A DNA stretch of 35,090 bases from Acidobacteriota bacterium (GTDB lineage Bacteria > Acidobacteriota > Vicinamibacteria > Vicinamibacterales > CAVVIG01), in assembly GCA_043759095.1 (NCBI GenBank), contig JAYVMG010000627.1:1-35090 (forward strand), given 5' to 3'. Within the stretch, counting starts at the first letter, position 1. Each line of letters begins with the position of its first letter. A program made the position numbers and the translations under genes. The notes under the pieces are model-generated. The model did not search any database. It was not told the origin of the DNA and saw only the letters and a list, made by a program, of their open reading frames with translations. Shown here piece after piece: positions 1-35,090 of the stretch.

Positions 1-188
1 AGCCCTTCGACGTCGATGGCCAGTCGGACCGTTCCCCGCAGGCGCCTGAGCTGCGCATAGCCGCTGCTGGCGGCGACGAGCTTCAGCCCGCGGCGAATCG
101 TCTCGGTGACGCCTTCTCCTGTCTCACGCTGGGCTTTGTCCAGCAGATCGGTCGGGACGTGGACGGTGATCTTGCGGACCGGCATCAT
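1..188 (-). CDS. Putative type II antitoxin (VapB/ribbon-helix-helix-like), 3' end runs off the window
   Basis: Hand translation (not in ORF track): MMPVRKITVHVPTDLLDKAQRETGEGVTETIRRGLKLVAASSGYAQLRRLRGTVRLAIDVEG...; N-terminal alternating strand (KITVHV) followed by two helices; sigma70-type promoter directly upstream. Confidence 0.7.
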   Translation of the reverse strand, partial: MMPVRKITVHVPTDLLDKAQRETGEGVTETIRRGLKLVAASSGYAQLRRLRGTVRLAIDVEG

Positions 189-194
189 ACCGCG

Positions 195-223
195 AGAATG
201 CCAGCATTAATACCATAAGTCAA
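195..223 (-). promoter_or_regulatory. Sigma70-type promoter of the antitoxin, leaderless geometry
   Basis: Minus strand TTGACT (223-218), 17 nt spacer, CATTCT (200-195), 6 nt, ATG at 188; AT-rich island in GC-rich DNA. Confidence 0.65.
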
Positions 224-258
224 TACGGCAACGCCTCACGGTGTTCGCGCTCTGCGCG

Positions 259-780
259 TCACATCGGTCGGCGCAACAGCACGTAGACGGCTCCTGCGCC
301 GCCGTCGGACCGCGGCGCATCGGCGTAGGCGAGGACGGCGTGATGCGTCCGCAGGTACGCGCGCACACGCTCTTTCAGCACGGCCACGCCGCCAGGCGAT
401 CGCAGGCCGCGGCCGTGGACGATGCAGATGCAGCGGTGGCGGCTGTGGCGGGAGGCGTCGAGGTACTGCTTCACGCTGGCGCAGGCAGCGGCGGCGGTCA
501 TGCCGTGGAGGTCGCGGCGGTCCGCCGCGACATACTCCCCGCGTTTCAGTTTTCTGATCTCGCGCCGGTCCACTCCGTGCGCGGCGAAGTCTTCATCTGA
601 TTGATCATCATCGACAGTGGCGTTGACGGAACGTGATGCCGCAGGCGGAAGCGTGACGGGTGGCGCGGCGCGCACGCGCCTGCGAGCGTCTGGGGGCAGC
701 GGTACGACCGCATCGTCCGCCATCGCGCGAGCGAAGGCGTCAGCGTCTGAGGCGTCCGCGTGCTCGTCGCGCTTCTTCAC
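259..780 (-). CDS. Smr/MutS2-domain protein (SmrA-like endonuclease)
   Basis: DLHG, IVHGRG, VLKxxV and GGAGAVYVLL motifs typical of Smr domain; GTG start 6 nt below TAGAAT (792-787). Confidence 0.9.
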   Translation of the reverse strand: MKKRDEHADASDADAFARAMADDAVVPLPPDARRRVRAAPPVTLPPAASRSVNATVDDDQSDEDFAAHGVDRREIRKLKRGEYVAADRRDLHGMTAAAACASVKQYLDASRHSRHRCICIVHGRGLRSPGGVAVLKERVRAYLRTHHAVLAYADAPRSDGGAGAVYVLLRRPM

Positions 781-979
781 CAGGCGATTCTATGTGAGCC
801 CAGCGTCGCCGATGGCCGCGAGCGGCAGGTGGTAATCGGCCGTTGATGGCTGTCCCCTGACGGCCACACGAACTGTCCGGCCACGCGGACGCCGGCGTCG
901 TGCGCGGACGGACTCGCGCCGTGACTGGTCAACAATGCGCCCCGCGCGGTGGGCATCGTCGTTGCCAGACGCACTGCTC

Positions 980-1459
980 ATGAGCCCAACCGACGATCAG
1001 AAATCCTCTTCCTCGCGCCGCGAGTTTTGTGTGCGCACCTGCCAGGCGGTCTCGATGCTGACGATCGGCGCGGCGTTTCCGGCTTGCGGCGGCAGTTCGA
1101 TGTCAACCAGTTCGGCGCCGCCCCTGCCGACCGTCTCAGGCACGCTCGTCGGCCGCGATCTCTCGATCACAATTGACTCCGCATCCCCGCTGGCGGCCAT
1201 CGGCGGCGCGGCCACCATCATCGCGTCGACGGGCACGTATCTGATCGCGCGCACCGCGCAGAACACATTTACCGCGTTGACCGCGGTCTGTCCGCATGCA
1301 GGATGCGCCGTGTCCGGCATCGCCAATTCCCTCTACGTCTGCCCGTACCATGGCGCGGAGTTCAATCTGAGCGGCGGAGTCGTGCAGGGGCCGGCGACGT
1401 CCTCGCTGCGTCCGTTCCCGACGACGTTCGCCAATAATGTGGTGACGATCGGCGTGTGA
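980..1459 (+). CDS. Tat-exported Rieske [2Fe-2S] protein, probable lipoprotein
   Basis: SRREFC twin-arginine motif, hydrophobic stretch ending PAC, Rieske boxes CPHAGC and CPYHG, GPA-x3-L; start moved to ATG 980. Confidence 0.88.
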   Translation: MSPTDDQKSSSSRREFCVRTCQAVSMLTIGAAFPACGGSSMSTSSAPPLPTVSGTLVGRDLSITIDSASPLAAIGGAATIIASTGTYLIARTAQNTFTALTAVCPHAGCAVSGIANSLYVCPYHGAEFNLSGGVVQGPATSSLRPFPTTFANNVVTIGV

Positions 1460-1498
1460 GGCGATGAGAACGAGTCGGCGCGTGTTCTAATACGCCGC

Positions 1499-3985
1499 AT
1501 GACTTCTTCCCTTCGTGTGCGCGCGCTGGCCGTTGCGGCGATCGTCGCGACCGTCGCGCTCCGGATCGCCGCTGTCACGCGACTGCCGTCGGCGGACGGC
1601 CAGTTCTGGGACATCCAGGACACCTCGCCCTGGTCGCAGGACAGCGGCGGCATCGCCACGGGCGGACGCGCGAATCCCTTCAACGGTTTCGGCTATCTGA
1701 AGCTACGCGTGCGCACCGCGCGCGGCGCGACGCTCGTGCCACATCAGTACCTCACCGGTTTCGGACTTGCGCACGACGGCCACGAGCGTTTCGATTCGAT
1801 CACGCCCATCGTGTCCGGCGACATCCTCGTGGCGCGCGCGATCTACGCACCGAAGGATGCCAACTATCTCCGCTATGTCGACAGCTACGCTAACGCCGCC
1901 ACCGAGAATCGTGTCATCGACGTCGCCTGGGGTGGTGCGGCGGGCGCGTTCGAGGACGGCGGACCCGTGACGGTGGCGACCTCGTCGAACGGCAACGCGA
2001 CGATTGATCTGACGGACAGCTTCGTAACGGTGATGCAGAACGCGAGGCGCGCGAGCGATCCGATGCGCGGGCCGTCTGGTCATGGACCATCCGCACACGT
2101 GCTCGGCTCGCATGCCGCCGGACTGCTCACCGCCGTCGGCGATATGTACGCCGATCCTTTCACCAATCGCTGGCCTGGCTTCGATCCCGCGCACATCGGC
2201 TACGTGTTCACGCTGACGCTGAAGCCGGGACAGACCGTCGCTCTGATGACCTTCGTTGTGAAAGGGCTGAGCGAGATCTACGATCCCCGCGGCGGGTTCC
2301 CGATCCCGCTGCGCGATGCCCTGGTCACGCCGAAGTATTCCGCGCCGTACGCCGGCGATGCGCCGAAGATTCCCGGCGCGGGCGCGGAGATCGCGCACGT
2401 CACCGACATCGCGCGTCGCCTCGTCGCCGCGCCGGATGTGCGCGGGCTCACGCCATTGCAGCGATCGCAGATCGTCAACTGGCGCGTGTCTGCCGCTGCA
2501 TCGCGTACGGTCCCGGCATTCTCTGTCGTGGAGAGAACCGTTCCGCAGATCCAGGACGCGCTGACGCGTGGGGAAACGACCTCGGAAGATGTGGTCCGCG
2601 GATACCTGGCGCGCCTCTCGCTCCTCGATCGCCACGGCCCGATGCTGCGGTCGATGCTCGCGCTCAATCCGGCGGCGATCACGGCCGCGCGCACGCTCGA
2701 CGCCGAACGCGCGGCTGGCGGCGCCCGCGGTCCGATGCACGGCATCCCGGTCATTTTCAAAGACAACATCGACGTCCTCGGCCTGCCGACGACGGGCGGA
2801 TCGCGCGCGCTGGCGGATCATCGGCCGCGCCTCGACTCGCGCGTGGCCGCCGGCATGCGCCGCGCCGGCGCCGTGCTGCTCGGGAAGGCCAACCTCGACG
2901 AGTTTCCGTTCGGCGACTTCGGCATCAGCACCGTCGGCGGCACGATTGGCAACGCGTTCGACCCGACGCTCAGCACGTCCGGCTCGAGCGGCGGGACGGC
3001 GACCGCGGTCGCGACCAGCCTCGCCACGCTCGGCTTCGGCACCGACACATGCAACTCCCTGTCGAACCCGGCGTCGTTCGCGTCGCTCGCCACGATTCGC
3101 ACCACCCGCGGCCTCACGAGCCGCGCCGGCGTCATGCCGCTCAACACTTATCAGGACGCCGTCGGACCGATCGCGAAATCGATTCGCGAACTGGCGCTGG
3201 CGCTCGATCAGGTGACGGGGCCGGATCCCGAAGACGACGCGACGGCGGACGCGGCACGGCATATCAGTGGGTCGTTCACGGCCGCACTCGACGCCAACGC
3301 GCTGAAGGGCGCGCGCATCGGCGTCATCCGTCAGCTGTTTGTCGGGGTCACCGGCGAACGCGAGGCTGCTGCGACGATGGAGACCGTGATCGGGGAGATG
3401 CGGACGGCGGGTGCGACCGTTGTGGACGTGACGATTCGCGATCTCGACGCGCGCTACGTTCAGGCGCGAGGCAGCGCGCCGGGCTCACTGAAGGCGGCGT
3501 GGACGTCGTACCTCACCCGCGGCGCCGCGGCGGAAGCGCCGGTGCTCACGATCGAGAACCTGCTGGCGTCTGGGAAACTGGCGCCCGTCAGCGCAGGACG
3601 GCTGCGTGATGCGCTTCAGCCCACGCCCTCCGGCGATGAATTGCGCGCAGCCACCGCGAAGTTCTACGCGACGCGTGACGAATTCCGCGCGCTGTTTGTC
3701 GACGCGATGGAGCAGCAGCACCTGAACGGCCTGCTGTATCCCGCGAATCTCGCGCGGCCGAACACGCACGAAGGTGGGCTGGAGCGCTACGGCGAAGAAC
3801 CCGGCACGTGTCAGGAAAGCGCGATGACGGGCCTGCCGCAAGTCACCGTGCCGGCCGGCTTCCTCGGCAACAGGTATCCCTTCGGCGTTTCGTTTCTCGG
3901 ACGGTTGTGGGACGACCGCCGCCTGCTCGCGCTCGCCTACGCCTACGAGCAGGCCACGCACCATCGGCGCCCGCCGCCCCGCTAG
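1499..3985 (+). CDS. Secreted amidase-signature family protein with a ~330 aa unassigned N-terminal domain
   Basis: Signal peptide; GPMHGIPVIFKDN, GKANLDE, GSSGG, GTDT-x2-S motifs; GLPQVTVPAG and LAYAYEQAT C-terminus. Confidence 0.88.
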   Translation: MTSSLRVRALAVAAIVATVALRIAAVTRLPSADGQFWDIQDTSPWSQDSGGIATGGRANPFNGFGYLKLRVRTARGATLVPHQYLTGFGLAHDGHERFDSITPIVSGDILVARAIYAPKDANYLRYVDSYANAATENRVIDVAWGGAAGAFEDGGPVTVATSSNGNATIDLTDSFVTVMQNARRASDPMRGPSGHGPSAHVLGSHAAGLLTAVGDMYADPFTNRWPGFDPAHIGYVFTLTLKPGQTVALMTFVVKGLSEIYDPRGGFPIPLRDALVTPKYSAPYAGDAPKIPGAGAEIAHVTDIARRLVAAPDVRGLTPLQRSQIVNWRVSAAASRTVPAFSVVERTVPQIQDALTRGETTSEDVVRGYLARLSLLDRHGPMLRSMLALNPAAITAARTLDAERAAGGARGPMHGIPVIFKDNIDVLGLPTTGGSRALADHRPRLDSRVAAGMRRAGAVLLGKANLDEFPFGDFGISTVGGTIGNAFDPTLSTSGSSGGTATAVATSLATLGFGTDTCNSLSNPASFASLATIRTTRGLTSRAGVMPLNTYQDAVGPIAKSIRELALALDQVTGPDPEDDATADAARHISGSFTAALDANALKGARIGVIRQLFVGVTGEREAAATMETVIGEMRTAGATVVDVTIRDLDARYVQARGSAPGSLKAAWTSYLTRGAAAEAPVLTIENLLASGKLAPVSAGRLRDALQPTPSGDELRAATAKFYATRDEFRALFVDAMEQQHLNGLLYPANLARPNTHEGGLERYGEEPGTCQESAMTGLPQVTVPAGFLGNRYPFGVSFLGRLWDDRRLLALAYAYEQATHHRRPPPR

Positions 3986-4779
3986 TGCGTCATGCCGTAC
4001 ACGAGATAGTTCACGCCGAGTTTGTAGGCCTCGTTCGTGTCGTCCACCGGCCGCAGCCCGCGGCCGGACCATTCCCAGAACTGCGAGATATCGGTGTTGT
4101 AGTTCACGATCATCACGAGCCGCTTGCTCGGGTCGTTGTCTTCGTACACGCCTTTGAAGACCGGCCGGCCGTTGTTATAAGCCTGTGGGAAATTGTCGAG
4201 CGTCGTGATTTCGAAGAACGAATGGAAAATCGGATGTGCGAGGTCCATGTCGAAGAACTGCACGCCTGGCAACACACGATTCATGTTCCGCTCGAATGGC
4301 TCCCACCCGCCGGTCGGCACGCCTCGCCAGCCGAGCACCTTGAAATCGTCGACGATGACGAAGCCGCCCTTCCGGATGTAGGTGCGCAGCGCGGCGGCGC
4401 CGGTGTCGCTCAACGTCCACCAGCCGACTTCAATGATGTACGCCACCGGATACTTGAACAGTTCCGGATCCTCCAGCGTGAGCACATTGACGTCGTCCGT
4501 GCGCGCGTTGAAGAAGCTGAGGTCGTTCATGATCCGCATCAGGTGTTCTTCGGCCTGCGGAAAGCCGTGGACCCACGCCGGTCGTCCGCCGGCCCAGTCG
4601 CCGCCTGGGGCAGTGTCGTACTTGACACGAACGAAGGTGAACTGCCCGTCGTAGGGTACGTTGTGAATGGGCGGCACGCGACCGAACCCGCCGAACCCGC
4701 CGTCGAAGCGGCGCTGCGCGAGTGCCACGGCCGCCACGCACAGCACGAGGACTCCGGCGATCAGGAACCTGCGGGACAC
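3982..4779 (-). CDS. DUF4159 domain secreted protein
   Basis: Signal peptide; FTFVRVKY, ELFKYPVAY, LRTYIRKGGFVIVDDF, HPIFHSFF, AYKLGVNYLVYGMTH are typical of DUF4159; GTG start 6 nt below TAGGAT. Confidence 0.88.
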   Translation of the reverse strand: MSRRFLIAGVLVLCVAAVALAQRRFDGGFGGFGRVPPIHNVPYDGQFTFVRVKYDTAPGGDWAGGRPAWVHGFPQAEEHLMRIMNDLSFFNARTDDVNVLTLEDPELFKYPVAYIIEVGWWTLSDTGAAALRTYIRKGGFVIVDDFKVLGWRGVPTGGWEPFERNMNRVLPGVQFFDMDLAHPIFHSFFEITTLDNFPQAYNNGRPVFKGVYEDNDPSKRLVMIVNYNTDISQFWEWSGRGLRPVDDTNEAYKLGVNYLVYGMTH

Positions 4780-4828
4780 AGACTGATCCTACGCTCGCCC
4801 TTGCGCCTCCCGCTACAAGGCGCTTTCT

Positions 4829-5128
4829 TTACGCGCGCCGCAGGCGGGCGACTTTGTTGTCTCGCTCGGTCGTGAGGTGCTCGCGCTCGCGGCGGTACTG
4901 CTGGTCGAGCGTCTCGCGTTCGCCGGGGTCGAGGGTGCTCTGGACCTTCGATTGATGCAGCACTTCCAGCTCCGCGAGTTTCGCTTCGTAGAAGTTGCGC
5001 GCCTCGGCGATCGCGGCCTTCTGCGCGTCGGTCACCGGCGTCGTCGCGATGCCCGCGTCGGCATCCTTTTTCGCGAGGCGTTCCATCGCGAGTTCGAGAG
5101 AGGACTTCAAAGGCTTTTCATCGGTCAT
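4829..5128 (-). CDS. Small helical hypothetical protein
   Basis: MTDEKPLKSSLELAMERL...; ATG at 5128 overlaps the upstream gene's TGA (ATGA coupling); GC3-rich coding pattern. Confidence 0.8.
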   Translation of the reverse strand: MTDEKPLKSSLELAMERLAKKDADAGIATTPVTDAQKAAIAEARNFYEAKLAELEVLHQSKVQSTLDPGERETLDQQYRREREHLTTERDNKVARLRRA

Positions 5129-6306
5129 TGCAGGGTTCCGTTTCTGACCCACACCGTGCTGCCGACGGTGACGGTAAGGTCCGTGAAAAAATTCCAGCGC
5201 ACGTACGCCGGCTGACCCGGCGCGGCGGCGACGCCGCCGCCGAGTTCCGTATTGTCGCCGAGCGAGAGTCGGACGACGCCCGCGCCGTAACCGTAGTACG
5301 GAATCCAGGGACCGCGCCTGGGGACGGCGAGTAGCGGGTTGAATCCCACTCCGATTTCGCGGAATGCGCGTCCCGCGGCGCCCGCCTTCTCCATCTCGGC
5401 TTCAACCGCGTCCTTGCCGCTCGCCGCGATGATCTCGACGACCCGGCCTTTCGCGAAGCGCAGCTTCAAGCCGTCCACCGGCCGGCCATCCCACTGCGAC
5501 GGCGGAAACGCGATGACGCCTTCCACCGTATCCTCGAGCGGCGCTACGCGAACGACGCCGGCCGGTAGTTCGATTTCATGGTCGACAAGCACCTTGCCCT
5601 GCGCCGTGCGCGCCGCGGACGCGTCGCCATCCTGGAGATTCGCCGGACGGTCGCCGACGCGGAACCGCAGATCGGTCCCCGCGGGCGACGTGATGTGCAC
5701 GTCCCCGCTCGCCAGGGCGGCGGCGAAGCGGCGCTCGATCTCGCCGAGCGCTTTGTAGTCGGTCTGCAACATGGCACGCTGGTAGTTCGCATCCATCTCG
5801 GGCCGCGACGGCAGCGGCTGGCCGGCGATGGGATATGCGCTGCCGTTTTCGATCCAGTGGAAATGAATCGTGCGGCGTCCGCGTTGCTCGGACAGGTCGT
5901 CTTTCAGCCAGTCCTGCATGGCCAGGTACGCGGGGTGCGACGTGTTGGCGCCCGGCATCATGATCGCTGCGTCGATATCCCTGAACATTGTCTTGTAGTG
6001 CGTCCGCGCCTCGCGCGCGCCCTTCTGTAGCACGGCCGCGTCGAACGTCTCCGGCACAGGCTCGCGCAGCACGTTGACGACGCCGAGGTCGACGCCGCCT
6101 GCCCGCATCACTTCATACCGGATGTACGGCAGCAGGTCCTCGAAGATGCCGGGATGCGCGATGGACAGCACGCGCTCGCCAGGCTTCAGCGCCAGTTGCT
6201 GGACGAGGCGCTTTGCGATGGCGGAGTAGTCGAAGGTCTGGCGCGGCTGCGCGACGAGCGCGGTCGCGAAGGTGAGCGCGAGGGTGAAGGGGAGCAGGCG
6301 TCGCAT
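5125..6306 (-). CDS. Secreted M29/aminopeptidase T-like fold protein (metal ligands appear degenerate)
   Basis: Signal peptide; LALKPGERVL, HITSPAGTDLRF, LP-G-V-VAPLEDTVEG, LRFAKGRVVEI, EIGVGFNP, LSLGDN resemble the thermophilic metalloprotease M29 family. Confidence 0.7.
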   Translation of the reverse strand: MRRLLPFTLALTFATALVAQPRQTFDYSAIAKRLVQQLALKPGERVLSIAHPGIFEDLLPYIRYEVMRAGGVDLGVVNVLREPVPETFDAAVLQKGAREARTHYKTMFRDIDAAIMMPGANTSHPAYLAMQDWLKDDLSEQRGRRTIHFHWIENGSAYPIAGQPLPSRPEMDANYQRAMLQTDYKALGEIERRFAAALASGDVHITSPAGTDLRFRVGDRPANLQDGDASAARTAQGKVLVDHEIELPAGVVRVAPLEDTVEGVIAFPPSQWDGRPVDGLKLRFAKGRVVEIIAASGKDAVEAEMEKAGAAGRAFREIGVGFNPLLAVPRRGPWIPYYGYGAGVVRLSLGDNTELGGGVAAAPGQPAYVRWNFFTDLTVTVGSTVWVRNGTLQ

Positions 6307-6324
6307 GACGCCTGCGATGGTAGC

Positions 6325-7503
6325 TCAGTTCCTGAACGTGATCTGCGACGCCGTTGCGGTCTTTTCGCCGGTCATCGTGCCGCGGACGGCCAGATTCTTC
6401 CCGACGCTGACGGCGGTGCAACCGCCGCCGACGAACTGCGTGGAGGCGGTGAGCGTCACCGTATATTCGCCGATCTGCACCTTGAGCGCTGGGCACGCGG
6501 AGCCGAAGACGATGCCGGTCACCCCGCCCTCGCCTTCGACTTCCGCCGTCGGTTGAGGCGCGCTGGCGCGCACGGTGACTCTGGTCGCGACAATGCTGCC
6601 ATCGGTGTTTCTCGAGCCCTTCACACCCACCGTCACGCCGGCCTTGAGATCGGCGCAGACGCCGCTGACGTACTGCGTCGATGCGTCCACCTTGATCAGG
6701 TACGTGCTGATGAAGAACTGAAGCGCCGGGCACGACGTGCTGGTGCTGACGCTCGAGATGGCGCCTTCGCCGTCAACCGGCTCGGACGGCCGGGTGGGCT
6801 CGGTCGGCGTCGTTGGCGTCGTCGGCGTCGTGGGTGTGGTCGGTGTCGTCGGCGTGGTGACGTCCCGGAACGCGATGTTCGTCGCGACGATCGGGCCGTC
6901 GCCCGTGCGAGTGCCGGTGAGCGCCACTTTCGATCCGGCCTTGAGGTTCGCGCAGACGCCGAGTTCCCAATGCGTCGCTGTGGATGTCGTGACCGTGTAG
7001 GGACCGACCAGGAAGCTCAGCGCGGGACACGCTGTCGTGGACACCAGCGACGTCACCACGATGTCGGTGCTCACCGGCGTGGACGTCGTCGGTGTGGTCG
7101 GCGGCGTCGGAGCTGTCGGCGTCGTGCCGCCGCTGAGGATCGTAATCTGCGATGCGTAGACCGTCTGGCTGCCTTCGGTCGTGGCGCGCACCGTCATCGA
7201 GACCACGGTGCCGGCTCGAAGGCTTGCGCACGTCCCACCGCTGTAACTTGTCGCCGCATCCGTTTTGATCAAGTACGTGCTGACCATGAACTGGAGCGCC
7301 GGACACGACGTGCCGCTGACGAGCGAGGAAATGGTGTTTCCCGACCCCTCGTTCGCGGTCACGTGCGCGCCGCCGACCTCGGATGCGGTGGCTGTCGAGA
7401 GGCCACTTGAGGGCGCTGTCGTTGCGCCGCGGTCTGAACTGCAGGCGGCCAGCGGGAGGATGGCGGTTAAAGCGATCATCACCGCGGAGAATCGGAAAGT
7501 CAT
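6325..7503 (-). CDS. Lipoprotein with four DUF5666-like repeats and Pro/Thr linkers
   Basis: Lipobox LAAC; four repeats of CPAL-F-V..Y.....T.Y..G.C..L..G..V...G......A..I; (PTT)n linker. Confidence 0.85.
   Translation of the reverse strand: MTFRFSAVMIALTAILPLAACSSDRGATTAPSSGLSTATASEVGGAHVTANEGSGNTISSLVSGTSCPALQFMVSTYLIKTDAATSYSGGTCASLRAGTVVSMTVRATTEGSQTVYASQITILSGGTTPTAPTPPTTPTTSTPVSTDIVVTSLVSTTACPALSFLVGPYTVTTSTATHWELGVCANLKAGSKVALTGTRTGDGPIVATNIAFRDVTTPTTPTTPTTPTTPTTPTEPTRPSEPVDGEGAISSVSTSTSCPALQFFISTYLIKVDASTQYVSGVCADLKAGVTVGVKGSRNTDGSIVATRVTVRASAPQPTAEVEGEGGVTGIVFGSACPALKVQIGEYTVTLTASTQFVGGGCTAVSVGKNLAVRGTMTGEKTATASQITFRN
6795..6861 (-). repeat. Coding 9-nt-period repeat encoding a Pro-Thr-Thr linker
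   Basis: Imperfect gtcgtcggc-type repeats translating to TTPTTPTTPTTPTTPTTPTEPT. Confidence 0.85.
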
Positions 7504-7514
7504 ACCGGTCGCGT

Positions 7515-7530
7515 ATCACGATGCGTGCCA
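7515..7530 (-). promoter_or_regulatory. Sigma54-like -24/-12 promoter for the DUF5666 lipoprotein
   Basis: TGGCAC-GCATC-GTGAT (GG-N10-GA; GA instead of GC); AT-rich tract at 7556-7580 and GCCA-N5-TGGC palindrome at 7620-7632 upstream. Confidence 0.5.
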
Positions 7531-7679
7531 TAGCTCAGCTTCAGTAGGTTCTGCCAATAAGTCACAGGTTTTAAGTGGGTTGCACGTTGGCGCGTATTAC
7601 CAGCGAACCGAAGGAATGAGCCATTTTTTGGCACCGCTGACACAAATTGTTTAGCCACGGCGTGGTACCTTGGAGAGAT

Positions 7680-9493
<1,814 letters not shown>

Positions 9494-9497
<4 letters not shown>

Positions 9498-9518
9498 GGC
9501 ACGACTTCAGTCGTGCCC
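9494..9518 (+). repeat. GTAG-type REP-like palindrome / hairpin between convergent genes
   Basis: GTAG overlapping a perfect inverted repeat GGGCACGACT-TC-AGTCGTGCCC (9497-9518). Confidence 0.65.
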
Positions 9519-9527
9519 CACTCCCGA

Positions 9528-9944
9528 TCAATGAATCGCGCCGCTGTGCTGGTTCGCGCACGCCTGGCACACGCCATCGTCGTGCATCCACTCCGGCGCG
9601 GTGCTTCGCCCGCAGTACTGGCACACACAGAATCGCGAGAGCCGTGATTCCCGCGCGCCTTTGATCAAGACCGCCAATGCGTTGAACAGCGCGGTCTCGG
9701 GCAGCCGCCGCCATTTCAGGATGCCCACCCGCCGCGGTTTCGCCGCGAACGTGAACGGCGTCTCCCACACGCCCGCGAACTCGGACACGATGACGCTGGT
9801 CTCGGTCAGCGAGACGACGACGTCGGCGGGCTCCCCGCCGACAAACTGCACCGAGCCGTCTGCGGCTTCCTGGCGATCAACCGGGGTCGACAGATTCGTG
9901 TCCAGAAATGCGAGGAGTTGTTCGTAGCGTTCAGGGGCATCCAT
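9528..9944 (-). CDS. Hypothetical protein with C-terminal zinc ribbon
   Basis: CQYC...CQAC pair at C-terminus; start probably ATG 9944 (MDAPERY), alternative 9959. Confidence 0.78.
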   Translation of the reverse strand: MDAPERYEQLLAFLDTNLSTPVDRQEAADGSVQFVGGEPADVVVSLTETSVIVSEFAGVWETPFTFAAKPRRVGILKWRRLPETALFNALAVLIKGARESRLSRFCVCQYCGRSTAPEWMHDDGVCQACANQHSGAIH

Positions 9945-9973
9945 AGAGTCAGTCCACATTATGATGGCGTTTC

Positions 9974-11647
9974 ATGCCCGAACCGAGACCCGCGGATTGC
10001 CGGCTTGGCGACGAGGCGCTCGCCCGGGGCGCGTGGGGCGACGCGCGCGCCGCGTTCGAGCGGGCGCTGGCCGCGCGCGAGAGTCCGGAAGCTCTCGAGG
10101 GGCTCGGGCTTGCCGGCTGGTGGCTCGATCTCGCCGACGTCGTCTTTGACTCGCGCGAGCGCGCGTACCGACTGTACGGCGACCGCGGCGACCGTACCGC
10201 CGCCGCCCGCGTCGCCGTCTGGCTCGCCTGGGACGCGTGGGCCTTCCGCGGCGAGCACGCCGTCGCCAGCGGCTGGCTCCAGCGGGCCCGCACGCTGCTC
10301 CAGGGCGCCGGCGACGTCCCCGAGCTCGCGTGGCTCGAGCTCCGCGAAGGCGCGCTCGCGCTGCTGGACGATGGCGATCCGGATCGAGCGCACCGGCATG
10401 CCGCGGAAGGGATCCGCATCGGGCGCGCGACGCGCACACTCGATCTGGAAATGCTCGGACGTGCGCTGCAGGGGCTCGCGCTCGTCGCGTCGGGCGCCGT
10501 TGCCGAGGGGATGCGCGCGCTCGACGAAGTCAACACAGCGGTCGTCGCCGGCGAATTGACGGATCTGATCGCTATCGGCCTCTCGTGCTGCTACATGATT
10601 GCGGCGTGCGATCGCGTGCGCGACTACGACCGCGCCGTGCAGTGGTGCATGCGGCTGAAGGCGTTCTGCCAGCAGTGGGGGCTGCGGCCGCTGTTCGCCG
10701 TGTGCCGCACGCAGTACGCGTCGATCTGTATGTGGCGCGGCACCTGGCTCGAAGCCGAGCAGGAGCTGGTGAGCGCCACCGACGAACTCGCGGCGAGCCG
10801 GCCGGCGATGACCGCCGACGGTCTGGTGCGTCTCGCGGAACTGCGCCGTCGGCAAGGGCGGCTCGTTGAGGCGGCGTCGCTGTTCGAGCGATCCGAGCCG
10901 CATGGGCTCGCGTCGCTCGGGCGCGCCGAGCTCGCGTTCGATCGCGGCGATCTGCGCGCGGCGGCGGATCAGGCGGAGCGCTATCTGCGACGCATCCCGG
11001 CGCACAACCGCACCGATCGCGCGACCGGGCTCGATCTGCTCGTCCGCGCACGGGTCGGCGCCGGCGATCAGGACGGCGCGAAGACCGCGCTTGCCGAGCT
11101 GACCGCCATCGCCGCGCTCGTCGCCACCGTGCCGCTTCGCGCCGCCGCGAGCCTCGCGGCCGGCTACGTCGCCATGGGACATCGCGACGCGGATGACGCG
11201 CGCCGGCATCTCGAGGACGCGGTCGATCTGTTTCGGCAGAGCGGCGCGCCGTACGAGCTGGCGCGGGCCCGCATCGAACTGGCGCGGGCGCTCGCTGCGC
11301 TCGGGCGTACCGTCTTGGCGGCCGAGGAAGTGCAGCGCGCGATCAATCTCCTCTCGGAACTGAAGGCGGAACTGGATCTGTCGCGCGCGCGCGCGCTGCT
11401 CGAGACGCTATCGGTCGAGCAGCCGTCGGCAACGAGTCCTGACGCGAACGCCGCAGGCCTCACCGCCCGCGAACGGGAAGTGCTGCGTCTGGTGGCCGAT
11501 GGACTGAACAACCAGGCGATCGGCGAGCGGCTGTTCGTCAGCGAGCACACCGTCCACCGGCACGTCGCGAACATCTTCAGCAAGCTCAGCGTCTCGTCGC
11601 GCGCCGCCGCGGTCGCGCAGGCGGCCCGCCGCGGCCTCCTGGCCTGA
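9974..11647 (+). CDS. LuxR/MalT-family regulator with TPR-like helical domain and C-terminal HTH
   Basis: GLTAREREVLRLVADGLNNQAIGERLFVSEHTVHRHVANIFSKL LuxR HTH; Ala/Leu-rich helical repeats upstream. Confidence 0.92.
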   Translation: MPEPRPADCRLGDEALARGAWGDARAAFERALAARESPEALEGLGLAGWWLDLADVVFDSRERAYRLYGDRGDRTAAARVAVWLAWDAWAFRGEHAVASGWLQRARTLLQGAGDVPELAWLELREGALALLDDGDPDRAHRHAAEGIRIGRATRTLDLEMLGRALQGLALVASGAVAEGMRALDEVNTAVVAGELTDLIAIGLSCCYMIAACDRVRDYDRAVQWCMRLKAFCQQWGLRPLFAVCRTQYASICMWRGTWLEAEQELVSATDELAASRPAMTADGLVRLAELRRRQGRLVEAASLFERSEPHGLASLGRAELAFDRGDLRAAADQAERYLRRIPAHNRTDRATGLDLLVRARVGAGDQDGAKTALAELTAIAALVATVPLRAAASLAAGYVAMGHRDADDARRHLEDAVDLFRQSGAPYELARARIELARALAALGRTVLAAEEVQRAINLLSELKAELDLSRARALLETLSVEQPSATSPDANAAGLTAREREVLRLVADGLNNQAIGERLFVSEHTVHRHVANIFSKLSVSSRAAAVAQAARRGLLA

Positions 11648-11684
11648 ACGGGCCATTTTCGGTCCTGACCGCAAAATGACCCGT
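11648..11684. promoter_or_regulatory. Imperfect inverted repeat, candidate LuxR operator or terminator
   Basis: ACGGGCCATTTTCGGTC-CT-GACCG(C)AAAATGACCCGT; a -10 TACAGT lies at 11716-11721 and GGAGG precedes ATG 11740. Confidence 0.5.
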
Positions 11685-11739
11685 CCGTGGGACGCGCAAC
11701 CAGGGGCGTGCTCGCTACAGTGGCTGCGGAGGAACACAC

Positions 11740-12237
11740 ATGAACACGACCGCTCGCCGCATCTTCCTGACGTTCGCCTGCGTCGCCGCCGGATCGCTGG
11801 CTGGCGTCACCGCCCAGACTCGCGCCCATGTGATCCAGTCGCCGAAAGACGCGCAGTGGGGACCGGCCCCGCCGATGCTGCCGGCCGGCGCGCAGATCGC
11901 GGTCCTCGCCGGCGATCCGGGGAAGGCCGCGCCGTACACGATTCGCCTGAAGTTCCCCGCCAACTATGCGATTCCCGCGCACTCCCATCCCACCGACGAG
12001 CACGTCGTCGTCACCGCCGGATCGCTGTCGCTTGGGATGGGCGACACGTTGACGAAAGCGGCGGGGAACACGACCCTTGGCGCCGGCGGCTTCGCGCTGA
12101 TGCCGGCCGGCATGAGTCACTTCGCCTACGCGGGCGCCGCCGGAGCCACAATCGTGCTGTCCGGACAGGGTCCGGTGGAGTTCAAGTACGTGAACGCCGC
12201 TGCCGATCCGCGCAACGCGAAGACGACCGCCCGATAG
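11740..12237 (+). CDS. Secreted cupin-domain protein
   Basis: Signal peptide; AVLAGDP, PAHSHPTDEHVVV, MPAGMSHFA cupin motifs; GGAGG RBS. Confidence 0.88.
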   Translation: MNTTARRIFLTFACVAAGSLAGVTAQTRAHVIQSPKDAQWGPAPPMLPAGAQIAVLAGDPGKAAPYTIRLKFPANYAIPAHSHPTDEHVVVTAGSLSLGMGDTLTKAAGNTTLGAGGFALMPAGMSHFAYAGAAGATIVLSGQGPVEFKYVNAAADPRNAKTTAR

Positions 12238-12264
12238 GCGTCGACCGGATCCATCAGGCCTGCC

Positions 12265-12414
12265 TCAGCGGCAGGCCTGATGCTGACAATCGCAGCGCAG
12301 CTCCGTTGTCTGTCCTTTTTCCTTGCAGTGCTCGCAGCAGTATTTTCCGTGAGGACCGCCTCGTTGGACCGCGCAGTTGCAGGCAGGGTGGGCGCACTTG
12401 TCAGGGTCAGCCAT
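12265..12414 (-). CDS. Bacterial metallothionein-like protein (49 aa)
   Basis: MADPDKCAHPACNCAVQRGGPHGKYCCEHCKEKGQTTELRCDCQHQACR: 9 Cys and 4 His; GGAGGAGG RBS and TAGAAT (12439-12434) upstream. Confidence 0.85.
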   Translation of the reverse strand: MADPDKCAHPACNCAVQRGGPHGKYCCEHCKEKGQTTELRCDCQHQACR

Positions 12415-12487
12415 CGCGAGCCTCCTCCGCTGGATTCTACACCTGCCTGCTCCGCACGCGCCGCGAATTGGCCGGCCGCCGGCTGCG

Positions 12488-12635
12488 TTACACGCGAGAG
12501 CCCGCGACCACGTCGCACGCCGGGGCCGCCGGCTGAATCGGCGTGCCCTGTGATCGCACAAGGTCGTGGTACGCCGACACGATGCGGCCAGTGACCGGGC
12601 CGATGCCGCCTGTGCCGATCGTCCAGCCGCCGCCG
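12488..12635 (-). pseudogene. Possible orphan C-terminal fragment of a class IV aminotransferase (IlvE-like)
   Basis: Frame reads GWTIGTGGIGPVTGRIVSAYHDLVRSQGTPI, resembling the IG-G-GPVT..L...Y..LV end of IlvE; no credible start. Confidence 0.4.
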
Positions 12636-12788
12636 CACGTGAGGGCAACGCCGCGTCCGCGACCGGCCGGATGGTTTGAAAACCTTATAGAATTCCCAGA
12701 AGCGACCTTCTGCGACTGGTTCCGCATCGACATCCACAGTGTTGGTTGTCGACGTGGCCGACGATGATATCGAAGGAGAAGAACTGTA

Positions 12789-13076
12789 ATGCTGCTGCAC
12801 CTGGTGAGTTTCAAGTACAAAACGCACGTCGACGCCGACACGCAGGCGCAACACCGCCAGCGCCTGGCCGCACTGAAAGGTATAGACGGCGTGATCGACC
12901 TGAAGGTTGGCGAAGACGTCGTCCACTCGCCGCGGTCGTTTGACACGGGGTTGTCCGTGACGTTCCGGGATCGCGCGGCGCTCGACGCGTACCAGAAGCA
13001 CGATCAGCACGTGCCGGTCGCGCAGTTCGGCGCGGGGCTCTGCGAGCAGATCGTCGCGGTCGATTTCGAGATTTAA
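12789..13076 (+). CDS. Dabb family (stress-responsive A/B barrel) protein
   Basis: MLLHLVSFKYK, F-D-AALDAYQKH-QH, VDFE C-terminus; AAGGAG RBS. Confidence 0.9.
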   Translation: MLLHLVSFKYKTHVDADTQAQHRQRLAALKGIDGVIDLKVGEDVVHSPRSFDTGLSVTFRDRAALDAYQKHDQHVPVAQFGAGLCEQIVAVDFEI

Positions 13077-13279
13077 GACCGCCTCATGAAGGCCGCGATG
13101 TATGGCGCCTTTCACCTCGACCCGGCGCAGCGCCGCATCGTCGCCTCCCGGCTCCAGGGCGACACGATTGTCGCCAGCCGGTAGCGGCTGCGCCGCTCCG
13201 CAGACATCTAATTACCTGTCCCGCTGCCTCGTTCCGCGATACGATTTCGCGTTCGCGTTTTTCATTGTACGAGGTGGCT

Positions 13280-16126
13280 ATGTTCAGGAAATATGCGGCG
13301 ATCGTCGCGCTGGCGGTGAGCGTCATGGTGGCCGCGCCGTCCGCGCAGAAAGCGGCGACGGCGTCCAAGGTCACCGCGCCGAAGGATCAGTTCGGTTGGG
13401 CCGTCGGCGACGACTACCGCCTCGTCAACTACACCCAGTACACCGACTATCTGAAGAAGCTGCAGGCGCAGTCGGAACGCATGCTGGTGACCGACATCGG
13501 CAAGACGGAAGAAGGCCGCACGGAATTTACGGCCATCATCACGTCGCCGGAAAACCTGCGGAGGCTGCCGCTGATCAAGGCGGCGAATCGTAAGCTCGCG
13601 CTGGCCGAAAACCTGACCGACGATCAGGCGCGCGTGCTGGCGCGCGAGGGCAAGACCGTGGTGTGGATCGACGGCGGCCTGCATGCCACCGAGGTGCTGG
13701 GCGCACAGCAGCTGATCGAGACGATCTACCGTCTCAACACGAGGACCGATCCCGAGACGCTGCGGATCCTCAACGACACCATCATCCTCTGCACGCTGGT
13801 GAACCCGGACGGCATGGAACTGGTCTCGAACTGGTACATGCGCGACGCCGACGAGAAGCGCCGGTCGACGAACGGCATCCCGCGCCTGTATCAGAAATAC
13901 ATCGGCCACGATGACAATCGCGACTTCTACATGATGAACATGTCGGAGAGCGTGAACGCGAACAAGCAGATGTACCGCGAGTGGTTTCCGGCGATCATGT
14001 ACAACCACCACCAGACCGGTCCGGCCGGCGCCGTGCTGTTCGCGCCGCCGTTCCGCGATCCGTTCAACTACAACTTCGATCCGCTGATTCCACTCGGCAT
14101 CGATATGGTCGGGGCGGCGATTCACACGCGGCTGGCCGCCGAGAACAAGCCGGGAGCGGTGATGCGGACCGGTGCGCCGTATTCCACGTGGTTCAACGGC
14201 GGCCTTCGAACGACGTCGTACTTCCACAACCAGATTGGCATTCTCACGGAGAGTATCGGCAACCCGACCCCGGTCGAGATTCCGTTCGTGCTCGACATGC
14301 AGCTGCCGCGCGCCGATGCGCCAAACCCGATCGCTCCGGGGGTGTTTCCGTTCCGCACCGCCATCGAGTACTCGATCACGATGAACTACGCCATTCTCGA
14401 TCTGGCGTCGAAGCGACACGAGGATTTTCTCTACAACATGTATAAGATGGCGAAGAACGCCATCGACAAGGGCAACCGCGATAGCTGGACGATCCATCCC
14501 AAGCGCATCGAGGCGGCGCGAGAGGCGATTGAAGCGACGCAGGCCGGCGCCTCACGCGGCGCCGAGAACATCGGCCCCCGCGGCGGGCGAGGCGGCGGTC
14601 CGGGTCGGGGCGGTGCGCCCGTCGCCATCTACAACAATGTCCTGCACGATCCCAAGATGCGCGATCCGCGCGGCTTCATCCTGCCGTCGGACCAACCCGA
14701 CTTCCTGACCGCGACCAAATTCGTCAACACGCTGATCAAGGCGGGTGTCTTCGTGCACCGCGCGACCGCGCCGTTCACGGTCGCAGGCACGCAGTATCCC
14801 GCCGGCTCGTATGTGGTGAAGTCGGCGCAGGCCTTCCGTGCCCACGTGCTGGACATGTTCGAGCCGCAGGATCATCCGGACGACATTCCCTACCCCGGCG
14901 GCGCACCGCGCCCGCCGTACGACGTCACCGGCTACAACATCGCGTACTCGATGGGGATCAAGTACAACCGCATCCTCGACGCGTTCGACGGCCCGTTCGA
15001 GAAGATTCCGGATCTCGCGCCAGTGCCGGCGGGCAGCGTCACGCAGGCCCCGAGCGGCGGCGGCTACCTGCTGAGCCACGAGGTGAACGACGCGTTCGTC
15101 GCCGTCAACCGTCTGCTGAAGGCGAACGAAGAGGTGTTCTGGCTGAAGACCACCGCGAGCGCGAACGGCAAGATCTACCCCGTGGGGACGATGTTTGTTC
15201 CAGCGAAGACGACGACCCTGCCGATTCTGCAGAAGCTGGCAGCGGACAAGGGCCTCGCGTTCGATGCCGTGTCCGCGAAGCCTGCGGGTGAGTCGATGAA
15301 GCTGAAGCCCGTGCGCATCGGCCTATGGGATCAGTACGGCGGATCGATGCCATCGGGCTGGACGCGCTGGCTCTTCGAGCAGTACGAGTTCCCCTTCGAG
15401 GTCGTGTTTCCCGTGACGCTCGACGCAGGCAACCTGAACGCGAAGTTCGACGTGCTGGTGTTCGTCGATGGCGGGATTCCCGAGCGTGAAGGTGCGGGCG
15501 GCGGCGGTTTTGGCGGCCAGCCCCCGGCTGACTCGGTGCCGGCGGAGTTCCGCGGAACGCTGGGACGCGTCACGGTGTCGAAGACGGTGCCGGAACTCAA
15601 GAAGTTCGTCGAGAACGGCGGGACGGTGCTAGCGATTGGATCGTCCACGTCGTTGGGCAAGCATCTCGGGCTGCCGATTCGCGACGCACTGGTCGAGCGT
15701 GTGGCCGGCGGCGTCGAGCGTCAACTGCCGCGCGAGAAGTTCTACATCCCGGGGTCGATCCTCGAAGCGCGGATCGACAACACGCAGCCGCTGGCCTACG
15801 GCATGGGCGATCGCGCCATGGTGTTCTACGACGAGAGCCCGGCGTTCCGGTTGCAGCCGGACGCGGGCATGAAGGGCGTGAAGCCGATCGCCTGGTATGA
15901 CGGCCCCGCGCCGCTGCGCAGCGGCTGGGCCTGGGGTCAGCAGTACCTGGATCAGGCGGTCTCGATCATCGAAGCCCCGGTCGGCAAGGGCCACGTCGTC
16001 CTGTTCGGCAACGAAGTGAACTGGCGCGGACAGCCGCACGGCACGTTCAAGCTGCTGTTCAACGGCATCTACTACGGCAGCGCGACGGCGGCTGCGGCTG
16101 GCCTGCGAACGAGCGATCCGCAATGA
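13280..16126 (+). CDS. Secreted M14 zinc carboxypeptidase family protein
   Basis: Signal peptide; IGKTEEGR, DGGLHATE (HxxE), NPDG, NRD, YNHHQ; start at ATG 13280 after GAGGT. Confidence 0.92.
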   Translation: MFRKYAAIVALAVSVMVAAPSAQKAATASKVTAPKDQFGWAVGDDYRLVNYTQYTDYLKKLQAQSERMLVTDIGKTEEGRTEFTAIITSPENLRRLPLIKAANRKLALAENLTDDQARVLAREGKTVVWIDGGLHATEVLGAQQLIETIYRLNTRTDPETLRILNDTIILCTLVNPDGMELVSNWYMRDADEKRRSTNGIPRLYQKYIGHDDNRDFYMMNMSESVNANKQMYREWFPAIMYNHHQTGPAGAVLFAPPFRDPFNYNFDPLIPLGIDMVGAAIHTRLAAENKPGAVMRTGAPYSTWFNGGLRTTSYFHNQIGILTESIGNPTPVEIPFVLDMQLPRADAPNPIAPGVFPFRTAIEYSITMNYAILDLASKRHEDFLYNMYKMAKNAIDKGNRDSWTIHPKRIEAAREAIEATQAGASRGAENIGPRGGRGGGPGRGGAPVAIYNNVLHDPKMRDPRGFILPSDQPDFLTATKFVNTLIKAGVFVHRATAPFTVAGTQYPAGSYVVKSAQAFRAHVLDMFEPQDHPDDIPYPGGAPRPPYDVTGYNIAYSMGIKYNRILDAFDGPFEKIPDLAPVPAGSVTQAPSGGGYLLSHEVNDAFVAVNRLLKANEEVFWLKTTASANGKIYPVGTMFVPAKTTTLPILQKLAADKGLAFDAVSAKPAGESMKLKPVRIGLWDQYGGSMPSGWTRWLFEQYEFPFEVVFPVTLDAGNLNAKFDVLVFVDGGIPEREGAGGGGFGGQPPADSVPAEFRGTLGRVTVSKTVPELKKFVENGGTVLAIGSSTSLGKHLGLPIRDALVERVAGGVERQLPREKFYIPGSILEARIDNTQPLAYGMGDRAMVFYDESPAFRLQPDAGMKGVKPIAWYDGPAPLRSGWAWGQQYLDQAVSIIEAPVGKGHVVLFGNEVNWRGQPHGTFKLLFNGIYYGSATAAAAGLRTSDPQ

Positions 16127-16127
16127 G

Positions 16128-16177
16128 GTGGTGTGTGCGCTGTGCGCGTGAGTGAGCGCGCACAGCGCACGTACCAC
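16128..16177 (+). terminator. Long stem-loop immediately after the M14 peptidase stop
   Basis: 21-bp stem (16128-16148 / 16157-16177, two G-U pairs), 8-nt loop; no U-tract so mechanism uncertain. Confidence 0.6.
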
Positions 16178-16220
16178 AAGCGGTTTCGTGATTTCATTCG
16201 GCAAAACCGTCGACGCAAAC

Positions 16221-16236
16221 GGGATCCGTGTTTGCA
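16221..16236 (+). promoter_or_regulatory. Sigma54-like -24/-12 promoter
   Basis: gGGATC-CGTGT-TTGCA (GG-N10-GC), C at 16235, ATG at 16248. Confidence 0.45.
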
Positions 16237-16247
16237 GTCACGGTCGC

Positions 16248-16472
16248 ATGGCTTCCCCACACCTCAACGTCGAACGCCTGTGGTCGATGCACGACGGCAC
16301 CATCTGCCTTCTGGTCGAACGCGAATCCGCCCCGCGCTACGAAATATGCGTCGTCCGGGGCGAGGAGGTGCTGCGGCAGAATCGTCTGTACGCAAGAGGG
16401 AGCGCGCAGATGCTGGCGGAGACCTGGCGTAGCAATCTCTTGTCGGCGACGCCATCCTCGATCGTCTGTTGA
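16248..16472 (+). CDS. Small hypothetical protein (74 aa)
   Basis: MASPHLNVERLWSMHDGTICLLVERESAPRYEICVVRGEEVLRQNRL...; globular composition, coding-like codon usage. Confidence 0.6.
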   Translation: MASPHLNVERLWSMHDGTICLLVERESAPRYEICVVRGEEVLRQNRLYARGSAQMLAETWRSNLLSATPSSIVC

Positions 16473-16574
16473 TCCGCTGCGCGGCGCGTGAATCTTCTGC
16501 GGATGCGATGCCGAGCCGCCATCGCCTTCACGACTCTTCCCACCCTTGCGCTCGCCCTGCTCCTCGCGGTCAGG

Positions 16575-17699
16575 TCACCGCTGGGGCCTGGGGTCTGGCA
16601 CCAGCTCCGGCGACGGGATGAAGTTGTACAGGTGACGGCCGACGATCTCCTGGATCACGACATCCGGGTGTTCCTTCGTCACTTCCTCGGCGTCGAAGTC
16701 GTTCTGCCAGAGATACACCGCGCGGCTGAAATGTTCCGACAGGAACGGCACGAGCTGTGACGCGAACGAGTCGCGAAAGATCACCGCGCGTGGGAGGGAT
16801 CGATCGTGGATCTCGGTGACGAGACGTCCGAGTTCATCGGTCGGTGCGGCGCCTGCCGGCTCGATCACCCGCGCTCGCCGCGCGCGCTTCGGCACGAGCA
16901 GCAGATCGACCTCGCGCATGACGCGCGTCAGCCCCATCATCCCGGCCAGGTCCAGGCCTTCGATTGTGCGTTCCGCATCGGTGAAGTCGTCGCGCGTCCA
17001 GGCCGGAGGAGTACTCGGCGCGCGCGCGCGGACCGCGGCGATGATCCGCTGATACGCCGGCAGCGCGCCGCGCTCGTTCCAGTGCGTGTCGGTCTGCTGG
17101 TAGATGCGCTCGTGCGCCTTGGCTTCGAACAGCTCCCGCCGCACGTCGACGGCCAGGCCGGTGTCCTGCAAGGCCGTGAACAGCTGGTCGGTGCGCGACA
17201 GCTCGCCGATGCGCGCGAGCGTGGGCGGCATCTCGTCCGCGTAGATCACATGTTTGTCCGGCGCGATCACAAACACATACGCGATGTCGCGCGCGTGGAG
17301 CCAGTCGCGCGCCCGGACGCTGGCGGCGCGCCAGTTGGAGAGCGCCGTATCGGTCATCGGCTCGACGTTGGCGTAGTCGTCGATCGACTTGTCGTCGCCA
17401 TAGAAGAACCAGCCGCGCTCGCCCTTGACGACCGCTGCCGACGGCGACACGCCCAGCACGAAGAGCCGGCTCTCGCCGTACCAGCGCACCAGCCGGGATC
17501 GAAACCCGAAGTGGTCGTCGAACCACGCGCTGAATCCGGCGGGTAGGGCGGCGATCGACGTCAGCGATCGGTCGAGGTGAGGAACGGCCGCGAGTTCGCG
17601 GTTCTCCGCGCCGGGATCAGCGCCGTCGAGGCCGGCGAGGTTCGCCGCCAGCGGCAGCGAAATGACGGCGACGAACAGGCCCACGAGGATGATCTTCAT
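16575..17699 (-). CDS. AlgJ/AlgX-like SGNH O-acetyltransferase
   Basis: ENRELA, DHFGFR, G-GWFF, IAPDK, TDTHWN (DxHW), DLAGM, FRDSF; ATG 17699 overlaps upstream TGA. Confidence 0.9.
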   Translation of the reverse strand: MKIILVGLFVAVISLPLAANLAGLDGADPGAENRELAAVPHLDRSLTSIAALPAGFSAWFDDHFGFRSRLVRWYGESRLFVLGVSPSAAVVKGERGWFFYGDDKSIDDYANVEPMTDTALSNWRAASVRARDWLHARDIAYVFVIAPDKHVIYADEMPPTLARIGELSRTDQLFTALQDTGLAVDVRRELFEAKAHERIYQQTDTHWNERGALPAYQRIIAAVRARAPSTPPAWTRDDFTDAERTIEGLDLAGMMGLTRVMREVDLLLVPKRARRARVIEPAGAAPTDELGRLVTEIHDRSLPRAVIFRDSFASQLVPFLSEHFSRAVYLWQNDFDAEEVTKEHPDVVIQEIVGRHLYNFIPSPELVPDPRPQR

Positions 17700-19159
17700 C
17701 AGAACCGGAAATAGATGAAGGGGTTGTAGGTGCGGGCGGCCATGCTCATCACCGAAAGCACGAGCAGCGCCAGCAACGCTGCCGTGTTCACCAGCGGCAT
17801 GCCCCACGTGTTCGCCTTCTCGAGGCGCGCGGCGAGCGCCGGCGCCCATGGCGATGATCCGATCGCGCCGGCGGCCAGTGCGAGCCAGAGTTCCGGCGTG
17901 AGATACCACGAGACGGTGTAGGTCGTCGGCGCCGCCCCCGTCAGACCGGCCATGGCCTTCAGAAAAGTCATCGCTTCGGGCAGCGTCTCGGCTCGGAAAA
18001 AGACCCAGCCGATCATCACGATGATGAGGGTGTAAACGTGTGGCCAGATCGGCCAGGCGAGGATGCCCTCCTCATTGAGGCCTGTGGATTGCGGATTGCG
18101 GATTCCTGTGCGTACGCGTTCGATCACCAGAAACGATCCGTGCCACAGGCCCCAGATGGCGAAGTTCCAGCTCGCACCGTGCCAGAGGCCGCACAGGAAG
18201 AAGACGATGACGAGATTGCCGTACCGGCGCGCCCGGCTCACGCGGTTGCCGCCCAGCGGAATGTAGAGATAGTCGCGAAACCACGTCGAGAGCGAAATGT
18301 GCCAGCGCCGCCAGAAGTCGGTCACGCTGGCTGCGACATACGGCCAGCGAAAGTTCTCGGGGAAGCGGAAGCCGAACATGCGCCCGAGGCCAATGGCCAT
18401 GTCGGAGTAGCCGGAGAAGTCAAAATAGATCTGCAGCGTGTAGCAGACGATGCCGAGCCAGGCGTGGGCCGTGGAAAGCTCCGCAGTCGGCAGCGCGAAG
18501 ATCTTGTCGGCCGGCCCGGCGACGACGTTCGCGATCAGGACTTTCTTCGCGAGGCCGATGACGAACCGACGCACGCCGTACGCGAAGTCATCGAGCGAGA
18601 CGCGGCGGCGCGCAAGCTGATCGGCGATGTCACGATACCGGATGATCGGCCCGGCAATCAGCTGCGGAAACAGCAGCAGGTAGAGCGCGGCGTGCACCGG
18701 GCTCTTCTGCGCGGTCGCGTCGCGTCGCGAGACGTCGATGACGTACGAAATCGCGTGAAAGGTGAAGAACGAAATGCCGATCGGCAGCAGCACTCGCGGG
18801 ACGGCGATCGGCGCGACGTGCGCGGTCGTCAGCAGGGCGTTGAGGTTGTCGGCAAAGAAGTTCGCGTACTTGAAGATGCCGAGCACGACGAGGTTGACGG
18901 TGACGGCGAACGCCAGCCGGCGAGAGGCCGCTGGCGCGCCGTACGCGCGATCGACGCTGATGGCCATCCAGTAGTTGAACGCAATCGACCCCAGCATCAA
19001 GTAGGTGAATGTACCGCCTCCCGACGCGTAGAAAATGACGCTGGCCACCAGCAGTAACCAGTTGGCGTACGCGCCGTGCTCCCGTGAGCCCCGGATGAAA
19101 TAGAGCCCAAGGAGTACAGGGAGGAACAGGAAGAGGAACGTCGGTTCAGTAAACAGCAC
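17699..19159 (-). CDS. algI: MBOAT family O-acyltransferase (AlgI/DltB-like)
   Basis: LPIGISFFTF, FPQLIAGPIIR, QIYFDFSGYSDMAIG, FWRRWHISLSTWFRDYLYIPLGG, GLWHGA, NPFIYFRF. Confidence 0.94.
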   Translation of the reverse strand: MLFTEPTFLFLFLPVLLGLYFIRGSREHGAYANWLLLVASVIFYASGGGTFTYLMLGSIAFNYWMAISVDRAYGAPAASRRLAFAVTVNLVVLGIFKYANFFADNLNALLTTAHVAPIAVPRVLLPIGISFFTFHAISYVIDVSRRDATAQKSPVHAALYLLLFPQLIAGPIIRYRDIADQLARRRVSLDDFAYGVRRFVIGLAKKVLIANVVAGPADKIFALPTAELSTAHAWLGIVCYTLQIYFDFSGYSDMAIGLGRMFGFRFPENFRWPYVAASVTDFWRRWHISLSTWFRDYLYIPLGGNRVSRARRYGNLVIVFFLCGLWHGASWNFAIWGLWHGSFLVIERVRTGIRNPQSTGLNEEGILAWPIWPHVYTLIIVMIGWVFFRAETLPEAMTFLKAMAGLTGAAPTTYTVSWYLTPELWLALAAGAIGSSPWAPALAARLEKANTWGMPLVNTAALLALLVLSVMSMAARTYNPFIYFRF

Positions 19160-19173
19160 GGCGAGGGGAGGGC

Positions 19174-19869
19174 TCAGGGCTTAGGGCTTAACGTGAAAAT
19201 GAGAATGTGCTGGCGGGGGAGCGCCTCGTCGACTTTCGACAGCGTGAACCCTTCGGCTTCCACTTCCATCTTCGCTTCCGCGACGCTCATCTTGTGTTCG
19301 GGCTTGATCGGCACCATCGGATCTTCCTTGCGGTACTCCAGCAGCACCAGCCGTCCGCCGGGTTTCAGCGACGCGCGCAGATGCCTCAGCATGGCCTGAG
19401 GCTCGGACATCTCGTGATACACGTCGACCATCAGGATCAGGTCCACTGACGCCGGCGGCAGCTTCGGATCGTCGAACGTACCTTCGATCAGCGTGACGTT
19501 GGTGATCTTCTTGTCGAGGAGCCGGCGCCCGAGGATGTTGAGCATCTGCGGCTGCACATCGTTGGCATACACGAGACCCGTCGGACCGACGCGCGCGGCC
19601 AGGCGCACGGTGATGTAGCCGGATCCGGCGCCGATGTCGGCGACCGACGAACCCTTGGCGATCCTCAGCACGTTCAGTGCGATGTCCGGCGCTTCCTCGT
19701 CCTCGCGCTCGCTCCGCTCGAGCCACGGCGCTCCCTGATATCCCATCACCGGCGCATACCGGCGTCCGCTGACGGGGTGGACCCCGGGCGGCTGCTGCGC
19801 CGCAAGCCCGGCCGCCAGGGCGACCGCGGTCAGACTGCCGCCGAGGAGCGCGATCAGGCGTGGGCGCAT
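19174..19869 (-). CDS. Class I SAM-dependent methyltransferase with signal peptide
   Basis: VADIGAGSGY motif I, VDVYHE, LKPGGRL, LPRQH; ATG 6 nt below TG-C-TATCCT. Confidence 0.9.
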   Translation of the reverse strand: MRPRLIALLGGSLTAVALAAGLAAQQPPGVHPVSGRRYAPVMGYQGAPWLERSEREDEEAPDIALNVLRIAKGSSVADIGAGSGYITVRLAARVGPTGLVYANDVQPQMLNILGRRLLDKKITNVTLIEGTFDDPKLPPASVDLILMVDVYHEMSEPQAMLRHLRASLKPGGRLVLLEYRKEDPMVPIKPEHKMSVAEAKMEVEAEGFTLSKVDEALPRQHILIFTLSPKP

Positions 19870-19890
19870 GTGACTAGGATAGCAACAATT

Positions 19891-20025
19891 TTACTGGGGT
19901 TTTTGCGTTTTATCTGAGCGCAGCTCGCCCTCCGCGAACCTCATCAGGACGGCGTTCGGAGCCGACCGCGCGAATCCCGCCACGGTGCTGGGAGCGCTCC
20001 ATGGCACGTCAGCGAGAGCGTGCAT
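19891..20025 (-). pseudogene. Probable truncated gene (44 codons)
   Basis: MHALADVPWSAPSTVAGFARSAPNAVLMRFAEGELR then abrupt AT-rich sequence and stop; from memory it resembles the N-terminus of a methyltransferase family, unverified. Confidence 0.4.
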
Positions 20026-20075
20026 GCTCGAAACTTCGTATGCGCGGGAGCGGTCGCGAGGGATGATGGATGTGC

Positions 20076-20384
20076 ATGGCGACCGAGACTGACATCCGCG
20101 AGGCGCTGCGCCACGTCGACGACCCCGAGATCGGCGTGAACATCGTCGATCTCGGGCTCGTGTATCGCATCGAGTTGGAGGGCGCCCACGCGCGCATCGC
20201 GATGACGATGACAAGCCCCGCGTGCCCGCTGGCGGACTACCTGAAGGATCTCGTCACGTCGGCGATCCGTGATCGCGTTCCTGACGTCGCGGACGTCGAC
20301 ATCGTCGTCGAGTGGGAGCCCCCGTGGGATCCGGACATGATGTCCGACGAAGCCAGGCGCCAGCTTGGCGAGGGCGAGCGCTGA
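20076..20384 (+). CDS. DUF59 / SufT-PaaD-like metal-sulfur cluster assembly factor
   Basis: DPEIGVNIVDLGLVY, MTMTSPACP, WEPPWDPDMMS. Confidence 0.93.
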   Translation: MATETDIREALRHVDDPEIGVNIVDLGLVYRIELEGAHARIAMTMTSPACPLADYLKDLVTSAIRDRVPDVADVDIVVEWEPPWDPDMMSDEARRQLGEGER

Positions 20385-21469
20385 TGCGGCTGGCGGCGCG
20401 CCGCGTGCCGATGGTGTTCGTCGGACTGCTGTCGATGGCGTGCGGCGTGTGGCTCGGTCTGGCGCGGCTTGGGTGGAATCTGCCGCTGCCATGGCAGGAC
20501 CAGTTGATTGCGCACGGGCCGCTGATGGTGTGCGGCTTTCTCGGGACACTCATCAGTCTGGAACGCGCGGTCGCCCTCGGCTCGCGATGGGGTTACGCTG
20601 CGCCAGCCCTCGTGGCGACCGGCGCCGTCGCTCTGGATCTTGGTCCCCTTGGCTCGTGTGCGCCGTTGCTGATCACGGCCGGCAGCCTGGTGATGGTGGC
20701 GATCTTCGTCGTCGTGTGGCGACGACAGGCATCGTTCTTCGTGGCCACGATGACCATCGGCGCGCTCGCCTGGACGTGCGGCAACGTCCAATGGCTTGGC
20801 GGGGCGCCGATCTATCGAGTCGTCTTCTGGTGGCTGACGTTCCTGGTGCTGACGATTGCGGGTGAGAGGCTCGAGCTGAACCGCGTGCTGCGGCCGACGC
20901 GTGCCGTGCGTGGGGCATTCATTCTCGCGGTCGTGACGATCGTGGCCGGTGTCGCCGCAGCGACGTGGTGGCCGGAGCCTGGCGTACGCATTCTGGGCGC
21001 GGGGCTTGTGGCGCTGACCTGCTGGCTGGCGCGCTACGATGTCGCACGGCGGACAGTCCGTCAGCACGGGCTCACGCGGTTCATGGCGGTGAGCCTCCTG
21101 GGAGGCTACGTGTGGCTAGGCACTGGCGGCGTGATCGCGGCCATCACCGGCGTGGCGATGCCAGGGGTGGTCTACGACGCGCTGCTCCACGCTGTCTTCG
21201 TCGGGTTCGTCATGTCGATGGTGTTCGCGCACGCACCGATCATTTTTCCTGCCGTCCTTGGTCTGCCGCTCGTATTCCGCCCGTCGTTCTACCTGCACGT
21301 CGGCGTCCTGCACCTGTCGTTGATCCTGCGGGTGGTTGGTGATCTCGTGGAGGTTCTCGGGCGCTGGCGGAGTTGGGGCGGTCTGCTCAACGCGGTGGCA
21401 CTGCTGCTGTTCATGGTCACTACGGGCCGTTCGATGGCCTTGGGAGGAATTCGTGGCGAATCCGTCTGA
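20384..21469 (+). CDS. Polytopic membrane protein, NnrS-like / heme-copper oxidase-like fold
   Basis: About 12 hydrophobic segments; HGPLMVCGFLGTLISLERAVAL, LTIAGERLEL, YDALLHAVFVGFVMSMVFAHAP; ATG 20384 overlaps upstream TGA. Confidence 0.78.
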   Translation: MRLAARRVPMVFVGLLSMACGVWLGLARLGWNLPLPWQDQLIAHGPLMVCGFLGTLISLERAVALGSRWGYAAPALVATGAVALDLGPLGSCAPLLITAGSLVMVAIFVVVWRRQASFFVATMTIGALAWTCGNVQWLGGAPIYRVVFWWLTFLVLTIAGERLELNRVLRPTRAVRGAFILAVVTIVAGVAAATWWPEPGVRILGAGLVALTCWLARYDVARRTVRQHGLTRFMAVSLLGGYVWLGTGGVIAAITGVAMPGVVYDALLHAVFVGFVMSMVFAHAPIIFPAVLGLPLVFRPSFYLHVGVLHLSLILRVVGDLVEVLGRWRSWGGLLNAVALLLFMVTTGRSMALGGIRGESV

Positions 21470-21788
21470 AATGCCGGGCGCGGCCCCGGTCGCGCCGCTG
21501 ACGCTGGCCGGCTACCAGGAGGGAGCGGTGGTCAGTCGCATACTGCTCAAGCGCGACGGCGGCACCGTCACGCTGTTCGCGTTCGATGAAGGCCAATCAC
21601 TGAGTGAGCACACCGCGCCGTTCGACGCCGTTGCACATGTGCTGGAGGGAGAAGCGCTCATCACGATCGCGGGTATGCCGCTCGCGGTGCGAACGGGGGA
21701 GATGGTGCTGATGCCCGCGAACCAGCCCCACGCGGTCAGCGCGCCGTCGCGGTTCAAGATGCTGCTGACGATGATCCGATCCGTGTGA
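21453..21788 (+). CDS. Cupin domain protein
   Basis: VTLFAFDEGQSLSEHTAPFDA, MPANQPHAV, FKMLL; GTG 21453 after GGAGG. Confidence 0.9.
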   Translation: MANPSEMPGAAPVAPLTLAGYQEGAVVSRILLKRDGGTVTLFAFDEGQSLSEHTAPFDAVAHVLEGEALITIAGMPLAVRTGEMVLMPANQPHAVSAPSRFKMLLTMIRSV

Positions 21789-21812
21789 CGACCGCCGCTG
21801 CGCCTCGGCGCG

Positions 21813-22970
21813 TCAATGCGCGCCGGCTGCCCCCGCACTGGTCGCCAGTGTCTCGGCGCGCGCGGATGTGAGCAGCGGTTCGATGTTCGGGCCCGGCTCA
21901 TACGCGCACAATGGATCCGAAGCCATCACCGCGCCGGTCGCGGCGAACGCCCTCGACCGGGATCCGCCGCAGATGTCCCGGAACCGGCAGCGGCCGCACT
22001 TGCCCATGAGCGCGTCCGTGTCGCGGAGGCGCGTGAAGACGTCATCGGTGCGGTACACCTCCGCCAGGCTCGTCGTTCGCACGTTGCCGCACTGCACGGG
22101 CAGGAAGCCGCTCGGGCAGATGTTGCCGAGATGGTCGACGAACACGAAGCCGTTACCGTCGTTCACGCTGCGTGGCGCGCGAAGCTGGCGGCGGCTCGCC
22201 ACCGCCTGCGACGGAAGGCCGTCACGCACCCGCTCATGCTCGCGCTGCCACACCACGCGCTGGTAGTGCGGCGCCTCCGTCGTCTTGATGCCGAATGGCG
22301 ACGTGAGCGAGAGGTCATAGAGGCGGTTCAGCAGCTTCTCGCACTCGACGTCGTTGATCTGCTCGAGGCCGGCGCCGCGGCCGGTCTGGATCAGGAAGAA
22401 CAGGGCCCAGAGCGTCAGCGGGAACTCGGCGACGCGAGCGGCCATCGCGTCGAAGTCCGCGAGCGTCCGCCGGCTGATCGTCGAGTTGATCTGCAAGGGC
22501 AGCCCCAGGTCGATGGTGGCCTCGATGATCCGCATCGTCCAGTGGTACGAACCGCGCACCCCACGGAATGCATCATGTGATTCGGGCGTCGGGCCGTCGA
22601 GGCTGACCGCGATGCGCGAGAGCCCGGCCTCCTTCAGCGCGGCGAGCTTGGCCGGCGTGGCCGCGGCCGTACCACTCGGCGTGAGCGCGACGGTCAGGCC
22701 GGCGCCGGCGGCGTATCGCACGAGTTCCACGAGATCGGGCCGCCGCATCGGGTCGCCGCCCGTCAGTACAAAGAGCGGCGGCTTCTCGCCGAATCCACGC
22801 ACCTGATCGATCAGTCGGAACGCCTCTTCCGTGGTGAGCTCGCGCGGATCGCGGCGGTGTATCGCGTCCGCGCGGCAGTGCACGCAGGCGAGCGCGCAGG
22901 CGCGCGTCACTTCCCAGATCACGAGAAATGGCGCGCGGTTGAAGTCCGGGGCGAAAGCGGCAGGCGTCAT
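21813..22970 (-). CDS. Radical SAM/SPASM protein, TIGR04053-like (NirJ/AhbD-related)
   Basis: VIWEVTRACALACVHCRA (CxxxCxxC), LTGGDP, KTTEAPHY, VNDGNGFVFV, CPSGFLP, GKCGRCRFRDICGGSRSRA, DPLC; start ATG 22970. Confidence 0.9.
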   Translation of the reverse strand: MTPAAFAPDFNRAPFLVIWEVTRACALACVHCRADAIHRRDPRELTTEEAFRLIDQVRGFGEKPPLFVLTGGDPMRRPDLVELVRYAAGAGLTVALTPSGTAAATPAKLAALKEAGLSRIAVSLDGPTPESHDAFRGVRGSYHWTMRIIEATIDLGLPLQINSTISRRTLADFDAMAARVAEFPLTLWALFFLIQTGRGAGLEQINDVECEKLLNRLYDLSLTSPFGIKTTEAPHYQRVVWQREHERVRDGLPSQAVASRRQLRAPRSVNDGNGFVFVDHLGNICPSGFLPVQCGNVRTTSLAEVYRTDDVFTRLRDTDALMGKCGRCRFRDICGGSRSRAFAATGAVMASDPLCAYEPGPNIEPLLTSARAETLATSAGAAGAH

Positions 22971-23003
22971 GCCTCCAGCATCGCGCGGGGCCCGGCAACT
23001 GCC

Positions 23004-23019
23004 TATGACCCGCGTCATA
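23004..23019. promoter_or_regulatory. Crp/Fnr-type palindromic site 1 (radical SAM promoter)
   Basis: TATGAC-CCGC-GTCATA; centre 23011.5 is 41.5 nt upstream of ATG 22970; -10-like GATGCT at 22982-22977. Confidence 0.8.
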
Positions 23020-23048
23020 CGCCAGAGAAGACAAGAAAAGACACGGCG

Positions 23049-23064
23049 TATGACGGCCGTCATA
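23049..23064. promoter_or_regulatory. Crp/Fnr-type palindromic site 2 (nos operon promoter)
   Basis: TATGAC-GGCC-GTCATA; centre 23056.5; -10 TACAGT 23086-23091 predicts +1 at 23098, i.e. -41.5. Confidence 0.82.
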
Positions 23065-23130
23065 GGGCCGCATGTCTGCGGGTTCTACAGTGGCCTCATG
23101 ACGATTGACGTCGCTTGCTGGAGGGCGCTG

Positions 23131-24297
23131 ATGACACGCCACACGATTCGACGCGGACTCGCAATCCTCTCGCTGCTGACCGCCGGCGTCTTCCTGGCCG
23201 GCTGTTCGTCCAGTCGGCCCGCCGCCGATGCGGCGTCGCTCACGCCACCATTTCTCGACACGCCCGTTGCGCCGCGACCGGCGATGACGTCGGCGACGGT
23301 CGAGAAGGGCAAGCAGCTGTACGACGCCAACTGTGTCCAGTGCCATGGGCCGGAAGGCAAGGGCGATGGCTACGGCGCGCCGTTTCTCGTCCCGCCGCCG
23401 CGCGATTTCACCGGCGGCCAGTTCAAGTTCAGGACGACGGCGGGAGGCCTGCTGCCGACCGACGACGACCTGTTCCGCACGATTTCGCGCGGCGCGAACG
23501 GCACGGGCATGCCGCCGTGGAAGTACCTGCTCAACGATGAGGAGCGCTGGGCGCTTGTCGAATACGTGAAGAGTTTCGAGCCTCGCTTTGCCAATGCGCG
23601 AACCCTCAAGGCCATGCCGCTGCCGGATGCCCCCGGCAGGTCGCGGGACGCCGTCCACGGCAAAGCCGTGTATCTGAAAATGCAGTGCGAGAAGTGCCAC
23701 GGCGAAGATGGCCGCGGCGTCGGGCCCTCGTCGAATGCGATGGTCGACGCCAAGGGTCGGCACGTGAACGGTCGCGACTTCACCCAGCCCGGGTCGTACC
23801 GCACCGGCTGGACCGAACGCGAGATCATCCGCACGCTCGAAACAGGGATGAACGGCGTACCGATGCCGTCGTACACGGGCATCATGTCGAAGCAGGAAGA
23901 GTACGACCTTGTGGCCTACCTGATGAGTATCGCGGGTCCGGGCTCCGGCAATCAGAAGCGTCAGCTCGCCAAGAGCATGGAAGGCGTCGGCGCACCTGAT
24001 CGGGTCATCACGCTGCGCGAGCACGCGTGGAAATACGAGCCGGCGGAGATTCACGTGAAGCGCGGAGAAGTGGTGAAGATCGAATTTTCGACGACCGACA
24101 ACGGTCTGGGTGCTGGGCACGGCTTCGCACTCGACGGGCTCGATCAGAGCGTGTTCATCAACGGCGCCATGGTCGGCGCGCCGCTCTCGGTCACGTTCAA
24201 GGTCGACACCCCCGGGCGCTACAACTTCTACTGCGCGACGCAATGCAGCACGACCGAACTGCACCCCAAGATGCACGGCGTGCTGATCGTCGACTAA
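23131..24297 (+). CDS. Lipoprotein: two c-type cytochrome domains plus C-terminal CuA-like cupredoxin domain
   Basis: Lipobox LAGC; CVQCH...GMP, CEKCH...PMP; GHGF...YCATQCSTTELHPKMHG; GGAGG RBS before ATG 23131 (in-frame alternative ATG 23098). Confidence 0.9.
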   Translation: MTRHTIRRGLAILSLLTAGVFLAGCSSSRPAADAASLTPPFLDTPVAPRPAMTSATVEKGKQLYDANCVQCHGPEGKGDGYGAPFLVPPPRDFTGGQFKFRTTAGGLLPTDDDLFRTISRGANGTGMPPWKYLLNDEERWALVEYVKSFEPRFANARTLKAMPLPDAPGRSRDAVHGKAVYLKMQCEKCHGEDGRGVGPSSNAMVDAKGRHVNGRDFTQPGSYRTGWTEREIIRTLETGMNGVPMPSYTGIMSKQEEYDLVAYLMSIAGPGSGNQKRQLAKSMEGVGAPDRVITLREHAWKYEPAEIHVKRGEVVKIEFSTTDNGLGAGHGFALDGLDQSVFINGAMVGAPLSVTFKVDTPGRYNFYCATQCSTTELHPKMHGVLIVD

Positions 24298-24318
24298 CTA
24301 CGGACCTGTGGAGCTGAC

Positions 24319-26148
24319 ATGAAACGCCATTCGTTCCTTCTCGTCGCCGCGACCATCGTCGCCACGCTTGCTGCCGTGCACTCCATGGGCTGCGGCGCCT
24401 CGCGCTCGGCCCGATCGCTGGCCGCTGAAAAGGTGTATGTCGCACCCGGTGAGCTCGACAAGTACTACGCCTTCCTCTCGGGCGGCCAAAGCGGATCGGT
24501 GTTCGTGGTCGGGATTCCGTCGGGTCGTCTGATCCGTGAAATCCCGGTGTTCGAACCCCGGGCAGCGTATGGCTACGCGATGAACGACAACGATCCCCGC
24601 CGGCAGGAACTCGTCGCGACCGGCGGCGTATGGGGCGACACCCACCATCCCGTCCTGTCGGAAACCAACGGCATGCCCGATGGGAAGTACCTCTGGATCA
24701 ACGATCTCGCCAACGGTCGGTTGGCGCGCATCCGGCTCGACTATTTCGAAGCCGACCGCATCCTCAAGCTGCCGAATATGCAGGGGGCGCACGGCATCGC
24801 CGTGGTCTCGCCGAACACGAAGTACATCGTCGTCAACGGTGAGTTCGAGCTGCCGACCGACGGTCTCGTGACGAATCCGGCGCCCTACACGTCGGTCGTC
24901 TCGTTCGTCGATCCCGACAGCATGCAGGTGAAGTTCCAGGTCCGCATCAACGGCAACATCGATATTGCCGACACGTCGAAGGATGGCCGCTACTCGTTCT
25001 CGACGGTCTACAACCTCGAGCAAGGCAAGGACATGGGATCGATGATTCAGTACGACCGTGATGCGGTCGCGGCCATCGACATTCCGGCGGCCGAGAAGGC
25101 CATCGCGGCCGGACGCGGCGAGGTGCGCAACGGCGCGCCGATTCTCGACCCTGAGACAAATCCCGGTGTGCTGACGCTGATTCCGGTTCCCAAGAATCCT
25201 CACGGGATCAACGTGACGCCTGATGGCCGCTATGCCATCGCCGCCGGGAAGTTGTCGCCGACGGTCACGATCATCGACGCGCACACGCTGAAGATCATCG
25301 CCGAACCCGAGGTCGGCCTGGGGCCGCTGCACACCACGTTCGACGATCGCGGCAACGCGTTCACATCGCTGTTTCTCGACAGCCAGGTCGTGAAGTGGAA
25401 CATCGACAAGGCGGTGAAAGGCGCACCCGACTACATCGTGGACCGCATCAACGTGCACTACAACATCGGTCATCTGCAGGCGGTCGGCGGCGACCACATG
25501 CATCCGGCGGGCGACTACCTCATCGCGCTCAACAAGCTGTCGAAGGACATGTATGCGCCGGTTGGTCCCGATCTACCGGAAAACCAGGAGATCATCGACA
25601 TCTCCGGCGAGAAGATGAAGCTGCTCGCGTCGTTCCCGACGCCGCCCGAGCCGCACGACGCGACGTTCATGGCCGTGTCAGTGCTGAAGCCGCTCGTCCA
25701 CCAGACGTACACGCCGGCCGACAATGCGGTTCAAGCCGGCAAGGAGCGGGTCGTGCGCACCGCGCCGCACGCCGTGACGGTGGACATGACGCTGATTCGC
25801 AGCGCCTATACGCCGGACAAGGTCGAGGTGCGGGAAGGCGATCAGGTGACGCTGAAGATCACCAACGTGGAGACGATTCGCGACATGATTCACGGCTTTG
25901 CGCTGCCGGACCACAACTTGAACATTGCGCTCGCGCCCGGGTATACCAAGACCATCACGTTCGATGCCGGCAAGCCGGGCGTCTATTGGTACTACTGCAC
26001 GAATTTCTGCAGCGCGCTCCACCTCGAGATGCGCGGGCGGATGCTCGTGCAACCGAAAGATTCGACCGTCACGCTGACCGACTGGCACGCGGCGGCGAAC
26101 GTCCAAGGGCAGGTCGTTGCCGGCGTGCCATCGACCGGGGCCAAGTAA
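24319..26148 (+). CDS. nosZ: Nitrous oxide reductase
   Basis: All seven CuZ His contexts (DTHH, GAHG, PKNPHG, GLGPLH, NIGH, EPHD) and CuA ligands (HGF, CTNFCSALHLEM). Confidence 0.97.
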   Translation: MKRHSFLLVAATIVATLAAVHSMGCGASRSARSLAAEKVYVAPGELDKYYAFLSGGQSGSVFVVGIPSGRLIREIPVFEPRAAYGYAMNDNDPRRQELVATGGVWGDTHHPVLSETNGMPDGKYLWINDLANGRLARIRLDYFEADRILKLPNMQGAHGIAVVSPNTKYIVVNGEFELPTDGLVTNPAPYTSVVSFVDPDSMQVKFQVRINGNIDIADTSKDGRYSFSTVYNLEQGKDMGSMIQYDRDAVAAIDIPAAEKAIAAGRGEVRNGAPILDPETNPGVLTLIPVPKNPHGINVTPDGRYAIAAGKLSPTVTIIDAHTLKIIAEPEVGLGPLHTTFDDRGNAFTSLFLDSQVVKWNIDKAVKGAPDYIVDRINVHYNIGHLQAVGGDHMHPAGDYLIALNKLSKDMYAPVGPDLPENQEIIDISGEKMKLLASFPTPPEPHDATFMAVSVLKPLVHQTYTPADNAVQAGKERVVRTAPHAVTVDMTLIRSAYTPDKVEVREGDQVTLKITNVETIRDMIHGFALPDHNLNIALAPGYTKTITFDAGKPGVYWYYCTNFCSALHLEMRGRMLVQPKDSTVTLTDWHAAANVQGQVVAGVPSTGAK

Positions 26149-26723
26149 TGAAGGTGCGGCTCCTCTACGCCGCCGCCGCCGCGCTCGTCGCGGCGACGCT
26201 AGCGTTCCCGCTGTGGGGCTTCGCCATGGCTGCGCCGCAATACCCTGACGAGACCCTGCACCTGCAGGTGACGCGGGCCGGGATTGTCGGCGACGTGCAG
26301 GAGGTGTCGACCCTGCAGCATTTCATCGGCGTGCGGTTCCCGACTGAGTTGCCGGAGTTGAGGTGGGCGACGGCCGCGATCGTCGCGCTTGCAGCCCTCC
26401 TGCTGCTCGGCGCGCTTGTCGGCGGTGGCGCGGTCGGCCGCGTGTATCGCGTGCTGTGCGCCGTTGCGCTGGTGACATTTCTCGTGGCATCAGCCGCCGT
26501 GGTGCAGACGCGGTTGTACCAGGTCGGCCACGATCGCGATCCGGACGCGCCACTGCGCGGCATGCGCAATTTTACCCCGCCGCTTGTCGGCCCGGCGAAG
26601 GTCGGCAATTTTACTGTGTGGTCATTTCCGCATACCGGCGCCCTCATGCTGCTGTTGGCGGCAGGCCTCGCCGTCTATGGAGTCCGCCTTCAGCCGGACT
26701 CTTCGGGAAAGGCGGCCGCGTGA
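26148..26723 (+). CDS. nosB: NosB-like membrane protein
   Basis: PLW...APQYP, GDV.....LQHFIG, GH.RDP.AP, PPLVG.....NFT..S.P match the clade II NosB pattern; ATG overlaps nosZ TAA. Confidence 0.85.
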   Translation: MKVRLLYAAAAALVAATLAFPLWGFAMAAPQYPDETLHLQVTRAGIVGDVQEVSTLQHFIGVRFPTELPELRWATAAIVALAALLLLGALVGGGAVGRVYRVLCAVALVTFLVASAAVVQTRLYQVGHDRDPDAPLRGMRNFTPPLVGPAKVGNFTVWSFPHTGALMLLLAAGLAVYGVRLQPDSSGKAAA

Positions 26724-28123
26724 GGCGTCGAACCGCGCTCATCGCCGTCGTCCTCGCTCTTGCCGCTGCGCGCGCGGACGCGCGGACCTGGCTCGTCGGC
26801 GGCGCTGGCGCGGACTTTCCGCTGATCGCGCCAGCGATAGCGGCTGCGTCAGCGGGAGACGTCGTCCGCGTGCGTGGCGGCGTCTATCGTGAAGACCTGG
26901 TTCTCGACAAGTCCATCACCCTCACAGGCGAAGGGCATCCGACGCTGTTTGGCACTGGCCTCGGGTCGGTCATCACCATCACGGCGCCGGGATGTGAAGT
27001 GAGGGGGTTCACGATCGAAGGCAGCGGCATCGGCGAGACCAACGAGATGGACGCCGCCGTGCAGGTCCGGTCCAACGGCAATCGCATCGTGGACAACACG
27101 ATGCGTCGAGTGTTTTACGGCGTCGTGCTCGCCGATGCCATGCGGAACGAGATCGCCGACAACGACATTCAGGGCTTGCGTGACCTTGCCTTCGGTCGGC
27201 GCGGCGACGGCATTTATCTGTACCGCGCGCCGGAGAACTTCGTCGCGCGCAACCGCATCTTCGGCGAGCGCGACGGCATCTATTTCCAATATGCCCCGCG
27301 TGGCCGGGCGGTCGACAACGTGGTTTCGGATTCACGTTACGGGCTGCACGACATGTTTTCCGACGACGCGGTGATCGCCAGGAATACGTTCAGCGACTCT
27401 GTCGTCGGAGCCAACATCATGAACTCGCGGAGGGTGCGCCTCGAAGGAAACACGATCTCCCGCAATCGCGGCGTGCCGGGCATCGGTCTGACGCTGAAGG
27501 ATTGCGACGACTCGACGATTCGGCACAACGTGATCGTCGGCAACGCGCGGGGGCTCCTCCTCGACGGATCGTCCGTGAACCGGTTCAGCGACAACACGTT
27601 CCGCGCCAACGACACCGCGGTCACGCTCTTCTCCAGCGCCGAACAGAACGTGTTCAGCGGCAACCGGTTTGTCGACAACTGGAGCGATCTCGTGCTGAGC
27701 GGCCGCGACTCCGGCACACGCTGGACTGCAGACGGGCGCGGCAACTACTGGAGCCGGTATCGCGGCTTCGACTTCGATGGCGATGGGATCGGCGACACGC
27801 CGCATCCGCTCGTCGGCGCGTTCGAGCGTCTCGAAGGAGCAAATCCGGCAGCACGCATCTTTCTGCAAAGCCCCGCGGCGGCCGGTCTGGAACTCGCCGC
27901 ACGACTGAGTGGACGCACGGCGGACGACGCGACTGACGATCGCCCGATGGTGCGCCAGCCGCAACCCGCCCTTCCGGCGTCGTCGCGGCCGACCGCGGGA
28001 ATCGCCGGCGTCGCAGCGCTGCTCATCGTCGGGTGCGCGCTGCGCGTTTCGAGGCGTCAGCGGAGGAAGATCGCCGTCAGCGGCCATCCTGATTCCAGAG
28101 GAATCGATCCATGCTCACACTGA
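26720..28123 (+). CDS. nosD: Periplasmic NosD maturation protein
   Basis: Parallel beta-helix repeats, RGDGIYL, RDGIY, RYGLHDM, GNYWSRYRGFDFDGDGIGD; GTG 26720 overlaps nosB TGA. Confidence 0.93.
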   Translation: MRRRTALIAVVLALAAARADARTWLVGGAGADFPLIAPAIAAASAGDVVRVRGGVYREDLVLDKSITLTGEGHPTLFGTGLGSVITITAPGCEVRGFTIEGSGIGETNEMDAAVQVRSNGNRIVDNTMRRVFYGVVLADAMRNEIADNDIQGLRDLAFGRRGDGIYLYRAPENFVARNRIFGERDGIYFQYAPRGRAVDNVVSDSRYGLHDMFSDDAVIARNTFSDSVVGANIMNSRRVRLEGNTISRNRGVPGIGLTLKDCDDSTIRHNVIVGNARGLLLDGSSVNRFSDNTFRANDTAVTLFSSAEQNVFSGNRFVDNWSDLVLSGRDSGTRWTADGRGNYWSRYRGFDFDGDGIGDTPHPLVGAFERLEGANPAARIFLQSPAAAGLELAARLSGRTADDATDDRPMVRQPQPALPASSRPTAGIAGVAALLIVGCALRVSRRQRRKIAVSGHPDSRGIDPCSH

Positions 28124-28911
28124 CCGGCGTCACGAAGGCCTTCGGCAATCGCCGCGTGCTCGATCACCTCGACCTCGAGATCGGCGCGGGCGAGAGCATC
28201 GCCATGCTCGGCGCGAACGGGTCCGGCAAGACAACGGCGCTGCGCTGCAGCGTCGGGCTGGCGAGGCCGGACGAGGGCCGCATCACCGTTGGCGGCGTCG
28301 ACATGGCGCGCGATCCCATTGGCGCGCGAGGCCGCCTCAGTTACCTGCCGCAGAAGTCGGTCTTTCCGGCGACGCTGACCGTGCGCGAGACGCTGGCGGT
28401 AGTGGCGCGGCTGCGCGGGATTCCGGCCGTCGCCGTCGATCGCGAGCTCGACGCGTGCGGCCTCGTTGCGCTGGCGGACCGCGGCGTCGGCCACCTGTCC
28501 GGCGGAGAGCGGCAACGCCTCGCGATGGCCGTGGCGTTTCTGCCGACGGTCGACGTGTACCTGTTCGACGAACCGTCGGCCAATCTCGATCCCGTGGCGT
28601 CGCGCATGTTATTCCAGCGCGCCAGGCAGCTGAAGCGCGACGGCCACACGCTGCTGTTCACGACGCACATTCCGGCCGACGTGCGTCATCTGGCGACGCG
28701 GATCGTGTTGCTTCGCGACGGACGGATTGAATCCGAAGCGGCCGGACAGTTCGAGCTCCGCCGCTACGAGCGGATGCTGGAGCGCGACATGTGGGGGGAC
28801 GAACATGAAGACGTGGCGCTTGATCCTCGCGTTGCTGCTGGCGTCGGTGTCGGCGGCAGCCTGTGCGAAACGGAGTATGTCGGCCGAGCCGTTGCCGCTC
28901 GATCGCGTTGA
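28111..28911 (+). CDS. nosF: ABC transporter ATPase NosF
   Basis: GANGSGKT, LSGGE, LFDEP, TTH; position after nosD. Confidence 0.9.
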   Translation: MLTLTGVTKAFGNRRVLDHLDLEIGAGESIAMLGANGSGKTTALRCSVGLARPDEGRITVGGVDMARDPIGARGRLSYLPQKSVFPATLTVRETLAVVARLRGIPAVAVDRELDACGLVALADRGVGHLSGGERQRLAMAVAFLPTVDVYLFDEPSANLDPVASRMLFQRARQLKRDGHTLLFTTHIPADVRHLATRIVLLRDGRIESEAAGQFELRRYERMLERDMWGDEHEDVALDPRVAAGVGVGGSLCETEYVGRAVAARSR

Positions 28912-29242
28912 ATGCGCACGGTGCCGGATGCTGATATCAACGGACCGCGGAGGCGGGGAGATCGTGTCGGCGACAGACGACACGCGCTTCTACGACGACA
29001 TCGGCTGTCTCGCGGCCGATTGGGCGGCACATCACGGTGACGCTCGAGCGTTCGTGCGAACCGCGGGCGGGGGATGGACCGACGCGCAGGTCGCGTCGTT
29101 TGCGCAGCCGACCGACGCCAGGACGGCGATGGGCTCCGGTATCGCGGCGTTCGCCGCGGCGGCCGATGCACGCGCCGCCGATCCCACGGGCCGAGTGCTG
29201 ACCTTCGACGATGTCGTGCACCTCTCGGGAGGGCAGCGATGA
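28805..29242 (+). CDS. nosL: NosL copper chaperone lipoprotein
   Basis: MKTWRLILALLLASVSAAAC lipoprotein signal, CARCRM, YDDIGC, TAMGSG. Confidence 0.88.
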   Translation: MKTWRLILALLLASVSAAACAKRSMSAEPLPLDRVECARCRMLISTDRGGGEIVSATDDTRFYDDIGCLAADWAAHHGDARAFVRTAGGGWTDAQVASFAQPTDARTAMGSGIAAFAAAADARAADPTGRVLTFDDVVHLSGGQR

Positions 29243-30066
29243 TGACTCATCTTCTGACGATCGCTCAACTGGAGCTGACAGCGGCCGTCCGGTTGAAGTG
29301 GATCCAGCTGCTGACCGCTGCCTTCGCGTTGCTGGCGGCCGCTGCGGCGTACTCTGCCGGCGTCGCCAATGAGGTCACGGGCGCGGAGGGCTTTGCGCGC
29401 ACTACGATGGCGCTTATTCCGGTCGTGCTCATTCTGGCGCCGCTGTCGGCGCTGATTCTGGGAGTGTCGGGTCAGGCCTCGGAACCGGGCAGCGAGCCGT
29501 TCCTGTTCGGTCAGCCAGTTGGTCGCTCGACTGTTCTGGTTGGTCGTTGGCTCGGCGAATCCGTCGCGCTCGGCGCCTCCATCGTCACCGGCCTGGGGAT
29601 CGGGGGCGTCATCATCGCGTCTGGCAGCGGCGCCGATGGCCTGCTGCGATTCATCTTCTTTGTGCTCTCGTCGGTTGTACTTGCCACGATCTTCCTGTCG
29701 ATCGCCGCCGCGATCGCGTCGGCCACCGACACGCGCGTCGTGGCGCTCGGGGTCGCCACGTTCGCATGGTTCTTCTTTGTGTTGCTCTATGACGGCGCCG
29801 CGCTCTCTCTCGCGGGATGGCTCACGGGATCGCTCGGCGGCCGGATCCTCTTCGGGTCAGTCTTTGGAAATCCGACGGACTTGATTCGTGTGGTTGCACT
29901 ATCGGTGGCGGGCGCCCCCAATGTTCTCGGGGCTGCCGGCGACGCGTGGGTACGCTTCTTAGGCGGGGCGACGGGCGCAGCCGTCGCGGCGATGGTCGCG
30001 CTCACGGTGTGGATGATTGCGCCGCTCCTCCTCGGCGTACGGCTGATCAGCACGCGCGATCTGTAG
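29239..30066 (+). CDS. nosY: ABC transporter permease NosY
   Basis: Multiple TM segments, QPVGR..VLVGRWLG, WFFFVLLYD, NPTDLIR; ATGA overlap with nosL. Confidence 0.88.
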   Translation: MMTHLLTIAQLELTAAVRLKWIQLLTAAFALLAAAAAYSAGVANEVTGAEGFARTTMALIPVVLILAPLSALILGVSGQASEPGSEPFLFGQPVGRSTVLVGRWLGESVALGASIVTGLGIGGVIIASGSGADGLLRFIFFVLSSVVLATIFLSIAAAIASATDTRVVALGVATFAWFFFVLLYDGAALSLAGWLTGSLGGRILFGSVFGNPTDLIRVVALSVAGAPNVLGAAGDAWVRFLGGATGAAVAAMVALTVWMIAPLLLGVRLISTRDL

Positions 30067-30074
30067 GGCGGCCC

Positions 30075-30764
30075 TCAGGACACGGCGACCGTCTCCAGAG
30101 CAGCGCGATCGACGATCACAAACCCATCCTTGTCGGTTCGGACCACGCCATCTTTGCCCCACCGGCTCATGATGCGTATCGACGTCTCAATCGTTGTGCC
30201 GATCATGTCGGCGAGTTCCTGTCGCGACAGCACGAGGGGAATGAAGACGCCCTCATCACGGCGTTGCCCGATGTCTGTGCCCAGCTTCAGAAAGAAGCGT
30301 GCGAGTCGCCCTTCAATGCGGCCGCCCGACAATTCGGTCAGGCGGTTGGTCAGTTCCACCAGACGATGCGTCAGCCCCACCAAGAGACCGCGAACCATGG
30401 TGGGATAGCCCTCGAGCAGCGAGAAGAATGCCTGGCGCGGGATGAGCAGGCAGGAGGTCGGTTCCAGCGCGAGCGCACTGGCTGGATAAGGACGGGCTTC
30501 GTATACGGCCACGGCGCCCACCGGATCTCCCGGACCGAAGAGTTCGAGGATCACATCCGTGCCGCGCGGTGTCGTCTTGAACACTTTCACTCGGCCGGTC
30601 AGGACCGTGTACATCAGGTCTGATCCGTCGCCCTCACTGAACAACGTGGCGCCTTTCTCGAAGGCGCGCACCGTCGCGACGGCCGCCAGGCGTTGCCGGT
30701 CGTCGGGCTTGAGACGGCGGAACAGGACACTCCGGCGCAGGGCGTCGTCGACTAGTTCGGACAT
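30075..30764 (-). CDS. Crp/Fnr family regulator (DNR/NnrR/HcpR-like, no Fe-S Cys cluster)
   Basis: cNMP-type barrel (LFSEGD, GRVKV, YPASA), RLARF, HTH LSRQELADMIGTTIETSIRIMS; only one Cys. Confidence 0.93.
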   Translation of the reverse strand: MSELVDDALRRSVLFRRLKPDDRQRLAAVATVRAFEKGATLFSEGDGSDLMYTVLTGRVKVFKTTPRGTDVILELFGPGDPVGAVAVYEARPYPASALALEPTSCLLIPRQAFFSLLEGYPTMVRGLLVGLTHRLVELTNRLTELSGGRIEGRLARFFLKLGTDIGQRRDEGVFIPLVLSRQELADMIGTTIETSIRIMSRWGKDGVVRTDKDGFVIVDRAALETVAVS

Positions 30765-30779
30765 ATGACGCGGATCATA
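30764..30779. promoter_or_regulatory. Crp/Fnr-type site 3 (ric promoter; overlaps the regulator's own promoter and start)
   Basis: TATGAC-GCGG-ATCATA; centre 30771.5; -10 TACTCT 30801-30806 predicts +1 at 30813, i.e. -41.5. Confidence 0.8.
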
Positions 30780-30826
30780 CCGTCACGTTTGCGGCGCCGC
30801 TACTCTGGATAGGAAACGGAGCTGTC

Positions 30827-31561
30827 ATGAATGAACCATTGACAACGAGAACGGTCGGCGAAGTCGTGTCCGCCGACTTCCGCACCGTCGCGGTGTTCGA
30901 ACAATTTGGCATCGACTTCTGCGGTAGCGGTCGCCGTTCGCTTGAAGATGCCTGTCGTGCGGCCGCGGCCAATCCGGACACCGTGGTCCGCGCCCTTGAT
31001 GCGCTGCCGCCAGCGATCGAAACCAACGACGACGTGACGCGATGGCCGGTTCCGCAGCTGATCGACTTCATTGTGTCGACACATCACGCGTACGTGCGAT
31101 CGGCGATGCCAACGATCGCGAGGCGCCTCGCAAAACTGAACGAGGTGTATAGCTCGCGGCATCCGGAACTCTCGCGTGTGGCCGCGTACTTCGACCAGGT
31201 GCGCCGCGATCTCGAGCAGCACATGCTGAAGGAGGAGCAGGTGCTCTTTCCGTACGTGCGCGATCTCGCCGAATGCGGCGAGAGCTGCGGCTGGACGCGG
31301 AGCCCGTTCGGTACAGTGGAAAATCCGATCCGGATGATGGAGCGAGAGCATCAGGAAGTCGGCGATGCGATGCGTCTGATTGGCGAATTGACCCTTGGCT
31401 ACGCGCCGCCCGAGGACGGCTGCACGACGTATTTGATCGGCATGGCCGAACTCCAGCGTTTCGAGCGCGACCTGCGCCGGCACGTGCATCTGGAGAACAA
31501 TGTGCTGTTTCCCGCTGCCGTGCGGATTGAACAGCGGCTGTGCGGAATCGCCGGAGCCTGA
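30827..31561 (+). CDS. ric: Iron-sulfur cluster repair di-iron protein Ric (YtfE/ScdA/DnrN)
   Basis: ScdA-N-like GIDFC.., hemerythrin ligands THHAY, HMLKEE, REH, HVHLENNVLFP; GGAG RBS. Confidence 0.93.
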   Translation: MNEPLTTRTVGEVVSADFRTVAVFEQFGIDFCGSGRRSLEDACRAAAANPDTVVRALDALPPAIETNDDVTRWPVPQLIDFIVSTHHAYVRSAMPTIARRLAKLNEVYSSRHPELSRVAAYFDQVRRDLEQHMLKEEQVLFPYVRDLAECGESCGWTRSPFGTVENPIRMMEREHQEVGDAMRLIGELTLGYAPPEDGCTTYLIGMAELQRFERDLRRHVHLENNVLFPAAVRIEQRLCGIAGA

Positions 31562-31838
31562 TTGCGACAGACACGCCCGAAGAATTCTCCGGCTATTCGA
31601 AGACACTCAAGGGTTTGCCGACCCGACAGGATCGCTCGAACGCGTCGCCCAGAGGCGCCGCATAGCCTACTCGGCGTGCATGGGCAAGCCTCTCGGGCAT
31701 CATCGGATCCATCGAATTGGACGCATTCCCGATTCAATAATTGATGACAATTGCGACAATCTTCCTGTTTTTCGTAGCCCCATAATGTGACGAAATCGCG
31801 TTCTTGTGGAGCTTGGTGTCCGTCAGGGAGGTATCGGC

Positions 31839-34814
31839 ATGTCTCGTACAGTTCGGGTCACCTTGCTCGCCAGCATGATGCTCCTGGTCAGTGCTGTAGG
31901 TTTCGCGCAAACAGGCGCAATTGCTGGTTCAGTCAAAGACACAACCGGGGCGTTGCTACCCGGAGTCACCGTGGAGGCCGCCAGTCCGTCATTGATTGAA
32001 AAAGTGCGGTCAGTCGTCACCGATGCGCAAGGCGCATACAAGATTATCGACCTGAACCCGGGAACATATACGGTCACATTTGCGCTCGCCGGTTTCACCT
32101 CCATCAAGCGGCAAGGGGTCGACCTGACGTCCGGCACGACCGTCAACGTTTCGATAGAAATGCGCGTCGGCAACATTGAGGAAACCGTGCTCGTGCAAGC
32201 CAGCACGCCATTGGTCGACATTCAAAGCGCCAACCAGTATCGGGCGCTCACACGGGACCAATTGAACGACTTGCCAACCGGTCGTCAGTGGTTCGACTAT
32301 GTCGTACTGATACCCGGAGTCAGTCAAAGCACCCGCGGTCAGGACGTCGGAGGTAATACCGGCGACCAGAGTCAGGCTCTCGCGATTCACGGGAGCATAG
32401 GCAACGAAATGCCACATTTGGTTGACGGGATGCGCTCCGGCAACATCTTCGGCACTGGCGGTGGCACCAACGGCCCTTATCCGGTCAACAACGCCATCAC
32501 TCAGGAAATCGCTGTCGATACGTCTGGGCCCTCTGCCGAATCCGAAGTCAGCGGCATCCGATCCAATATCATTTTCAAGCAGGGCGGAAACAGGTATTCA
32601 GGTTTCTTCTTCGCCAACGGGATGACTCAGGCGTTCCAAGCCAGCAATTTGGATGCGACGTTGATTGCGCGAGGCGCCACCACGCCGACGATTGAAAAGA
32701 AAATGTGGGACCTGAATCCAGGCTTTGGCGGGCCGGTGATTAAAGACAAGATGTGGTTTTACGCCGCCGCCCGATATTATGGCGCCGTCGAGCAGCCGCC
32801 TGGCGCATATTACGCCGTCGATCCGTATGCTGTGCGTTTCACGCCAGATCTGGCCCGAGGCGCTGCGGAAAATCCCCAGCATACCGTGAGCCAGAATGTT
32901 CACGTGACATGGCAAGTGTCGCCGAAAAACAAGATTGTTGCCTACGCAGACGCAAATCAACGATGCATCCCCTGTGCAAACGGGCTTTCTTCAGCCGTTT
33001 CCTTCGAGTCCACCACACAGTTGAAGACGCCAGTGAATCGAATGGTTCAGTTGTCGTGGGTGACGACGATATCGGATCGTCTACTGCTCGAGCTGGGCGA
33101 AACCTACAAACCGGATTCATGGGGATTTTCTGAACAACCCGGCGTCAATGACAAGCTGTCGCCCATTGTCGATTCCGTTCTTGGTATCCAGTATCGAGGT
33201 CCTACGACCGCACAGACACAGCAGACAAGCTTTCAACAGAACGGCATGGCGAAAGTGTCCTACGTCACGGGATCGAGTAGCCTGAAAGTTGGCGCGCAGT
33301 GGTTCAGCGGCACGAGGCGTCGAGATTTCGAGACCCCCAACGATAGCTATTACGGCTTCACGAATGGAGTACCAACCTCGGTGACCGTGCTTGCAACTCC
33401 TTATTCGGCGTGGGAGAACCTGCGACTCAACTTTGCGGCGTATGCGCAGGAGCAATGGACCAAGAAACGGATGACATTGAATCTCGGACTGCGGTACGAC
33501 CACATCAATCTATACATTCCGGCTCAAACGTTGGCGGCCGTCCAGAACGTAGGTCCGCGTTCATTTCCAGAAATCGACGATATTCCAAATTTCAACGACA
33601 TCTCCCCAAGGATAGGCGTGGCGTACGACCTCTTCGGTTCAGGCAAGACTGCTCTCAAAGGAAGCTTGAGTCGATACGTTGAAGGTCTGGCGTCTGGCTT
33701 TCCGGAGGCGGTGAATCCGATTACGCAAAATGCGTCGGCGACGCGTTCGTGGGGTGACACAAACGGCAACTTCATCCCAGACTGCAATTTGAGCAACGCT
33801 GCGGCAAATGGCGAATGCGGACCGGATAGTAACCAGAATTTCGGCAAACCGGTTTTTCCATTCTCTTACGACCCCCGCGTGTCCACGGGGTGGGGCAACA
33901 GAGGTTATAACTGGGAAGCGTCGGTAGGGATTCAACACGAACTTCGCCCTGGGATGTCTGTTGATGTGTCGTATTTCAGGCGATGGTACGGCAACTTTCG
34001 AGTGACTCACAACACCGCAGTGGCAGTGAGCGACTATAGTTCGTACTGCGTCACGGCGCCAACGGACTCGCGGTTACCGACCTCCGGCCAGTCGATCTGC
34101 GGATTCTATGATCTCAACCCGACTGTTCCGTTTGGCACCAACACGAACGTGGTGACGACCGCGAACAATTATGGCGGCATCACGCAACATTTCGACGGGC
34201 TCGACGTCACCGCGAACCTGCGGTTGCCCGGCAAGATTCAGGTGCAAGGCGGCACAAGCACCGGTCGCACGAGTTTGAACTTCTGCAACGTCGTGCGACC
34301 AGATGTGACGCCCTTCGGCGGCACGTATAGTGAGTGGAGCAATCCGTACCCAGCCGGAACGCTCGTTCCAGCCGGTTCGGCATTCTGCGATGTGCATCCG
34401 CCGATGCAGACGCAAGTGAAGCTGATCGGCATGTACAGTTTGCCGTGGTGGGGCGTGCGAACGAGCGTCTCCTTCCAAAGTCTCGGCGGTCCTCAAATTC
34501 TGTCGATCTACGCAGCGCCGGCGGCGACGGTCACCGGACTGGGGCGTTCGCTGGCCGGAGGGGTGAGGACCGTCTCGATTCCTCTCGTCGCGGCCGGAAC
34601 GGTGTACGGAGATCGGCTCAATCAGGTTGATTTTCGGGTGGCAAAGAACATCAACGTGGGGCAAGTGCTGGTTCAGCCGCAACTGGACTTGTACAACATG
34701 CTCAATGCCAATGCCGTATACGGCGTCACCGCTGCGTATGGTCCCGCTTGGACGAGACCGACCCTCATAATGCTCGGCCGGATGCTGAAGTTCGGGGTGC
34801 AACTCACGTTCTGA
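31839..34814 (+). CDS. TonB-dependent outer membrane transporter, Oar-like, with N-terminal carboxypeptidase-regulatory-like domain
   Basis: Signal peptide, G-VKD-TGA-LPGVTVEAASPSLIEK, LNLGLRYD, SPRIGVAYDLFG, C-terminal Phe; GGAGGT RBS before ATG 31839. Confidence 0.9.
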   Translation: MSRTVRVTLLASMMLLVSAVGFAQTGAIAGSVKDTTGALLPGVTVEAASPSLIEKVRSVVTDAQGAYKIIDLNPGTYTVTFALAGFTSIKRQGVDLTSGTTVNVSIEMRVGNIEETVLVQASTPLVDIQSANQYRALTRDQLNDLPTGRQWFDYVVLIPGVSQSTRGQDVGGNTGDQSQALAIHGSIGNEMPHLVDGMRSGNIFGTGGGTNGPYPVNNAITQEIAVDTSGPSAESEVSGIRSNIIFKQGGNRYSGFFFANGMTQAFQASNLDATLIARGATTPTIEKKMWDLNPGFGGPVIKDKMWFYAAARYYGAVEQPPGAYYAVDPYAVRFTPDLARGAAENPQHTVSQNVHVTWQVSPKNKIVAYADANQRCIPCANGLSSAVSFESTTQLKTPVNRMVQLSWVTTISDRLLLELGETYKPDSWGFSEQPGVNDKLSPIVDSVLGIQYRGPTTAQTQQTSFQQNGMAKVSYVTGSSSLKVGAQWFSGTRRRDFETPNDSYYGFTNGVPTSVTVLATPYSAWENLRLNFAAYAQEQWTKKRMTLNLGLRYDHINLYIPAQTLAAVQNVGPRSFPEIDDIPNFNDISPRIGVAYDLFGSGKTALKGSLSRYVEGLASGFPEAVNPITQNASATRSWGDTNGNFIPDCNLSNAAANGECGPDSNQNFGKPVFPFSYDPRVSTGWGNRGYNWEASVGIQHELRPGMSVDVSYFRRWYGNFRVTHNTAVAVSDYSSYCVTAPTDSRLPTSGQSICGFYDLNPTVPFGTNTNVVTTANNYGGITQHFDGLDVTANLRLPGKIQVQGGTSTGRTSLNFCNVVRPDVTPFGGTYSEWSNPYPAGTLVPAGSAFCDVHPPMQTQVKLIGMYSLPWWGVRTSVSFQSLGGPQILSIYAAPAATVTGLGRSLAGGVRTVSIPLVAAGTVYGDRLNQVDFRVAKNINVGQVLVQPQLDLYNMLNANAVYGVTAAYGPAWTRPTLIMLGRMLKFGVQLTF

Positions 34815-34880
34815 TAACCACGCAGGTGCGGTTCCACTCCCTCACCACGCAGGTTCTGCGCGCGATGCCGTTCCGTCTAT

Positions 34881-35090
34881 TCATCCAGTCAAGAATGGCA
34901 CGATGGCACGGGCGACAGATGCCGGCGCCTCTCGCTGTGGAAAATGGCCTACCTTGTCGATCACGATGCGGTGATAGGGAGCCGAGAACAAGCGCTCGCG
35001 GCCTTCCGACGTTTGAGGGCTGTTGCACGTATCGACCCCGCCATGTATCACCAGCGTGGGCACGGTAATGGTTGGCGACGGCTGTAAGCG
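34881..35090 (-). CDS. Alpha/beta hydrolase (epoxide hydrolase-like), C-terminal part; 5' end outside window
   Basis: ITVPTLVIHGGVD and VGHFPQREAP motifs; frame open to the window edge. Confidence 0.85.
   Translation of the reverse strand, partial: RLQPSPTITVPTLVIHGGVDTCNSPQTSEGRERLFSAPYHRIVIDKVGHFPQREAPASVARAIVPFLTG

Follow-up and report, generated by a model that had tools for sequence, protein, structure and literature searches.

Known regulators

CRP recognises boxes of the type TGTGA-N6-TCACA and has an arginine at position 180, FNR binds its cluster through three N-terminal cysteines and a central one, and -41.5 is the class II activation position, as in FNR of Escherichia coli. A class II-type geometry, like that proposed here, is also characteristic of DNR, for which heme-ligand histidines have been reported. 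In alpha-proteobacteria NnrR, and in Campylobacter jejuni NssR, which has homologs in Wolinella and Nitrosophilus, couple nir, nor, nos or globin genes to NO or nitrosative stress as activators of the Crp/Fnr family. NsrR-type control of ric in proteobacteria is a repression lifted by a signal.

Regulators of the NssR type were proposed for clade II nos genes, acting on TTGA-N6-TCAA boxes at a distance of about 48 nt from the start of transcription, according to the accessible part of PMC11539149. HcpR1 was predicted for Geobacter, Desulfuromonas, Desulfotalea, Anabaena variabilis and Synechocystis (slr0449) (Rodionov 2005, PMC1274295, accessible part).

The locus

The window, a stretch of 35,090 nucleotides, comes from a metagenome-assembled genome (MAG) of Vicinamibacterales, Acidobacteriota (G000; 4,498,111 bases, 65% G+C, 667 contigs, 92.7% complete). 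The source organism is an uncultured soil or sediment acidobacterium, and we know of no earlier description of regulation in this group of Acidobacteriota. According to record titles and labels, Vicinamibacterales and related Acidobacteriota occur in soil, sediment and groundwater metagenomes, and many of them have a NosZ of the Sec type.

Three copies of a 16-bp palindrome lie in this window near a gene of the Crp/Fnr family. In our opinion, this box, TATGAC-N4-GTCATA, is the operator of the adjacent regulator, which would act by class II activation and by autoregulation; a probability of about 0.8 may be given to this explanation as a whole. The features concerned are the following:

21813-22970, minus strand: radical SAM/SPASM protein of TIGR04053 (AhbD/NirJ-like; 460 bits, cut-off 395)
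22977-22982, minus strand: GATGCT, -10-like hexamer of the putative radical SAM promoter, 21 nt beyond site 1; the ATG follows 6 nt further (A at 22970)
23004-23019, no strand: candidate operator site 1, TATGACCCGCGTCATA, at the position of the leftward radical SAM promoter
23030-23042, no strand: GACAAGAAAAGAC, a conserved A-rich element halfway between site 1 and site 2
23049-23064, no strand: candidate operator site 2, TATGACGGCCGTCATA, at the position of the rightward cytochrome c/nos promoter
23086-23091, plus strand: TACAGT, -10-like hexamer of the putative nos promoter, 21 nt beyond site 2; an in-frame ATG follows 6 nt further, at 23098
23098-24297, plus strand: start of the nos operon, lipoprotein combining two c-type cytochrome domains with one cupredoxin domain
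24319-26148, plus strand: NosZ, nitrous-oxide reductase, with a signal peptide lacking the twin-arginine motif
26148-26723, plus strand: membrane protein, encoded between nosZ and nosD and assigned to no known family
26720-28123, plus strand: NosD
28111-28911, plus strand: NosF-like ABC ATPase
29074-30066, plus strand: NosY-like ABC-2 permease (the start may be 29239)
30075-30764, minus strand: Crp/Fnr-family regulator P0001, 229 amino acids, recognition helix GTTIETSIRIMSRW
30764-30779, no strand: candidate operator site 3, TATGACGCGGATCATA, between the regulator gene and ric; candidate ric activator and autoregulatory site
30774-30779, minus strand: half-site TATGAT, candidate -10 element of a leaderless promoter of the regulator itself, starting at -15 from its ATG
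30801-30806, plus strand: TACTCT, -10-like hexamer of the putative ric promoter, 21 nt beyond site 3; +1 would lie near 30813
30827-31561, plus strand: ric/ytfE, iron-sulfur cluster repair di-iron protein (TIGR03652, 213 bits, above cut-off; Pfam ScdA_N and Hemerythrin)

An alternative start of the cytochrome c/cupredoxin gene lies at 23131, with GGAGGG before it.

The regulator

P0001 matches PF00027 (E 1.9e-22), PF13545 (1.6e-17) and PF00325 (1.2e-6) above their cut-offs and thus has the N-terminal cNMP-binding-like and C-terminal Crp-type HTH parts of a Crp/Fnr superfamily member. It holds only one cysteine, C105, which excludes an FNR-type [4Fe-4S] cluster; together with a score of 56.6 bits on the NCBIfam Fnr model (cut-off 228), this led to the rejection of the identity with an oxygen-sensing FNR. 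The identity with the cAMP receptor CRP was rejected too: in the alignment with CRP of M. tuberculosis the cNMP-contacting Glu and Arg correspond to A84 and Y93, an Ile aligns with R180 of CRP, and the NCBIfam CRP model gives 53.8 bits against a cut-off of 266. The DNR chain 3dkw (E 1.6e-18) is a weaker match than CRP of M. tuberculosis (1.1e-22), and DNR fits P0001 no better than CRP-type chains do.

No conserved His or Cys was found in the sensor domain among 74 sequences (H133 is present in 29/74 and C105 in 55/74), so that heme ligation of the DNR or CooA kind is not evident. Homologs are encoded in Acidobacteriota MAGs labelled Vicinamibacteria, Holophagales, Thermoanaerobaculia and Polarisedimenticolia, as well as in Binatia and some others, and the extended helix signature of the group reads GTT[IV]E[TS]xIRxxS[RK]W. 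Down to 38% identity (Binatia, other MAGs) the homologs keep GTT[IV]E[TS]xIR, and TATGA[CT]-N4-[GA]TCATA adjoins the regulator gene.

Target genes and the probable signal

Among the 20 box-carrying genomes of the family sample, sites were found upstream of ric in 18 (16 in one annotation, G011 and G049 in another), upstream of the regulator gene in 14, and upstream of the TIGR04053 radical SAM gene in 10, one gene of a RIC-rSAM fusion being an additional case. The cytochrome c gene heading nos is preceded by a site in 8 genomes, with nosZ directly downstream in 5 of these 8. Rarer targets are HCO-like membrane proteins (4), multicopper oxidases including a NirK-like protein (4), GltD-like Fe-S oxidoreductases (2), qNor (1) and a hemerythrin (1). 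The motif is conserved at orthologous nos and ric loci, the comparison that the earlier note had suggested, and the same targets recur across genera. Such a set corresponds to a regulon of the DNR/NnrR type, with its nir, nor, nos and dnrN/ric genes; no hybrid cluster protein occurs among the annotated genes adjoining sites, and the core regulon of HcpR1 (hcp, frdX) is not the one found.

The regulon contains N2O reductase and RIC, to which relatives add qNor, hemerythrin and multicopper oxidases, and its make-up suggests nitric oxide or nitrosative stress as the signal, as for DNR, NnrR, HcpR and NssR; we lean slightly towards NO. A less probable, rather doubtful variant keeps the regulator and the box as proposed and replaces NO by low oxygen, the redox state, N2O or a metabolite. 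It would agree with a sensor domain devoid of conserved His and Cys and with the presence of nos in G000 (92.7% complete), where neither NirK above the cut-off nor the cytochrome c-like domain of qNor was found; the source organism may not itself make NO. It would also agree with the nos genes of B. diazoefficiens, which are activated mainly by FixK2 on low oxygen (PMC5582078, accessible part). However, the most constant target, in 18/20 genomes, is RIC, which as dnrN is a core member of the NO/nitrite-responsive regulon (PMC1274295, accessible part), qNor, hemerythrin and the RIC-rSAM fusion are targets too, and for low oxygen in particular the single Cys rules out an oxygen-labile cluster like that of FNR.

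Proposed promoter architecture

When +1 is taken 7 nt downstream of each hexamer, 22970, 23098 and 30813 become the starts and every site centre lies 41.5 nt upstream; the calculation of the earlier note was reproduced in this way, with starts derived from the hexamers. Of 96 site-to-gene directions, 58 have a hexamer nAnnnT beyond the site, starting after 21 nt in 42 cases and after 22 nt in 16, against a background of about 3 per offset; the site centre would then lie at -41.5 or -42.5. The 36 directions without a hexamer at 20-22 nt belong mostly to the regulator's own side or, in paired sites, to the far one. TAC(T/G)CT stands at the same spacing in at least 12 orthologous ric promoters, and site 1 with its left hexamer has counterparts in G012, G005, G017, G033, G015 and G023. 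Such sequence comparison, with the spacing conserved across other genera, speaks for these hexamers as genuine promoter elements.

No -35-like hexamer was found 16-18 nt upstream of the -10 elements, and the end of the site and G+C-rich sequence occupy this place instead. The radical SAM versions of the -10 element are weak (GATGCT, CATGCT, GACACT), as would be expected for activator-dependent promoters. A regulator dimer centred at -41.5 would stand in for the missing -35 element and recruit RNA polymerase in the class II manner, activating the promoters of the radical SAM gene, of the operon cytochrome c/cupredoxin-nosZ-membrane protein-nosDFY, and of ric. The earlier proposal that the local regulator acts on these three units through the box gains support from co-occurrence, targets and spacing taken together.

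Since the +1 at 22970 coincides with the A of the start codon, the radical SAM mRNA would begin at this ATG and be leaderless. The order of hexamer, 5-6 nt and radical SAM ATG recurs in 7 genomes, and in G000 (1588 genes) TAnnnT peaks at -15 to -12 from the start codons, with 69 cases at -12 against a background of about 10, these distances carrying the error of the custom gene caller that assigned the starts. Leaderless starts seem fairly likely on these grounds, and the nos transcript is probably leaderless too; for ric, the start near 30813 would leave a 14-nt leader containing GGAG.

Site 3 had been regarded as a ric site. The ric hexamer at 21 nt agrees with this; the site overlaps the start codon of the regulator, however, and so does not belong to ric alone. 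Base 30764 is at once the A of the regulator ATG on the minus strand and the end base of the site. The C-to-T change giving TATGAT was traced in 41 sites preceding regulator genes: 14 have it in the distal half alone, 5 in both halves, and none in the proximal half alone. The overlap of site 3 with the start codon and the probable -10 element suggests autorepression, to which we would give about even chances: a dimer covering both would repress the gene of the regulator and activate ric.

An improbable alternative is that the adjacent regulator binds the box and represses all the promoters from a position over the -35 region until a signal releases it, as NsrR does. A site covering -49 to -34 could block the access of RNA polymerase, the overlap of site 3 with the start of the regulator itself is clear, and TACTCT (ric) and TACAGT (nos) are fair -10 elements. 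On the other hand, the 21-22 nt spacing in 58 of the 96 directions is the geometry of class II activation, the -35 hexamers are missing and the radical SAM -10 is weak, and activation has precedents in the family: DNR, NnrR, NssR and the predicted positive control of hcp by HcpR (PMC1274295, accessible part). Activation rather than repression is, in our opinion, likely.

Co-occurrence of the regulator and the box

The first sample comprised 61 family genomes from 43 genera, the orthologs of P0001 showing at least 59% identity. The perfect palindrome was found in all 20 ortholog-carrying genomes (53 sites) and in none of the 41 others, 3 of which hold only paralogs of 32-35% identity; kinship among the 61 genomes makes this split overstate independence, the 20 genomes spanning 16 genera. 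The reversed-pattern control gave 1 site across the 61 genomes. In the second sample, 80 loci from named MAGs, 69 sites with no more than 1 mismatch are spread over 53 loci, and the reversed control gave 0. Allowing up to 1 mismatch, 65 sites were placed relative to called genes: 64 are intergenic, and the remaining one reflects a gene-calling error. The same-genus genome G012 has merely a degenerate site, TATGATCCGCATCACA, before a regulator of 95% identity.

It is very likely from these data that P0001 binds the box. That another transcription factor does so and the Crp/Fnr gene adjoins by coincidence is highly improbable. Further genes, for example ric, could have the same phyletic pattern, but the box and the regulator ortholog match genome by genome, 14 of the 20 genomes have a site immediately at the regulator gene, as distant phyla do too, and a 6-4-6 palindrome with a TGA-N6-TCA core is the format of Crp/Fnr dimers (PMC1274295, accessible part). 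Moreover, the regulators with Gln in place of Ile/Val in the helix (L153, L158) have (C/T)ATGAT-N4-ATCAT(G/A) as their box.

Rarity and conservation of the box

All three 16-mers listed by the earlier note are present in the sequence and are the only matches of the pattern TATGACNNNNRTCATA in the window; in 100 dinucleotide-preserving shuffles of the window the mean was 0.00 matches and none equalled the observed count. The genome-wide scan for TATGAC-N4-RTCATA, which the earlier note had suggested, returned in G000 the same three places only, with 0 for the reversed pattern. The next-best sites carry 2 mismatches, and in a position-weight scan of G000 the three sites reached 31.9, 27.6 and 23.7 and all others at most 15.1.

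T3, G4, A5 and T12, C13, A14 are invariant in 120/120 half-site reads (from sites preselected at no more than 1 mismatch). The half-site is ATGAC, with A at position 1 in 119-120 of 120 reads and C at position 5 in 115/120. Only the 12 specified bases are conserved, because the flanks and the N4 spacer carry 0.03-0.35 bits. The sequence has the format of the palindromic TGA-N6-TCA operators of the Crp/Fnr superfamily. The description of the box as non-canonical and of altered specificity is overstated: it retains the TGA-N6-TCA core common to all FNR-type boxes, and the HcpR1 box likewise has TGAC-N4-GTCA at its core (PMC1274295, accessible part). What differs is the outer base, A instead of T, and an added conserved flanking T. 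The A-rich element also occurs in G012, G005 and G017, and sites paired at a distance of 44-45 bp are present in G012, G020 and G005 as well.

That the copies arose by chance or belong to a repeated or mobile element and regulate nothing is a negligible possibility: in its favour stands the small copy number alone, and against it stand shuffles without matches, conservation confined to the specified bases and, in 20 genomes, intergenic sites oriented to gene starts.

Significance

The control of N2O reductase in such Acidobacteriota bears on N2O emissions. A concrete regulon is predicted, with one regulator, a 16-bp box and the targets ric, nos, TIGR04053 radical SAM, qNor and multicopper oxidases, and the box can be used now for regulon annotation in metagenomes. 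Since the uncharacterised TIGR04053 family is co-regulated with RIC in 10 genomes and is joined to a RIC domain in one fusion, it may be tied to the nitrosative-stress response. The locus also offers a compact example of proposed class II activation at leaderless promoters.

A wider joint reading is tentative and less likely than not. It would assume an undescribed, phylum-spanning Crp/Fnr subfamily, recognisable by the helix signature given above and by the ATGAC-N4-GTCAT box and without the FNR cysteines, the cNMP contacts and conserved His or Cys, which may sense NO or another signal in a way unlike DNR, CooA and FNR; in abundant non-denitrifying soil N2O reducers, N2O reduction would be conditional on nitrosative stress, class II promoters would be leaderless, and a half-site would double as the -10 element of the regulator itself.

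Comparison with known systems

With FNR of E. coli, P0001 shares the family, the TGA-N6-TCA core and, as proposed, the dimer on a palindrome and class II activation, but it has a single Cys and no cysteine cluster, and the half-sites read ATGAC where those of FNR read TTGAT. In Pseudomonas aeruginosa and P. stutzeri, DNR is likewise free of the FNR cysteine cluster; its box is TTGATnnnnATCAA, from which the ATGAC half-site deviates, and its heme-ligand histidines have no conserved counterpart in the homologs of P0001. The NssR box, TTAACnnnnGTTAA, is unlike the present one (PMC1274295, accessible part), and the phyla differ too. A radical SAM target and a leaderless architecture are absent from the descriptions of NnrR and NssR in the accessible part of PMC11539149.

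The differences from HcpR1 concern the outer base of the box, where A replaces the T of wyTTGACnnnnGTCAArw, the extra conserved flanking T, the residue at CRP position 180, Ile/Val here and Ser/Pro in HcpR1, and the core targets, ric, TIGR04053 radical SAM and nos instead of hcp/frdX (PMC1274295, accessible part). The likeness is considerable as well. HcpR1, like P0001, is a Crp/Fnr protein without the FNR cysteine motif, its box has the same TGAC-N4-GTCA core and often adjoins a divergently transcribed target, as here, and its regulon also includes nitrosative-stress and redox genes (norB, hemerythrin-like, cytochrome c-like) (PMC1274295, accessible part). Very probably, the locus represents a familiar kind of Crp/Fnr switch with a slightly different DNA box.

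The Palindromic Sites and Their Genes

Three copies of the palindrome TATGAC-N4-RTCATA are, with high probability, real and functional, and they are best explained as the predicted operator at which the adjacent Crp/Fnr-family regulator, P0001, would act in a class II position. The window was annotated with Pfam and NCBIfam profiles and with our own gene calls.

Sites and genes of the window
21813-22970, minus strand: radical SAM/SPASM protein, TIGR04053 (460 bits, cut-off 395)
23004-23019: site 1, TATGACCCGCGTCATA
23049-23064: site 2, TATGACGGCCGTCATA
23098 or 23131 to 24297: lipoprotein with two cytochrome c domains and a cupredoxin domain
24319-26148: NosZ, signal peptide without a twin-arginine motif
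26148-26723: membrane protein of no known family
next, up to 30066: NosD, NosF-like ATPase and NosY-like permease
30075-30764, minus strand: Crp/Fnr protein P0001, 229 aa
30764-30779: site 3, TATGACGCGGATCATA
30827-31561: RIC/YtfE, TIGR03652 above its cut-off

Sites 1 and 2 are located within the 127-nt gap from which the radical SAM and cytochrome c genes diverge, and site 3 in the gap separating the divergent regulator and ric (iron-sulfur repair) genes. The pattern TATGACNNNNRTCATA has three matches in the window, namely these sites, with a mean of 0.00 in 100 dinucleotide-preserving shuffles. The three copies described in the earlier note proved to be the sole matches in the genome to which the window belongs (G000; 4,498,111 bases in 667 contigs, 65% G+C, 92.7% complete; the window is its contig C627), with none elsewhere. 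The next-best matches differ at two positions, or have weight-matrix scores of at most 15.1 versus 31.9, 27.6 and 23.7 for the three sites, and were set aside as indistinguishable from chance. Origin of the boxes from a repeat or a mobile element was ruled out because their flanks are not conserved.

An A-rich 13-mer, GACAAGAAAAGAC, is situated midway between sites 1 and 2 (23030-23042) in this genome of 65% G+C. It occupies the same place in three genomes of three genera (G012, G005, G017) and is absent there in G020; it may act as an UP-like or bending element, or be bound by a second factor. For the radical SAM protein, the second-best NCBIfam model was heme b synthase AhbD, under the AhbD cut-off. 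NosZ carries a lipoprotein/Sec-type signal, MKRHSFLLVAATIVATLAAVHSMGC, and scores under the cut-offs of both NCBIfam models, TAT-type and Sec-type (584 and 535 bits versus 625); it is preceded by the di-heme cytochrome c/cupredoxin fusion and followed by the membrane protein of no known family. Neither a qNor domain nor a NirK above its cut-off was found in the 92.7% complete G000, and the organism may therefore be a non-denitrifying N2O reducer meeting NO from outside.

Co-Occurrence of the Box and the Regulator

Close relatives of the regulator are found in MAGs labelled Acidobacteria/Acidobacteriota and Vicinamibacterales. In 61 genomes of the same family, representing 43 genera, the protein search and the search for the perfect palindrome TATGACNNNNGTCATA were run separately. 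An ortholog of the regulator (59-95% identity) was found in 20 genomes, including G000, and the palindrome in exactly these 20, with 53 sites in all and 1 to 8 per genome; it was found in none of the remaining 41, three of which have only paralogs of 32-35% identity. The reversed pattern, used as a control, gave one site over all 61 genomes. The genomes are related, so this split does not represent 61 independent trials; the 20 positives nevertheless come from 16 genera. A sample of named MAGs points the same way as to the predicted link of box and regulator: in 53 of 80 homolog loci a site with at most one mismatch lies within about 1.5 kb of the gene, and 280 kb contained 69 sites versus 0 for the reversed control.

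In homologs of 38-41% identity, whose MAGs carry the labels Binatia, Deltaproteobacteria and others, the recognition helix GTT[IV]E[TS]xIR is retained and TATGAT-N4-GTCATA lies immediately upstream of the regulator gene. In four regulators (loci L153, L154, L157 and L158), Gln replaces the Ile/Val of this helix (GTTQET or GITQET); near L153 and L158 the sequence is (C/T)ATGAT-N4-ATCAT(G/A) rather than ATGAC-N4-GTCAT, and the fetched stretches around L154 and L157 contain no site. In this small sample, the protein and its box may co-vary.

A degenerate ric/regulator site, TATGATCCGCATCACA, is present at position 1486 of loci L094 (genome G012) and L095. G012 belongs to the same genus as G000 and its regulator is 95% identical; unlike the ric/regulator site, its paired radical SAM/nos sites are perfect. 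Five MAG records titled 'uncultured Bifidobacteriaceae' or 'Bifidobacterium' (L106, L117, L119, L122, L128) contain regulators of 62-73% identity with the same box; these labels look wrong.

Target Genes

DNA was fetched around all perfect sites, and genes were called with a codon-usage caller trained on G000, the best-scoring start being picked; gene starts outside the window are those of this caller of our own, which mis-called one locus (L069). By the called genes, 64 of the 65 sites that match with one mismatch or none are intergenic, the exception being the L069 site, where the mis-called ORF runs across the regulator-ric gap. For 40 of the 80 flanking genes the annotation is by NCBIfam. 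The others were covered through BLAST clusters of the full set, with Pfam run on representatives of the clusters left over, and through a blastx comparison of the flanks with 15 reference proteins.

All three targets proposed in the earlier note, ric, the radical SAM gene and the nos operon, recur in other genomes. A site stands before ric in 18 of the 20 genomes (16 classified by blastx, G011 and G049 by NCBIfam); those without it are G012, with its degenerate site, and G023, with very short contigs. The regulator gene itself is a target in 14 genomes, a TIGR04053 gene in 10, and the cytochrome c gene in 8, with nosZ directly downstream in G000, G012, G033, G017 and G005. In addition, G024 has a single ORF of 573 aa (L060:3220-4941), with an operator site upstream, in which a RIC/hemerythrin domain (TIGR03652, residues 28-187) is followed by TIGR04053 radical SAM/SPASM (218-569). 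Because of this fusion and the co-regulation in 10 genomes, a predicted functional connection links the TIGR04053 family to RIC.

A membrane protein of 430-460 aa is a target in four of the 20 genomes (L080:10411-11751, L066:1329-2627, L059:3736-5130 and, in G047, locus L069). Its match to heme-copper oxidase subunit I is sub-threshold (PF00115, 34.6 bits, cut-off 34.8), and it may be a divergent NO-reductase-like protein. Multicopper oxidases, one of them NirK-like, are targets in four genomes; a GltD-like Fe-S flavoprotein and a HAD hydrolase occur in two each, and a qNor with a cytochrome c-like domain and a hemerythrin in one each, besides several unknowns.

Promoter Geometry and Leaderless Starts

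The geometry was counted wherever a site faces a gene start no more than 400 nt away, which gave 96 directions. A hexamer nAnnnT starts 21 nt past the site in 42 directions and 22 nt past it in 16; all other offsets gave about 3 each, the expected fraction being 0.03. The hexamers found were TACGCT, TACTCT, TACAGT, GATGCT, CATGCT, GACACT and similar. In the window, the 21-nt spacing is present at sites 1, 2 and 3, and the three promoters have no -35-like hexamer at the proper distance. Placing the hexamer at -12 to -7 puts the site at -49 to -34, in agreement with the centre at -41.5 given earlier for each box; the predicted layout is a class II arrangement, with transcription starts inferred. 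Sequencing runs listed for 21800-31600 number 15, none of them recorded as RNA.

In seven genomes (G000, G012, G005, G017, G033, G015 and G023), 5-6 nt separate the hexamer of the radical SAM gene from its start codon, which puts the probable +1 at the A of the ATG at 22970; in two others this gene has a leader carrying a Shine-Dalgarno sequence. A TAnnnT peak close to start codons is a known signature of frequent leaderless mRNAs. Among 1588 first-in-unit genes of G000 preceded by a gap of 70 nt or more, TAnnnT was counted 37, 40, 46 and 69 times at -15 to -12 of start codons (69 at -12) and about 10 times elsewhere, and a Shine-Dalgarno-like word at -20 to -4 precedes only 353 of them. Leaderless mRNAs seem to be common in this Vicinamibacterales genome. 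The cytochrome c gene follows the layout of the radical SAM gene, with TACAGT, 6 nt and ATG at 23098, and does so in G012 and G005 as well; a second in-frame ATG at 23131 is preceded by GGAGGG, so the start of this gene is ambiguous. The ric leader consists of 14 nt, with GGAG.

On the strand of the regulator, site 3 reads TATGATCCGCGTCATA, and its final A is the A of the regulator start codon; the N-terminus aligns with those of orthologs. TATGAT, the distal half, shares five of six positions with the -10 consensus and begins at -15 from the ATG, within the genome-wide leaderless range of G000. Regulator genes have 41 sites in the 140 nt preceding them; 22 of these sites are symmetric, and a C-to-T change is found in the distal half only in 14, in both halves in 5 and in the proximal half only in 0; such a bias would not be expected under neutrality. 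Genomes with the perfect palindrome have a separate GAGAAT or TACGAT hexamer 5 nt past the site, with ATG 8-9 nt later. A bound dimer would cover the regulator promoter in both designs, which suggests negative autoregulation.

The Crp/Fnr Protein

P0001 has Crp/Fnr architecture by Pfam and no NCBIfam equivalog above its cut-off, the best scores being 59 bits for FtrB (cut-off 211), 57 for Fnr (228) and 54 for CRP (266). Among PDB sequences, it matched M. tuberculosis CRP (E 1.1e-22), Thermus Crp (2.5e-19), DNR (1.6e-18), Aliivibrio FNR (about 1e-14) and also NtcA, so that CRP-type, DNR and FNR chains and NtcA all lie at about the same distance from it. Placing it with DNR, NnrR or HcpR1 is not supported, since the distances are about equal and no equivalog exceeds its cut-off.

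The protein has a single cysteine, and an FNR cluster is therefore impossible. A84 and Y93 stand where M. tuberculosis CRP has its cAMP-contacting Glu and Arg, the sensor domain has no conserved His or Cys among 74 homologs, and the P0001 sequence points to no particular cofactor or signal. In the helix GTTIETSIR, Ile, Glu and Arg align with R180, E181 and R185 of CRP. According to the text of Rodionov et al. 2005 (PMC1274295), CRP positions 180, 181 and 185 contact DNA, and bases 3 and 6 of the box vary together with residues 180 and 181.

Significance and Comparison with Known Systems

In our opinion, the switch is of value on three counts: it provides a regulon with which the control of nosZ can be tested directly in an abundant group of uncultured organisms, it offers a lead to the function of the TIGR04053 radical SAM family, and its promoter design is unusual, being self-overlapping and, by inference, leaderless.

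Our literature search on Vicinamibacterales/Acidobacteria nosZ and regulators found no paper on a DNR-like acidobacterial regulator. In full-text literature, ATGAC-N4-GTCAT, TATGAC-N4-GTCATA and ATGACNNNNGTCAT were not found, the supplementary site lists S1-S3 of Rodionov 2005, which may hold similar sites, lying outside this search; TGACNNNNGTCA was found only in the text of that paper (PMC1274295), inside TTGACnnnnGTCAA. The same text gives dnrN (ric), nor and nos as core members of NO/nitrite-responsive regulons, and the predicted target content here matches these regulons.

Predicted box of the present regulator and known boxes (from the text of Rodionov et al. 2005, PMC1274295)
Present regulator: tATGACnnnnGTCATa
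FNR/DNR: TTGATnnnnATCAA
HcpR1, non-Desulfovibrio delta-proteobacteria and two cyanobacteria: wyTTGACnnnnGTCAArw
HcpR2: GTAACnnnnGTTAC
NssR: TTAACnnnnGTTAA
CRP: TGTGA-N6-TCACA

The core is common to the present box and that of HcpR1, whereas the outer base differs. The terms non-canonical and altered specificity in the earlier note overstate this difference: with the HcpR1 core kept and the outer base changed, the box is a variant among FNR-type boxes and not a new format.

Follow-up and report, generated by a model that had tools for sequence, protein, structure and literature searches.

A lipoprotein with two cytochrome c domains and a CuA-like cupredoxin domain, encoded directly ahead of nosZ in one NosZ lineage of Acidobacteriota

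In the window, a stretch of 35,090 nucleotides from an Acidobacteriota bacterium (GCA_043759095.1 JAYVMG010000627.1:1-35090), the gene preceding nosZ encodes a 388-aa protein in which a lipoprotein-type signal is followed by two cytochrome c domains and a C-terminal cupredoxin domain homologous to the CuA domain of NosZ. The copper-ligand residues and an expanded ligand spacing are conserved among its homologues, and the gene is adjacent to nosZ and restricted to one NosZ lineage. We consider it rather likely that this periplasm-facing lipoprotein serves as a dedicated electron donor to NosZ, the gene of which follows after 21 nt.

The gene, its cytochrome half and its surroundings

The features of the locus are collected in Table 1. 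The ORF at 23131-24297 is free of internal stops, and its translation contains MTRHTIRRGLAILSLLTAGVFLAGC with the motif LAGC at Cys25, which, following the general lipobox rule, we take to be a lipobox. Cys25 is conserved in at least 90% of the 40 homologues of alignment A1, and the signal peptide is the sole hydrophobic segment of the translated protein. The original prediction, made from the DNA before any database search, had described a lipobox, two CxxCH domains followed in each case by a distal Met-Pro, and a cupredoxin at the C-terminus, and had placed the end of the ORF 21 nt before nosZ; all of these elements were found where it had put them, the stop codon ending at 24297 and the ATG of nosZ starting at 24319. 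A longer ORF from a GTG at 22831 was rejected, as homologues start near Met1 and GGAGGG precedes 23131. A chance ORF was likewise rejected, because a word-seeded search of 5.8 billion proteins retrieved 708 homologues at E <=0.001.

Table 1. Features of the cytochrome–cupredoxin gene, its upstream region and the nos cluster (positions in the window)
Feature	Position	Strand	Remarks
Palindrome 1, TATGAC-N4-GTCATA	23004..23019	.	Intergenic region common with the divergent radical SAM gene
Palindrome 2, TATGAC-N4-GTCATA	23049..23064	.	Candidate Crp/Fnr-type site
TACAGT, candidate -10 hexamer	23086..23091	+	Conserved in L001-L003
GGAGGG, ribosome-binding site	23120..23125	+	5 nt upstream of ATG; conserved in alignment A4
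Whole ORF	23131..24297	+	388 aa + stop; lipoprotein, dihaem cytochrome c, CuA-like cupredoxin
Signal peptide, lipobox LAGC (Cys25)	23131..23205	+	From translation
Cytochrome c domain 1	23281..23580	+	Residues ~51-150; CVQCH 23332-23346 (68-72), putative distal Met127
Cytochrome c domain 2	23623..23940	+	Residues ~165-270; CEKCH 23686-23700 (186-190), putative distal Met245
Cupredoxin domain	23995..24294	+	Residues 289-388; His330 (GHGF) 24118-24120
Ligand loop C368-x3-C372-x5-H378-x2-M381	24232..24273	+	C368-ATQ-C372-STTEL-H378-PK-M381
nosZ	24319..26148	+	609 aa; lipoprotein-like signal (SMGC)
Membrane protein in NosB position	26148..26723	+	191 aa, four-helix; after nosZ in related loci too
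nosD	26720..28123	+	Pfam
nosF	28111..28911	+	Pfam
nosL	28805..29242	+	Pfam
nosY	29239..30066	+	Pfam
Crp/Fnr-family regulator	30075..30764	-	Convergent, closes cluster; same place in L001, L002, L005, L012

The best 120 of the 708 homologues are 77-99% identical to the studied protein, and all of them have the same three Pfam domains. Their annotations are generic only ('c-type cytochrome', 'mono/diheme cytochrome c family protein' or 'cbb3-type subunit 2'), and the open-access literature searched holds no description of the protein, in agreement with the original prediction, which had recognized no named Nos protein in this architecture.

The cytochrome half contains two Cytochrom_C stretches (Pfam PF00034, 1e-26; 94.5 bits against a cut-off of 21.3). 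The Cys and His residues of both CxxCH motifs are invariant among the 40 sequences of A1. Met127 and Met245, each at least 90% conserved in the same alignment, stand in Met-Pro contexts (GTGMPPW, Met127-Pro128; GVPMPSY, Met245-Pro246), both align with Met-containing segments of 6h5l_B, and they are the putative distal haem ligands. The chain 6h5l_B is Kustc0457, the dihaem cytochrome c subunit of the reducing HAO-like complex Kustc0457/Kustc0458 of Kuenenia, and is the best solved relative of residues 56-270 (phmmer E 7e-45, 38% identity; Foldseek E 2e-19, TMt 0.81). Going by the title of the 6h5l entry, Kustc0457 serves a nitrogen-cycle enzyme as its dedicated redox partner; in contrast to the protein studied here, it lacks a cupredoxin domain, and its partner is an enzyme other than NosZ. 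The dihaem module is very common, as 4316 proteins were retrieved at E <=1e-10 in an exhaustive HMMER search of 50%-identity representatives. Few of the representatives cover the cupredoxin end, namely those of the protein's own cluster, P0123, P0124, P0125, P0129, P0136 and P0140.

Downstream of nosZ, the 191-aa product of 26148-26723 has no match in Pfam or NCBIfam, and the name NosB is assigned to it by position. The divergent gene upstream encodes a radical SAM/SPASM protein of NCBIfam family TIGR04053, and a NO-stress repair gene (RIC) and the Crp/Fnr regulator flank the nos cluster. In a search of the gene families of the cluster, we found no nosR, nosX, nosG/H, Rieske/cytochrome b, azurin or Sco gene, so that NosZ and the cytochrome–cupredoxin are the two redox proteins that the cluster encodes.

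The intergenic region contains two palindromes with the same arms. Three close relatives (L001-L003) have conserved these arms, with variation in the N4 spacer and the flanks. For the core TGAC-N4-GTCA, 4 occurrences were counted in the window where 0.56 would be expected, and none of 100 shuffles reached 4. The centre of palindrome 2 (23056.5) lies 29.5 nt upstream of TACAGT. In class II Fnr-dependent promoters, the site stands at -41.5 and the hexamer at -12 to -7, a geometry that the spacing between palindrome 2 and TACAGT would match. A consensus sigma-70 scan called no promoter in 22900-24400, which would fit an activator-dependent promoter. Thus, of the operator and -10 element that had been predicted at 23049-23091, both the palindrome and TACAGT are present and conserved, but the sigma-70 scan does not recognize a promoter there.

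The cupredoxin domain and its ligand loop

The C-terminal domain is retrieved in Pfam as Cupredoxin_1 (4.2e-8, residues 293-387), with no match to PF00116 (COX2) at E 0.01 or better. Among NCBIfam models, the last 87 residues match the CuA end of Sec-dependent NosZ (TIGR04246, 8.1e-11), and TIGR04244 matches the cupredoxin end with 4e-7; the Tat-type and clade III NosZ models give weaker matches than TIGR04246. All these NosZ models cover only the last 87-95 residues and score far under their whole-protein cut-offs. In a BLASTP comparison, the domain is 33% identical over 86 aa to the CuA domain of the adjoining NosZ. His330, Cys368, Cys372, His378 and Met381 align with all five side-chain ligands of the NosZ CuA site (alignment A2), with an insertion of two residues, and the same ligand match was obtained by HMMER against 3sbp-type NosZ and, with the same two-residue gap, against the COX2 CuA domains 6ptt and 6pty. 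On the strength of these ligand alignments and of the BLASTP match, we therefore regard the domain, by sequence, as homologous to the CuA domains of NosZ and COX2 and nearest to that of NosZ. Structure searches agree in the kind of relative retrieved: the best Foldseek matches are 2cua, the CuA domain of the Thermus ba3 oxidase (8e-8), and the engineered CuA domains 6ptt (8.5e-8) and 6pty, with NosZ structures at ~3e-7 (1qni, 2.6e-7).

The ligand loop differs in length from that of the known CuA domains. Its spacing is C-x3-C-x5-H-x2-M instead of the canonical C-x3-C-x3-H-x2-M, two residues more than in NosZ and COX2. Against NosZ, the insertion reads CS-TTE-LH where NosZ has CSA-LH, and it is the sole difference within the loop; the motif Y-Y/F-C-x3-C-S...L-H-x2-M-G is common to both. 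With the CuA domains of NosZ and COX2 (2cua, 3sbp), the 388-aa protein thus has in common the cupredoxin fold and the aligned His, Cys, Cys, His and Met, whereas its domain stands outside a terminal oxidase or reductase. A CuA-like loop expanded by two residues, as had been proposed from the DNA, is borne out by both sets of alignments.

The expanded spacing was found in all 49 homologues examined, down to an overall identity of 42%, with a near-constant loop of the form C-[AS]-T-[QD]-C-S-x3-L-H-P-x-M. Within the 40 sequences of A1, His330 and Cys372 are invariant, and Cys368, His378 and Met381 are at least 90% conserved, a single sequence (P0090) having Asn in place of His378. Among the more remote representatives, P0123, P0124 and P0125 (44-48% identity) have identical loop spacing. 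In the distant relative P0129, 15 residues separate the second Cys from the His; in P0136 and P0140, also distant, the Cys, His and Met ligands are gone, and P0140 carries a fused ThuA domain. Modelling with AlphaFold2 from A1 gave a mean pLDDT of 79.8 and a pTM of 0.73, with the ligand loop modelled at low confidence (pLDDT ~61, residues 371-380).

Linkage to one NosZ lineage, origin and comparison with known systems

The gene was found next to nosZ in every collection searched. Among species-representative genomes, 17 loci encode a homologue that is full-length or contains the cupredoxin; nosZ is the very next gene in 15 of the 15 with downstream DNA, the other 2 stopping at a contig end, and one locus (L011) has two tandem copies of the cytochrome–cupredoxin gene ahead of nosZ. 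A metagenome scan seeded with distant relatives gave 80 loci, 34 of them with a match reaching the C-terminus, and nosZ is the next gene in all 30 with enough downstream DNA, a count that leaves outside the 4 loci ending within 270 nt downstream. The NosZ proteins of these 30 loci are 52-89% identical to that of the window. The other metagenome loci contain cupredoxin matches truncated where the contig stops, or encode cytochromes of the dihaem-only kind that lack a nosZ within 4 kb. In a sample of the phylum, 3 of 401 genomes were positive, the window's own among them, and nosZ is directly downstream in both of the further two. Among the full-length homologues with downstream DNA, none unlinked to nosZ was found in these three sets, in line with the tie to nosZ that the original prediction had put forward.

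The association is with one type of NosZ rather than with NosZ at large. Of 301 genomes from the same order, 102 encode any NosZ, and the cupredoxin domain is matched strongly (E 1.7e-23 or better) in 11. These 11 are exactly the genomes with a window-type NosZ (62-100% identity), and each of them has the cytochrome–cupredoxin gene next to nosZ; no strong match to the domain came from the remaining 91, whose NosZ is of other types (41-50% identity). The co-occurrence with nosZ that had been anticipated is therefore exact for a single NosZ lineage in the 301 genomes sampled. In a maximum-likelihood tree of NosZ with 36 rows, a branch with support 93/91 separates the 31 linked NosZ from the five unlinked ones, which were chosen from the 102-NosZ set of the order. 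As the genome-locus, order and phylum sets are overlapping species-representative collections in which many rows are close kin, these counts show consistency and not independent events. The gene could be used to mark this NosZ lineage in genomes.

Related cytochromes stand ahead of other nosZ types. In two of five other nos clusters fetched from the order (L075 and L078), a dihaem cytochrome c is encoded directly upstream of nosZ; these proteins are 37-39% identical to residues 50-283 and have no cupredoxin. Since homologous dihaem cytochromes without a cupredoxin are found there, the protein may be regarded as a nos-linked cytochrome with a gained CuA-type domain. Judged from sequence relationships, the simplest reading would be that, in the ancestor of the lineage, such a cytochrome acquired a copy of a CuA domain of the NosZ type. 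The novelty first claimed for the architecture was somewhat overstated, because the dihaem half resembles these cupredoxin-free cytochromes, while the claim stands for the fusion, which is not described in the literature searched.

Pseudoazurin serves as an electron donor of NosZ. Azurin and pseudoazurin are cupredoxins that adjoin nosZ or act as donors, but each is a small type 1 protein of its own with a single Cys ligand and, unlike the 388-aa protein, is not fused to a cytochrome. An azurin gene upstream of nosZ has been described (PMC13122619). The name nosC is used for the c-type cytochromes of the nosCZBLDFYC operon (bioRxiv 10.1101/2024.01.15.574570), and the c-type cytochromes of clade II nos clusters have been proposed as electron carriers of NosZ (bioRxiv 10.1101/2024.01.15.574570; PMC13685413). 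Like these clade II genes (nosC/'cyt-c'), the gene studied here is a c-type cytochrome gene in a nos operon; in contrast to them, its product has in addition a CuA-like domain and a lipoprotein anchor and is restricted to one lineage. As nosC and azurin genes beside nosZ have already been described, a cytochrome or cupredoxin donor encoded next to nosZ is a known idea. In the parts of the open-access literature covered by our search, we found no description of a cytochrome c–cupredoxin protein in a nos cluster, nor of CuA-type ligands with an expanded loop or of the tie to one NosZ lineage in such a protein.

Subunit II of caa3-type oxidases is also a natural fusion of cytochrome c with a CuA-type cupredoxin, with transfer from haem c to Cu, whereas the 388-aa protein has the reversed domain order and two haem domains. 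An assignment to caa3 subunit II was rejected, given the lack of transmembrane helices, the order cyt c–cyt c–cupredoxin, the lack of a COX2 match and the absence of oxidase genes from the window. Among feature neighbours in the protein atlas, which we take as leads only, are caa3-type clusters (scores 0.87-0.88) and 'cytochrome c + plastocyanin/azurin' proteins of Gemmatimonadota (score 0.91). PmoD, an operon accessory protein with a non-canonical CuA site, is a precedent for a CuA-like site built from a non-standard ligand arrangement (PMC6189053). As described there, the PmoD site lies between two monomers and in another part of the fold, whereas in the protein studied here all the ligands belong to one domain and occupy canonical positions.

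Candidate role in electron supply to NosZ

We favour the donor role because the dihaem module is of the redox-partner kind, CuA-type domains transfer electrons and nosZ is co-oriented 21 nt away, with no case of the gene lacking a nosZ neighbour where downstream DNA is available. NosZ proteins of the window's lineage have a lipobox of the form [ML/F]-G-C in 10 of the 12 N-termini inspected; with lipoprotein-type signals on both proteins, donor and enzyme would therefore be placed at the same membrane surface. Electrons would probably come from the quinol pool by way of a cytochrome bc-type complex with genes in another part of the genome; the host assembly (92.7% complete, 667 contigs) has cytochrome b at two loci, so that a complex of this type could supply them. 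They would then pass the two class-I c-type haems, followed by the copper centre of the cupredoxin, which may hand them by direct contact to the CuA site of NosZ. Both haems and the copper would have to be loaded, the latter perhaps as a binuclear site. A complex prediction with NosZ 36-582, residues 45-388 of the protein and two haems scored 0.00, was run without controls and counts neither for nor against binding.

It is possible, although doubtful, that a true binuclear CuA-type centre forms in the expanded C-x3-C-x5-H-x2-M loop and ends a lipid-anchored haem-haem-Cu2 wire docking CuA-to-CuA on a lipoprotein NosZ. The same carrier role could also be performed with a mononuclear copper (type 1, or a red or green variant) or with another non-CuA site, the longer loop blocking the Cu2S2 diamond. 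The C-to-H spacing of 5 residues, against 3 in NosZ and COX2, speaks for such a site, as do the Pfam assignment to Cupredoxin_1 only and the type 1 cupredoxin auracyanin, which ranks little below the CuA domains in Foldseek (5.4e-7 compared with 8e-8); mononuclear cupredoxins have moreover been discussed as NosZ partners, azurin being encoded upstream of nosZ (PMC13122619). However, a mononuclear site would require one Cys only, whereas both Cys, both His and the Met are kept in 49 of 49 homologues, each aligned with a CuA ligand, and the nearest sequence relatives are the CuA domains of NosZ, so that we consider this alternative unlikely.

The linkage to nosZ, however strict, fits a role in maturation as well as it fits a donor. 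The Cys-x3-Cys/His/Met domain could pass Cu(I) to the CuA or CuZ site of NosZ, or the haems could keep the CuA cysteines or the copper reduced, in the company of the maturation genes nosDFYL. In another strain of Vicinamibacteria, a gene for a copper chaperone of the SCO family is located upstream of nosZ (PMC13122619), no SCO-family gene was seen in the cluster studied here, and the low confidence of the modelled ligand loop could mean flexibility. What makes a maturation factor seem quite improbable to us is the cupredoxin fold, nearest to electron-transfer CuA domains and not to the thioredoxin-like Sco or to PCuAC, together with the homology of the fused cytochromes to the redox-partner subunit 6h5l_B and to the nos-linked cytochromes without a cupredoxin; NosL, furthermore, is present in the cluster for copper delivery. 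A chaperone of the Sco or PCuAC families themselves was rejected, as the fold is wrong and neither Pfam nor NCBIfam gives a match to these families. Other redox tasks can be conceived, such as the reductive activation or repair of CuZ in the manner of NosR, or the scavenging of O2 or NO at the membrane in protection of NosZ. The lack of nosR and nosX in the cluster, its flanking RIC gene and Crp/Fnr regulator, and the restriction to a single NosZ lineage, which may have special needs, are consistent with them. The protein has, however, no catalytic domain or open-coordination haem motif, the distal Met is conserved at both haems, and its sequence offers nothing that would separate such a task from plain electron donation; we regard this alternative, too, as very unlikely.

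Outside the models for clade I (NosR) and for Campylobacterota (NosGH/C1/C2), the electron route to NosZ is still a proposed one (PMC13685413), and the nosZ of Vicinamibacteria is reported to be among the most abundant nosZ groups in soils (PMC13122619). The cytochrome–cupredoxin lipoprotein is a concrete, testable candidate donor for one NosZ lineage of the Vicinamibacteria group. Should its centre be binuclear, the protein would offer a natural CuA that has an extended ligand loop and sits in a small soluble-type domain, of interest to the study of how loop length tunes CuA. If that centre is a true CuA acting in the proposed wire to NosZ, the protein would provide the first natural CuA of a dedicated electron carrier instead of a terminal oxidase or reductase, and would give the Acidobacteriota of soils and sediments a third wiring of N2O reductase, besides NosR and NosGH/C1C2.

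NosZ of the window

NosZ of the window scored 584 bits against the NCBIfam model for Tat-type NosZ and 535 bits against the Sec-type model, reaching the curated cut-off of 625 bits in neither case. No twin-arginine motif was found in this protein. Its signal is lipoprotein-like (…HSMGC), and the lipobox was kept in 10 of the 12 N-termini inspected from type-A NosZ, the lineage linked to the cytochrome c-cupredoxin gene. The NosZ of the window appears to represent a distinct lineage, possibly lipid-anchored, with a gene in the NosB position.

Variation in the cytochrome c-cupredoxin family

The copper site varies in three distant relatives of the cytochrome c-cupredoxin protein. P0140 (648 aa), which has a C-terminal ThuA domain, no longer possesses the Cys, His and Met ligands; P0136 has lost them as well, and in P0129 the loop separating the second Cys from the His is 15 residues long. 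Elsewhere in the genome of the window, a paralogue of the dihaem module lies in an open frame of 446 aa and shares 44% identity with residues 58–268 of the cytochrome c-cupredoxin protein.

A Thermoanaerobaculia MAG encodes the cytochrome c-cupredoxin gene twice in tandem before nosZ; the copies are 54% and 67% identical to that of the window, and both retain the C-x3-C-x5-H-x2-M loop. In one Vicinamibacterales MAG, nosZ is interrupted by an in-frame TAG at codon 556, immediately ahead of the CuA motif, which may be an assembly error or mark a pseudogene. In a long-read MAG of the same order, the cytochrome c-cupredoxin gene and nosZ are each split into several frame-shifted pieces, and these may reflect assembly indels or a decaying cluster.

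Flanking genes and a candidate regulator

The radical SAM/SPASM protein encoded divergently from the nos cluster matched TIGR04053 at 459.8 bits, above the cut-off, and the AhbD haem b synthase model at 317 bits, under that model's cut-off. The gene holds the same position in eight genome loci (L001, L002, L003, L005, L007, L008, L010 and L014) and in two metagenome loci (L105 and L115), whereas no copy was found among the more distant loci in the upstream sequence covered, which was 4 kb. Slightly upstream of the nos region lies a gene for a multi-helix membrane protein of 385 aa without a match in Pfam or NCBIfam. Further away, the 828-aa ORF that follows a Rieske gene encodes an amidase in its C-terminal 450 residues, its N-terminal 360 residues having no family match. 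An NO-stress gene adjoins the nos cluster, encoding an iron-sulfur cluster repair di-iron protein of the RIC/ScdA family (TIGR03652, 213 bits, above the cut-off).

Features described in this part (window coordinates unless a locus is named)
Feature	Location	Strand	Remark
Rieske [2Fe-2S] domain protein	935-1459		with the 828-aa ORF spans 935-3985
SufT-like FeS-assembly gene	20070-20384		one side of the membrane protein gene
Multi-helix membrane protein	20312-21469		
Small cupin gene	21471-21788		other side of the membrane protein gene
Radical SAM/SPASM gene	21813-23063	-	
Palindromes	23004-23019, 23049-23064		45 bp apart
nosZ	24319-26148		
Crp/Fnr-family regulator	30075-30764	-	last gene of the nos cluster
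RIC/ScdA gene	30827-31561		directly after the regulator
Dihaem-module paralogue (L068)	G000:C26:1258-1887	-	
Tandem cytochrome c-cupredoxin genes	L011: 1501-2637, 2845-3981		
nosZ with in-frame TAG	L005: 7148-8974		
Frame-shifted pieces	L017: 6001-8872		

The divergent promoter region contains two conserved TATGAC-N4-GTCATA palindromes, which together with the Crp/Fnr-family regulator are a candidate regulator-operator pair of the nos operon in the window.

Follow-up and report, generated by a model that had tools for sequence, protein, structure and literature searches.

The nosZ gene of the window (the whole 35,090-nt stretch of DNA that was analysed) is intact and lies in an ordinary, intact nos operon. 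With a probability of roughly 70%, its product is a working-type acidobacterial nitrous-oxide reductase from a large environmental lineage, comprising an Acidobacteriota-type family and a Verrucomicrobiota-type sister, that branches from the NosZ backbone between the two classical clades. NosZ is the sole known biological sink of N2O, and field studies divide it into clade I and clade II by primers, HMMs, and signal type. The lineage straddles this division, combining clade II-type export and accessory genes with catalytic domains that score higher on the clade I model. The window NosZ belongs to a known kind of enzyme, and its position between the clades is under-described.

The genes of the cluster and its neighbours are as follows (window coordinates and strand).

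21813..23063, minus strand: radical SAM/SPASM protein (TIGR04053, 459.8 bits; cut-off 395), divergent from the cytochrome gene.
23131..24297, plus strand: dihaem cytochrome c/cupredoxin lipoprotein with two CxxCH motifs, a C-terminal cupredoxin domain with the CuA-like pattern H...C-x3-C-x5-H-x2-M, and the lipobox LAGC.
24319..26148, plus strand: nosZ, encoding a nitrous-oxide reductase of 609 aa; it combines a signal of Sec/lipoprotein type with the CuZ domain, a seven-bladed propeller, and a cupredoxin domain for CuA.
26148..26723, plus strand: nosB-like gene for a membrane protein of 191 aa with four TM-like hydrophobic stretches; the ATG of this gene and the nosZ stop codon overlap (TAATG).
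26720..28123, plus strand: nosD, for a maturation protein of the periplasm with a beta-helix fold (TIGR04247, 366.4 bits, cut-off 300; Pfam NosD, 147), the inferred GTG start of which overlaps the nosB stop.
28111..28911, plus strand: nosF, an ABC ATPase (Pfam ABC_tran, 92.5 bits) whose position is conserved in the family loci.
28805..29242, plus strand: nosL-like small lipoprotein (a weak match) with a signal and the lipobox AAAC; the first 107 nt or so of the gene overlap nosF as annotated.
29239..30066, plus strand: nosY, an ABC-2 permease (Pfam ABC2_membrane_2, 64.3 bits); start taken from the sequence.
30075..30764, minus strand: Crp/Fnr-family regulator (cNMP_binding, 79.5 bits; HTH_Crp_2, 63.6 bits), convergent with nosY and divergent from the RIC gene.
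30827..31561, plus strand: iron-sulfur cluster repair di-iron protein of the RIC/YtfE type, a nitrosative-stress gene (TIGR03652, 213.4 bits, cut-off 204.7; ScdA_N and Hemerythrin).

The nosZ reading frame (24319-26148, plus strand) is open from an ATG start, with GGAG 7 nt upstream, to a TAA stop. In Pfam, its product matches nos_propeller (109.1 bits; cut-off 30), nos_propeller_2 (52.1 bits; cut-off 29), Cupredoxin_1 (35.2 bits), and COX2 (27.0 bits), the latter two also above their cut-offs, and in NCBIfam it matches the Tat-type (E = 3e-175) and Sec-type (E = 2e-160) NosZ models; these family matches are far above chance. Ligand positions were judged from alignments to Tat- and Sec-type references and to the solved NosZ. 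All seven CuZ histidine columns are filled as they are there (H109, H110, H158, H295, H338, H385, and H446), the CuA set is filled when aligned to the Tat- and Sec-type references (H525, C560, C564, H568, and M571), and the C-terminal CuA domain has the pattern H, C-x3-C-x3-H-x2-M. With every CuZ and CuA ligand column occupied, the proposal of the initial annotation that all copper ligands are intact is borne out. The motifs on which it drew are likewise all present in the 609-aa translation: RIRLD, FQVRINGNID, PKNPHGINVTPDG, AEPEVGLGPLHTTFD, DSQVVKWN, PVGPDLPENQEIIDISG, EPHD, WYYC, GRMLV, KVYVAPGELDKYYAFLSGG, GGDHMHPAGDYL, FPTPPEPH, and FCSALH. A look-up in the ESM Atlas returned NosZ clusters of several kinds with scores of 0.92-0.98 and had no resolving power.

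The genes form a tightly coupled operon in the order cytochrome-nosZ-nosB-nosD-nosF-nosL-nosY, with overlapping start and stop codons. This order is kept in all 12 family loci examined (the short contig of L034 ends before nosY) and in L041, and it matches in L112 as far as nosF, the end of the stretch examined. Each of the family loci has a nosB-like homologue immediately behind nosZ (53-95% identity, tblastn), as do L105, L106, L107, and L111 behind a classical clade II nosZ (E = 5e-9 to 3e-12, with 28-33% identity); the window ORF matched no Pfam or NCBIfam family, and neither database has a curated NosB model. No nosR or nosX-like gene was found among the window ORFs scanned with Pfam and NCBIfam. 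Similarly, the best match to the NosR model NF046105 in the genome (92.7% complete) reached 121.6 bits against a cut-off of 1000 and is on another contig. The gene context, a nosB homologue and no nosR, is clade II-like, as had been suggested from a nosB neighbour without nosR or nosX. The same genome yielded no NirK at cut-off and only marginal matches to the NirS family.

The nosL-like product matches PF05573 (NosL) at 23.7 bits, or 28.3 bits with its neighbours, against a cut-off of 24 (E = 1.6e-4), and the Pfam match of nosY begins at residue 61 of a longer ORF (29074-30066). ORF 29817-30623 (plus strand) was rejected as a gene, and the first 119 codons of ORF 26363-28123 were rejected as coding sequence, both being arginine-rich translations of DNA that belongs to other genes or is intergenic. 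A Crp/Fnr gene is present beside the cluster in 8 of 13 loci (L025, L026, L030, L032, L035, L037, L038, and L041), and a radical SAM/SPASM gene is upstream in 7 of 13 (L025, L026, L028, L030, L032, L038, and L041). The TIGR04053 family, to which the latter belongs, is related to the haem b synthase AhbD; here it is a recurrent neighbour of the cluster.

The dihaem cytochrome c/CuA-like lipoprotein encoded upstream of nosZ is a candidate electron donor to NosZ. It matches Cytochrom_C (93.6 bits, in two stretches) and Cupredoxin_1 (33.1 bits) in Pfam, and its residues 55-269 match the solved chain 6h5l_B (E = 7e-45). The gene immediately precedes nosZ in each of the 12 family loci examined, and additionally in L041 and L112; the L036 contig has only its C-terminal part, and the L041 match covers only residues 24-215. 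The haem and CuA-like motifs are kept in all 13 proteins aligned (the window and 12 loci, with L036 and L041 outside the alignment). In the literature searched, no other nos cluster was found to be described with such a fusion of dihaem cytochrome c and CuA-like cupredoxin.

The N-terminus of NosZ (MKRHSFLLVAATIVATLAAVHSMGC, beginning MKRHSFLLV) is without a twin arginine. Read by eye from the sequence, it has a short basic n-region, a hydrophobic core, and Cys24 in a lipobox-like context, which is the non-canonical S-M-G-C. Among 115 full-length family proteins, 107 have a lipobox-like xx[GAS]C and only one has a twin-arginine-like motif, in agreement with the short non-RR signal that had been noted in the window protein. 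The export type is probably Sec and lipoprotein-type, and would thus be clade II-like.

The window NosZ scores 584.2 bits on TIGR04244 (Tat) and 535.1 bits on TIGR04246 (Sec), each below the cut-off of 625, and 232.7 bits on NF052460 (lactonase-type L-NosZ), below the cut-off of 700. The same is true of its relatives: 29 of 29 family proteins sampled (568-614 bits on TIGR04244 and 518-551 bits on TIGR04246) and 17 of 17 sister-lineage proteins sampled are below both NCBIfam NosZ cut-offs. With the window NosZ and 46 of 46 sampled relatives under both cut-offs, clade-specific HMMs do misjudge the lineage, as the initial annotation had anticipated. Some relatives are named 'hypothetical protein' at NCBI; as a consequence of the sub-cut-off scores on both models, others carry the name 'cupredoxin domain-containing protein' or, for members of the sister lineage, the wrong label 'TAT-dependent'. 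Primers appear to fit poorly in silico: with the primer sequences used, the clade I reverse primers have no site in nosZ, and the clade II reverse primer has three mismatches to it.

The lineage is common and abundant in public environmental data. The best 120 of 7569 matches (E<=0.001) are 74-90% identical to the window NosZ, the 7569 spanning NosZ as a whole, and the closest named records among the matches listed are Vicinamibacterales and Acidobacteria MAGs. An independent study of freshwater sediment contains near-identical DNA (run X5; for instance, 6 differences over 1046 nt). In a soil RNA library (X20), there is one 345-nt contig with 22 differences, for which DNA carry-over is possible, and only 6 contigs match the 6.9-kb stretch at >=85% likeness; the contig is a weak hint of transcription of the operon. 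Runs X8-X18 contain only small shares of sequence words, and X19 is RNA by guess only.

Acidobacteriota NosZ were surveyed, and counted as nosZII, in 2026 (PMC13122619), and activity has been published for Luteitalea pratensis (PMC13122619), although that activity may come from a NosZ lineage other than this family. No paper in the literature searched singles out the lineage as intermediate, although the family may stand out as a distinct group in Figs S2-S3 and Table S1 of PMC13122619. The novelty proposed for the lineage is overstated, as close relatives are abundant, Acidobacteriota NosZ have been surveyed as nosZII, and a group outside clades I and II, that of halophilic archaea, was published in 2014 (PMC4250227).

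The mixture of clade I and clade II motifs described in the initial annotation is real and is a trait of the lineage, being found in 119-121 of the 121 relatives listed. Motifs were assigned to clades from 34 aligned sequences. RxRLD, an insert-free FQVxxxGNxD, PKNPHGxN, AEPEVGLGPLHTTFD, DSQVVKWN, GVYWYYC, and EMRGRM are shared by the family with the Tat clade but not with the classical Sec clade. WGDTHHP without the third histidine, NIGHLxxxxGD, and FCSALH are shared with the Sec clade. Several of these are nearly invariant among the 121 family sequences listed (EPHD in 119, PKNPHG in 120, RxRLD in 119, and FCSALH in 120). Some assignments required qualification: EPHD, read as clade I-like in the initial annotation, is also present in one Sec-HMM-passing representative (P0140), and the two clade II-like CuZ/CuA motifs, the lack of a third histidine after DxHH and FCSALH, are also present in the Tat-type representative P0124. 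The clade I-like motifs are at NosZ residues 136, 206, 291, 328, 354, 445, 554, and 570, and the clade II-like motifs are at residues 38, 105, 382, and 562.

The main maximum-likelihood tree (40 rows, 677 columns, LG+C20+F+G4) was rooted on lactonase-type NosZ (P0204 and P0158), and its references, except the named Pseudomonadota, are cluster representatives labelled by HMM score alone. In this tree, the family is monophyletic (100/100) and is excluded both from the Tat clade (100/99) and from the classical Sec clade (96/86), the 14 rows of which include all Sec-HMM-passing representatives. It groups with P0122 and L112 (93/81), and these and the Tat clade are together on one side (96/95). A 34-row tree had the same topology (92/89). 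Of the separate domain trees that had been proposed, the propeller-only tree placed the family as the whole protein did (SH-aLRT 96), and the CuA-domain tree (105 columns; 33 rows, without P0148) was a polytomy with no resolving signal and no conflicting placement, of no weight for or against a chimera. A tree in which the family group joins classical clade II was not rejected by an AU test (dlnL 4.56, p = 0.234) or by a second AU test on the 40-row tree (dlnL 3.52, p = 0.335), and a 'clade I side' for the family depends on the attachment point of the distant L-NosZ outgroup. As placed by these trees, the family sits on the NosZ backbone between classical Sec clade II and Tat clade I, with the root unsettled. 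The suggestion of an intermediate lineage is upheld in that the family is nested in neither clade, and the interpretation in the initial annotation is, as a whole, partly supported.

It is unlikely, if still conceivable, that the window NosZ is instead an ordinary member of a described clade II subclade, such as the soil-abundant 'Opitutus terrae' subclade, with the clade I-like motifs being a habit of that subclade. The signal type and nosB of the family are clade II traits, the AU tests allow monophyly with classical clade II, and the sister lineage, of Verrucomicrobiota type, also has EPHD (120/120) and PKNPHG (119/120). Additionally, a preprint reports that among the sub-clades of atypical nosZ in soils the 'Opitutus terrae' one is the most abundant (10.1101/2020.06.15.153866). 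However, the name Opitutus is on none of the 120 best relatives of P0122, only 8 of which have any NCBI organism name. Mise et al. describe genes for a SCO protein and an azurin upstream of nosZ in O. terrae and L. pratensis (PMC13122619); the ORFs of the window that were scanned include neither, and it is in L106 that a classical clade II nosZ has an azurin-family gene immediately upstream. The family is also outside the clade that contains all Sec-HMM-passing representatives.

It is very improbable that the protein only resembles NosZ, as a paralogue that acts on another substrate or in another role. Although it is under both curated NosZ equivalog cut-offs, and ligand-poor NosZ-like proteins do exist (P0130, P0165, P0182, and P0174 are without several CuZ histidines), it retains every ligand of CuA and each of the seven CuZ histidines and shares its operon with the maturation genes nosD, nosF, nosY, and nosL-like. 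It is also 42-43% identical, over nearly the full length, to Pseudomonadota clade I NosZ and scores 486 bits against the solved NosZ, and a Crp/Fnr regulator and a nitrosative-stress gene adjoin its cluster. Least credible is a recombinant NosZ with a clade I-type part joined to a clade II-type part, the 'chimeric' option of the initial annotation: one protein does have motifs of both kinds and close Tat and Sec HMM scores (584.2 and 535.1 bits), but the two kinds alternate over the whole length, so that a domain chimera is not supported, the propeller-only tree agrees with the whole-protein tree and the CuA-only tree does not conflict, the mix is fixed in the relatives listed and partly so in the sister lineage, and the gene order is conserved.

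For a working NosZ on the backbone between the clades, the preferred reading, the following sequence of events is envisaged. NosZ would be exported unfolded via Sec and would probably be lipid-anchored at Cys24. From what is known of these protein families, periplasmic copper supply may be aided by NosD, NosF, NosY, and the NosL-like protein, and maturation would need the NosB-type membrane protein rather than NosR or NosX. By homology, electrons would enter at CuA and N2O would be reduced at the CuZ cluster, the likely donor being the upstream dihaem cytochrome c/CuA-like cupredoxin lipoprotein. Some motif states would be those common to clade I, and others would be retained states common to clade II and a haloarchaeal-looking Tat-type representative; the motifs would be mixed because of the backbone position between the clades, and not because of recombination. 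Going by signal type and accessory genes, the operational definition of clade II would take in the lineage.

Tentatively, and at somewhat less than even odds, the family and its Verrucomicrobiota-type sister may be nearer to Tat-dependent clade I than any other NosZ that are exported via Sec and depend on NosB. In that case, 'clade II' would be a paraphyletic group, and the ancestor from which the Tat/NosR system arose would have resembled this lineage in being lipoprotein-type and in using NosB. The lineage would also have an electron-entry module of its own in the fusion of dihaem cytochrome c and CuA-like cupredoxin. For the evolution of the enzyme, the lineage would be a useful anchor for the origin of the Tat/NosR system. 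Surveys using clade-specific models or primers can miss or misassign the lineage, whereas KEGG-type annotation or tree-based surveys already catch it. Because both NCBIfam models miss the lineage and the primers fit poorly, counts that depend on annotation or PCR could set a sizeable N2O sink in soil too low, which tools built from the lineage's own sequences would mend.

In comparison to Sec clade II references (same-order NosZ L008-L010 and L111, and P0127, which passes TIGR04246 with 838.8 bits), the window NosZ similarly has no twin-arginine signal, a nosB homologue directly downstream (28-33% identity), and no nosR. In the clade II flanks examined, nosD and nosF also follow, with nosY reached only in L107, and WGDxHHP without the third histidine, NIGHLxxxxGD, and FCSALH are shared. 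In contrast, these references are only about 40-41% identical to the window NosZ, which has EPHD rather than EPHY/F, PKNPHGxN rather than KSPHGxD, RxRLD rather than IDLR/K, GVYWYYC and EMRGRM rather than GVFPFYC and EMQGY, and an FQV...D loop without a one-residue insert. Upstream, it has the dihaem cytochrome c/CuA-like fusion in place of Rieske-cytochrome b-cytochrome c or azurin genes.

Tat clade I NosZ of Pseudomonadota (Pseudomonas, Bradyrhizobium, and Ensifer) are 39-43% identical to the window NosZ, and the best-scoring solved structures are of this clade (5i5m, 3sbp, 1qni, 2iwf, and 1fwx; 446-486 bits, residues 3-581). Many propeller and CuA motifs are identical or nearly so. However, the window NosZ has no RR signal, no third histidine of DxHHxH, and FCSALH rather than FCHALH, and it is shorter, without several clade I insertions (alignment to the solved NosZ); no NosR was found in the genome searched. 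Lactonase-type (clade III) L-NosZ are on a long branch away from all other NosZ, and their CuA domain and part of the propeller align with the window NosZ.

A halophilic-archaeal NosZ group outside clades I and II is reported by Graf et al. 2014 (PMC4250227), and P0124, with its acidic N-terminus and Tat signal with a lipobox, looks like a haloarchaeal-type NosZ. It is 50% identical to the window NosZ (outside the family, P0122 at 61% and P0126 at 51% are also among the higher values), shares WGDxHHP without the third histidine, FCSALH, and EPHD, and is near the base of the clade I side. Unlike the family, it has a twin-arginine signal, passes TIGR04244 (723 bits), and is sister to the Pseudomonadota Tat clade. 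The Verrucomicrobiota-type sister lineage, represented by P0122 and including the NCBI-named Limisphaerales and Verrucomicrobiae MAGs, is 61% identical to the window NosZ. Like the family, its members have a lipoprotein-type Sec signal (113/115, from sequence), EPHD (120/120), PKNPHG (119/120), and FCSALH (120/120), but they differ from it in having IDLR instead of RxRLD (84/120, versus 0/121 in the family), no NIGHL and no DSQVVKWN, and other phylum labels.

The nosZ gene (24319-26148, + strand) is an open frame of 609 codons that starts with ATG downstream of a GGAG and ends with TAA. In its product, Pfam detects a CuA-type cupredoxin domain and both NosZ propeller repeats (109.1 bits, cut-off 30; 52.1 bits, cut-off 29); residues 3-581 align with all of the solved NosZ chains at 446-486 bits. 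All seven CuZ histidines (H109, H110, H158, H295, H338, H385, and H446) and the CuA ligands H525, C560, C564, H568, and M571 are kept in a 34-sequence alignment.

The references for placing this protein were 50%-identity cluster representatives, namely the best 150 of the 156 that match the query at E<=1e-30. Thirty-four long representatives were labelled by NCBIfam models: five pass the Tat-dependent (clade I) model (P0124, P0131, P0138, P0139, and P0149), five the Sec-dependent (classical clade II) model (P0127, P0135, P0140, P0141, and P0148), and one the lactonase-type (L-NosZ) model (P0204). The query's nearest representatives among the best 150 of 156, namely P0122 (61%), P0126 (51%), and P0130 (44%), pass no model. 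Named clade I loci from species-representative genomes and NosZ of same-order genomes were added as tree rows. In a quick 55-row tree, from which three oddly built rows were excluded (P0169, P0156, and P0139), the Acidobacteriota-type lineage holding the query (the family) adjoins the Tat clade together with P0126 and P0122, the latter representing a Verrucomicrobiota-type sister lineage. Twenty-one rows were removed for a second tree: the long-branch representatives P0150, P0163, P0173, P0177, P0179, P0187, and P0227, five near-duplicate family rows, eight clade I rows, and locus L010. The resulting 34-row tree (698 columns, LG+C20+F+G4 by PMSF, rooted on L-NosZ) supports the classical Sec clade at 95/86, the Tat clade at 100/98, the family plus P0122 at 96/90, and the side joining this family group to the Tat clade at 92/89. 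With six Acidobacteriota NosZ added (40 rows, 677 columns), the latter side is supported at 96/95 and the Sec clade (14 rows) at 96/86. A propeller-only tree gives the same split as the whole protein (SH-aLRT 96), and a CuA-only tree is a polytomy. Trees constrained to keep the family group and the classical Sec clade together were not rejected in either of two AU tests (dlnL 4.56, p 0.234; dlnL 3.52, p 0.335). The ML root favours a place on the clade I side, and the AU tests also allow the classical Sec side; a cautious reading puts the family on the NosZ backbone, between the canonical clades and inside neither of them. The in-between lineage proposed in the initial annotation is borne out.

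Several full-length NosZ-like representatives (P0130, P0165, P0182, and P0174) have several CuZ histidine columns replaced and are possible non-catalytic or differently metallated paralogues. P0165, P0182, and P0174 retain the CuA motif and form one clade within classical clade II.

The initial annotation had also described a mixture of clade I and clade II signatures; every motif that it quoted is present in the translation, and the observation as a whole is confirmed. The clade motifs it named are sound, because the same forms are given in a preprint (clade I, DxHHxH and EPHD; clade II, DxHH and EPH; 10.1101/2024.01.15.574570). In the alignment, RxRLD, the insert-free FQVxxxGNxD loop, PKNPHGxN, AEPEVGLGPLHTTFD, DSQVVKWN, GVYWYYC, and EMRGRM are common to the family and the Tat clade, as is EPHD, which also occurs in the Sec-type P0140. 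Common to the family and the Sec clade are WGDxHHP without the third histidine, a YAFLSGG-like N-terminal strand, NIGHLxxxxGD, and FCSALH. The two kinds of motif interleave along the chain. The absent third histidine and FCSALH, the "clade II" states at CuZ and CuA, are also found in P0124, a Tat-type representative whose acidic N-terminus and Tat lipobox point, in our reading, to a haloarchaeon. Among 121 family proteins, EPHD is present in 119, PKNPHG in 120, RxRLD in 119, and FCSALH in 120, and EPHY and FCHALH are present in none. The sister lineage has EPHD in 120/120 and PKNPHG in 119/120, but carries IDLR (84/120) in place of the family's RxRLD. A mosaic fixed in a lineage would be the expectation of deep-branch descent, not of a recent domain swap. 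The suggestion that the protein is a chimera therefore fails, since the motif kinds alternate, the mosaic is fixed across the 121 family proteins, and the propeller tree matches the whole protein.

The query scores 584.2 bits against TIGR04244 (Tat-dependent NosZ) and 535.1 bits against TIGR04246 (Sec-dependent NosZ), under the curated cut-off of 625 in both cases, and 232.7 bits against the lactonase-type model (cut-off 700). Both NCBIfam NosZ cut-offs are missed by 46/46 sampled relatives (29 of the 120 listed family relatives and 17 of the 120 listed P0122 relatives), which score 568-616 bits with the Tat model and 518-551 with the Sec model, the Tat score being higher in every case. Clade-specific tools therefore do mishandle this lineage, as had been anticipated. 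Some sister-lineage proteins with plain lipoprotein signals at their N-termini are named "TAT-dependent nitrous-oxide reductase" by NCBI. Four P0122 relatives from Verrucomicrobiota MAGs bear this name (P0320, P0356, P0363, and P0393); the first three begin with ordinary lipoprotein signals (...AGCNSD), and their scores of 591-605 bits fall short of the Tat cut-off of 625 in the NCBIfam release used. With presumed primer sequences, nosZ-II-F matches perfectly (25318-25334), nosZ1F with 1 mismatch (25366-25386), and nosZ-II-R with 3 mismatches (25997-26015), and nosZ1R, nosZ2F, and nosZ2R have no site at <=3 mismatches.

The genes accompanying nosZ in the window, and two others, are:
13265-16126, +, M14 carboxypeptidase-domain protein, 953 aa
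23131-24297, +, cytochrome/cupredoxin lipoprotein with two CxxCH haem motifs, directly 5' of nosZ
26148-26723, +, nosB, a 191-aa ORF with four hydrophobic segments, its ATG overlapping the nosZ stop (TAATG)
GTG start at 26720, nosD (TIGR04247, 366.4 bits; cut-off 300)
after nosD, nosF
28805-29242, nosL-like lipoprotein, weak match (PF05573, 23.7 bits, 28.3 with neighbours; cut-off 24)
start at 29239, after the nosL-like gene, nosY
30075-31561, divergent Crp/Fnr regulator and RIC/YtfE-type iron-sulfur repair gene, flanking the nos operon
31806-34814, +, CarboxypepD_reg and outer-membrane beta-barrel protein (TonB-dependent-receptor-like), 1002 aa

The 191-aa ORF matches no Pfam or NCBIfam family. 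A homologue occupies the same position in every relative examined, and homologues also lie behind classical clade II nosZ in same-order genomes (28-33% identity, E 5e-9 to 3e-12); the ORF is therefore read as nosB. The order cytochrome-nosZ-nosB-nosD-nosF-(gap)-nosY is found in 12/12 family loci, to their contig ends, and in locus L041; locus L112 matches it up to nosF, where the fetched stretch ends. A search for NosR across the entire assembly (4.5 Mb in 667 contigs, 92.7% complete) found none; the best match, on another contig, scored 121.6 bits vs a cut-off of 1000. In the same 92.7% complete genome no NirK reached its cut-off, and the matches to the cd1 NirS family were all marginal. When signal types were judged by eye on sequence motifs, RR-x-hydrophobic-hydrophobic occurred within the first 45 residues of 1/115 full-length family proteins and a lipobox-like xx[GAS]C in 107/115 (1/115 and 113/115, respectively, in the sister lineage). 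Judged from these motifs, the nosB gene, and the failure to find nosR in the genome, the system is predicted to be clade II-like in its export and accessory genes.

The lipoprotein upstream of nosZ comprises two c-type cytochrome domains fused to a C-terminal cupredoxin domain with a CuA-like H...C-x3-C-x5-H-x2-M motif, in which one loop is longer than in the CuA site. Its haem and copper motifs are present in 13/13 aligned sequences (the window and 12 loci), and orthologues lie directly 5' of nosZ throughout the family (L025-L038, also L112), whereas the classical clade II loci examined are without it. This protein could contain a binuclear copper site and act as a dedicated electron donor.

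The nosL-like ORF has a convincing signal peptide and lipobox, and its first ~107 nt (28805-28911) lie, in a different frame, over the 3' end annotated for nosF; either this is a true gene overlap or nosF is shorter than its ORF. The RIC/YtfE-type protein scores 213.4 bits with TIGR03652 (cut-off 204.7). A Crp/Fnr regulator is beside the nos cluster in 8/13 loci compared, and both genes recur in relatives, at times upstream of the cytochrome gene (L037, L038, and L041). The proteins at 31806-34814 and 13265-16126 are typical Acidobacteriota cargo, with no relation to the nosZ finding.

A protein search gave 120 relatives at 74-90% identity (the best 120 of 7569), nearly all of 609-612 aa. Many of those listed are nitrous-oxide reductases according to JGI; four, from Acidobacteria, Acidobacteriia or Vicinamibacterales MAGs, have NCBI names (three "cupredoxin domain-containing protein" and one "hypothetical protein"). 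A search of species-representative genomes confirmed 302 relatives; the top 80 comprise 16 loci at 75-97% identity, one at 59%, and 63 clade I Pseudomonadota at 39-43%. Thirteen of the 16 are labelled Acidobacteriota (6 Acidobacteria/Acidobacteriota, 5 Vicinamibacterales, 1 Terriglobia, and 1 Thermoanaerobaculia), and the other three Betaproteobacteria, Cyanobacteriota, and Bifidobacteriaceae. The latter (L033, L035, and L037) hold the entire cytochrome-nosZ-nosB-nosDFY cluster with NosZ at 75-80% identity, and mis-binning or mislabelling seems likelier than transfer.

Within the window's genus, 3/13 genomes have family NosZ. Of 401 evenly drawn Acidobacteriota genomes, 42 have a NosZ match at E<=1e-50: the window's genome alone is at >=75% identity, two are at 59-60%, three are clade I-like at 44-46%, and those of genomes G013, G014, G016, G313, and G023 were placed in trees as classical clade II; the remaining matches, outside the trees, show a similar split or are partial. 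On both counts, the distribution of family NosZ is therefore patchy. Additionally, three loci of the window's order, L108 (genome G366), L109 (G175), and L110 (G414), encode a different NosZ that passes the Tat model (806.8 bits for L109) and nests within the Tat clade, and therefore three NosZ types coexist in one order. In L108 and L109, the gene after nosZ is one long ORF that combines NosR and NosD (in L109, 1101 aa; NF046105 431.2 bits and TIGR04247 377.2 bits), and L110 has the same nosZ-nosD spacing of ~2 kb. Read from the first ATG, all three have lipoprotein-like N-termini that lack RR; a short distance upstream and in the same frame, L109 and L110 do encode an RR. In L041 (8001-10113), from a Vicinamibacterales long-read MAG, the NosZ match (59%, tblastn) does not form one open frame, with a longest ORF of 386 aa, reflecting either frameshift errors or a broken gene.

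Contigs from a freshwater-sediment study that is distinct from the probable source contain near-identical DNA; sequencing run X5, for example, has a 1046-nt piece with 6 differences and a 427-nt piece with 4. A soil metatranscriptome (X20) includes one 345-nt contig that matches nosZ apart from 22 differences, which hints that a relative may be transcribed.

Overall, the gene is intact and ordinary; the NosZ lineage to which it belongs is abundant and has been sampled before, and the gene's novelty had been rated too high. The lineage's exact place between the clades is under-described. Acidobacteriota NosZ are counted as clade II in two papers (PMC11409646, PMC9188126), and our literature search found no paper singling out the family as intermediate. 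In the survey of Mise et al. 2026 (PMC13122619), 491 of 10,909 Acidobacteriota genomes have nosZ, 98% classed as nosZII, and in soils the nosZII of Vicinamibacteria has the highest prevalence. Graf et al. 2014 (PMC4250227) group eight halophilic archaea outside clades I and II, and a preprint by Karthikeyan et al. (10.1101/2020.06.15.153866) ranks an "Opitutus terrae" sub-clade first in soil abundance among atypical sub-clades. Luteitalea pratensis reduces N2O (Mise et al. 2026, PMC13122619). In L. pratensis and Opitutus terrae, an SCO protein and an azurin gene lie upstream of nosZ (PMC13122619), an arrangement that differs from that of the window; an azurin-family gene directly 5' of nosZ was found here beside a classical clade II NosZ (L106).
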